From Lingula anatina (lineage: Eukaryota; Animalia; Brachiopoda), in assembly GCA_051362555.1 (NCBI GenBank), contig CM120641.1, positions 34,044,401 through 34,108,400 of the forward strand: a DNA stretch of 64,000 bases, written 5' to 3'. Each line of letters starts with the position of its first letter. Position 1 is the first letter of the stretch. Below, in pieces: positions 1 to 64,000 of the stretch. Below the pieces are notes generated by a model that saw nothing but the letters and a program-made list of their open reading frames with translations, did no database searches and had not been told where the DNA came from. A program made the position numbers and the translations under genes.

Positions 1-1345
1 GATGTCGTTTTTGAATGTATTTTCTTGACATAATGTTCTTTAGACAAAGAAGTGATGGCGTAAACTACCAGCCTGTCTTTTTTATTTTATGATTTCCAAA
101 ATACATACAAACAAACAAAAAACATATACAAATGCAAATACTTCCAGTTTTACATACACACGGTTAATTGAAGGCTCAAGCTTACTATTATGAACGTCAC
201 GAAAGTAAAACATTGGTTTATGAACATTCGGTGTAATTTAGTAACGTCGGCAAACATAAAATGTTATTCTACCGCAAGCCCACTGTGAATATTACACATA
301 ACAAAGTTTAAAGAGTTTTGATTGATTTCTGAGATGCATGCCGAGAAACGTGATGACTAGTTACATATTTGAGAACAGATTAAGCTTTTCAGAATGTGGG
401 CACCAAGGCAGTCGTACCTTGCGTGGCAATCATTAATGGATCCCCTTAGTTCTTCGTGCCTGTTTGCATTTTAGTAACCTTGTCAACGCGACTGGGCTGG
501 AACAGGCTGTTAACTAAAATAAATCGAAACCGTAGATGTCTGTTAAGTGTTTGGAATGGTTTTGACAGCCAGAAAGGCAAAGAAGATCGATTTATTTCGG
601 GAATCTGCGACAACTAAACGCAAATTTTAACACAAAAGAAATTGATTACTGTTCCTTTAATTCACATCGGCGGTAGATTTTAGATTAACTAATCGAATGG
701 CACACTGCGTGAAGTGGGTATATATTACTGGCGGCGCAAAATTGTATCCCACGTCAATTTCATAAACGATGACTCTGAGAGTAATATTATAACAGTAACG
801 GCACAATGATTACGGGGGATGCATTCTTCACATGCCATTTATTACTGAAAGTGCCTCCTCAAAGGACAAGTCCCAGGTGGGTGCGACGGTTACCGGGCCA
901 TCGGATCGATTTATTCATTCACATATAGGCAGTATGGATGTAAAACACAAACAGCACGCATCTTTACTGTGTTACGCCAGTCGGAATTGAAACACAGGAT
1001 GCCAATTCGTCTTTTATGCTTCGCCAGAACGACCGGACATTAAGTTGCTGGTGAATTGTAAAGGCACCTGGAGTACGCTTGGTGATTTGATAAGATTAAT
1101 AGGGTTAGGGATTTCTTTATCTGATGTCCCGTTGATCAAATTAGGACCACGATTTCCCTTGAATTGACTGTGCCATCATACATTTGTTGCATGAATATCA
1201 AGGAAAAAGGCAAGTTGGGATTTTTTTATGATGAAAGACAAGGAAAGTCTTTTTTTCCGCAATCTTCGTTATCATTACCTCTAATCATCGAGTCTCTAAG
1301 TCCCAAAGCAGCAAAGAAATGAAGTCAACTATTGAATGAGACACC

Positions 1346-4300
1346 ATGTTGAATAATTTGTATTTAGTTCTGAGCTCATTTTTTCTCGTTTTTTGTGCAA
1401 CCGTATGTATCTACATAGCTTCATTCACGGATTACTGGGAAATTATAACATACGACAACGGAGTCTTCATAGCAAAAAATGCGACAAGCTATATAGTAGA
1501 AATCCATGAGGAATACACTAAAATTACGGATACTTCTGGGGCCTACCCGAACAATGGAACAGTAAGCTACGTTTATCCCCGACATGGAGGAATCTGGAAA
1601 CTCTGTGATACTTTGTCCGGTAAGTATCTATTCAGGGTTTCTCTATTCATTAATTGATTTATCTATATATTGAATAATTAATTAATTTATTTTTTGTATT
1701 TTTAAAGTATGATTTACTAAAATAGTTAATCACTAAGTAACGACCATGTTTTATCTATGCAGTCAAGCAGCTCGTTGTTTTCATCTCTAATATACTGAGA
1801 TTTGTAAACCGTTTAGACATTTCTAGGTATATATTTATTGTAAAGATTAAAAGTTAAAAGTATTCCGAGATATTTGACAGATAAATAAGTTAAGAAGGTG
1901 TAAGAATTTGGGTAGGATTACAGCGTTGTGGAAGGGTATATAGTTCTAGTGAATTGTATATATACATACATACATGCATGTGCATATTGATCTGTCAAGA
2001 CGTGCATATGCAAAGATACTTTCGCCTGAAACATGCAATTATATTATTTTTTGAAAATGCAAAATAGACTGAAACTCGAAGCACTATCGTTTATGCTACA
2101 GTACAACCCAATAACAGTAGGTTCCGCTGCAATTAAATGATCGATAACAACTGTATTAAGGTCGACATGAAGGCGGACGATATTTTAGCAAATGTATTTC
2201 CATGGGAATACATTTCCAATAGGTTTACTTTAACGTTAAAGTCCGTAACCTGTTGGTTATTGCAAACGCTTCTTTTATTCATAGTCTTATGAGAAAAGAA
2301 GCTTCATAAACCGGACTATACTAGAGACTGACTGCATGTGCTCTTTCTTGAAAATGATTTAAATCTTTTTAAAAGAATATTTGTGTCTCTTTTACATCAA
2401 TGTGCTCTAGTTTTTTTGTTTTTTTTTTTTGGGGGGGGGGGGCGTATTCGAAAATGTACACATTTCAACAACATTTCAGCAAATACTCACATACTCAACA
2501 TGGATACCGGTTGACATTCAGTCGAATAATATGTCGCTGTTTGTCAAAGAAGAAGGGGAATAGGGTAATGTTCAACAGAACTATTTCCTGTTAAATTACA
2601 AATGTTTCTGCTTCCTAGACATGTGAACACCATGACACCAACTGTCACAGCTACTGTAGTTCTGTTTATTCCAGATATCAATCCTGCAACTCATCTTACA
2701 AAGCGATGGAACACCTTTGGAACCAACTTTCCGGAAGGAAAAAAATATCACCAGGCTTAAATTGGCCTTTGTTTTAAGAAATCAAACAATTAACCGTCTT
2801 TAAGCCATCTTACTATAAGATCAATTTTGTGAAACTCAAAAATTGCAAGATTAAAGTTATCAGCCTGTTGGCGAAAAGACGCAATCTGATAAGTTATCGG
2901 TATAAGAACATCAAAAATGTACAGTATTGTCTATGAACTTTTCATACATAATGAAAGTTGAACCAATTTTAGAGAGAAGAAATAATAACGCACACATTGC
3001 CGTCAATGAAACTCAAATAAAAAAACGGGTTGCTAGTATTTGGCTTAAAATCTAAGTACTTATATGTACACACTCTGCACTTGTAATCGATAAGTGTATT
3101 GTTGTTGAGTGAAAAGTGATGTAGTGTTAGGCAACGAGTTATTTCCTATTGTTTTGGTGCACATATACAATGGGTCTTGAAGCAGTCTAAAATTCAGGTC
3201 TCAAAGCTTAAACAGAACTAAATAAAACATGTTGTAAATGGATTCCCCCATAGGGTTTAAAATCCAAGGATCAATATTCACTGGAAGCGTATCGCTTGAC
3301 TGAAAAATAGCTGATACCCCGTTTGGAAAACATGCTTGTTTCTTCGATTAGTCTGGTGCATAATTTGTTCAGCGCTTCCATGCTTGCGGCACACGGCTTA
3401 ACGCTTCATTTAGAAAGTCAAGGAGACATTAACTTTTCATGGAAGTCGTTACAGATTTGTGTTTATGAGATAATACAGCTTATGTCAATGCTTTGCTGAA
3501 CACTGTTGCTGCTAGTGTCTTATGCTTTCGCGTTTTGCAACTGCAACGCATTTGCAAGCAAAGCAATGCGCGGAAACGCATTAAAGCCCCTTCGACATAA
3601 ACCAGTTATAGCTACATAAAAAAAAACTTTTATGAATATTGATTAATATATGATAAAATGAAATAAATAAAAATAACAGCCTCTATTTTATTGCATCAAC
3701 CTGCACCACTTTTGTTAAAATAGACGGTTTTTCTACGAGAAATATTCTGATAAGGCAGTTTATGGACGTTTTGTCGATACTTGTAGATTTGGACGCCAGA
3801 GGACGTGATTACGACATGGTCTGTGTTGTCATATATGCCCTGCTACCAAGGCGTTTAAGAAATATACCCCTGTATTGAAAAATGCATACTACATTATGCA
3901 CCATTAAGTTATAACACCTGCGTATTTCATGTGGCCGTTTTATTTATTTTTTTTTTGCTAGTCTACATGATAACCAAGGGCATTCCTGCCGTGACGATTT
4001 CTCTGGTCCATTGTGGCGCAACAAATATGGGTCCAGGTGGCAGGTGGGGAGGGGTTGGAAGGGGGTACTTCAAAATATAAACCTCTTTTAATACCATGGC
4101 GATCAGAAAAGTACAAAATAATTGAAACGATAAGATAAGATTACAATAGACAAAGCTGTCCGTTCGATACGAAATTTATACTATTACACTGTACACCATT
4201 TTAATATTTTAAGACTTATAAATATTTTGGCATAAGTCTATCAAAATGCCGTGTGTTTAGTTGATAGGGGAAAAAAACAGTCGGAGGTGGCGTGATGGTA

Positions 4301-6118
4301 CATGTTTGTCTGCAAGAATGTGTTATATCGCATGCTTTTATACATGTATGTGTGTTTTGCAGGAAGGGGTCATATGGCGTAAAATAACTGGCATTGGGTG
4401 TCTGTTGGTATTAAGTAAACACGAAATAGAAAAAAAAGGTGGTAGCAGATCCTGTTAAAAAAGGCAGGAAATCTTAACTAAGTTGTCGTGTACAAAACAC
4501 GTGGTGACTGGCAAAATTTTTAGCTTAGTTCCTTAGTAATAAAAATGTAGAATTAAAATAAGATAACTTTGAGATCTTAGACTGCATTCAGATTCTCACA
4601 TCGTACTAGCTGTGTCGGTCCAACTCTGCGGGGATTTTCACTAAAGTGCAATCAGTGGGATCAGCTTAATTAATTAGATTATGGCTCGTATAGGTGAAAT
4701 ATAGTTCGGTGTAGTATTCCGCAGAACCCGAACGAAATTAAAAGAAACATTCTGACAAACGCGCTAGTTTTTTTGACTGAAGCAACGAAAAGGTAAAGTT
4801 AATAGTTAGACAAGTGTCGCAAACGCAGTGAAAATCCGTTTAGCCAATGTTTTCTTCCCTAACAGTTGAACTTAAGACTGAATACCAAAAGCGATAGGCT
4901 GCAGCATGGATGGTCCTTACCACTAAGCAGTTTGTTTTGACACCAATAATTCGGGGATATGCACTTGTTAACGGCACAGACAGATTATGCCACTTTGTAT
5001 TGATCTTCTATATGATAATTTGTTCCAGATGCTACTATTGCAGAAATATGGGGTAATACCACCCATACAAGATGCTTGCAGCTAACCGACCTTGATTCTT
5101 CAAACGTTAGTAGTGAGGTTGAATGGCTTATGCGTACGTATTTTAAAATTTCATCTTATTGGCTATATTTTATTAGGCCTATCTCTATCGCGCAAGGATG
5201 AGAGTTTTAATGCGATTCTCCACTTAAAAAGATCTGCATCCTTGGACGGATTCTACAAAATGAAATATTGGGAGGGGTTGGGTTTACAAATCTACTGAAA
5301 CTAATTGATAAGCTCTTCAGAATTAGCAATAAAATGGACTGTAACGTAATAGATGTGGGGCCTATTTTAGAAGATTAATCATATATGTTAGGGATCTACT
5401 TCCAGGTTTTAACATACATGTATACCTTTTCGTATAATTCAGGTATGCAAAACTCCTCTGCATCTTCCATAATAACTGCGTTGATAGTGATGGTTGCTGC
5501 GGTGGTGACAGGTATACTTGGGATTGCCTGCAGACAGGTTTCCTGTGTCACAGTCACGGGGATTATGTATGCCATTGCCGGTAGGTGGCCTAATGCCATT
5601 TTAAGTGGAAACCATCCCTGTTCTCTTTACATTTTACCAATAATTTTTCACAATGCCACAGGTGTATCAAAGGGGAAAGGGGGTTCGCGCCAACTAAATT
5701 CCAAAAACAAAACAAAAATTACCAAGATGACGGTTCTTCTTGCTGATGGCGTGGAACCGCCAGAATGTTCAAAACAAAATGACTGTCTCAACTACATACA
5801 TAGGCCCTATATAGAAGCAGTTTCTGATTTTATCTATTCTAAACTAAATAAGAACACTTTTCTGTTTCTATTTTAGCTGTTTTCATTTGCCTGGCATTAG
5901 CAGTTTATCATGCAAAACTGAATAACGAAAACCCGCCATCGTGCAGCGACGTGACGCAGACGATTTCAGCAGACATTTGCAGTGCGCGTCACGTGACGCA
6001 TAGCTGGTCCATTATTCTGGCCTGGATAAGTTTTACATTTAACATATTGGCTTCGGGTTGGTGGCTATACCTATCACGAGTTATAAGGATGGAGCTTATG
6101 AAGACAGTTAACATGTGA
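1346..6118 (+). CDS. Claudin/PMP22/TMEM178-like four-TM membrane protein (4 exons: 1346-1619, 5029-5133, 5443-5580, 5877-6118)
   Basis: Phase-consistent GT-AG junctions join an open frame. N-terminal TM ending in FTDYW, then the 'GIWKLC...C' claudin-superfamily W-GLW-C-C signature, then three more hydrophobic helices (SSIITALIVMVAAVV..., VTGIMYAIAAVFICLALAVY, HSWSIILAWISFTFNILASGWWLYL). Stop TGA at 6116-6118. Confidence 0.85.
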
Positions 6119-8382
6119 AATATATCACTATGTACATATTTCAATGCTATTGGATTGTTTAACAGTTCACAACAACGGCAATGAAATAAGGTGTGAACCG
6201 ATATTGATATGAGGCAGTTTACGACGATAAAATTATATATATTTGAAATATGGTTGTTGGCCCAATGTCAGACCGAAGCAGAATTTAAAACATGGACTAA
6301 TATTGTTTACATTTTCCGATATGGCCCAAGCCAGGCAGCAGATGCCTAGTTTTGCGATTTTTAACTGGAACAGTTGCACCAGGTGATAGGCCTAAACAGT
6401 TTCTGAGCCGTGGATGCAGTACTCTTCATTTCATTGTTGATACATTTTTTCTTTCTAACTCAGGTATTTCTTTTATATCAAATTATGATCACAAACATAA
6501 AGTGTTATACTTTCAATATAGAAAACCTTCTGGAAGAATATGAAAATACTCATGATACTGGTACATATATTGGACTGAACATTTTATCATAGACGTGATG
6601 CAATTTACCATATAGCCTAGTGTGTCGGACTCTTTGTTGATTGGGAGCCCAGAGCAAGGAATGGAGTTTGAGGGTAGTTTATTTACAGAATGTTGGACAT
6701 TCAGAGACTATAGAAAATGTTACAGATGAAGTACATTCCTAAAGGAAAAATTATGATCCATCAAGACTTGCGAAGAAGTTCTGTTAATGATGTGGTAGAT
6801 GCACCGTCAATTTCACAGTGTTCCCAAACACAATCGTCGCAACTGGTTCATCGACAATCACATGAAGGATTTAATTTTAGTCAAATAATATTTACATGCT
6901 AATGTGCATTCTGCTTTGTCAGCTTTAAATAGTCTATATTTATACTTGAGGACTTGAGAAATGAATTGAAAAACTGGAAATCAATTTAAGCTACGGTACG
7001 GAAACGGAGCTAAGTATGATTCATAAACTGGCTGCTATGTTTAATACAAAGGCCTATAAATTAAACATTTTGTTCGATCATATAGTAGTGTCATTTAGCT
7101 TTACGTGTTTATATTTTTTGGCTGTCTTTGCAACTTCTGATACTACTTTTATTTATGTTTACGTAACTAAAAGCATATTAATATTGTAGCCAGATTTGAC
7201 CATTTAAATTAAAGGAAGCAATGTTTTAACATCATTATAATTAAAATTATTATAATTAATATTATAATTAAAATTCCTATTCTATTAATGAGAATCATCC
7301 GAGAAAGTCCAAATTCTTGCAAATTATCGTAAAAATAGACGAAGTCTTGGAAAAGCAGAGAGGGTTCATAAAAATGGCAGACGCAGACTAGCAGGTGCGT
7401 TGTAGCAATGTAATACCATTCCACCCTCAGTAGTTCCCTGCGCCAGAGGTCACACCCTGCACCACACCTGTCCCTGATCCTGGCAAAAAAAGCGCTATAG
7501 TTTACACCCTATCTTGCTAGTTGACATTAAAATTGACCAAGCACCATACTGGAAATATCAGGAAAAAACTATTTTTCAGAGAACTATATTTGTCTTCCTT
7601 TCTTATTTTTCAATGCTTATTTTATTTTCTTACTTTTATTCCCACTCCCAGCTCACTGCTATGCTGACTTACACTTGGTCTGGTCTACACCTAGGCTACT
7701 CCTGGCGACTTTGTGTCTGTCGGCACCGAAGATTGCTTCGTAACCCAACAACGAGGAGACAATGACCACTCCATTACCTGGTGTATATACCTGTACTCTT
7801 TATTTTGAATTTTAAATATTTCAAACACACGCAAATAAAAAATGGAGAGTCAACGTCCGAAATGAACCCGAGTCATTTGGTTTTGAAATACAACGCCGTT
7901 ACCTCCCGTGCCATCAACGACTTCACGATGACGATAGCGTATGATGGTGTGTTTACCTGTACTCACTATCCCCTCACAGATAATCCAAAGTCTCCTAAAC
8001 ATCAGTCGCTTTTTAGATGGTAGAGATGTAGAGTGGTTATACTCTTTTTTTATGAAGATAAATGAAAACAACACCACTTTGAACTGCATCACCAACTACC
8101 TGAACTGACTTCTTAAAACATAATTTACATAGATGTTTTTGACGATCGATCAATGCTTATTAAATAAATTAAATGTCATGTATTATAGGCCAAAAACATG
8201 TATCGATCTAAATCGCTTTGTAAAGTAAAAATGAATGAATAAATAAAACTGTGTAAACTGAAGCAGACCAAGTTAAATGGGGGATCATAAATTGTTTCTT
8301 TGCAGGTTTGAAATATTCATCAATGCATTGTTTTATCTCGATATGACTCTCCTGTCTACACATTATTTTCATCTGTTCTTTG

Positions 8383-8654
8383 CAGGGGTGGATACAGGAT
8401 TATTTGAAAGGGGGTGGGGGGTCAGCGGATGTGAAGCCGGCCCTCCCCCCACCCTTGGCGTGGGTGCGCCCCCCCCCCCAAAAAAAAAAGGTATTTTTGA
8501 GGGTGAACGGTGCCATTTAGTACGGTTTCGAACTATGATTCAGTTAGACAAAATTCTAATTTCAAGAGGCGACAATTGGTGTGATTTATTTCAGAAATCG
8601 AAGGGACGGTCAGGACCATCCCTCCCCCCCTCCCCCCCCCCATATCCGCCACTG
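8383..8654. mobile_element. hAT-like MITE (CAGGGGTGGAT...ATCCGCCACTG family)
   Basis: Short imperfect terminal inverted repeats, G/C runs, and an internal 'ggtgccatttagtacggtttcgaactatgattcag' core. The core is shared with copies at ~17122-17366, ~20635-20870 and a fragment at ~29590-29670. No clear TSD. Confidence 0.6.
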
Positions 8655-8835
8655 CTGTGATCTCAATTTTCGGTAAGCTAGATGTACCAATAGAGGGTAT
8701 TCCATCACAATGAGATGTAGCGGGTTACTGAGGTTAAATTAGATAAATAGTGGTTGACTTTATTGATAATGAACAGATAGCAGCGCGCAAGTACATGCGT
8801 CCATGTAGCACTGTGTAAATAATCAGTAACGTATA

Positions 8836-10499
8836 CAGCATTGGTCAAAAAGGTTGTCCCACTCCCATTTCCATGTACTTTTATTTACAAATGATCACCT
8901 CACAGCTGTGAACTGTTAGAAATAGTGCTTTTTATTACGGATACCGTGTCTGACATAATTAATGGTTAAAAAAATACAAAATAGTGGTGAAAATATACAC
9001 ATTTTATACCATTTAGTAAAATTTATAAGAGGTACCCCCTCAAATCGACTGTTTCACTGTGACTTCTACAGATGTAAAGAAATGTCTATAAAATTGAAAA
9101 GACGCAATCAAATGTCACCAAATTCACACACAATTAGCATTAGGGTGTGCTCGTTAAAGATCACGTGCCTAACAGCGTGTGCGTCTACCGCGTACTGCAA
9201 TAATCTCCTGTAGACGGCGCGACAAGCCTTCAACATGGGTAACAATTCTGTTATGTTCGATATTGTCCCATTCATCCTAAAGAGCGTGGCGGAATTGGTC
9301 AAGATTATTTAGGAATTGGTTCTCCTCTGCAATGCACATTCCAATTTATGCCACAGGTGCTCAGTAGGATTAATATCAGGACTCAAAGACGGTTGTCCCA
9401 TCCTCAGAGCCCTGTGTTTCTGCTACAAATCGTTTGCCAGACGAGGGCTGTGAGCAAGTGCGTTGTCACAATGAAGCCAGTAGCATCCCTGAAGTCACCT
9501 CTTGCAAATGGAGTGAGATTTCTGTGGAGAATGTTACATTAAAATGCCCCTGTTACGTTTTGTTCCAAAAGGAACAATGTACTAATACCATGGGCTTGGA
9601 ATGTTCTCCAAATGCAGATTGATCTAACACCTCAGGCGATGTTACCCTACACACACCCTTCCAAGAGGCATTTTTTAACATGTCTATGGACCCTCTTTGA
9701 CCATCGATGGGACACAAGAAATAATTTGATTCTGCATCAAAGTCGACTTCCTTCCAGTGATGGATGGCCAGGTTCAGGTGCCTGTGGGATCACTGAATGT
9801 AGCATTCGCAGCTGATATCTCATTCCATCTTCAAGAACTGACTTTGGGGTTAACTCCAGGCTTTATCATGACTGCACACTTGCTCACACCTCTCGCCTGG
9901 TAAGAGTTTGTTGAAGAAACACAATGGTCTAAGGATGGAACCACCATCTTTGAGCCCTGATATTAAACTTACCAATCAACTGTGACATGAATTGGAGTGT
10001 GCAATGCAAAGGGGAACCAACCCCATAAAACCGTGGACCAACTCCCCCAACTTGTTTAAGAAGAATGGGACAATATCCCACAAAACAGAATTGTAACCTG
10101 TGTTGAAGGCTTGTCGCGCCGTCTACAGGAGATAATTGCAGTACGCGGTAGACGCACACGCTGTTAGGCACGTGATCTTTAACGAGCAACCCTAATGCTA
10201 AATGTGTATGAATTTGGTGACATTTGATGGTGTCTTTTAAATTTTATAGACATTTCTTTACATCTGTAGAAGTCACAGTGAAACAGTCGATTTGAGGGGG
10301 TACCTCTTATAAATTTTACTAAATGTTATAAAATATGTATATTTTCACCACTATTTTGTATTTTTTTAACCATTAATCATGTCAGACACGGTATCCGTAA
10401 TAAAAAGCACTATTTCTAACAATTTACAGCTGTAAGGTGATCATTTAAAAATAAAAGTACATGGAAATGGGGGTGGGACAACCTTTTTGACCAATGTTG
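8836..10499. mobile_element. Degenerate Tc1/mariner element with foldback structure (~650-bp inverted arms)
   Basis: TA|CAGCATTGGTCAAAAAGGTTGTCCCAC ... GTGGGACAACCTTTTTGACCAATGTTG|TA. Transposase remnants on the minus strand (FHCDNALAH, PSLSPDINPTEHLW) and on the plus strand (PSLSPDI...EEWDNIPQNRI...SRRLQEIIAVRGRRTRC*), with stops and frameshifts. Confidence 0.9.
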
Positions 10500-11646
10500 T
10501 ATATTGGTTAATTATTGTTTTGCTTCTAATATAGAAGCGCCCCTGTGTCGTTTTTCTTAACAGGGTAAAATCAAATGAGAAGAAATATTTACGATTTAGA
10601 TATAATGTTTATTTGCGAGTTTCAAAGGGTGCACTGCACTTACTGACATAGATTTCTCGTGGACATGTATAAGGGGAGCTTAGTTAAAGAATTTCTATAT
10701 ATACGGACTTTTCGCGCAAAATCTAATTTTTCTTTGATAGAAAAAGTAATTATTGCCTTATCCATTTCTTTACTTGAATTCCATGTTTGTACTATTTGTA
10801 ATCAAACAATTTTCTCTAAAAAAAATCATTATTATCTAAATTACACCATCATATTTTCCTGAGATTTCAGAAGTCATGAACTTTTATTTGCGGATGAGGG
10901 TCTGAATTGGAAAAGCTAAAAGCTTTGCAGGTTAATTATACAAATATGACTTTGGGACAATTCTAAACGCATATACACTGTAGTATAAGTTGTCAAATTA
11001 ATCCTTTTCACTGTAACTCATATATGTTCAGATGTTACAAATAAATATGTTACTAGTTCACGAACAGCACATACACTGTAGCCATTGTTTTAAGTCCGAT
11101 ACCAACAAAATCAAAACCTAATTGCAATGGGTAATGTACATGTAATTTATATACCACCAAAAGATGTTTTCTAACTTTTTGAACACGTGGGTATTAGAAG
11201 GTGAAGAGCCCAACGCACCAGAAATTGAGTTCAACACGATTTATTCGACTTCCAGATTTAAAAAAATTTCTTCCATATTATGTTCGTCCGTTTCATTTCG
11301 CAGTGATGACCTTGGCTGAATGCCTGCTTTTGTTTATGTGCACTCAACCTGACAACGGAAATCTGATTTCTGAGGACATCGAAGGATCACACGATGTTGA
11401 CTGTTTTTTCATCATTTGGCGAAGGGCTTTTTTGCCAAGGGCTGTATCGTATAAAAATGAATGAGAAAAAAAACTAACATAAAAGCACCACTGCGTACGT
11501 ACGGTTCAAATTAATTGAAAATCGTACCTATTAGTAACGCCACTTTTGCACCCGCCCCTTGACTTGCCCGGATTTTGCACAAACATACTTACATGTAAGG
11601 TGATAATCCACGATAACTCCCCAGTCCCTAGAAAAAGTTCAACAAG

Positions 11647-14095
11647 ATGGCTGTCGAAGTTGCGAGATGGGTGCTTGGTTGTCTCTTTCTGTTTCATTTG
11701 GCGAATGCCTATGAACAGTTAGTGGTTACTGACTGCTGTAAGTTTGTTTTGTTGACCAAATATTTTAGTCAATGTTGTGTAGTCGGTAGTAAACTACTTG
11801 CACTGAACATATATTAGGTGAAATTAGTTCAGTTGTTACTGTAGGTCGTTCACGAGTAGATACATGTACACTGTAAGTAAATCAAGTGATTGTGTGAATA
11901 GGCATCAACTATTCTTAATGTTTAGTTAAAATCTTGATCTCAGAGGGATAACAACTTTTCGTTTTGGTAAGAAAAGTTACTAATGGTTAATGAATCCATT
12001 TCGACATTCAAAGTCAGTCCTTTTTTTCTAAAAAGTTTTTTCTTAAGAGTCTTTGAAGGTCCACGTGGTCTGAAGGAAAGCTCAAATTCAGAATAATTTT
12101 GGTGATAAAATGGAGTTTATAATATTTCTATGAGTTATTTACACTGTATTTATTTTGAAACATGAATCTCATAAAAACAACTGTTATCCCTTTGATGAAC
12201 ACCATGGCCATGCTGTCTTTTTGATTTGATATTTTCTCCAGCTGTGAAATATGTTTAATTTTACCAGCTAAAAATGCGAACCATCCTTTGAAGTTGGTAA
12301 ATGTGGACTTCAGTCCGATGCCAATAAGTATGCCAGGCACGATGAGAGTGTCCTTCAATGCCAAGGCGTTAAGAGACCTCACCTCCTCTAAAATAAGCCT
12401 TTCAATATACCGGGAAACCTGGCTTATGAACATCCCTGTACCGTGTATTAGGAATATCGGTTCTTGGTGAGTCTATCTTTATTTATTTTCTTTTCTTTCT
12501 GTTTCATAGAAACACCTACCGATTTTCATAAATTTGTTTTTTATTCCAATGAAGAGCCTTGAAACATTTTCTGCTGGTAGATTTCCTACTTAATTGACAT
12601 ATTGAAGAATAATCCAACAAAATTGTTTCGTTGAATGCGTCCAGCGACTATGACGACTCGTGTGTCGTTTTGGAACAAATGATAGAAGAAGACTGGCTGG
12701 GCATTAGTAAAATGATGGGTCAACAGATAAAGAAAATGGTAGAAGACGCAGGAAAGTCAACTGCCTGTCCGTTGCGTGCCACAGATATAGAAGTTCGTGA
12801 CTTTGAGTTTCGTCTTCCACATATTCCAAAGCCATTGCTTTTCTTGGCAGGGGTAAGTTGAAATTGCGTATTTTTCATTTTAGGATCTATATCTATGTAT
12901 CGATAGTATAATAATGATTATTTGAATAAATTTATTCTAGGGAGTCTGCGATGCAGGCCTTATCTTTTTGTTTGATGTCGGAAATATTGAATTGAAGTAA
13001 GGCCCGCCTGTATATATGACATGTAGAGAAAATATTGTGCAAAATAGAGGACAGCGACTATTGGCAATGTGTCAGAGTGATCTGGTACTCAGAATGGGAC
13101 GGCGAAAGTAGAACAATGCAAATCAAAACAAATCCAGTTCAACACTACATATTTTTTTCTAAATTACCGACAGCAACATTATAGATAAAATTCGCATTCA
13201 TCATATGACAAACCGCTCAGATCAGAAACGGAAATGAAATATACAAACGATATTCATAGATCAACTTGTATATCCACTCAGTTGCATATAATTAAAAATT
13301 TTGATGACAGTAGGCCTATGATATCATTACCTTCCCGGATATACCGTAGGCCTACATGTAGTTAGTAGCTTAAGAACTTAAAAAATTGTTCTTTATCTAA
13401 TAATCTCTCTCTATATACATGTATATCAATAATAAAATGAATAAATAAAACTTATAATAGAACAAATAAATAAAAAATATATTAAAAATGGTAATGATAA
13501 TAATTCTAAATCAAAACGTACGTTTTAGAATATATTAAAGGAAAAATAAATATTTTTCTATTTATCTGTTCGAAAGAACAATATGGAACATCAGGATTTC
13601 AAAGTGCAATTGTACAGTTCTACATGCATTTAGTCTATCTTTCTTCTTGATAACAAGGTGCCTGCATATCATAGAGATAACAAGACTATTTGAAGTTGAG
13701 ACCAGCTAAGCTGATTCCAAACTCACACTTAATTCTGTTGGCTACTTAATTAATTTCCTTTGGGAATATCAAAAGAGATTAAGATAAAGACGAGTGATTT
13801 GGAATTACCTTCTTTGTCTTAATTTCTCGAACCACATACGGAAAGATAAACTGGCCTCAACTGAATTACAGTATATCTACAAGAAAGTACCGTACAGAAC
13901 ATCCTATGCTGACGATGAATTTGCATTACAGCAAGATGGCAATGTTAAATGCACTTGCGTATCAATATCTTTTAATACAATCTTACACATCCTTTTTTAT
14001 TTCCACAGGGCGACTACAAAGTGCGCGTGATTGTCACCGAGAATGCAAGTGGCGAGGAACTGATGTGCACCGATTTGAAAATGTCGCTAAATTGA
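11647..14095 (+). CDS. GM2A: Ganglioside GM2 activator-like (ML/MD-2 lipid-recognition domain) protein, 4 exons: 11647-11737, 12268-12466, 12645-12852, 14009-14095
   Basis: Signal peptide (MAVEVARWVLGCLFLFHLANA), 'FSPMPISMPG', 'IPVPCIRNIGSCDYDDSC', 'ACPL', 'LFLAGGDYKVRV...ELMC' match the GM2AP cysteine pattern. Intron phases are consistent. Confidence 0.88.
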
Positions 14096-14328
14096 TCCCA
14101 ACAGCAGCAGATTTCCGATTGACCAAGGCAGTGCGTGCATTCTTTGTTCAATTTGAATGTAACCACACTGCTCCCGAACACTTTGTTATCTTCACCGTGT
14201 ATATTTAGTGATCCAAAGTGATTTGTCAATTAGAACTATTTTTTTTTATTTAAAAGTCAATTTCTTTTTGCATTTGTGATTAAAACATGGACGATAACAC
14301 TTGTTTTGAGACTTAATTTGGGAGACAA

Positions 14329-14996
14329 CACCCTGAGCTTCAGAGCTAACTTGACACTAACCTCTTCACTGTAGCCTATCTTCATCGTGTCAAGTAACCT
14401 CTGACCAGATTCGATTGCCTCCGCCGCCCGCCAATCAAATTTAAAAGCCCGCACTCAATGACTCATTAAACGATCTAGCCAATGAACGCGAACGAGTCAA
14501 AGCGCGCTTTGTTCAAATCCAGACCAATCAAAGATAAGGCTGAATATCAGGGACTTGCCGTAACCTGTGGGCAGCACGCAAATTACATCGTCTCTCAGTA
14601 GATAATGATGCAGGGCCTCAAACTGCTAGACCCTATGGTTTCAATTCCGATTTACTCATATTTTGCAAAGAATCAAGAGATAACTTAACACATTCTTTTT
14701 CGTAGTCACTCACCTTGCTTTCTTTGTGTACGGTAATACACTCGGAACTACTCGGATGTCTCCGCACTCGACAAAAACTATGTTGTTAGTATGGAGCTTG
14801 CGGAATCAGCCGAGGATTGCCGATTGACGGTCAACCAATCAGCGTTTTCACCAAACTTTGGTGAAAATTTTTGAAACATGGATTTGATTGGCTTATATAA
14901 ACTAGGTCAAACTATTTTCGTCAGAGGTTACTTGACACGATGGAGATAGGCTACAGTGAAAAGGTTAGTGTCAAGTTAGCTCTGAAGCTCAGGGTG
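14329..14996. mobile_element. MITE with ~75-bp TIRs and 8-bp TSD GGAGACAA (hAT- or P-type)
   Basis: GGAGACAA|CACCCTGAGCTTCAGAGCTAACTTGACACTAACC ... GGTTAGTGTCAAGTTAGCTCTGAAGCTCAGGGTG|GGAGACAA. Several internal CCAAT boxes. Confidence 0.92.
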
Positions 14997-17121
14997 GGAG
15001 ACAAGGAATAACAGCTTCAATTCGGGACTCGGATGTGAACCAAAATTTGTTTCTGAGAGATTTACCATTATGAAATAAAACTGATCGCCAAAACAAAGTT
15101 AATATCATTTGCATAAATCTACTGGTGTAGGGGAAAAACGATCGCTTGTAAGCTACATGTACTAAGAATACATTTGCTTTGTGGTTTCCACTTGTAATTT
15201 GTGAACATTTACCGTAAAATCTGTTATTGTCTCCTTCCCCCTCACCCTCTTCTTAATATGCTCGATCTGTCAGAGTTTAAAATGGATATTGGATTACATG
15301 CCCAGAACATTGCAGTTAGTGTCGTCTGTAGTAACACAAATTCTGCAAATGAACAGATTTTGATCTTGTGGACTCTGTAGCCCTGATAATGAGTGTATTG
15401 CCAGGGCTATCAAGACTAGGGCTCAAAAAGATAATATTTTGCTTCCCCGCCATACCTTGTTCCATCTCAATTGCCAAATTTCAATTGATAAAGATATTCG
15501 AATTTTAAAAAGTTCAGATTCACGGTATACAATGTATGTGGGCCTACAGTGTATGTGTTTCAAGAAATCATTTTCCACTATCGGACATGTACCATCTTTT
15601 TTTTCTATGGAACGTATACCATGTTTTCAATATGAAAAATACCCACCTAATGCATTCATGTTCAATATTTCTACGCAGTTTGAAACCGTTGTTGAATGCG
15701 TTGTTGATCGTGCTTCTCTAACACATTATGGACTCTGCAAAAGCCATGGTCGCAGTCATTCTGAGCAATGTACTGTATACAACATGCATAATAATAGGTC
15801 ACTGTGGTGAGAGAGAGTGAGAGAGAGAGAGAGAGATGTTGCGAGAAAACGACTACTGTTCTCTGAAAGGCTATCCACTCGTTCTCAATATATAGGTCCA
15901 TTTGAAGGAAACAGAAAGAAGAAAAATTAAGTTAAAGATACATGTTTAGTCGCAAATTCTATCGTTTCTAAATCACTGGTGACAAAAAGTGACAAATCTG
16001 TTTCTTTTTTTAAAATGAATTATTGGATTTTTTAAATTCATGTCTTGCTAGTACGGGGACGAAGTAACGCAGGTTAATAGTATTTTGGTAACGACAGTTT
16101 AAAAAATAACAACTCTTTTGGATAATATTCGCACTTTTATTAGTACTAACAAAAATTAGACTGTTAAAGGGTTATTACGAGATGCACGTTTATTTTACTG
16201 ACACATTTTGTCCTCAAATACAGCATATTTTTCACGATGCCCGGTAACGAAGGCTTTGCAAATTAAGGGGATGCAGTTTTGCCGTGTTTCGTGTAAAATA
16301 TTTTACTGAGCCCTGTCACCATTTTCTTTTGCTAATAATGGATAAAACAAATTAAATTGTTTAAAGGTTAAAACATTACAATAAAAAAGAAATAAACCTC
16401 AAACAACTAAAAATAATGACGTGTGCCAAAAGATGTAACAAAGCTTTTTTTAACTTTCAAAATCCGGCGACACCATGAACGTAGCCGCAAGCTATTTACT
16501 GAATTATTTAAAATAGACATTCAAGACTTTAGACACCATTCGCGCTTCCCGAAAAGTTGCGAATTTTCTACCTTAGTAAAAATGAACTAGATTGATTGAA
16601 GAATGTGAGATGGTGCTGCGAGTGACAGTAACAAAGGTTTACAGTTTAGGTCGTTTATGTTTTTGTGTAAAATCAGATAAATCTAGTAATTATTATTTTT
16701 TATTTTTTATGTTGTTAGACTGATGTTCTTTAATTTCCAGTTTTTCTATCCTGACTGAACGAATATTTTGAACCGGACTAACACATCTATTGCAATACAA
16801 TAATTTTGTTGGATTTATAGGATAGAGGTTATATTAGCATTTAGGGTCTTTTGCAATTTATCAGTTGATCGGAATCTTCCAAGATAACCAAAAAGTTTCA
16901 CGACTCAGCGTAATACAAAACAAGATTTCACAGAATTTGCAGGAGAGTCACCAATAATAGCAGACAAAAGAATGCGGTCCAGTAAAGAATTAAATCTACC
17001 AAAATTTTATCCAACGGGTATCTTTTTGACTGCATTGTCTTTAGGTTTGTATAATTACATTATTTTGTACAATAGTATGAATTTACCGTGTTTGGAATGT
17101 TACTTTCATATTGTTTCCTAG

Positions 17122-17366
17122 CAGTGGTGGATTTAAAGGGGGTGTCAGGGAGTTCTGACCCCCCTTCGATTTCCGAAAAAAGCTGAATCATAACTCTAAA
17201 CCGTACCAAATGACACCGTTCACCCTCTAAAATACCAAAATTTCAGCCCCGAATCCCATGCTAAGGGGGGGGGGGGGGGGGGCAGCTGGCGAGGGGCGGC
17301 TTCGCATCCGCGGCCTGTCATTCCTAAAAACCGTTCCCCCTTCAAATAATTCTGGATCCACCCTTG
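17122..17366. mobile_element. hAT-like MITE (same family as 8383-8654, opposite orientation)
   Basis: CAGTGGTGGATTT ... GGATCCACCCTTG termini. Internal 'ctgaatcataactctaaaccgtaccaaatgacaccgttcaccctctaaaatacc' is the reverse complement of the core at ~8490-8545. Confidence 0.6.
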
Positions 17367-18042
17367 GGTAGGATGACATTCCAGGCGAATAAGATTTCAT
17401 CCTTACTGCTTAAAGGTAGCCACACCTCAAGCGGCTCCTAGCACATTTTCTAGCCTCGTATGACGTCACACAGTTGTAATTAAGAGCGATTTGTAATTAA
17501 GAGTACTACTTCAAGGTCGGGAACTTGTTTACGTCCGGAATTCAAAACTGATCTAGAAAGCGTATCTTCTTTCATGAAAACGCACCGTTTATCACGTTCC
17601 GTTATTTTGCTATAAGACACAGGAAATACTTGATGTCAACTCTTAATTCAAACTGCACTTTCCAATTATATTTGACATAAACATTTCAATGGTGCAGAAG
17701 AACTAAAAAGATGTCCTGAAGGAAGCAAGACATTTTAGATTTTGCACCGAGAGATTCACGTTTTGCGGGATATGCAGTGCAGGTACTGATAGCAAACCCT
17801 GAAATGATAAAAGGGTATTTAAAATATATTCTTCACATTTAATGTCAAATTATGATTTTGTAAAATGAATACTTTGCTGAATTAGGTTTTTGTACTTTTA
17901 ACCTTAGGCACAATATATATTAAAAGCATACGTTTCCTCTACTCGGATTTTTGTTTTTTCTGATTATTAATAAAATGATTTAGGCCTACGCATCGTATGA
18001 GATCATTAGAGGATTAAAAAAGACATGTTAATCTTCATTTCA

Positions 18043-18089
<47 letters not shown>

Positions 18090-18598
18090 GAAAATCGGGT
18101 ACGAGCATATCCCGCCTTCTTGGGAGTGTCTTTTCAGCGAGATAAGGAAGTCACCAGTACATACGGTACACCATCGACCTTGTAAACGCACCCACTTTAC
18201 ACAATACACGTACGTCTTAACAATAAATTAAAATCCTACATTACGTAGTTTTTGCTTCCATTTAAGGTTTAAAAAAATATCAATTTGAACACGTTTTGAT
18301 ACGAACACTACAAAACAGCTGTGTCGACTTTCTTTCTGATTTGATGTGCGTAAATGTTTGGTTTTATTAACTTTCAGAGTATTAAACAGCAGCAGGTTCT
18401 GAGAATAAGTAGTTTTCATCTAATGCATGCTACAATATTTTCCAGACAGTCCACATAGTGCCTGAAACGTTTGTTTTTCTCCTTATCACAAAGCCCTACA
18501 AGACTCAAGGTACAAGTACATAGACATCTGTCATTTCCTCTGAACATTTAACAATTTGTGCTTAGTCTACAGTGATTAGTACAGTTTTTCCAGTCATT

Positions 18599-19481
18599 TT
18601 ACATAAAGAGACGTCCAAACCCCTTCCAGTAGCGATCTCCCCCTGCATTACCCACAAGGACGCGTGACTCCAAAGTGACGGGTTTGGGTGCACTTGATCG
18701 GACACTGAAGCTGCACGTTTCCATCTTGCTCTGCTTTACATTGCCCATAATGAAGAACCGCGCCGTTGCTGTGACTTTACCAGCGACGTCGTAGGTAACT
18801 GCCAACTGATCTTGGCGGCAGTATCGTCCGAACTGAGCCCCTGTACTGACACGATGATATTCCGGTCTCCCTCTCGTAATGTGCCCCCAGTTGTCTTCCA
18901 GACTGCAATAAACATATCAAGAATGTAAGCATGTGGTTTTGTATCGTTTGTATGAACTTGCACCCCATTTCCATAGATTAGATCGACCTACTTTAGATCG
19001 ACCTAACTCCCTGGGGGTTCACGCTAAATAGCTGTCAGCCGGGCGGACACGAAAGTTAATTACCCCCTTACAGCTTGTAGTAGGCGGGACGGACATTTAA
19101 GTTGGATTATCTGAAAGTAATCTAGTGAGACTCCCCGCGGGGATAGATCGATCTAAAATCTATGGGAATAGAGCCTTAGTTTGTGGCGCCTTTTTTATGT
19201 TCTCAAATCCTTAATATGCATAGAATTAAATGAGGTTACTTGTCTCCAAGCGATGCACTCACACAGGAGGAAAGGTTACAAGTGTTGTCTATATTTTGTT
19301 GAAAAGAGGAATTAGAATTGTCTTTGCAAATTAAATAAAGTGGAATATCCTTATGAGCGATGTGACTTTACTCATGCTTGTGAGAGCTACATGTAGAATA
19401 TGTGTGTTTTCGAGCAATTAAACATAAAAAGATTCATGCTGTTTCAGTTAAATTACAAGTTTCTTATTAAAAAAAAAAATA

Positions 19482-19527
<46 letters not shown>

Positions 19528-19999
19528 AGTAGGGTTCTGATTCTGTCAAGAATGTACCCATATACATTTAAAAATCAATCGGCGCAGGATTTGTAAGTAG
19601 AGCAGGAATTTATACATTGCCTCAAACTGACCTTCGATAAAACAATTGCAACTAATTGGTAACTTCTAGTACATTAAATTAATAATAAGCATTATATACT
19701 ACATAATTATATTTATCATATTTAATCAAAAGAATCACGCTGCCAAAAAAAAAAGATTTTTTTTCTCATTTAAAATAGGCTACTCACGTCACGTGAACAG
19801 ACCCCGATATGTCCTCAGTCCCTTGCATGTTGTCGACTGTATAGTTCCAGCAGCTAGTTATCTTGACCAAGGCGTCTGTCACGGCATCTGTAGGGCACTC
19901 AATAACGCCAGCTACGTGTATGTCAGCAGCAGGCTTGGCTTTGGAAAAGCTCACAAAAATTAGGCCAACTAGGCATGCAAATATCCAAGACATCCACAT
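18599..19999 (-). CDS. Secreted ~171-aa protein of unknown function (2 exons: 19999-19788, 18902-18599)
   Basis: Signal peptide MWMSWIFACLVGLIFVSFSKA. Phase-2 intron (AC|GTGAGT ... TTGCAG|T) joins SVHVT to LEDNWGHITRGRPEYHRV...RYWKGFGRLFM* with no stop. Four cysteines in the mature part. Confidence 0.75.
18961..19175. mobile_element. PIF/Harbinger-like MITE in the intron of the secreted-protein gene
   Basis: ~215-bp element; a close reverse-complement copy lies at ~46997-47211 flanked by TAA on both sides. AGATCGAT/AGATCGAC subterminal repeats. Confidence 0.8.
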
Positions 20000-20532
20000 G
20001 ATATAAACCAGTTGTTTCTATAGGTTTATTCCGTTAACTATGACTGCTTAGATTGTTGTTGTTTTCTATTCATTTGTAGGCCTACCTATGAGTTTAAATA
20101 AGGACTGTCAGCATCGAGATTCACGTGCGATTTTGCTGAAACCCATGCGGCTCCGTGTGTGGGCATTGTGGTTTATTTGCATTTTGGAATTTGGACTCTT
20201 CTGACGGGCTCTCTTATAAAAACGGAAACAAATTGATTGTGGCCGCTTGCGTGATATGTGTGCTTCAATGAGAACATATTTAGTAGTAAAGTGAAGAAAA
20301 CTGGTCTTCCTCGGAAGTTCTGACTACGTAAAATATCACAGGACCAGCTACAATTCACATTAATATATTAATGATATGACAATTTAATTGCATGTCATAT
20401 CACGCAATAAAGCGACAGTAGAGGACGTTTCATATCTTAAAGAGATGTCGCAACTAAGAAATGATAAAATCTTACAATGTCAAAATGTCATATATAGATC
20501 TACGGTAGATAGGCTACAAGAAGAAAGTTTTA

Positions 20533-20533
20533 C

Positions 20534-20580
<47 letters not shown>

Positions 20581-20581
20581 A
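20533..20581. repeat. (TAAA)n microsatellite
   Basis: About 11-12 consecutive TAAA units. Confidence 0.95.
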
Positions 20582-21018
20582 AAAGTTAACGGTTAAATTG
20601 ACATTAATTAAAAGATAAGCTTTGAAGACCATTACAGTGGCGGGTTTGGGGGGGATCCAGGGAGGTCCTGATCCCCCTTAGATTTTTGAAAAAAAAAAAA
20701 CAACTATAGTATCCTCTTGAAATTAGAATTTTGACCTGAATCATAGTTCTAAACTGTACCAAATGGCATCGTTTGCCCTCCAAAATACCAAAATTTTCGG
20801 GGCCCTGCAGTGGGCCCCGCACCCCACGTCAAGGGGCGAGGGAGGGTCCGCTTCGCATCAATTTCTTTCACATTAGCTTAGGGAATTCCAAACCTCGATC
20901 TCGAGTTTTATTAAATGAACTAGGTCGAGCTATTTATAGCACTACGCCATATTCTACTTTCGGTGAAGGCCGCGGACTTTGACTGTCAATGCAGGTGTTT
21001 TAGCAGACCGATGAAAAG

Positions 21019-23298
21019 ATGGCAAGTCCGGCGTCAGTCGAGGTGGACGTAGTCGTTGTAGGAGCAGGGTTGTCTGGGCTTAGTGCAGCGTATGAACTGA
21101 CAAAAAGAGACCCCAGTCTTCGCGTGGCTGTGCTGGAAGCAAAAGGTAGGTCTCTTCATCTCTGACTTTCTCGCCATTTGTCAACATGATTTTCGGGTTT
21201 AGGCCCGGTCAGGGGGTTTAAACGAATGCAAAACGTGTGACTTGCTTCCTGTGAAATGCCCTTGGCACACAGCTATCACGTATATACAAGCACATTTCTA
21301 GAGATTTGTTTTCCTGGTAACCAATACAAATATCGTGCACATATCCTGTGAGACGATAATGGAAATGTTATTTTCTCGGGTTACTTAAAATACAGTTTAA
21401 TGTCACCTTTAATAGCGAATGTGTATGTTTTAAAGCACGTACGTTCTCAGCGTGTACAAAAAGTCTTTAAAAGATTGAATGGTTTCGGATGTCGGAGGGA
21501 CATTCAATGTCTTAAAAGGGGGAGGGGTCTAGTGCATGGACAAAGTCGCAGACATTAATCAAAGTGCCTAAATAAAAAATGGCACCAGAAGCTGTCAAGT
21601 TCTTATGAATTCCTGTAAAAATTTATTATTTTTTAGAAAAAGAAAATTTCATGTAAGACTCATAATTGAAAGTGAAGTTGAAACGTCATTCTTAAAATGC
21701 ATACAAGTATTTATGTCAAGTTTAATATTTATCTATAATTGTTCCATTAGATAGGGTTGGTGGTCGCACTTTAACAACAACATTAAAAGCAGCAGGAGGA
21801 GAAGATGTATGGGATCTTGGTGGACAGTGGGTAGGAAGGTATGTGTATGTGGCAAGATAAGCTTTGAAGACCATATGTTTCTATGCGTACTGTACCTGGT
21901 ACCTTATGTGTCTCATGCAGTATTTAAAAACTGAGTTCTGGATTTTGGGATCATAAATAAATGAGAAAAAAAATATACAAATAAGTAAATAAATAAAAAG
22001 AAATTGAATCATCATATCTACCATTTTTGTGGCCTGATGGTTGTATTGCACACAAATCACTCAGAGAGAAATTGTGTAATCATGTTTATAACTTGAAATT
22101 ATTTTTTTTATATTAGATATGTATAACTTTAAGGACTTTTATGTCCTTTAATTTAGGAGACTGCAAAATTACGATATAATTGAAATTCCGCATTGTATAA
22201 TTGCTGCCAACAGTGGATTTTTTTCATAGTGTCAAAAAGAAATTAGTAAAACATCTGTTTGTCCATGTAGCGGGTACAGTGTTAACAGCACATTAGCCAG
22301 GAAACAACTACTTTCACTTGGTATTGTGTAACTGCCCTTACTGACAAAATACGGTTCCGGCAATGGTTGCAGGAGTACTCCAGCTGTACTGGGGAGTACT
22401 GCAATAACACTTCCTAGTCCATGACCAGAAGGGTACCTTATTGGCAGTGTACTGTTAAATAATTCTGTATTCATTAAGATCCTTGATATTTGAATGTGTT
22501 CACCCACAAAATAAGTATAAGAAACAGCTTAATCTTGCAAATATGTAAATAGGCAGTAAATAATTGTAATGATTGATACAAGTGTACATGTGTATATATA
22601 CATGTACATTTGTTTTATTTCATCCATCCTGTAACTTGGTTAATGTTTTAAATGTGATAAACGAAAAAAAAAACCTAACAACTTTGAAAATTGGCTTAGT
22701 GTCATGATTCAGTGAACATTCAGATTGAAAATATATTGCAGGACTCAGGTTCACATAATGGCGCTGTTACAAGAGCTGGGCCTTGAGGTGTATAGTCAGT
22801 ACAACAAAGGAAAGAAGTACATGAAGCTAGGAAACAACAAAATTAACACATATGTCTCAGACATCCCAACACTACCCATTTGGGCATTATTAGATCTTCA
22901 TTTTTTTCTGAAAAAGGTAACAGAAGTTCTTGTATTTTAGAATGGATGTGCACATACACTATCAATGTATATTATCTTGTGTACATGTAGTTTTTTCCAA
23001 AAATATTTTTGAATTAATAAGTTTGAATGTAAACATTTTGATTTTTGCTTGCTTTTACTTTTCTTTCTAGTTCCCTCAATATATGATAGAGTTGAGCTAC
23101 AATTATAATTGATTGTAAAAGAAATCACCTACATGCTATAATGAAGAAAACCAATAACCTTTTTTTTTTGTATATTTAAGATAGATCATATGAGTACCAA
23201 AGTTCCAATTGAAGACCCATATAAATGTCAGTATGCTGAGGAATGGGACAGTGTTACTGTAGAAGATTTTAAACAAGAACATTGTTGGACAAAAGGTG

Positions 23299-23335
<37 letters not shown>

Positions 23336-26300
23336 TTGATAACATTAAACGAATGATTATTTTTGTAACAAAAAACCTTAGAATAATGGTCATTTTCCCC
23401 AGATTTGTCATCTCATAATTTAATTTATATCTGCTACACAGTGTCCTTTAAAAATTTATTAAACATTTCAAACATTAGTTATGAATTTTAAGTAAATAAA
23501 ATCAGGGGCGGATTTAGGTCGTCTTCTGGGTCTTCCGGAAGACGGTCAGATTTTCAAGTTTACATTGACGGGTATCTAATTTTTTCTGTTGGAAGACGGT
23601 TAGAATTGGAGGATGAATCAACAAAGATAATTTGGAAGACTGTCAGTAAATAGCTCTGGATCCGCCCCTGAAAATGCATTCCTTATCCTTACTTTTTTTG
23701 AGTAAAGTAATATATTCTTACTTGTTATGCTGTATTTACGAATTAGTTAAAAGTTAACAGGATTATTTTACCAGCTGCTATGGAAGCCATAGATTGTGCA
23801 GTCTTAGTGATGTTTGGAGTGGACTGCTCTCAGATATCTTTGCTGTATTTTCTGGCATACAATAATGCCGCTGGTGGGATTAAAGCTCTAACAGAGTCCT
23901 CTGAAGGTGCAGGGCAGGAATTCAAAGTTAAGGTAGAGAACAATGGTGTAGGTCTTAAAAGATATTTATTCAGAAGTTTTTTTCACCTTCCAAAACTCCA
24001 ATTATCCTTATCAGTAAATGTTTCTACTGGTACTCCTGAGTACATATGTTGTTATTACTGTCCAGTCTGAAAAACTTAACTAGCTAGCAAGGAAAATTGC
24101 AATCCTTTTATTATAGTGATTTACCACTGAAAATAACCTTTAGCTCATATGTCTTTATATATTCTTATGGTCTAAAATGCACTAAAGAAATTACATTAAT
24201 GATTTTCTTTTACTGGCTACACTTTTTTCAACACTATTCATATTGCCTAATTCAAATAACTAGATTGATACATAAGTGAATATTTTTACATCTACATGGC
24301 ATCATTTTGTTTTATTTATAATATATTTCATTTGTGATTGATTTTTCTGAAAATAAATAAAAAATTGAACATGCTTTGTGAAAAAATTAAATTTACTCTT
24401 TTAGGGTGGAACTCAACAGATATCTCAATTATTGGCTGAAAAAATTGGAAAGCAAAATATTTATTTAAATAACCCCGTAATGACAGTTACCCAAGTAAGT
24501 TGATATCATTATGTCCACATACAAAAGGATCACATGCTTTCTATTGAAGATTTCTACATTTAAACCTAAAGATACGAAATGATTGCTAACACAAAAATGT
24601 GTCGCTATGAACTTTTCTTTGCTAAATATTTTACAAGAGAAGCCTTGTTTTAAAAGAAAATTGCTGTAAATGGGGTATGCAAAAATGTTATAAATTTAAA
24701 AAAATGTAGATTGCTGATTATAGGTGTTTTAATTTGCCATCAACTCTCTTGCTAATGAAATGTGTCAAATTCTGTTTATGTTTAATTTGAAGGATGACAC
24801 ACAAGTACTTATAACCACAACTACAGGGGATGTTTTCAGGTGCTCCAGAGCAATTTTTACAACAATGCCTCAACAAACAGGTGACGTATATACTGGTAAA
24901 CTGGTTCACATACTGGGAAAAACAGTGTTCCCTTTAGTATCATATTTTTTGAAGTGAGATGACTGAAAATTTTACCCAAAATATTTTTTCTGTGTTTATA
25001 CTGTAGAAAAGCTGAATGTTGTGTTAAATTTCTAGTATATATGGAGAGGAATGTTAGTAATTTTGCTAGGGTGAACTTTTGAGTAAATCTCTCTGAAAAT
25101 ACTAATGCTGATGTAACTAGCTTATGTTCTTTTGTATTCACTAGTTCAGTGAAATATTTACATAAATACGGTAATATTGTTTTTTTTATTGAAGATCAAC
25201 ACTGGCAAAAAATAAAACAATGCGGGGATGGGATTACCTTTGAATATGGAATGTTAAAGTTTTGAGGAGCTTTCTTGTTCTTTCATTACTTAGGTTGATA
25301 ATGAAAGTATATGATTGTATGCTAAATATAACTGTCTTAAAGGGCATTTTGTAGTACATGGGGTATAACCAGTACCTGCCAGTGGGTGAATTTTAGTTTT
25401 TTTTCATAAATATTTGACTTTTTGGATTAATATGAAATGTTTTTTTTAGCCTCGGTGCAGTTCAATCCAAGTTTGCCTCTTGAAAAACTGGAACTGTTCA
25501 AGAGAATGCCAGCTGGTTGTATTGTGAAGTTCATTATTACTTATCGAAATGTATGTTTTACCTTTGTATTAAGAAGCATATACATGTAACAGTGACTTTT
25601 TTGCCTTTAAAAACTCTCAAAACTATATATAGTTACTATATTGGACCATTAGATTAATTAGCAGAGGTCAAAAGTTGTGAGAAAATTTGACCTGATAAAT
25701 TTTTGTTCACACACTAGTACATGTACTCTTATGAGTCAAATGTCATCAATAAATGTTTACCAGACATGTGAAACATAGGGTCTCATCATGACTTTCGCAT
25801 ACCATTTTAACCAGTCTCGGCCATGAATTATCAATTAAGTCATGATTACATGTAAGTGGCTCGAAAATGACCCATACTTCAGTCAATTTCTAGCCTCGAA
25901 TTAATGCTGTGTGTGCTCAGCCCCAGAGATTTCTGGCATTTAGTCGATTATTAAAAAATAAATATACATTGTGTAATTGTTTACCTATTATTTGGTATTT
26001 TGTCCATTAGACTTTTTGGCGGGATGCAGGTTTCTCTGGGGAGATCGTAACATGTGGCAGAACTAAAACAGGAGAAGATGGCCCCCTGGGGGTGGTGTTT
26101 GATGCAACCTCACCAAATGGGAATCCTGCTTTGGTTGGCTTTGTGGCAGCCAAACAGGCAGTTAAATGGAGCTGTGATGAAGTACGTACTTGCTTTGTAT
26201 GCATATAAAGAATTTTGACCCATGATATTTTGTAGCGTAATTTATCTCAGGATTCAACTCTCTAAATATAAATTAAATTTATTAAATCCATCAATATATG

Positions 26301-27932
26301 GATATTCATGCATTTATATGTAAACCTGCAGTGAATTTTTAAGCAGAGAGAAATATATGCTTGAGTAAACTGCAAGGCTTTAATTGAGGCTATGTTAGTA
26401 TACATGTACATAGCAAATTGTTGTTGCAAGTAGCTATACCGGTATATTACAGCAACTCATATTTTGCATCCTTTTATTTTAAACAGCATGACCCCACCCC
26501 CTTTTATTTTAGCACTTGATCCAGTGGTACATGTAGTTATGATTCTGCTTATTTTTTTGTCAGGCAGCAAAGAGGAAGGCAGTAGTGTTGTCTGCCATTG
26601 CAGAGTTCTTAGGTCCCCAAGCTGAGGAATGCCTGGACTATGTAGAACAGAATTGGGGAGAGGAGCCTTACACTTTGGGTGGACCTGTATCCCCAGCTAC
26701 TACAGGCTGCATGGCCTATTTTGCTGCAGGACTAAGGCAACCATTTAATAGGTTAAAAACAATTACTATTGAGTAAAGTTTACTACTAGTAGTAGTATCA
26801 TTCTTGCTAGAATGTGCATCTAAGGGAACTTTCTGATATTTTTAGAATTGCCTGTAGCATACATTTGGCAAGGATTTCTGAATTTTCCATTTGAAAAATA
26901 TTACTGACAAGCAATTTATAAAGGTTATAGGTTCAGAGATAATTTCAAGTTCACATATTCAATAAAGCTGCTGCAGTATCTAGAAAAATTCAATTATTAT
27001 CTTTTTTTTTCAAACTTTTCTTTAAGAATCCACTTTGGGGGGACAGAGTCGGCCACAGTGTGGTGTGGTTTCATGAATGGTGCTGTGCAAGCAGGAACTA
27101 GGACTGCCATTGAGGTAAACAAAAAGATATTCACCATTCATATACAGTGGTATATGAACAGTTTCCTGCTGGTGGTTGTGTCTACAGTAAATTACTCATC
27201 TTTTCAATTGGGAAAAATATGTGAATTTTACAGATATTGTATTTTTATTTTGTGGCAGCAACAAAATTAAGAAGCAGGCTAGTTTATGCTCTGTGCAGTA
27301 AAAGCTCTGCAAATGCTATAGAAAAATATTTTTTTTTTAAAATTATAAATAAAATAAAATTATGTATCTGACAGTTTGATAATTGCAGTACTTTGTTTTA
27401 ATCGTCAACCACCATTTTTCAAATGTTCAGTTGATTTGGCAGCAAGAAATATTGATAAAAGTTTGTGTTCTCTTTCTTTGTTTGGTAATTGTGATACAGA
27501 ATGTAAACCAGATATTTTATTAGCCTTTACTACTATCATGTTAACTATGGTGGTACAATGTATAATGAACCCAAAACCATTGAGTAGGTACATTATGTTG
27601 ATGTACTAAAGAATACAAAAGTATACAGTATAAATATATACAGCATTGATATATACAGACAGTATATTGGTTTTCTAATGTACTAGTACATTTACTTGCA
27701 GATTGTGGTACTTAATTTAAAAATTGATTTATTAAAGGTTCTCTACCACCTCCGACCACAAGCAGTAGCCACAGAAGAACTTAGACAAAGTGCCTATTGT
27801 CCAGCCTCCACCTGGCCAAAGAAGAAGAGGAAAGTGAAGAGACATAAGATATTGAAATGGACCCTTGGGTTTGGGGTCCTCACTTGTTTAGCATTAGTGG
27901 CAAGAAGAACTTACATAAAATACATTGATTGA
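21019..27932 (+). CDS. Flavin-containing monoamine oxidase-like protein, copy 1, with C-terminal membrane anchor (12 exons: 21019-21145, 21751-21838, 22742-22916, 23181-23295, 23775-23932, 24405-24494, 24793-24880, 25450-25550, 26011-26181, 26564-26751, 27027-27114, 27738-27932)
   Basis: DVVVVGAGLSGLSAA...VLEAKDRVGGRT FAD-binding motif, DLGGQWVG, GQEFKVKGGTQQIS, RIHFGGTESATVWCGFMNGAVQAG. Ends in a basic stretch plus a TM segment (WTLGFGVLTCLALVARR). Confidence 0.95.
23503..23670. mobile_element. Small hAT-like MITE in MAO copy 1 intron 4
   Basis: CAGGGGCGGATTTAG ... CTGGATCCGCCCCTG terminal inverted repeats; repeated GGAAGAC motifs. Confidence 0.7.
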
Positions 27933-30900
27933 GAATTTGAGTTACATGTACTTAAGAAAATTGTGTAGAAAGTAAATGACCACATGAAAATGTTTACTAG
28001 TACAGATTTGTAGCTTACATTTGCATGCGTTAGTGTAGTTTCTGACAGATTTTTAAAGTTATTTCTCTGATCAGTTGGTTGAAAGCTTTTATAACTTTCA
28101 AAGGAATTCTTTTTGAACTCATTGTTGTAATGAATACTTTCGGTTCCATGGTGAAAATGTTTTTTAAGAATTTATGTCTTTCTCTCATAAAAAAAGTATA
28201 TCAGGCAATCAAACCACCAGCACATGAAATAAATAAATACCTTCCTTCCTGTAGGGATAATTGGTAAAATTTAAGGAACAGAAAGCTAGTGTGTGTGATA
28301 AAAAAAATAGGTTAAAGGGTATCTTGCGGTATGGCTCCAAGTTCCTATGTCATGCCAGTATGTGTATATTCTGAGAAATGGCAGTAAGTACTGTGGTGAG
28401 TCCCCTTTACCATGCCTTATTAGCAAAGGCAAACAGAGGTTATTTACAGACCAGAAAGCTTGCAGACTTTCTCAATAAAAAACTAAGTTTATTCAGAGAA
28501 AAGGAGGAAAAGCGTTATATGCTCTCCTTGATGACTTTATGACACGCATTCCATATGCATTCCATATACTTGAAGAGGTTGAAAAAAGAAGTAAAGACCT
28601 GATTGTGTCAGCGATGGAAAATTTGAATGTGACGTCACAATAATGTATACATGTACAAATATTTGTGCATTGTCCCTAGATTTAAAATAAATCAAATATT
28701 CAAATATTAGCTACTACTGGTTTATGTAGCAGTTTTAACAAGGCTATCAGGTTATAATTTATGGAAGACAGTCTCCATTAGATTTTGTATTAAATTTGAG
28801 ACAGTATTGATGTCTTTTTAATTGAATCTACACTGTACTGCATCAAATGGTACAATGTAACAGACTGCTTCTTATATTAAGATTAGAATTTTAGGTTTGC
28901 GTCTTTACATCCAAGTACTATAGTGTTTCGATTGCATACTCACTAATGTTGTTAAAAGTAATAAGTATTGCCTAATACAAGCATCTTTATAATGCCACTA
29001 TTTTGGAAGAATACAGAGCAGATTGGCTTATACAATATGACAGAGGTTACATACACATTCACACAAACGTGAAAAATTACTTTCAGGAAACTCAGAAGAG
29101 TCAGATTGATTTAGAGATGGAGATTTAGGAGTATATAAATTATTTTTGTAGCATTTATTTTTCCATGTGATGCAGATCATCAGTATTCTTAATAAATACA
29201 TAGTATGTGTACACTTTTTATAGATGTTTTGCTTGCTGCTTTTATATTGCAAACAGAAGGGACATTTGATGTACCTGTATATGTAGCTGCTCAATTTAGT
29301 GAAACATTATTTTGTTAATCTAAGATTTGTTTTGTGAACTGACGGAAAATCTGTGTACAGTCACATTATTGAAGAGTGTAGAATACACGTGTATGTATAA
29401 TATGCATTTTTAATGATAAAGAACAAATAGTTATTATGCAAATTTGCAATTATACAAAAGACTTTCTCCTTCATTTCTTCCTTGGTCACATTTGAAACAG
29501 CTCTATGACTACCAAACCATAGATTTGTTTGATTTTGAAATTACTGAGTAGCACTGTTAAACAGCCTTCAATTTCTAGGAAAAAAAAACATCACTGGTCC
29601 CCTCTTGAAAGTAGAATTTTGACTAGCTGAATTATAGTTCTAAACCATACCAAATAGCACCATTTACTCAGAATTTACAGAGTTAACCAAAACTGTCTAC
29701 CAATCTGATTTATTGATTATTTTTAAATCCTTATATTGCAGATTGATACAGATCGTTCAATTAATATGTTGTTCATACTCTTCAATAACTTCATTCTGGA
29801 TTCAATTTTACATGATATCAGTACCATCTTTCAACCCAGGAAAAACATTCCATCATGAATTCCTCCAGGAAAACTGTCTACCTTTGTAAAATATGTTATA
29901 ACGAATAATACACAGTTAAACATCAATAAATTCATTTTGTTGCTCTTAACATCAAAGGTGGAACAACAAGTAAGGAATAAAGCAAGATTGCTTTGAAATC
30001 GTTTGGATCATTGGTATAATCTCAAGAAACTGTCCACATCTGACTTAAAGTTCATTTCTGATCTAAAGAATAAAATCTACTCGTGATGAAATGGTTATTC
30101 CTCAACAACACTCGAGAAAATCGGAAAAACAGTGGCATGCGACCCTCTCTTGAGGAATGACTGTGTGCACCCAGCATTCTTCAGTAGGAAAAGGATTAGA
30201 GTTAGTAAGGGTAACAGAAAGGACTAAGATAATGATTTTCTCAAATGCTAAAGAATTCCCCTGCCACTAGAAGCAATTTTATAAATACTAATTCCAAATG
30301 GTTGGCAGATGTGGACAATCGTACCTGTAGGCAATACCAGTGTTTCTTGTGAGCAATTAACCCTGCACATTTCTCGTGTAGACCCAAAACTTATAGCTAA
30401 TGCAGATTACAGATATTGTAACCTTTTATTTTCATTCAGATTACTGAAAGTAGTGGTTTTCCTGCATCTAATTATGATTTAAAACAATAAAAAAAAACCC
30501 CTCAAAAATATAAAACACCAGAGTTGACCAGAGTGTATGGGCTATAAACCCATACCGCCAATTTTGTTTAAATGATTATGTTAAGGGGTTATGTTATGTT
30601 ATGTAATGTTACAGATTTTTATTTAGCAAAGGCATCTTCTATCTTAATCACCAAAAAAAAAAAAAATTAAACTAAGACTTAAGAAAAATGGCTGGCAGGG
30701 TTTTGGAGTACTAAATGGTGTCATTTAATTGCCTTAAAAGGATGATCATTTAAGTATATTATAAACAAGATAAAATATCCTGTATTTGCAATTATTTGTG
30801 AAAACAATTTACATACTTATATGTATGCGTATATTGACAATATTTTTCCACCATGGAGATAGATCTATTTCCAACATAGACCCATTCGGTACATTGGGTT

Positions 30901-31149
30901 TATTGCATGTATAACATGCATAATAATAATAATATGTATTTATTTGCAACTTAAAAAGTTGGATTTTACAATAAAAACAAATAGTCGTGAGATGCAAAAT
31001 CTTAAAATATACTTGTAAGTGTTAAAATGATTCGATACACATTAAAAATTCATAAAAACCTCAGTTCTTAAAATTTGATAAAGCCCATGGGATAAAAGTT
31101 TTTGACGATCGTACAGTCCTCAATTTTGGCACAGTGTACTTGTAAACCC

Positions 31150-31565
31150 GGCGCAAAGTGTAGGAACTTTCATTTATCTCTGGTAGCAAATGATGGATTT
31201 TGTGTCCTTCAGAGTACATGTTATGCAATAATGTTTTAGATAGTTCATCTCTTCAACAAGCAAGAGTGATAAGTTTACATGTTTCAAGTGCCCCATCATA
31301 GGACAGCTCTGGGAATATAATCTTACATGCTCTAATCTGGATGGATTCAATTTTATCAATTTGTTGTTGTGTAAGACCTGGGTGCCACCCCTGACATGCA
31401 TATTCTAATGTAGGTCTGATTACTGATGTATAAAAGCTTACAAGTTCATTGGTTGGAATACCTGCTTGTTTCAATAGCTGAAGATTGTGTAGCCTTTTGC
31501 TTGCTTTTTTACAAATATCACAGATGTGACCTTCCCAGCTCAAATCACTACTGAGCCTAACCCCT
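31150..31565 (-). mobile_element. 5'-truncated non-LTR retrotransposon (CR1/L2-group) RT C-terminal fragment
   Basis: Translation GVRLSSDLSWEGHICDICKKASKRLHNLQLLKQAG...FYTSVIRPTLEYACQGWHPGLT...IESIQIRACKII is the typical LINE ORF2 C-terminus; it degenerates downstream. Confidence 0.88.
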
Positions 31566-32169
31566 ACGAAGACAGCACATGCATTGTGTTTCTTCGTAAT
31601 CAATCTCCATGGTCCAAATTGTTTCAGCTATTCTTTATATGAAAATGAACTGGGTACATTATTTGATGCATTTCTTATGTTTGGCGTTTTGCACGTTATG
31701 AGAAATAAGTGTACAGAACAAGCCGCATCCTCTAGAACGTAGACAGCAAAGATGATGCCAATCCCACACATTCAGTTCTGAATTAGTTATGAAATAGATA
31801 TTAAAACTAAATATTTGTGAAGTTATATATTTTATTACACATACTAGAATTAGTAAAGTCAACATTCAGTTTAATTTTATTTGACATTATGGGCAGATTC
31901 ATTTCGCGGGTAAATATGAAAACAAACCATTAGGTGTATGGTAATTCCTGTCGTTTATCATTGGAGGATGAAGTTGCTCCCTTACCAATGACCTTGTTGC
32001 AAAGACTATGGATAGCCTACAAGCTCAAATTAAATTTTTTGTCACAGAGTATTGAAAACACTTCTAATTTTTCTAGCCTTGTTTTATCCTAGGAGTGTGA
32101 ACAAGCAGGTAAAGATCAGAAGGGAGGTTTTCTGTCTCATCCCAAAAGAGTGGTCAAATAGAAGTATAG

Positions 32170-35100
32170 TCAAAAATAAAAACAAGATTAGATTTCTTTC
32201 ACTTCTTCTACCCCCGTACCCCAAAAAGTTCACTAACCTGAAGTTGCTAATCTAAAGAATGTAGTCGAGGTCTGAGAGAAGGCACTATGTTGTGGAAGAA
32301 GGCCGTCTTGTGTATGTGGCTATTGCATGCTATCATCTATGTCCTGTAAAGGGAAATAAAAAATTAGATTTGTTTCACTCCTCCTAACACACCCCATAAA
32401 AGTATACTAACCTTAAAAAGTTCATCCAGGCAGTCAAGGACAATTAAGGTCCGAAAAGAAGCGCTATGTCATGGAAGAAGGCTGGCTCATGAATGTGGCG
32501 AGGGCTTGTGTATGTCATCACCTTCGGTGTCCTGTAAACAGAAATAAAAACAAGATTAGATTTCTTTCACTTCTCCTACCCCTGCCCAAAAAAAGTTTAC
32601 TAACCTGAAGTTGTTAATCCAAGATTGTAGTCAAGGTCTGAGAAAAGGCACTACTGGTATGTTGTAGGAGAGGGCTGGCTCATTAATGTGACAAAGGACT
32701 TGTGTATGTCATCATCTTCTATGTCCTGTAAACAGAAATAAAAAAAAGGTTAGATTTGTTTCATTTCTACTACCCAACCCCCCCCCCCCCCCCCCAAAAA
32801 AGTTTACTAACCTTAAATTGTTCATTCTAGCAGTGAAGGTCCGAAAGGAAGCCATCATCTTCTATGTCTTGTATCTTCTATGTCCTGTAAACAGAATTAA
32901 AGACAAGATTAGATTTGTTTCATTTCTCCTACCCAACCTCCAAAAAAGATTACTAACCTTAAATTGTTCATTCAAGCAGTCAAGGTCAAGGTCCACTTCC
33001 GGTATGTCGTAGAAGGCTGGCTCATTATGTGGTGAAGGACTTGTGTATGTCATCATCTTCCATGTCCTGTAAACAGAAATGAGAACAAGATTAGATTTGT
33101 TTCAATTCTCCTACCCAACGCCAAAAAACAGTACTGAGTATACTAACCTTTAGTTGTTCATTTGAGCAGTCAAGGTACAGTTCTGAAAGGAAGTCATCAT
33201 CTTCTACGTCTTGTATCTTCTATGTCCTGTAAACAGAAATGAAAACAAGATTAGATTTGTTTCATTTCTCCTACCCAACCCCCCAAAAAGTTTACTAACC
33301 TTAAAGTGTTCATTCGAGCTGTGAAGGTCAAGGTCTGAAAGGAAGCACTATGTCCTAGGAGAAGGCTGGCTCATTATGTGGCGAAGAACTTGTGTATGTC
33401 ATCATCTTCTATGTCCTGTAAACAGAAATGAAAACAAGATTAGATTTCTTTCACTTCTCCTACCCCTGCCCAAAAAAGTTTACTAACCTGAAGTTGTTAA
33501 TCCAAGATTGTAGTCAAGGTCTGAGAGAAGGCACTACTGGTATGTCGTAGGAGAAGGCTTGCTCATAAATGTGGTGAAGGACTTGTGTTAGTCATCATCT
33601 TCTATGTCCTGTAAACAGAAATGAAAACAAGATTAGTTATTTTTCATTTTTCCTACACAATGCCAAAAAAAGTTTACTAACCTTTAATTGTTCATTCAAA
33701 AAGTGAAGGTCCAAAAGGAAGCCATCATCTTCTATGTCTTGTATCTTCTATGTCCTGTAAACAGAAATAAAAAAAGGTTAAGATTTGTTTCATTTCTCCT
33801 ACCCAACCCCCCAAAAAAGGTTACTAACCTTAAATTGTTCATTCTAGCAGTGAAGGTCAAGGTCCGAAAGGAAGCCATCATCTTCTATGTCTTGTATCTT
33901 CTATGTCCTGTAAACAGAAATAAATACAAGATTAGATTTGTTTCATTTCTCCTACCCAACCCCAAAACAAGTTTACTAACCTTAAATTGTTCATTCAACA
34001 GTGAAGGTCAAGGTCCCAAAGGAAGCACTATGTCCTAGGAGAAGGCTGGCTCATTAATGTGGCGAAGGACTTGTGTATGTCATCATCTTCTATGTCCTGT
34101 AAACAGAAATGAAAACAAGATTAGATTTCTTTCACTTCTCCTACCCCTGCCCAAAAAAGTTTACTAACCTGAAGTTGTTAATCCAAGATTGTAGTCAAGG
34201 TCTGAGAGAAGGCACTACTGGTATGTCGTAGGAGAAGGCTGGCTCATAAATGTGACAAAGGGCTTGTGTATGTCATCATCTTCTATGTCCTGTAAACAGA
34301 AATGAAAACAAGATTAGTTATTTTTCATTTCTCCTACACAATGCCAAAAAAAGTTTACTAACCTTTAATTGTTCATTCAAGCAGTGAAGGTCCAAAAGGA
34401 AGCCATCATCTTCTATGTCTTGTATCTTCTATGTCCTGTAAACAGAAATAAAAAAAGGTTAGATTTGTTTCATTTCTAGCTACCCAACCCCCAAAAAAGT
34501 TTACTAACCTTAAATTGTTCATTCGAGCAGTGAAAGTCAAGGTCCAAAAGGAAGCACTATGTCGTAGCAGAAGGCTGGCTTATTAATGTGGTGAAGGGCT
34601 TGTGTATGTCATCATCTTCTATATCCTGTAAACAGAAATGAAAAAAGATCAGATTTGTTTCATTTCTCGTACCCAACTCCAAAAAAAAAGTTTACTAACC
34701 TTTAGTTGTTCATTCGAGCAGTGAAGGTCACGGTCCGAATGGAAGTCATTGTCTTCTATGGCTTGTATCTTCTACGTCCTGTAAATAGAAATAAAAAAGA
34801 TTAGATTTGTTTCATTTCTCCTACCCGACCCCCCAAAAGTTTACTAACCTTAAATTGTTCATTCGAGCAGTGAAGGTCAAGCTCCGAAAGGAAGCGCTAT
34901 GTCGTAGACGAAGGCTGGCTCATTAAGGTGGCGAAGGGCTTGTGTATGTCATTATCTTCATGTCCTGTAAACAGAAATGAAAACTTGATTAGATTTCTTA
35001 CATTTCTCCTACCCAACCCCCAAAAAAGTTTACTAACCTTAAATTGTTCATTCGAGCAGTGAAAGTCAAGGTCCAAAAGGAAGCACTATGTCGTAGCAGA

Positions 35101-38100
35101 AGGCTGGCTTATTAATGTGGTGAAGGGCTTGTGTATGTCATCATCTTCTATGTCCTGTAAACAGAAATGAGAACAAGATTAGATTTGTTTCAATTCCCCT
35201 ACCCAACTCCAAAAAAACAGTTTACTAACCTTTAGTTGTTCATTTGAGCAGTCAAGGTCAAGTTCTGAGAAGAATTAAGTCATCATCTTCTATGTCTTGT
35301 ATCTTCTATGTCCTGTAAACAGAAATAAAAATTAGATTAGATGTGTTTCATTTCTCCTACCCAACTCCAAAAAAAGTTTACTAACCTTTAGTTGTTCATT
35401 CAAGCAGTGAAGGTCAAGGTCCGAAAGGAAGCACTATGTCGTAGAAGGCTGGCTTATTAATGTGGTGAAGGGCTTGTGTATGTCCTCATCTTCTATGTCC
35501 TGTAAACAGAAATGAAAAAAAGATAAGATTTGTTTCATTTCTCGTACCCAACTCCAAAAAAAAGTTTACTAACCTAAAGTTAGTTGTTCATTCGAGCAAG
35601 GAGTTATAACAGAAGGAGATTACACGCAAGCCTTTCTTTTGTCCGATGTCTGTTACGGTGGGCGGAGCTAGCTACGGGGGGCCTCCGGTCTCAAGGTTTC
35701 GTCTGCGTCGCTCTCCTCAGCTTGGAGATAAATTTCATATGCGTTATTTCGCGTTAGAATTCGAGATCAGTAATGTCAAAGCGCCGCTGTATGCTGACGA
35801 TTTTTTTCACAGGTAATTATTTGGACGATGTGCTGGAAGGGAACGATATCATAGAAAGCGATTATAAGGTGGTGACTGAGGATGGTCGCCATGAGCTTTT
35901 TTAAGTCGGTGATAGATGGCTTTTTTATGGCACAACCCGGTGAAAAATCACCAAGGAGAAGTCAAAAGAAAACGTCCCAACTGTGGTTTGTGAAAATGAC
36001 ATTCAAGTGAACGTCTGTCCTCACTGCCAAAGGACATAATATTAATACATTAACGTTTGGACCCTCCTGCCCTTAGGTCCCATAAACATATACATTGTGA
36101 CAGTGCCTACGCTTTGTGTCTGGTTTTAAATTTCTTAAAGTATTTTTTCTCTCACTCGGTATAATTTTAATATTATAATGCATTTAATTAAAATTTTAAT
36201 CCAAGGTTGAGGCAATGCCACGACACGTCAGTTTACTGAATACTCGTTATAAATTTCTTTATCTTGGAAATTTCCCTTTTTTTCAGGATTATTTGACACG
36301 TACTAACACTGTTCATATTTGTCGGTAAACAAGTGCACAGTGCTATACATTAAGAATAATTTTTATTCATTCATAAATATATTTATGTACAAAACATATC
36401 AGAAATTTTAGTATTCACTGAGCTCTTTAAAGTGAAACAAATAAAGATGAGAATATTGAATTTCAAACTATTATTTACTATATTAACTTAAAATATCTTT
36501 TAAGTCAACTCTATACTCAAGCACTCTATACTCTATACTCATGAAAGTAGCATCTGTGAGTGAAACCATTTTATTATATCAATAGAAGAACAAAAACAAA
36601 AATTTTACACATAAGCAGTAATAAATGAAGTCATAAGAATGATTAAGTTGCTACAGTTTTCCAGTTTTATGCAGTCTATGATGGCATTTTTTTCAACCGT
36701 GCAAATAGAAATAATTATATTCTTTTTTATCTGACTTGCTGATACCAGTCTGTGCCAGATACTATTCCACTTACAGGCCAGCAAGGTCTGAGAATCTAAT
36801 GGGCCGAATGAAAAAAAAAAATCCTAGAAGATAAAGTGGTTAATTCTTACAAATAGGATAAAAAACATGGGATTTTCAAAAGGTTATTATAGATCAAGAC
36901 AACACTTAGTAAGAACATTTATAAAATGTAACAGCTGAAAAAATTAACTGGTAAGTAAGCAGTAAGTGACTGCTTTAAAGAAATTTCACAGAAACAGAAA
37001 TTTCACTGGCAATCAGGTAGACTGTTATACCATGGCACTCAACAATTTATATATAGGTTTTGAATTTTTTTCCACATAACAGTAACATAAAATTTATGTC
37101 CACTTTTGCAATGTATAGAGTCAGTTAGGTGACTGAAAATATTTTAAAATGTCATAAAGGAGCACTATTAATTTAATGCAATCTCTGTTGGCCAGTCTTA
37201 TCCAGTTTCTTCTCCAAAAAGGACAACTCAAGTGAGAATTTCTTCAGGGCCTTTTCTTCTGCCTTGCTAATGCCATGCCACTCAGAAAAGAGAGAAACCT
37301 GTAGGTTAGAAAAAAAACCATAATAATAGCATTATGAACTACTTGTATCCATGTAGACATTATGGAATTACGCAGTGAAGTTTAATGTGTCTTGTTATGA
37401 CTTGACTGAAATAATGTTCACCACATAAATGAACAATTTACAACTAAATTTATATAGAACATCAAGATTCATGATCACAAGCTAATAACCCCAAGAAACT
37501 GAAAGAAATTGTACTTATTACAAGAAATTATTTAAATCCGCCCTGGTTCCTACTCTTCTGACAGGACAAAAAGGGGATTTCAGAGAGGCTGGTTGCTAAA
37601 AGGAAAATGCCCAAGGTTGTTGTATTTTGAAAAAAAAAATTAAAAAGGGTACTGTTGTTAGTGAATGTTTAATGCATCTTAGGCATTATGACAAAAGTAA
37701 CTTACCCCAGACACACTGACCTCCTTTTTTCATTGACATATTTTAATTTTTTCCAGCCTGACCATAATTCATATATTCAATGCAGCCTTCTCCCACATCT
37801 ATAATAGAAAAAAAAACTTGAGTAGTGTTAAGATATGCATGTCAAATTCATTATCAATTTTGAGAGAATTTCTGTTTCAACACTACAAGATGAAATATTT
37901 AATTTCAAGTAATGAATAAACCTTAATAGAGTTCTATTCTTTTGTAACCACCAAGGCAAAGCTTCTTTCTTAAAATGAACTGAAACATCCAAGCTTGCCA
38001 CCTAACATGCCAAAGTAGTGAAGTATAATTTAAGTAGAGAAGCAAGTACCCCTTAATTATAGAGGTGTCTTACACAATAAGGTGTGTCTTACACACCTTG

Positions 38101-39970
38101 ACTCAAAGAGAGATGTGTAGTGAGATAACAGGTTAAGTAATTGGTGGAGCCTAGGTGAACTTAAAACCTTCAGACTTTAAATTAAGAAGCACCAGGATTC
38201 ATGTGTGTTCTTTTTTCAAAGGTTTAATATGAATTAAAACATACATATGTAAAAACAAGACTAAATAAGTTAAAAATAACTATACCAAAGACACTGTGAA
38301 GTCAAACTTCCTGTTAGACCGCCATGATGGAAAATGCTGGGTGGAGGCAAAATTTTCCAGTCAAAAAAACTGAGCACTTTACTTTAACAACAAAGTTACC
38401 ACTCCAAAGCCACCCACCATGGTGAGAAGAAAAATGATGACCAACTGTCATGATAAGTCTTTTTAGATTTAAACATGAAAAAGGTAAAGGCCAAAATGGT
38501 ACATTTACCCATAACACTAGAGTAAAAAATTGGTATTCTGAACAAATCAGGTTATTTTTTTCAAGAAATATTGGAGCAGTATCCATGCAATATATACCAC
38601 GCCACGACCAAGATGTTCAAGAATCTAAACACACCAAATTTTTTTATAATCTTGCATTTGAAAAGTACAAAAAGCGGTAAGGCTTTTGGCCGTAACAAGC
38701 GTAACACTTTTTGATCGGAACTCATGAAAATTGTCAATTGTCGTATCCAAGCTAGACCACATGTAAAATCGCATAAAAAAACAATACTGCTCAAGCAAGT
38801 GTGTTGCACACATAACAATTAGTTAAATTTTATGACTGTCATGTGACACAAGTTTCAAAAAGTAGGAGGAAAATGTCTTTTGGAGTAATTTTTTTTCGAA
38901 ATATTAACAAGATGGCGGCTTAAGCATCTGCTTGTTATTCGGCTACTGAAAGTGCACCTAAGTTTTATTCTTTGCTATTGCCACAAATTACTTAACAATT
39001 GCAACTGTATAAAGACCAAACTTTCTTCATCTGATACTATATTTATAGGCACTTGTTATGAGTGGGAAATATTTTTCGTGCAATATTTATTCTCCACACA
39101 CCACCTCGCGAGATCAACGTGTAGCTGGACACTTACACAGTGAGACCCTACGACATAAAAGTTGCAATTTATCTTCATATTTCGTGTAGTTATGCATTTA
39201 AAAGCACTTACCTGTTTTTTGAAAACCTTGTCCAACGTAATATCATATAAATTCTGTATTTCTCTCATTTTTTAGAAACTTGGGACTCCGTTTCTGTTTC
39301 TGTCCTCAAAAATCAACAGACGAAGGCACAGATACTAACAAACGAGATTTAAACGAGAGCAACAATTAAGCGTAACAGAGATAGGCATCCATTGTTCTCT
39401 GGGTTCTATTCATTCCGACCAATGAGAGACCGTAATACGGGCTCCGCCCCCACGCGTGTAATCTCCTTCTGTTATAACTCCTTGATTCGAGCAGTCAAGG
39501 TCAAGGTCCAAAAGGAAGTCATCATCTGCTGTCTTGTATCTTCTATGTCCTGTAAACAGAAATAAAAACAAGATTAGGTTTGTTTCATTTCTCCTATTCA
39601 CCCCCCCCCCCCCCCCCAAAAAAAAAGAAGTTTACTTACCTTAAATTGTTCATTCGAGCAGTGAAGGTCAAGGTCCGACAGGAAGCACTTTGTTATCGAA
39701 GAGCTTGTGTATGTCATCATCTTCTATGTCCTGTAAACAGAAATGAAAACAAGATTAGATTTGTTTCATTTCTCGTACCCAACTCCAATAAAAAAAGAAG
39801 TTTACCAGTACTAACCTTTAGTTGTTCATTCAAGCAGTCAAGGTCAAGTTCTGAAAGGAAGTCATCATCTGCTGTCTTGTATCTTCTGTGTCCTGTAAAC
39901 AGAAATAAAAACAAGATAACATTTGTTTCACTTCTCCTACTCACTCCCCCCCCCCCCCCCCCTTAACCTT
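32170..39970 (-). repeat. Tandem array of ~22 exon+intron units (monomers ~145-195 bp), interrupted by a transposon at 35597-39484
   Basis: The core TCCTGTAAA occurs 19 times in 32340-35510 and 3 times in 39545-39900. On the minus strand each unit has AG|GTTAGT, CTAAT and TTGTTTTCATTTCTGTTTACAG|GAC. Long (~114-121 nt) and short (~73-85 nt) exon variants. Confidence 0.9.
35597..39484. mobile_element. P-element-like non-autonomous DNA transposon, 3.9 kb
   Basis: Perfect 31-bp TIR CAAGGAGTTATAACAGAAGGAGATTACACGC and 7-bp TSD ATTCGAG duplicated from an array monomer. No intact transposase ORF. The P assignment rests on the CAAGG terminus and TSD length. Confidence 0.88.
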
Positions 39971-40177
39971 TTTTAGACTGGAGTGCATCAGCTTTATATG
40001 ACGAGCATGTCGTAAATAAATAGGACATATGTGCCTTTTGGTTCTACCTTCAAAGTTCAATAATGGGCGTAAGAGGAATATGATAGAAATGAAAAGAGTG
40101 TGAAATGGTGGCACCAGTACATCTCTGCTGCGGCCCTTACTCGATGTCCGGGCACATGTATTTGCACATGTACATTT

Positions 40178-40335
40178 GGGGCCGTAGCAATAGTCCGAAG
40201 GTTCATTGGTCCGAATGTTCACTATAAAACCTTCGGACCAATGAACCCTTGATTAAAAAATCGATAAAAATGTTACCACTTTTCGGACCAATGAACCTTC
40301 GGACCAATGAACCTTCGGACTATCGAGACGCCCCC
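40178..40335. mobile_element. Small Mutator-like MITE with CGGACCAATGAACCTT subrepeats
   Basis: GGGGCCGTAGCAATAGTCCGAAGGTTCATTGGTCCGAA ... TTCGGACCAATGAACCTTCGGACTATCGAGACGCCCC; flanked by GTACATTT on both sides (8-9-bp TSD). Confidence 0.8.
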
Positions 40336-40373
40336 GTACATTTCCCAGAGCGACGAGTCCGCATGTATTGAAG

Positions 40374-40863
40374 CACGCTCGGCTGTCACCTTGATTGGAT
40401 AGTAAACAGTTGTCGTAAAATCGCTAAATGATATTAAAACCCGGTGCATAAAGTTGAAAACCACCTAGGACAACCTCAGACTGCCACATTAATCCAATAC
40501 AATGCAAAAATAAACTATAACAAGTGGTTAAAGCCTTCAAACCGAATGTCGTAAAGTCCCCATATACCTCCATAGAGTCAATAAAATATAGTATTTTATT
40601 TCGATTATTATGTTGGAACTGGATTTTTCTTGTTTCAGAAGCTTACTATATTTTATTGTCTCTATGGAGGTATATGGGGACTTTACGACATTCGGTTTGA
40701 AGGCTTTAACCACTTGTTATAGTTTATTTTTGCATTGTATTGGATTAATGTGGCAGTCTGAGGTTGTCCTAGGTGGTTTTCAACTTTATGCACCGGGTTT
40801 TAATATCATTTAGCGATTTTACGACAACTGTTTACTATCCAATCAAGGTGACAGCCGAGCGTG
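40374..40863. mobile_element. Foldback element: 220-bp near-perfect inverted repeat with 50-bp spacer
   Basis: Arms 40374-40593 and 40644-40863 are reverse complements with one mismatch seen. Flanks TGTATTGAAG / TATATTGAAG look like a ~10-bp TSD. Confidence 0.92.
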
Positions 40864-41486
40864 TATATTGAAGCGTCGAATTCACAGAAGCACACGATGG
40901 GAGGAAGACGAAACATTCGTTGTTTTATGCTGGTAAGGAAACTATCCTCAAGTTCGGTGGATTTGCGTAGGATCACATGAGATTTGAAGGTGGTTCCTAG
41001 AAGAAATATGCGCTTACTTGGCGTCCTTTGTTCTCCTTTGGAGTGCAACGCAATAGGCCAGGTACGTCCTTTCCGCTGCTGTGTGTGCTGTTGAGTGATA
41101 TCACATGTTCACATTTGCCCGCTCTTAGACTTCAATCGTAGATTGTCGCTTGGGGCGTTGCTGTCGTCACCATGTTGTCAGTTTGAACGCGGGGGTGTCG
41201 TATCAGAATGAAACCCAAATTTCATTTTTGTATTTTATATAAACCTAACACCTTTGAAATGCATTCAACGTTTTCATACCTGTCATCTTTTTTGTCTAAA
41301 AAGAAAAATAAAACATACATTTTATTCAAAGGAAAGAATCAATGTTATGATAATTTTTGAAGGAAAACCACACATGCCTCTCCCCTAATTATGATTGAAA
41401 GTGTCCTGGCATCCTGTTGAAACGACCTGAAGTTTACTAACCTCCCCCAGGCCATCATTGGACGACCTTGTCCGCGTACGCTGTAA

Positions 41487-42688
41487 AGCCTCGGTCACAA
41501 CCGGACGCACGAATTTCAGGATCGTACGTCCCCTGCGATTTTGGGGTGTTGCGGAGGCCGTGGAGGTCGTACAGTTAGAGGAAAGTCTGCCTTGCGAGTC
41601 GCAAGGGCCACACAGCTGTACCCTCCGGGGGTGGGGGTGGGGGGCAGGGGGGGGGCAGCTGCCCCCCTGGGATTTGAGGTGCAAAACAAAATCGCAAAGG
41701 TAAAAAAAAAATTGCAAAGTTGGTATCAATTCTTTGAGAAAATGCACTCATGGCCACTAGACAATCATTCAACAATCGTGGGAGGGGGACACCCCCTCCC
41801 ACACTCTCCCCCCTCGGGGGCTTGGCCCCCTCGTGTCCGCTTACTGCCCCCGTGGCACTTTGCTCAGGCTACGGCCCTGCCACATGAGATGTCCTTTCAG
41901 GCAGGGACGCTAATTGCAAGGAGCGATGGTCGTGGAAATTGTACTCATTTCTTGAGTTTTTCTTGCTTCCAGTGTACGTGGCACACACTCACCATTTAGA
42001 AGGGAAATGGAATGCAACGCACGGCGAAAGTAGTGCCCTAGCTTTTGTGTCAGTTTTGCTTCACACTTGCCTCACACGTTTGTGGTGACGTACTGACGGC
42101 GTACGTCAGTTTTGCTTCCTGTTCTCCTCTTCTTTCTTCTTCCTCCTCCCTTTTTTTCTAGTACTATGTAAGCTTCTTTCTCTTGCCTTTTGGAGGCATA
42201 TTAGAAACTTGATTGAGCAAAAATTTGAAATTTTTGAAAATTGTTGTACACGGTACACAGTCGACGTTCGATCATTGTAACGACATGAGCGTGCGTTGTG
42301 AGCACGCCTTTTATACACCAGGCGTGTGGATGATGCACGTGCGACGCATTCCCGGTGTTTTCTCGACTTTGTTCGTTAGTTGTGAGGGCGTGCGCCTTAC
42401 TCAACACGCAAAGGGCACCTGTTCCTCTGATTGCTTGCGGCGTGCGTCTTGCACAACGCGAGTCGCCCTTGCTAACTTCGAGCGAGGGGAGAGTTACGCT
42501 TGCGGCCTCGCTGTTCGCAGGCTATTCGTAGAATCTTTTGGACATGTCCAAACATTCTCCGTACGTGCTTAAGGACTGTCTGCGAACTCGAAATTGCGTA
42601 AGAAGGCCTTGCGTGGGACGTGAGATTCTGCGCATATTTGGACGCAAACAGCCCGTAAGAGCCCGTACAGCCGGTTGTGACCGAGGCT
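41487..42688. mobile_element. PIF/Harbinger non-autonomous element with a nested hAT-like MITE (~41615-41879)
   Basis: TAA|AGCCTCGGTCACAACCGG ... CCGGTTGTGACCGAGGCT|TAA. CpG-rich interior. The nested G/C-run element ends in GCTACGGCCCTG. Confidence 0.85.
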
Positions 42689-43032
42689 TAACACAGATCC
42701 ACGATGCACACTGATCCACAATGAACTTTGAAGAAACTTTCATTCATTGTTTAACAGACGAAGTGATAATACAAATTTTGCGATAAACATTTATGTGGAG
42801 TTGGTCAGTTTTTTTTTTTTTTTTTTTTTGGTAGCTTTAATTTTGCAAAGAGAAAGGATAACGAAAGGATAAAGAACCGGGTGTGATTTTATTTTTAGTT
42901 ACTTTTTAAATTTGTTTAAATATCGAACTACTTTCATTTGCTAGAAGAAGATGGCAGGCAGGCAGGGCTCCATAGTTCCTCTTTTCCCTGTTTTACAACT
43001 GGCGTGGTTTAAAAAAAATTGCACGCGCGCCT

Positions 43033-43063
<31 letters not shown>

Positions 43064-43327
43064 GGGAGTTACCTCCCTCGGCTCCTGCGAGGAAAAAAAA
43101 CGATAGCCTAGATTCGAGACTGTTACACACCATCATGTGATAACTAGTAGGCCTATATTGTTTACTCGGTAAGTGGCGTGATTCTCAGTTCTTCTTGTTA
43201 TTGGCGATCAATAGTAAAACGTGACGCTGACGTTAAGGCCACATAATAGTGCGTGGCTATATTTTACGATTAACAATTGGGAATTTGGCTGGCTAACATG
43301 AACTCAAATGCTGGAGCGGATGAAAAG

Positions 43328-46300
43328 ATGGCAAGTCCGGCGTCAGTCGACGTGGACGTAGTTGTTGTAGGGGCAGGGTTGTCAGGGCTTAGTGCAGCGT
43401 ATGAACTGATCAAGAGAGACCCAAGTCTTCGAGTAGCAGTGCTGGAAGCAATTGGTGAGTCTAAATTTGCGAGTGACGATGTAGGGGGCTATACAGGTGC
43501 TAAGGACTGTAAGGAGTTACCACTGTTTTCGGTCTTACAGTTACATCATGTTATGTGCTGGTACCTGCGGTACGGGTACCTACGGTAGCATGTAACATCG
43601 GAAGGCCAAAAGTTGCAGGCACAGGGGAGACCGGGGCTAGTTCGATTCCGGGGAAAGTTGCCCCCCCCCCCCCCCACCAAGGGTCCAACTAGCCCCGGTC
43701 TCCCCTATACTCATACAAGGGGGTGAACTTCCTATTCCCAAGTACATGTAGGCATGTGTAGCCTACTAGTAGGCTACAGGCGTACATGTACGTTGAGTGG
43801 ATGGCCTGTTAGGCGAGTTGCCATTTCCGTAAACTTACTATAAAAGGCTTACAAAATGTTGGGCTCATACTCCCTGTACTGGGTCATACCTTGAATCTTA
43901 CCAGTCTTATTGCCATATTTAGGCAAAGGGAGCCAAGATATAGATAACGTACGTATAACCACTCAGGTGTAATTAATTCCTCTGTGCAATGTACTTAATT
44001 CTTGGCTTTACATTGGAAAAAAGAAAAATGTATATTAAGTATCAGGATTCATTTGAAGTTACCCAATCATTTCCTTGTTCAGCCAAAATATATAGCTAGT
44101 AAAAACTGCACCTTCTTAATTTTTCTGGTCAGAATTGACATACTAGTATTTATCCATCCTTCAATTCTCAACAGAGTATAATAGAAACCAGTCAACAAAG
44201 CATTCAAAATAAGAAACTTGAAATATATGTTGGATAATCCTCGGATATTGTGTCAGTGTCAGTACACGTGCACTTCTAGCAGTTTTAGAAAAAATACTTA
44301 TTAAGCATGACAAATAACAGTATTTTTTATAAGAATATTTAAAATTAATTAAAAGTTGTCTGATATCAATATTTTTTAGAATTTAAGAGAAGATTTCATG
44401 TACAAGGAAGATGTGCTTTAAAATTGGATTAATTGTCTTACAAATCCATTTTAAATTTGATATTAATTTTTTGGCTATATATCTATATGTTAGATAGAGT
44501 TGGTGGTCGCACTTTAACAACAACATTAAAAGCAGCAGGAGGAGAAGATGTGTGGGATCTTGGTGGACAGTGGGTAGGAAGGTATGTGGTAAAATAATTT
44601 ATATTATATTAAATTATATTATATTATATTATATTATATTATATTATATTATATTTGAACTGGCATAATTCATTCAGATATGGCTGATATACTGATTGGT
44701 CAATGAATCTAAGAAATTTTTATTCCTACATTGCAATAGGCAATGATAATATGCAAAAACATGATCAACATTTGGTCAGTATAACATTTAAAAATAATTT
44801 AATAAAATTGACCAAACATATTATTGTGTTTTGATTAAAAGCAACATGACTTTTGCTTTTTGAGTGAGTGTTGTAACAAGGCGTCATTTTTTTGTCTAAA
44901 ATGACACTATAGAGCATTACTGCTACTACGCGAACCATTTAATAGTGTGATCTTGTATAAGTACTTTTTTCTAGCTCTCAGACGCACATAATGGCACTGA
45001 TACAAGAGCTGGGTCTTGAGGTGTATAGTCAGTACGACAAAGGAAAGAAGTACATGAAGCTGGGAGACAACAAAATTAGGACATTCACAAGCATTCCAGC
45101 TCTACCCTTTTGGGTATTAATAGATCTTTATTTCTTGATGAGAAAGGTAACACAAGGAGTTCTTTATATTTGAGTTTTACACAGTGGACACAGATCTACA
45201 CACACAAGCACACAGGAACAAACACACAGACATTAATTTATCATATTTTTCCTAAACACTAGGCAACTTTTAATGTTTCAAATTGTGTCAGAACATTTTA
45301 CTAGTTTGTAATTCTTTTGTCTCAAAATGTGGTTGAGCCTAAATGTACATGTGTGAAGTCACATTTGTGTTACAGTATATTTACTAGTACGCCTACTTAT
45401 AAACTTTTGTATACGGGTATTGTGTCAGAACATTTTACTAGTTTGTAATTCTTTTGTCTCAAAATGTGGTTGAGCCTAAATGTACATGTGTGAAGTCACA
45501 TTTGTGTTACAGTATATTTACTAGTACGCCTACTTATAAACTTTTGTATACGGGTATTTTAGATAGATAGTATGAGCTCTCAAGTTCCAATTGAAGACCC
45601 ATATCAGTGTCAATATGCAGAAAAATGGGACAGTATAACTGTGGAAGAATTTATGCAGCAGCAATGTTGGACAGCAGGTATGATATATTGGCTATTTTTT
45701 GCACTTTTGCTTCACTTATGTACATGTAGCACATATATAGACACAACTGAAGATGTTGGTGATAACTAAATTTTAATATTCCAGGTAGTCTGTTCTAAGA
45801 CTGAGGTCAAATTAGTGATATCTTTTATGATAAAAGACAGCTGGCAAAAACATTTTATTCTGGAAACCCTTCCATTATTCTGTTTCACCACACTACCCAT
45901 CTATACATAAATACTTGTACTAGTAGTTCAGTCTCAGTGCCACAGAACATTGATTATCTACCTTGTGAAATAATTTTTTAAGGTGCTAAAAGTACTTATT
46001 ATTTTTTTTTTGGCATTTTCAATTCCTTTGTTATTGTCCATACAACTAAAAATAGGGTTTATTTTTTTGCAGTAGCAAATGGGGATTATGGAAATAGAAG
46101 AATCGACATTAATGAATGTTATAATTATTCTTGGATATTTTGTTAATTATTCTGAAGTTACCATGGATTTTTTTTCTTTTATCAGGTGCTAAAGAAGCTG
46201 CAGATTGTTTATTTCTTATACTGGGTGGTGCTGACTGCTCTCAGATGTCTCTGTTGTTTCTTCTTGCCCAAACCAACGCTGCTGGAGGAACTGGAGCTGT

Positions 46301-49300
46301 CTTCGATTCTTCTCAAAGTGGACAGGAATTCAAAGTTAAGGTACTGAGCAATCAGGGGTTAGTGATTCTTAAACTTTCACCAGCCAAACCAGACTAAATA
46401 TACGTCCTATCTTCAAAATGCTGCTATGATTATTCAAAGCAAGTCTGAACATTTTTACTTAAAATACATAAAGCTACACATGTAGCTTGGAAATTTACTT
46501 ACCAAGAAATATTAGAAGTAAGATGTAAGAAATATAATCTTCTTTTATGGCATTTAATTTAGGGCTTAAGTGGTTCAGATTTCATGATTCATTGTATTGT
46601 CTATATTTTAAGGAGGGTGCTTCTCGTTTAATATTTTTTATTCATTTTATCATTATAAATGATTTCTTGAAAAAATCGATATAAGCAGTTTATGAAAATT
46701 TCATGTTTTTTTTTTCTCTTTTAGGGAGGAACTCAACAAATTTCCAGTTTGTTAGCTGAAAAAATTGGGAAACAAAACATTTTCCTGAATCACCCTGTTA
46801 TGACAGTTACTCAGGTAAGTAGATAATGCTGTAAAAAGAGTAATCAGCCTAAAACTTCTCTCTTATTCCTACACATTAACCACAACATTTTTACATCCAG
46901 TAAAATGTAAAGTTTTTGGTTTACAAGGAAATATTTGCCCAGCAATATTTTTAATTCGAAAGTTGTTATCTGTAAGTAAAGTCTGTGTGTACCTAAGGCT
47001 GTATTCCTAGAGCTTTTAGATCGATCCATCCCCGCGATGAGTCTCACTAGATTACTGTTAGATAATCCAGCTTAAATGTCCGTCCCGCCTACTACAAGCT
47101 GTAAGGGGGTAATTAACTTTCGTGTCTGCCCAGCTGACAGCTATTTAGCGTGAACCCCCAGGGAGTTAGGTTGATCTAAAGTAGATCGATCTAATCTCTG
47201 GAAATGGGGTCTAAGAGTAGATATGTAAGTATTTGAAACTTAACAATTTTAGAAGTTTTGTTTGCTACACCTCTTACTGAAAAGATGATGTATCTAAATA
47301 TATTTTTATTTGTCTCTTTTGAAGGATGACACACAAGTACATATAACCACAACTAAGGGGGATGTTTTCAAGTGCTCCAGAGCAATTTTTACAACAATGC
47401 CTCAACAAACAGGTGATGTATACCGGTATAAAGATTCATCTATTGGGGACATGTAGAAATGGTAGTATGGCTCTTAATATTTATCAGTTTAAATGCTTAG
47501 CATATTATGGCTAGCATGTATTTGAGATAGGTGCGTTTAGCAAATGATAGTTTCATTAAATGAGAGAAATTTGAATTATATGGACCAACTCTTGCAAAAG
47601 CGCTTGTTTTGTTTTCACTTATTTCTGTACTAAATCTCTCTCAGTTGTTTTTTTCCAAATCAAACTATTTTTGACATAACGGGTAATGTCTTTTTTTCAT
47701 ACTGTGAATTTTTTCTGACAAGAGTATTTCAAATGTAATAAATGTGTTTTGAAAGTTGCGCCATCGTGTTACTTGATAGTATATAATAACTGGTCCTTGA
47801 ATTAAATTAAATTTTCCTTTCTTTTAGTAAGTTACTTAAATGAAACCCATTTTTATTACAGCCTCTATGCAGTTCAATCCATGTTTGCCTGCTGAAAAAT
47901 TGGAACTGTTTAAGAGAATGCCAGCTGGATATATTGTGAAGTTCATAATTACTTATCAAACTGTACGTTGTTTTTTAATTAAAGATAGATTTAAAAGTGT
48001 TGCAGCTAGTGCTGTTGAGTGCCTTAAGAATACACAGAATTACAACCATCACTTTTTTCCAAGTTTAGTGTTGAAAAATTAGATTAGTAAGGTCATGCTT
48101 GTGCACAGAAATCATTAAGAAATGGAAATGGAAATTCAGACATAGAAATTAAAAATTTAATCTGCATCAGATTACAATGGAAATTGATAAATTGAAACTG
48201 CTTCAGATTACAAAGAGACAAGACACAGACATAACCATTCCATAATAATTTATCTGCTTGTTTTAACACAACACAGTGTATGTGATCTTCTTTAGCCTTT
48301 TTTCAGTCTGTATACTTCAAAATATTTGGTAAAATGCATCTATACATGTATATAAACATTCTGTAAAAGTAGGTAAAATTATTTGTTTTGTTTTTATTAG
48401 GCATTTTGGCGTGATGAAGGATTCTCTGGGGAAATAGTCAGTAGTGGCAAAACTGACCTCCTCTTGGGAGTGCTTGATGCAACTTCACCAAATGGGAACC
48501 CAGCTCTGGTTGGTTTTGTAGCAGCAAAACATGCAGTGAAGTGGAGTTCTCAAGAAGTTAGTAATAAAATTATATACTAATGTCACTGGTACTTTCAAAA
48601 CAAACTGTAAAGCAAAAGGAAAAATGGATGTATAGAATATATTTGACCTTTGGAAAATGCAGATGAAAAAAACTTTAAAGTTAAAAATACACAAATAGTA
48701 GCCGACTTCAATATATATTTCATATTTTTTTTGCATATCCAGCAGGTGACTTTGTGGCAGGCAGTGGATTGCTGCCCTTCTTTCTTCAAGTCTGTTGCAA
48801 ATCTGGCAATGGCCTCCATATTTGCAATGTCTAATAATGCCATCTGTTATTGAAACTTATGTTACCAACACATGTATGGTCGCATTCACAACAGATGATC
48901 CTCGGATCTACTGGTCTACAGGGCCTAGCAATGCATTAAACCTCGAGGCTGAAATTTAATCCATGTGGAAGCGGAGAGACCATTAAAGGATTAGGCTGTC
49001 TTACTTTCATGCACCCGTAGGGTCTGCCATATTAGACCTGCGGACCAGTAGATCTGAGGATCATCTGTTCTGAATGCGACCTATGTATCTACTTTTAAAA
49101 CACGTGAAGTTTACTATTTGTAAAGATTGTCCACATTTCTATCAGGCATCAAAGAGGAAGGCTGCAGTGCTGTCTGCCATTGCAGAGTTCTTAGGTCCCC
49201 AAGCTGAGGAATGCCTGGACTATGTAGAGAAGAACTGGGGAGAGGAGCCTTACACTTTGGGTGGACCTGGGTGTATAGGGGGCACTGGATGCATGGCCTA

Positions 49301-50524
49301 CTATGCTGCTGGACTAAGGAAACCATTTAAAAGGTTTGCAATATGTTGTTTGATTAAAAGGTGGATTTTCATGCATATATGCATTATATACAAGTTAAAG
49401 TGACCTTTTGCTATGTTAGATCTAAATTACTGATATGCATATGCACTATAGCTGACTGAGTAAACAGCTTTACTGAAAAAAATTTTTTCTTTTAAAAATT
49501 ATAACCCTTACTGAATGTAAATTCCATTTAATTGATCTTAAAGTTACATTGAGTGGGGAAACCCTGTAATGCAGATAAACCACTTCTACTAGTTTCTGAA
49601 ATGACTCAAATGAAGCTAAAATGAGAAGGGATAAACCAAATTTGATATTCAATTAGTGCTTTAAAACTGCACCTTGGTCATAAATATGACTTATCGGTAC
49701 CTATCCATCCTTTCAGACATTAAAGTCCCCTAAATGATGTTACTGTAGAAATGCTACACACGCAGCAGATCAGTTATTGAAATAAGTTGCCAAAAATGAC
49801 AGGAGTATATATATATAATTATAAGAAGCAAAAAATCTCCATTCAAATATAAATTTTGGAAAATCTGAAGCAATGCCCTCAGGCATGTCTTTAAGTTATG
49901 CTTTTTGAAACTATATGGTGGCATTTGGTCAGGTTTTGTGGCAAAAAATTGACTTCAACTGCATTTTGAGCCAGATCAACAATGGTGAACGGAGGTTGCA
50001 ATTACTTCAATGCCTTCCTATTTATTTTAAAACTATTTTTTTAAAGAATCCACTTTGGAGGGACAGAGTCAGCCACAGCTTGGTGTTCTTATTTGAGCGG
50101 TGCTGTGCAAGCAGGAATTAGAACTGCCATTGAGGTACGAATAGATATATCAACCTTTTAAGTGTATGTCAGGATTTTGTTAGCGATTTCATGTCTGCTT
50201 CATTTCTATCTTTCAAGCAACAAGAAATGTTATTTATCAGGTTTACAATTTAATTATCTTTGAAGTATCAGTTTTTAGAAGATTGGTTGTGATTAGCGAA
50301 ATGTTGAAAGTTATTTTAGTAATTCAGATTTATTAATTGATTTTTGTTTACTTATTATTGATTGGTAAATTAATATAATTTGTTCATATTTTATTGATTA
50401 ACTCAGTTTTAAAATTATCAACATTTATTAGGTTCTCCATCACCTGAGGCCCCAAACAGTAACCCAAGAAGAACTAAAACAGACTGCATACTGTCCAGAT
50501 TCTGCACAGAAGAAAAATGATTAA
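43328..50524 (+). CDS. Flavin-containing monoamine oxidase-like protein, copy 2, lacking the C-terminal TM anchor (12 exons; possible in-frame upstream ATG at 43298)
   Basis: Same exon structure and phases as copy 1. In the exons read, the frame is open (VLEAIDRVGGRT, GQEFKVK, EEPYTLGGP, IHFGGTESATAWCSYLSGAVQAG). Last exon 50432-50524 ends ...AYCPDSAQKKND*. Confidence 0.9.
43622..43707. mobile_element. Tiny pogo/Tc1-mariner-like MITE
   Basis: AGGGGAGACCGGGGCTAGTT ... AACTAGCCCCGGTCTCCCCT termini followed by TA; same termini as 60564-60814. Confidence 0.75.
44597..44655. repeat. (ATATT)n microsatellite
   Basis: About 10 pentamer units just downstream of MAO copy 2 exon 2. Confidence 0.9.
45282..45558. 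repeat. Exact 137-bp tandem duplication in MAO copy 2 intron 3
   Basis: ATTGTGTCAGAACATTTTACTAG...TTGTATACGGGT occurs at 45282 and again at 45419. Confidence 0.95.
46997..47211. mobile_element. PIF/Harbinger-like MITE (copy of 18961-19175, inverted)
   Basis: TAA|GGCTGTATTCC ... GGAAATGGGGTC|TAA; near-identical to the element in the secreted-protein intron. Confidence 0.82.
48878..49081. mobile_element. MITE with ~40-bp TIRs and 3-bp TSD (Harbinger-like)
   Basis: TAT|GGTCGCATTCACAACAGATGATCCTCGGATCTACTGGTC ... GACCAGTAGATCTGAGGATCATCTGTTCTGAATGCGACC|TAT. Confidence 0.85.
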
Positions 50525-53500
50525 ACATTGATGGTGCTTACTTGTACAGCATAAATCCAGTAATTACTCTGGTAATCTTTTGAATGGGCAAAAATTATCA
50601 AACTTTCAGATATATAATTTTATAATCATAAAAATTATATTTCTTTATTGCATTTGTTGCTTTTACTGAATAGAATAGAACTATAGACTAGCTTGCCTTT
50701 TAATTTCATTGCTAACCCTCGATATGAATCCTCTAATCGATATAAAATTCACAATTTTCCCCCATTAAAAAGACCGAGTAATTACTGTAATTTACATTTA
50801 TATAATTAGTTGCTGAGAACTTTTGATCAAAAAGGGCGAAAAGTCAGCGGAGGGAGGTGGTGGGGGATCTTGAAGACCCCTGAATCTGTAATTGACTAGT
50901 ATAGTGTACAACAGACCTGTACGTGATATTGTAGACTCATTGTTTGAAAGCCATAGATTTTCAAAGGAAATGTCTGTGAATTTATAATGACCGTGGTGAT
51001 AATATAAATAACCTGTATTGGTGTAATGGTAAACTAGTAGGTATCCCACCTCAGTTTCTCTCTGTGATACTAAGGTTCCAGTAACACTTATGGAGTTTGT
51101 TATAACGTTAATGTTGCAGTAGTAAGAAATTTATGTGATTCACAAGTAGTTAATGCTACGCGTTGCATTCTTTTTATTAGAATGAGAGGTTTCATTTGGT
51201 GAACTTTTACACATTAGTACAGATGTATTTTTTATGTATCTTTTAAAGGAGCTCATTTATGCAGTTTTGCACAATGTCAATTGAAGCTTATCATTGGTAA
51301 AGAATATTTAAGAACATAATACCTATGAAAGTTTTTTTTTTTAATTTTGCCTTTTATATATGTATATATTTGGATAAAGGATTTCAATCAGACTTTTAAA
51401 AATGTTTATTATCAAGTCCTGGTGAATAATTTTTGAAAGATCACTCAAGTAAATACGAGCATCTTTTTATTTTTTAAATAAGGATTTTTCTCAAGACCTT
51501 ATTAATTAACGGACATCAAATGTTACATTGCTTTAATATTTTGAATAAAAGCAAACAAAGCACGCCAAATAACACGTGACAAACCTCAAGGTTACTAATG
51601 TATTTTATTTGTATATAAAGCACAAACATTTGATGCAACAAGATTTGCACATTGAAGCACCACCTGTTCATTCTGTCTTAACAACTTCCATGAACTTTTG
51701 GAAATTAGTTTGGAAAATGTACTGCAAACATCAACTCGTTAAGCTCCCATTAGCTATTTCTTTCCTAATACTGCAGCAGCATGAAAAAAGTGGGTTTGCC
51801 GAAAAAAAAAATGCATGATTTTATTTATAGAATTATTATTCGGAACCCAGACCAAAGATTATTGATCCATTTTACTAAATAAATTAAAAATCAGAAGCAT
51901 GTAGCCATTATAATTTCTATGAATCAGTTTAAAAATGCTGTTTCATAATACACATTTCATCCCCTAACATTTTGTCCTTGAAGAAAACTCTTAAATGGCT
52001 TATGGTTACTACAAACCCTAGTTAAGTATTAACCAAGTATATTTTATACACACATCAATATACTACAAAGCATAGAGATATTTTCACACTTTATATGTTT
52101 AAAGAATGGATATACTTTCTCATACATTTCACTCCCAAAAAAATTACAATACAGAACATGGCCAATGAAAAATTAACATAAATGAAAGTGTTACATATAC
52201 ATCATAGTGATATGTGAATATGACAAATGGTGCCATTAAGTGCATAAAACATTACAATAGAGCCAACAATATTTACAACAGAAATCTAGACTGATATAAA
52301 AAAGTGAAACTCAACAAACTGATGTGGTTTGAAGGAAACCAATTAAAAAAATGAGACCAACTTTCACATGGACAGGCAGTAAAAAATAATGCATCTAATT
52401 ATTTTGGGTATGTACCTTAATGTTTACCCTCTGCTGCATAGGCAGATTTTGTGGTCCATTTAAATTGTATCACTCTGTCTGCTGAGATTGTGTGGCACAT
52501 ATACCCATTTAACCTTCAAAAATGCACTGTAAAACATATTCACCTTGTTATTGTAGTTGACAAACCAGATCTTACAAGCTAGTGAGGTGTCCTGAACAAA
52601 CACTCACTTCGGAGAAGACTCCTTCACACACATAGTCACTGTCTTCGTTTAAAAAACCTCAATCCAGGTTCAGTTGCCTTGCAAGTGAAGTGGATAAATA
52701 AATTAATTACAATTCAGCTTTTTAAAGTTACATCACTGCAACTTAACAAAATAAAAAGACAAAATGATAAAAATTAAGGAAACAACTCATTTTAAGTGTC
52801 CACTGTAATATCACTGGTATTTATGTATTAAAAACTAGCAGGTAACAATAAGATGGTACTGACTAAATTTATGAGATGCTCTGTTAATTCAAACAGAGCT
52901 TTTTCTACAACACTAAACATTTCACACACACTGTGGGGACCAAAACAATATAAAAACATGATACAGGATCTCCCCTATACATGAAATGGTTTAGTTTGAA
53001 TGACAACATCAACACTCGACACACTCATATTTAGTGCTTACATTGTTACTACATCAATATCCATTCTACTACATGAACATAACTGAAAAGTTGCTTAATG
53101 GCAATTGCTTAATTGACATTTGAACAAGTAGCAGACCAGTCAAAGTTTTAAATATCTATCTGAATGCAGCATTTCACTCTGTGCAGAAAGGGTAATGTTT
53201 GTACATGTGCTGTACATACAGCATTTAAACACTGTATTCAGACTAAGATGTGGAGAATCTGCATCTATATGGTTTGGTTCATATATAAAACATCTATGCA
53301 GTGCTTGAAAAGATATAGGCTCGCCCTTCAAGAAATGGACAGCAAATGGCTCATTTTCATATTTGAATGGGTATTGAAGAAAAAGCTCTCAAATATTATG
53401 CGATATTATATAAAGCATAAGTGTTGTAAATTTCAGTCCATTGGCAAACGGTTGCATAGAAATTGAGATAGAAAGCTTTAAATGTGTAGCAAGCCATAAC

Positions 53501-53970
53501 ACTAATGCCTTCACTATCTCAACGAAAAACAGAAAGTAGTCCTGATGTCACTCAATTGTAATTGGAAAGCTGGGTTATTTTCCAATGAGAAATATTTCAC
53601 AACTTATACAAATGTTGAGAAAATGACCATGCAGATTAAAGCAAATTCAATAAACAAAATTTAAACTGCGTAATTAGACAGATAAAATTGTGCATTTCTG
53701 ACCTTGACTTGTCAGTGTAAACAAATTGTACTGAACGCATCGTAAACAAGCAAGTGAATGCCGTGTTTGATACTTTGTATCAGATGCTCTATTTGACAAC
53801 AAAGAGTGTTTACGATGGACATGACGGGGGAAAAACAGCGAATAAAATGTGTACTTCTGTTTTTTTGTCATTTTCTTGAAAGTTCGTTCGATTTCTTGAA
53901 GGTTGAGCCTATCTTTAACTAAGGCACAAATAGCACACATTTTATTAAGCAAGATTAGCCGCTGCTTGCA

Positions 53971-55404
53971 CTAATTCTTCTTGGCTTTAGGCTTTCCTGC
54001 AAGAACATCTTTCAGTTTGGTCTGTAACCAGCTGATGTAGCGTTGTAGTGCTCCCTGGCTACGGATGCCAGGCAGGAGCACAATGAAACACACTGAAACG
54101 CAAAAAAGACTACATTCATATTGTGTCCCTTTGAAAGCAATTTTCAGTCTACTTAACTTGACAGTGCAAGTCATAATATATGATACAGCAAGCAACTTTA
54201 GGTATGATAGTGGCTGGTACATCAAACGATAACATTATCAAGTTGGATTTACATGTTTAGACGTTGAAAAGGAAACTACTGAACCACCTGGTGATTGATA
54301 TATAATGTTCTATAAAGAATCTTTAAAATATGAGGCATGCTGGTACCGGTGACTGGCTGTTTAATGTATATTTTAATTTATATCTTATTCCTGTTGGAGG
54401 CAATAAAGTTACATGCTTGGGTGTACTCAAATTTGGAAAAACAATCCCTGTAATGACAGTATAGTGATTTTATTACGTATTCAAAGTGGACTAACCTAGG
54501 AGATAAGTCAGTAAGAGATTGTCCATCAGATTGCCCAGCCATGCCATCATGGTCAGGAATCCCATTACCAAGACAAAATACTGGAAATGACAGCAAATGC
54601 ACACATAAATACTAGTACATCAAAAAATAAGTAACATTGTAAAATACATTTTTAAATACAGTTAAAACTGTATAACAGCACTTCCAAAACGTACAATAAA
54701 AACATATTGGAGTCTTCAATCTATTACAGTGTGTACAGTAACTGCCATAGGTAACTACTGAGAATGTTGATCACCAATTAAATATCGTTAATGCAAGTAT
54801 TTAATGTGTAAATGGTGCTGAGTTTTTTGTGTACTTTTAATGAACATGTACAATTGTGATACTGACAGCATTTGAATTTTCATTTCCAAATTGTTATTAG
54901 CTTAATAGGTAATACCATTATTTTAAACTTCACCAACATCTATATAGACATTTTTTCAAATAAATTTCAAAGTCAAAATAATGAAATAAAATGCTTTATT
55001 TTTAGGCAAAATATATTCCAATAAGACCCATAGGGAAAAAGCTGATTGTATAATCATTATTACTTACCAGAGCAGGCTTCTCGCTTTTTAAATTGTTAAG
55101 TGTGTTTTTCATATCCATCAAATGATGTTTGGCATTAAGAATTCTCAGACAAATCTGCTCATACTGCTGCTCCTGAAGGACAGTCCTGAAAGTTGACAGC
55201 CAATTACATTTTTTAATATAAATACATTTCTGTTCAAAGGGGAAAAAAGAAAAGAAAGGATAATTTCACACTGTGAGGTACAATTTAAAAGCAAATTTGT
55301 CCATATTGAATATCTAATGAATTTACATATACAGTACACATCACTAGGTAAGGGTGAATTTTCCTGGGAAACATAACTCATTTGCTCTAAGAATCAATTT
55401 AAAA

Positions 55405-55448
<44 letters not shown>

Positions 55449-58400
55449 TTTAAGTGCTAGTACTCCTAACGGAAAAGTGCATGTGTAGGTAGACATAAGA
55501 TCATTTCTAAAAGTATATAAAGCTGTTAAAATACTTAAGGCAACTTTCTTAATCATAGTGCTTGATCTAAAATAAATTGCTTTCACAAGTCTTACTCATC
55601 TCCACACTGTGGATATAACCCAAACATACCTATGACATTAAAGCTTAAACTGAGTCAGATGCTCAAATGTAAAACATGAGCCAATTTAATGATCTAAAAC
55701 ATAAGGTGAATACAGATCCATTAAATGTACGGCAGTGAAATGTTTTATTTCGGTTAGATATATATATATAATTCATATAAATTATATAATATGTGCATTT
55801 TTTTCTCCAGGCATAATATCTCGATTTTACAGTGGTATTACTTTAGCCCCAAGTCCCAAATCAAACTTGGCATCCCACATGCACATTTTTGCCAAAGGTG
55901 TACTAAGTTTCACGTGTACATCAATTTCAAAATGTCAAACTAAGCAGAACAGCACTTTCACAATATTACACACACAGAATACTAACCAGATGATTTATAA
56001 ATTCCAAATGACATAAAAACTCTATGGAATTTAAAGGGTTACGTGTTAAGGATATAATCTGCTAAAAACCTGTAACACAACACATACATAATCAACTTAC
56101 CAGTGCTCACTAGTAAAAACACTGGAGGCTACAGTAGGCACCAAAAAATCTATGAGGCAGATGGTTAAACCCAACAGGGAGATGGTTGTCAGCACTGAAG
56201 GCTCAAAGTACCATATCAGCCTAAAACATAAAAGTGTTCAAAATAGATGCAGTCTGCAATGTTAGCTGCTGGTCCTATGCCTGCAGCCAGTTGAATTTAG
56301 TTTGGACCAGTAAATTTTTCAAAATGTGTGAATTTAGTACCCTGATATGGACATTAGAATTTTTCTATAAGTTTTCAAAAGAGCTTTTGATTCAATTTAT
56401 TTTTCTGAAATGTAATATTTGCACGCTGATTCTAAATCTCAAATAAAAATGTTTGCCAAAATCAAAGTCTTGTTATTTTTACTAAGAGAATAGTGGAAAA
56501 TGTCCAGTATTATTGAATTTTTATTTAGCCCAGTGAACTCAATCCCAACCAGTAGATTTAAGAAAACTAGTGGTACAAATGGCTAATAAGCTGAAAGGTT
56601 TATGGTACAGACTGATGAATGTAAAATATCAGTTTCACTAAACAAAATGAGTTGCTTTCTATTCATTTCCCTTTAAATGAACACATTCACTTGTTTTCAA
56701 GTGCTAAATCATCATTTAAAAGATTAATAGCAAAGACCTTATCACATAAAGGCAGAGAGCAACACATTCACACTTAAAATCATAATTTATATTTACAATC
56801 TAATAGCCAGATAATGCAATCTATTCTAGTCTCACAAATATTTCATTTCTTTTTTTCCACATAAACATGCTCTATTAATTTTGATAGGTACCATTAAGGC
56901 AGAAGTCTAACTCCTTGCGGGATGCCATCAAATATCCAGATAATGCAATTTATTCCTGCTTCACTTGCACACGCTTTCTAAATTCTAATACTTACAAAAA
57001 TACAAAGGAGATAAGGCCAACAATTACAGCTGGGTAGTGTGGCTTTTCCCAATGTAAAATCTTATTCATTGGAAGCACAACTTCTCTCCAGCCTTCCAAG
57101 TCAGTTTTCAACTGATCCAGCTCTCTGTTCTGAAATGTAAATAGAAGACAAAAGAACATTGCTAAAATCTGTTCTGAAATGTACAAGAAAATGAACATTG
57201 CTAAAATATGTTTTTGCATACTTATTTGTAAAAAATACATTCCAAAACCAGAAGTCAGCAAAATATGCCTTTTCTCTTGTATCTATATTGACTAAATTAG
57301 TTTTGTCTCGTGTCTTGCTTGTAAATGCAAACAAATCAAACATTTCCAAATCAAGGGAAATAAAAACTTGGATGTCTGCTGAAAATAAAGAGTGGAGAGG
57401 CAAACTAAAAAGATAATTAATTGAAATTTACCATGACTGGATGTTCTAAAACCTCTTTGAAATCAACTTTCCTCTTGTTCTTGATATAAAACATCATCTC
57501 CACCAAAAGATACCTACTGAGCACTAGGCTCATTGAGCTTTTTACACTAAGCCACATTCATGCTGATATTGTACCCTACTGTTTTCCCCTATTCCTATCT
57601 ACCAACAGTGCTACAAGACTATTCCTAAGATATCAATGTGAAATGAACCTCACTACTTGTAACTCGAGACAAGTGTTTATCTCTTACTGGGGCCCTTACT
57701 TATCATGCAGCTCTAAATCTCTTTTGTTACTTGGTTGAAAAATACATATAGCACAAGTACCAAGGGACCTTAAAACTTCATATTGCAAACTGTTATGGAA
57801 GCTTACAGAACACAGAATTATTGCCATATCTATTCAGAACAGTATAAGAGGTATGCTTTATAAAAGTCATACAATAAGTGTAACATCAATCCTATTACTT
57901 CAAAACAACAAAATTCACTTATTGCATACTCTGATGGCTGAGCTTTTAATGGCCTATGATTCATTTCAGAAAACAAAAGTTGGTGAAGAAGAAGATCATG
58001 ATGGTGAATTGATCAATATTTATCAATAACTGAACATCTGAAATGTTATAGTATGCTATAGATACATGTAATACACATAGATAGTAATGTTACTGATTTA
58101 AGGACATGTTCAAATAACCAAATGATAAATCACTGATTTGGGCTTGAGAGGAAGATAACACTGCAATATGCAGAGCAACAAGACTTCTACTTTCCACTTT
58201 AAATGGGGTAGATTTTTTTGCCCAGACAACTAAATGAAAACCATATGTGTGTAATTAACCTATATTGACACAGGCATCTTCTATAATCTTGTTAGTGATA
58301 GTCTAGGTACAGAACATCTGAGAACACAAATTGCATGATATTCTGAAATTACATACTGACTAATAATGTTCTTAAATTACATACTGACTAAAAACTATGG

Positions 58401-59707
58401 TCAGTGTGGCTTAACCAAGTAATGAAGAGGAGTCAATAATTAATTTAATCACAAAATGTAGCCAATGCAGTTTACATTGGAGTACCTAACTGATTGTGGC
58501 ATCACATATTCTGAAATTATGTTATGAGTCCACATCTTAAAAGCATTTACCATTATTTAGCAAAGGTTTTCAGCTGTAATTCACCATGGTATCAAATTAC
58601 ATTCATGCTTATGTCCTTCTATGATTCCATTTGCTAGCATGTACATATAGTGGAAAAGGGTTGCAAAATACAAGAACCATGTGGACTATCAATAAATGCA
58701 AATTTGGACCTACAAAAGTTGCATACAGTGTACTTAAGGTGTAAATAGTGACAGTGACTGTGGCCAAAAAATTTTTTTTCTACCACAAACCTGTATTTGA
58801 TCTTTATATACAGTATGTTAATTCTCTATCCACTTATCTTTTTCCTTCAATTTGTAACCATATTTTTTTCAACAATGTGATAAATATGTAAAAGAGTATT
58901 CACATGTATATGTTAATAGTAATCATAATATGTAATAGCAAACTGTACCTTAGTATAAGTAACTATAGTATGTAAAGAGATGTGATGAATATATGTATAG
59001 CTGGTGTTTTGTGTCACGAAAAAGCCTTTGGTGCATAATTCGGGAGGGAGACACCAGTGATCTGACGTGAAGAAAGTACTGTATTCTATGTAAGACCAGT
59101 TGGAATAAAGACTTTTTAAACGTCCCTTTTTAAAGGACAATACATAACTTGTCATGCCATGGTTGCAAATAACAGAGGGCAGGTAAAGTAAAATGTGCAA
59201 GCATTGCTGTTCACTATGGATAATTATAAAATTAGCAATACCAAAACATGGATATAATGCTGGTAGTTTCCTAGAACTACATGTTGATGGCTATGTACTG
59301 GAAACATTAGAAATTATTAATATTTCTAAATCTCCAACCAAACTAAATCTGCAACACCCAACTTAAAAATCATCATTACGATTTTACAATTACACAATTA
59401 ATTGCTTGGAAGTAAAAAGATAAAAGAAACTAGCCCATGTGAAAGTGACGACAAAAAATGCTCGTCTTTTTTACCGACTATACCTGAAAATTAGCAGACA
59501 GCTAAATTGAAAATAAAGGGGAGGGGTCACCTTCAACTGTCAATAGCAAATTAGAGCAAAAGCGTTATATATCCTGCCTTCACGCATTCTTTACCTGTTT
59601 CACACTTTGGGTTCTTTTTAAAAATCAATAAAACTCAAAAACTTCTAATCATATTAACGTAAAATTACCTTTTGTTCAGCAGACGTACTACTAACCTCTC
59701 CATCCAT
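53971..59707 (-). CDS. ARL6IP1: ADP-ribosylation factor-like 6-interacting protein 1 (ER-shaping), 6 exons: 59707-59669, 57129-56996, ~56221-56101, ~55184-55068, ~54581-54497, ~54092-53971
   Basis: MDGEVSSTSAEQK|NRELDQLKTDLEGWREVVLPMNKILHWEKPHYPAVIVG...EPSVLTTISLLG...QQYEQICLRI...EKPALYFVLVMGFLTMMAWLGNLMDNLLLTYLL...LLPG...KAKKN*; C-terminal di-lysine-type ER retrieval signal. Confidence 0.93.
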
Positions 59708-60095
59708 TTTGAAAATTTTTGATTTGTTTAGATCACGCAAAATCTCGTCATTAGTATTTCCTGCATATTAATAAAACAATTTAAAGCAAAATACTTTTTG
59801 ATTAATTTTAAAAGAGATCACAAGCAATGTTACATGGATGTTCTTATTTTCTCTTATATCTTTAATATAAAAAAACCAATAGCTATAATCTCATTTTCAA
59901 TTAAAATCTCAACATATATGTGTTGTAGGCATTACGAGTAAGAGGCTTATAACGGAGAACACGCTGATGAGGAAATGGGTCACGTCACGTTGAAAACTAG
60001 GTCATTCGCCAAATGTGCACTACTGTGTTTTGCAGCGATAAAGGAGTTCCAGTTTGAAAAGAGTTTGTATATGTGAAAGCTATTCTGTCTGCATC
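59708..60095. promoter_or_regulatory. Putative bidirectional promoter between ARL6IP1 and ALG1
   Basis: Start codons are ~390 bp apart, head-to-head. TCACGTCA (TGACGTGA on minus) at 59980-59987. Confidence 0.65.
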
Positions 60096-63000
60096 ATGGA
60101 CATGCTTGAATGGACCTACATGAGTTTTGTACATAAACTGGAGAAGTTACTATCTCCATTTCTCTCTATCTCAGGCTCCACATCTCTTCCATCCGACACG
60201 TTCATTGTATTGATGATTCTGTTTGGTATAGCGGTTGGAGTGGCCACTTTAACTCTGTTAATGTGCGTTTGGAACAGCATGGACCCAGGACAGAACCGCA
60301 TATGTATAGTGGTGACGGGAGACATAGGTCGGAGCCCTAGGATGCAATACCATGCCCTTTCATTTGCCAAAGAAAAATTTCATGTTGATTTCATAGGATT
60401 TGGGGGTAATTGCCAAATTGGGGGTCATACTTAAATGTGCAAAACTTCGCAATACAGCACAATTCACAAGAGAAAATGACTCCAGACACAAGTAAACACA
60501 GGAAACTGTCACTGTAAGAAAATATGGTGATCTGAAAGCAAAATATATGACTTACGTAATTAATAGGGGAGACCTGGGATAGTTGGATCCCAGGGTAAGT
60601 TGGCTCCCCATCAATTTATGACAAAGTAACTACTGAGTATGGGTTAAAAGAATTGATCACATCATTTTGTAAAGTGACCATATCCAATAGTGCTAAGAAA
60701 GCATTGGCAGTTAGTCCAAATTAAATAATTTAGCATTTTAAAGTAACTTTATTAAAGAGACTTGATGGGGGCCAATTAACTTACCCTGGGGTGCAACTAC
60801 CCCGGTCTCCCCTATAGTTGATCCAACATTACAAATCAGCACAATTTGTTTATGGATTCTCAGATTGACTGCCATATTGGACAGTCGGGAAGAGCTACAT
60901 GCTATAGTCATTTTCTCAAGTGTTTTGCGCTGTTTTGCGCATTTTAGTATGACCAGCCAATTGCTTTTAATATAAGTTTGCAGCTGTCATGGTTTTTATA
61001 CAGTATTTTAATTACTAAATCCCAGTCATCACCATACATTCATCCAAAATGGAATTCACAAAAAAAAAAAAAAAATAAATAAATAAATAAATAAGATAAG
61101 ATAAATAAATAAATTTGTTACCCAGATTTCCCTCTTATTGAAATGCATATACTTTGAAAATACATTTTGATAGTCAGATATATATATTGTATATTCTTGT
61201 ATCCACTGTATATGTGATAAGTGACATATGTTGATTTTTTTTAGAATCTGTACCTCATCAAGATCTGACTTCAAACCCAAACATCAGAATACGAAAGATG
61301 ATGGAGACTCCACATTTTCTAAGATGTAAGTTAGTATGATTTTTTTGCACTGAAATGCTACTTAGCACTCCTATTATATGTTTTCTAATGTGTACTTTAT
61401 ATGCTAAGGTGCCTGTAACTGTTAAATGGTGATCAGATAGCAATTCTACTATGTATATCGGGGCTCTCATATGTTCTACTTACCTCTCATCCTGCACACT
61501 TCTGAAGTGCCAACCACTTTTGTTGTCAACAAACAAACTACTGCCAGTAACTGCACAGAATCTTGTACTGTACATCAGAGGTTGCTTGGTCCACATGATT
61601 GTTCAAGAGTTTGCTCTGGGTGGAAAACTTGATTTACGTGCCAGAGTTATCACTGATGTGGTTTTGTATTTTGATTTGGACAGGATAAACCAGCTGACTG
61701 GCTGAAATACATGTAAATAATATTCATAATGTGAGCCCAGCTATGAATTCTTATTTTATATTATCACGGTAATCTGAATTTCTTGTTTTAGCCTTGGACT
61801 GTTATCTTATATTGAAATAAACAGAAGAACTTGTCCTTTCCAGACTTGCCAAAACTGTTGAACTATATGTTTAAAGTACTATGGCAGTCTGTAGTGCTGT
61901 GTTTAACAGTGTTGATGACGAAGAAATCTTCACATATTTTACTTCAGGTAAATATGTTTCGAGTCTTGTTGAGTAATGACCAGTAACTAATGTCACATAA
62001 GGCCACACTTTTTTAATTTTATGGATGACATCCTGCGTGCGCACCGATTTTCGTCCGTTCTCAAAAAAAAACCCCCCCCCCCCCCCCCCAAACTGCCCCC
62101 CCCCCCCCCCCCAAAGGAAGTCGGTTGTCGCAAACATCGTTATTGAATTTGCCGGAAAATGCAATCGGCAATTCTCTGCTAATTCCGCAAGCTCCATACT
62201 GTCATTGTCGACTGCGGAGACATCCGAGTAGTTCCGAGTGTGGAAAATGAGCTTTCTGCGCATGCGTATTATCACCACATGGAAATATGGCCGTTTTGCC
62301 GTCAACTTCATCTCTAGCATTAATTTCAAAATACACGACAATTAAAGTCATAAAGAGAACGGGGGCCGTCGTTTTGGATTGGTTTGCCATTGATATTGGA
62401 CATGGAGATATCACCCTTTTACAATTTTACGAAAGGCTGGCCGCGGCCAGCAATCATCGCCCGGAAAATTTCAGTTACATTCTGTCCAAAGCAGCACATA
62501 CCAGTTTCTTTTTGGAGCGAAAAAAGGGTCGACAAGAGCGTCGCGGTATTTGGTGGACTGAAGGTCGGACAGGCCACCCGATAGTTGGCTGCTAGCGTGT
62601 GAGTCGAAGTAGACAAAATGGCATCGACCGAAATTACCTTAGTAGTAGGAAGCATAGGCCTATCTTTGCTTAATTTTTTTAACAATTCTGTGAAGTGTTT
62701 ACAATGCTTTAATTTTCTGAGAGTACAAATAAAGACACGCTATTTATTTGATATTTGTTTTATTGGTTTCTATACCAACAGAATGCATGAAATAACCTTA
62801 AATAGATTTGGTAATATGCAGCATATATATTCATGACTTTTTACCTTTCTACGAAGTAGGCCCTTTTCACAATGCTTTAATATTTTGAGAGCATGGATAA
62901 AGACATGTTGTTAGTTTGATACGTGTTTCTGTGGTAAATTAGTGTTTCCAGCTGTGTACTGAAAACATAACTTTTCTTAAGCAGTTTTTTTTTTTTTTTT

Positions 63001-63894
63001 TGGACTGTTTTTTTTTTTTTTTTTTCGCCCGCTCGCACCGACTTTGGGGTCCCCAGAGGATGTCATCCATAAAAATAAAAAAGTGTGGCCTAATGTAAAC
63101 AGAAGCTCATTGTCTTTTTTTTTTCTTGTAAGACGTGACTTTCCTGAAATTAGAAGTACTTGGGCTATAGAAAAGCAAAAATATTTTCTCCCAAGTTTTT
63201 GGCTCAAAATCTTGATTTGACCAAAAAATCACAGGTAGTATTACGTGTTAGTGTATTACCTAAATTTAAACGAAAATTGGGCTGAAAAAAGATTCAGATT
63301 GAAACCAGTTTATCATCCAATGATGCATCTTTTGGTCATGATTGGCTTGGCCTGTTCACAGACCTCTGTGATCATATATCTTTTCAGAATCCTCCAGCTA
63401 TCCCTACTCTGGCAGTGTTGTGGGTGGTTTGTCTGTACAGAGACAGTAGGCTAATAGTGGATTGGCACAACTATGGCTACACCATTCTTGGGCTTACCTT
63501 AGGAAGCAGACATCCTCTGGTGAGGTTTTCAAAGTGGTAAGATATGATTTTGTTCAAGGATAGTAATATCTCTTCTCAATTGGGTTTGTATAAGTTCATT
63601 TGCAAATCAAATACATCTGAGTGTTATGCATTCCTGTTTATTACTCATTGATTAATAATGATGGTCCCAACATTACATAGGATGCTTCTGAATTTGTGCT
63701 GGTGTGCCCATTTAATTCTTTGGGTTTGCAACCACCAGTGTACCTGTCATAAAGTTATTCTGGAGCCCTAGTCATGTTTATATCTTTCTTGTGCTGACTT
63801 CCAGGTATGAGGGTTTCTTTGGACGTCTAGCAGATAGCAACATATGTGTAACTCAAGCAATGAGAGAAGATCTGGCAGAGAAATGGAATATTAG
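60096..63894 (+). CDS. ALG1: Chitobiosyldiphosphodolichol beta-mannosyltransferase, 5' partial (exons ~60096-60406, 61246-61325, 61844-61947, 63388-63536, 63805-63894; continues beyond window)
   Basis: N-terminal TM, then IVVTGDIGRSPRMQYHALSFAK, LLQNPPAIPTL, LIVDWHNYGYTILGL, WYEGFFGRLADSNICVTQAMREDL: diagnostic ALG1 motifs. Confidence 0.96.
60564..60814. mobile_element. pogo/Tc1-mariner-like MITE in ALG1 intron 1
   Basis: TAGGGGAGACCTGGGATAGTTG ... CAACTACCCCGGTCTCCCCTA|TA. Confidence 0.78.
62001..63090. mobile_element. PIF/Harbinger-like non-autonomous element in ALG1 intron 3
   Basis: TAA|GGCCACACTTTTTTAATTTTATGGATGACATCCT ... AGGATGTCATCCATAAAAATAAAAAAGTGTGGCC|TAA. Confidence 0.9.
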
Positions 63895-64000
63895 GTAGAG
63901 TATGGGAGATATCAATAAGGATGAGAACTAAAAAGCCTACTTAATGTGAATCATTGTGATAATCATTCAGTTGCTCTGCATGGACACTGATTTAGATGTT

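What the first reader, a model, noticed from the sequence alone, without database searches (positions are those of the whole stretch)
33227..33299. Each array intron folds into a hairpin ending at the 3' AG with the branch point in the loop (mirtron- or introner-like)
Seen (minus strand): GTTA-GTAAAC-[TTTTTGGGGGGTTGGGTAGG]-AGAAATGAAACAA-ATCTAATC-TTGTTTTCATTTCT-GTTTAC-AG. The 3' arm TTGTTTTCATTTCTGTTTAC is the reverse complement of GTAAAC+AGAAATGAAA(A)CAA, so the intron is a palindrome interrupted by a length-variable T/G run. GTAGG can alternatively pair with TTTAC via G-U, leaving a 2-nt AG 3' overhang and a 5' tail. CTAAT sits in the 8-nt loop. Established: 5'-tailed mirtrons have a hairpin flush with the 3' splice site, and introner elements are inverted-repeat-bearing mobile introns. 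Inference: a tandem mirtron/small-RNA cluster, or a structure-gated splice site. The ~47-nt hairpin is short for a Dicer substrate.
Basis: partly seen in the sequence, partly recalled or inferred. Interest (0 to 1): 0.75.

Follow-up and report, generated by a model that had tools for sequence, protein, structure and literature searches.

The report
Tandem exon-intron repeat, bystander hairpin
An animal genome carries 22 tandem copies of a short exon plus intron that no longer codes for protein, and related copies are spliced in RNA, but the small hairpin predicted in each intron drifts as fast as the DNA around it and is likely an inherited passenger rather than a microRNA source or a jumping intron.

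Summary
The palindrome is there: 18 predicted pairs, 48 nt, ending at the AG, with CTAAT in the loop. RNA contigs of variant copies show exon-to-exon junctions as well as unspliced forms, so the introns are real, and the splice sites are invariant. The hairpin shows no sign of selection. None of 18 pairs has a compensatory change. The arms change as fast as the exon flanks (0.89 and 1.07 against 1.08 changes per site). The would-be 3p seed has 11 versions in 22 copies. The hairpin is shorter than typical 5'-tailed mirtrons (63 +/- 10 nt). Similarity runs on into homologous exon sequence, in the array and in relatives elsewhere, which fails the introner definition. The exons carry stops in all frames. 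Best reading: a decayed multi-exon gene of a dispersed family whose exon-plus-intron module was amplified in tandem, then split by a 3.9-kb inverted-repeat transposon. All 22 hairpins descend from one ancestral quasi-palindrome. No small-RNA data could be laid, so a mirtron cluster is unlikely (about 7%) but not excluded.

The parts
33227..33299 (-). The finding's intron: GTTAGT donor, T/G run, hairpin, CAG acceptor (73 nt)
33257..33274 (-). 5' (purine-rich) arm of the predicted hairpin, 18 nt
33249..33256 (-). 8-nt loop holding the branch-point-like CTAAT (branch use not tested)
   Evidence: branch-point consensus recalled
33229..33248 (-). 3' arm = polypyrimidine tract, 20 nt; AG at 33228-33227 predicted unpaired
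32170..35596 (-). Main block of the array: 19 intact introns (68-86 nt) with 73-121-nt exons between them, of three sequence types; higher-order repeats of about 340 nt and a 172-nt exact duplicate 681 nt apart
39485..39967 (-). Upstream block of the array: 3 introns (75, 85, 90 nt) and exons of 77 and 91 nt
32171..32237 (-). 23rd, terminal intron copy that has lost its acceptor
35597..39484 (.). 3,888-nt DNA-transposon-like insertion inside one array exon: perfect 31-nt terminal inverted repeats, 7-nt target duplication
41993..42316 (-). Possible promoter (TATAAAA at 42315) and decayed first exon (ATG at 42199, basic/acidic start with stops, GT at 41992); link to the array inferred, not tested with RNA
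41442..41909 (-). Possible second exon with a GC-rich insertion; last 60 codons open and ending in phase 0 at a donor that shares its first 12 nt with the array donors (nhmmer E 2.4, not significant)
41252..41296 (-). Possible third, 45-nt phase-0 exon, loosely like the array exon by eye; not found by nhmmer

Best explanation
This is a tandem array of 22 exon-plus-intron units with non-coding exons, split by a 3.9-kb inverted-repeat insertion, and related copies are transcribed and spliced; it is likely the amplified remnant of a decayed multi-exon gene of a dispersed family, and the predicted hairpin is likely a passenger copied from one ancestral intron. Shown: the unit structure, stops in all frames, the insertion with its target duplication, spliced and unspliced RNA contigs of variant copies, invariant splice sites, and no covariation or extra conservation in the stem. 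Inferred: the ancestral module was a roughly 63-nt phase-0 coding exon plus a roughly 73-nt intron; unequal crossing-over or slippage amplified it; the spliceosome removes the introns only in part; and the AU-rich stem may weakly shield the polypyrimidine tract as a side effect, without being selected.
For: 0 of 18 pairs compensatory, covariation score 0.054 against 0.060 in shuffles (also 0 of 10 and 0 of 13 pairs). Parsimony changes per site in 21 of 22 units: 5' arm 0.89, loop 0.88, 3' arm 1.07, exon flanks 1.08, p 0.65. 11 different 3p seeds in 22 copies, the commonest in 6. Units average 84% identity over exon ends plus intron. The spliced main block has 43-52 stops per frame and a longest open stretch of 46 codons. 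Two X6 joints (32345 to 32966, depth 274; 33068 to 32964, depth 146) read on the minus strand as exon end, AG, exon start with no intron. Unspliced contigs cross introns in X3, X6 and X7 (records 8, 24, 32). Relatives continue past the acceptor for 12-17 matching exon bases and then, read by eye, keep the same open frame and a D-x-D pattern.
Against: Splice sites are invariant (7 of 7 a-priori sites against 31 of 67 others, p 0.012; GT and AG alone p 0.054), although the exons do not code. Something may select for splicing, which a dead pseudogene does not predict. The stem beats local background. In the 10-pair core about 7 of 15 changes keep a G-U pair (p 0.057 against a rough 25%), falling to 4 of 12 (p 0.35) if the recurrent C/T site is counted once (tally by eye, test). 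No protein relative of the supposed ancestor was found, so the coding origin rests on frame patterns only.
Confidence: 0.7

Rival explanations
1. Structure-gated 3' splice site: the stem is kept because it hides the polypyrimidine tract while showing the branch point, and so tunes how much of the RNA is spliced.
For: The stem covers the whole pyrimidine tract, with core-pair probability >= 0.5 in 16 of 22 copies. Spliced and unspliced forms both occur. A transcribed relative keeps this intron end in about 130 poly(A) reads, likely in sense.
Against: No covariation and no extra conservation of the 5' arm, which has no other splicing role. In pre-mRNA context the fold is not better than shuffles: mean z -0.5, <= -2 in 1 of 22. 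Unspliced contigs may be nascent RNA or come from other copies.
Confidence: 0.13
2. 5'-tailed mirtron cluster: a non-coding host is spliced to release 22 hairpins that are trimmed at the 5' end and diced.
For: Introns are spliced in variant copies. The exons do not code. Splice sites are invariant. The stem is flush with the AG and the 3' arm plus AG is exactly 22 nt.
Against: The 48-nt hairpin lies about 1.5 SD below human 5'-tailed mirtrons (63 +/- 9.9 nt; PMC4556696 section 12). Two 22-nt products would leave about 4 nt of loop. There are 11 seeds in 22 copies, no compensatory change, and AG-flush pairing >= 0.5 in only 11 of 22. No Rfam match.
Confidence: 0.07
3. Drosha-cut, splice-site-overlapping microRNA array: the stem extends across the AG into the exon and competes with splicing.
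For: In this copy the fold extends over the acceptor to 21 pairs. A branch point in the hairpin and a purine-rich exon start resemble miR-34b (PMC3794580 abstract).
Against: The extended fold is not significant (z -1.47). It reaches 30 or more pairs in 3 of 22 copies, with loose bulge limits. The seeds vary.
Confidence: 0.03
4. Introner: the intron is a small mobile element with inverted repeats that inserts into unrelated genes.
For: An inverted repeat lies inside the intron, and related sequence is abundant in a DNA run (summed contig depth 3,500-34,000 over the array against about 85 on unique DNA; not a copy number).
Against: Similarity runs into both flanking exons in all units. No intron-only copy lies in the 64-kb window. 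The loose ends shown for relatives begin 12-17 nt inside the exon, not at the splice site. The repeat is not terminal unless the improbable GTAAAC pairing is used. Gozashti et al. exclude such cases as duplications of a longer region (10.1101/2022.06.06.494994, passages).
Confidence: 0.02

Closest known systems
Amphioxus 'mirage' minisatellites (Adh3; globins BflGb6, BflGb9); PMC3087553 section 16 read
   Same: Head-to-tail units of about 150-190 nt that carry splice signals, about 70-100% alike, with signs of unequal-crossover turnover.
   Different: Mirages copy one exon-intron boundary into an intron of a working coding gene and reportedly do not disturb its splicing. Here each unit holds a whole intron with both sites, variant copies are spliced, and no coding host is left.
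5'-tailed mirtrons; PMC4556696 sections 12 and 22 and passages read
   Same: Short spliced intron with a hairpin flush to the 3' splice site and a 5' tail.
   Different: Hairpin of 48 nt against about 62-63 nt; weak and variable; no read evidence, which is what defines a mirtron in that paper.
Introners; bioRxiv 10.1101/2022.06.06.494994 passages read
   Same: Many similar short introns, with an inverted repeat.
   Different: The copies are tandem and share homologous exons; there is no terminal repeat or target duplication at the intron ends.
Splice-site-overlapping microRNAs such as miR-34b; PMC3794580 abstract and section 13 read
   Same: Branch point inside a hairpin, 3' splice site near its base, purine-rich exon start.
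   Different: The extended stem here is not significant or conserved among copies.
Transcribed pseudogenes and long non-coding RNAs built from tandemly duplicated exons (recalled; no call)
   Same: Spliced, repeat-built transcript without a reading frame.
   Different: No function or expression pattern is known here.

Membership tests
5'-tailed mirtron | Host intron is excised by splicing | tested here: met
   Exon-exon junction contigs from variant copies in run X6. No junction matching the finding's own intron exactly was among the joints shown.
5'-tailed mirtron | Hairpin ends at the 3' splice site with a short 3' overhang | tested here: inconclusive
   Predicted in this copy (p 0.93); >= 0.5 in 11 of 22 copies.
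5'-tailed mirtron | Pre-miRNA-sized hairpin (about 60 nt) able to give two 22-nt strands and a loop | tested here: not met
   48 nt with 18 pairs against 63 +/- 9.9 and 62 +/- 8.9 nt; low tail of the published range rather than an absolute bar.
5'-tailed mirtron | Mature and star small-RNA reads with duplex overhangs | not testable with these tools
   No run described as a small-RNA library among the 20 listed; criteria.
Introner | Similarity begins and ends at the intron borders, in non-homologous flanks | tested here: not met
   Flanks are homologous in all 22 units and in the relatives shown. Only 14 of 17 and 24 of 543 loose-end rows were displayed.
Introner | Dispersed intron-only copies in unrelated genes | tested here: inconclusive
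   None in the window; no genome held.
Introner | Terminal inverted repeats and/or target-site duplication (DNA-type introners) | tested here: not met
   The repeat is internal; the end-to-end GTAAAC pairing is 6 bp and has probability >= 0.5 in 4 of 22 copies.
Splice-site-overlapping microRNA | Stable pri-miRNA-length stem across the splice site | tested here: not met
   Mean z -0.5; <= -2 in 1 of 22.
Mirage minisatellite | Tandem units spanning an exon-intron boundary | tested here: met
Mirage minisatellite | Copies lie in an intron of an intact coding gene and are skipped | tested here: not met
   No intact host frame; junctions between repeat exons are used.
Conserved RNA structure (any) | Compensatory base changes among copies | tested here: not met
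   0 of 18 pairs; power is limited because the copies are close kin.

The most novel reading that the evidence does not exclude
A repeat-built, non-coding host RNA keeps its splice sites under selection in order to release 22 short intronic hairpins per transcript: a tandem 5'-tailed mirtron cluster with diversified seeds, multiplied further by a dispersed family of relatives.
Probability: 0.07. Interest if true: 0.7.

Novelty: new member of a known kind. Interest (0 to 1): 0.22.

Why it matters
As it stands it matters little: it is a case of internal exon-plus-intron duplication, and a caution that 22 copies of a hairpin in a tandem array are one observation, not 22. The one open point is why splice sites stay intact in a non-coding array. 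If small-RNA reads were found, it would be a tandem, splicing-dependent microRNA cluster. I saw no such locus described for this animal in the listings of two searches (titles and abstract starts only).

Tried and rejected
No whole genome is held, so the genome-wide introner test was not possible. Run search: no RNA holder listed; three runs labelled 'DNA?' (X3, X6, X7) later behaved as RNA, with joined amine-oxidase exons and empty intron bins, while X4 behaved as DNA. In three raw RNA runs (about 6%, 6% and 25% read) the laid exons 32958-33415 had depths of 0-4, 0 and 0-1, and no splice joint was listed. I first read the array joints as unspliced register shifts and corrected this; three of the five array joints in table 5 are register shifts. 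Rfam: 0 matches at gathering score. A 26-nt junction pattern found 0 matches in metagenome and viral contigs. Protein searches with the possible exon 2 and an array exon frame found nothing, and Pfam gave no significant hit for these pieces or the insertion's open stretches; these are weak negatives for short, decayed queries. A first test suggested the 5' arm was more conserved than exons (p 0.013; p 0.078); this came from misaligned exon ends and vanished with pairwise projection (p 0.65). The first unit was left out of the tree-based counts because its upstream exon is not alignable. A canonical microRNA hairpin in the exons or on the plus strand: no stable long hairpin in 32950-33464; two exons fold worse than shuffles (z +1.3, +1.5). 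The plus strand of the intron folds with z -3.84, but the stranded reads of the relative point to the minus strand. C/D or H/ACA snoRNA: no canonical boxes or pocket by eye. No outer terminal repeats that would enclose the whole array among the 25 longest of 676 pairs shown. The bacterial promoter scan is not informative for an animal. Paper searches were seen as listings only; no supplements were read.

Full report
Observation. On the minus strand 33299-33227 reads as quoted. The last 48 nt are predicted to fold into 18 pairs with an 8-nt loop that holds CTAAT and a free AG; the whole intron scores -15.0 kcal/mol (z -1.68) and the last 49 nt -13.8 (z -3.40). The array holds 22 intact GT..AG units, and an independent profile search finds these and one terminal copy without acceptor, with no significant hit elsewhere in the window. 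The finding's copy is the strongest of the 22 in its last 49 nt (median -9.9). The whole-intron z is <= -2 in 2 of 22 and the perfect 10-pair core survives in 5 of 22. Of 50 acceptor-like 49-mers elsewhere in the window, 3 fold at <= -10 and none reaches 18 pairs. The fold is above background, but it is one ancestral event copied 22 times.

Anatomy. Units are an intron of 68-90 nt and an exon of 73-121 nt, in two blocks (39967-39485 and 35596-32170). Between them lies a 3,888-nt insertion with perfect 31-nt terminal inverted repeats and a 7-nt target duplication, which cuts one exon. Higher-order repeats of about 340 nt and a 172-nt exact duplicate 681 nt apart point to unequal crossing-over (inference). 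Joined in silico, the 18 main-block exons give 43-52 stops per frame and no open stretch over 46 codons. The exon ends read in phase 0 like a 21-codon acidic module. Upstream lie a TATA-like box and three decayed exon-like stretches; their link to the array is untested and no protein relative was found. The array sits between two paralogous amine-oxidase-like genes on the plus strand. Earlier AI notes call the genome Lingula; I did not verify that.

RNA evidence. Of four contig runs laid on 25400-33420, X3, X6 and X7 join the flanking gene's exons (for example 27112 to 27736, GT..AG) and leave its introns empty, so they behave as RNA; X4 covers introns evenly and behaves as DNA. Two X6 joints, 32345 to 32966 (depth 274) and 33068 to 32964 (depth 146), read on the minus strand as exon end, AG, next exon start, with 6 and 8 variant letters and no intron. 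These are spliced products of alleles or paralogues, not exact matches to the window. Unspliced contigs cross introns in all three runs (records 8, 24, 32). Fifteen joints were not shown, and no exact junction for the finding's own intron was among those shown. In three raw RNA runs the array's own exons were nearly empty. About 130 poly(A) reads in X10 (17 in X16, 2 in X13) matched only 33215-33270. They come from a diverged relative, keep the intron end, lie 130 to 4 in the orientation that usually means minus-strand RNA, and continue into exon sequence that by eye is homologous and in frame. Spliced reads of that relative could not have been laid. In X4, summed depth over the array is 3,500-34,000 against about 85 on unique DNA; this is not a copy number but suggests many relatives. 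Twelve X4 contigs leave the match 17 nt inside the exon.

Is the hairpin selected? None of 18 pairs shows a change on both sides; the covariation score is 0.054 against 0.060 in shuffles, and RNAalifold agrees. Parsimony counts over 21 units give 0.89 changes per site in the 5' arm, 0.88 in the loop, 1.07 in the 3' arm and 1.08 in exon flanks (p 0.65). An earlier, misaligned count had suggested a difference. The would-be 3p seed has 11 versions in 22 copies. With flanks the fold is no better than shuffles (mean z -0.5). Against this reading, core changes that keep a G-U pair are slightly more common than a rough neutral guess (p 0.057 to 0.35), and power is low because the copies are close kin and probably recombine. 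The splice sites, in contrast, are invariant: 7 of 7 a-priori sites against 31 of 67 others (p 0.012; GT and AG alone p 0.054). The terminal 23rd copy, which lost its acceptor, is not in that count. So splicing may be under constraint while the stem shows no sign of it.

Mechanism. Most likely (0.7) a multi-exon gene of a dispersed family lost its frame, and its exon-plus-intron module, with a chance or template-switch quasi-palindrome over the pyrimidine tract, was amplified in tandem and later hit by a transposon. Related copies are transcribed and partly spliced (shown); the stem may slow acceptor use as a side effect (inferred). Rivals: gated splice site 0.13, mirtron cluster 0.07, Drosha-type splice-site-overlapping microRNA 0.03, introner 0.02.

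Comparison. It works like the amphioxus mirage repeats in its turnover (PMC3087553 section 16) but is not one, since whole introns are copied and used. It meets the splicing precondition of a 5'-tailed mirtron but is short (48 nt against 63 +/- 9.9; PMC4556696 section 12), and the defining read evidence (section 22) could not be tested. It fails the introner rule that similarity stops at the intron borders (10.1101/2022.06.06.494994, passages). It shares layout but not stem quality with miR-34b (PMC3794580, abstract and section 13).

Verdict. A real feature of an ordinary kind, with one loose end (intact splice sites in a non-coding array). Interest 0.22.

Noticed in passing
35597-39484: 3,888-nt insertion with perfect 31-nt terminal inverted repeats starting CAAGG and a 7-nt target duplication; these features recall the P superfamily (recalled, not tested). 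Internal exon-like open stretches have no significant Pfam hit.
   Followed up: partly
40374-40863: Foldback with two 220-nt arms, 100% complementary, 50 nt apart; MITE-like.
   Followed up: no
40178-40335: Inverted repeat with 44-nt arms and internal 16-nt tandem units.
   Followed up: no
21010-27932 and 43319-50148 (+): Two tandem paralogous FAD amine-oxidase-like genes, exons about 70-98% alike, flank the array. RNA contigs join exons of the first and run on to about 29400, likely a 3' UTR.
   Followed up: partly
about 30920-31630 (-): Multi-copy fragment that looks like the 3' end of a LINE-type reverse transcriptase (Pfam ALKBH8_N hit, E 8.8e-05; LINE reading is my inference), present in RNA and DNA contigs.
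   Followed up: no
8817-9540 and 9796-10520: 727-nt inverted repeat, 86% alike.
   Followed up: no
45282-45558: Perfect 137-nt tandem duplication; recent duplication or assembly artefact.
   Followed up: no
60096-60404 (+): First exon of a glycosyltransferase gene (relatives carry PF00534 and PF13692); ALG1-like by recall.
   Followed up: partly
array exon ends, e.g. 33320-33337 (+): On the plus strand many exon ends read as two adjacent AGGTCA-like half-sites, a nuclear-receptor-type motif (recalled); may be only the reverse of the D-L-D-L codons.
   Followed up: no
relative of 33215-33270 in runs X10, X13, X16: A diverged relative elsewhere in the genome is present in poly(A) RNA with this intron end retained, and its lower stem looks broken by eye.
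   Followed up: partly
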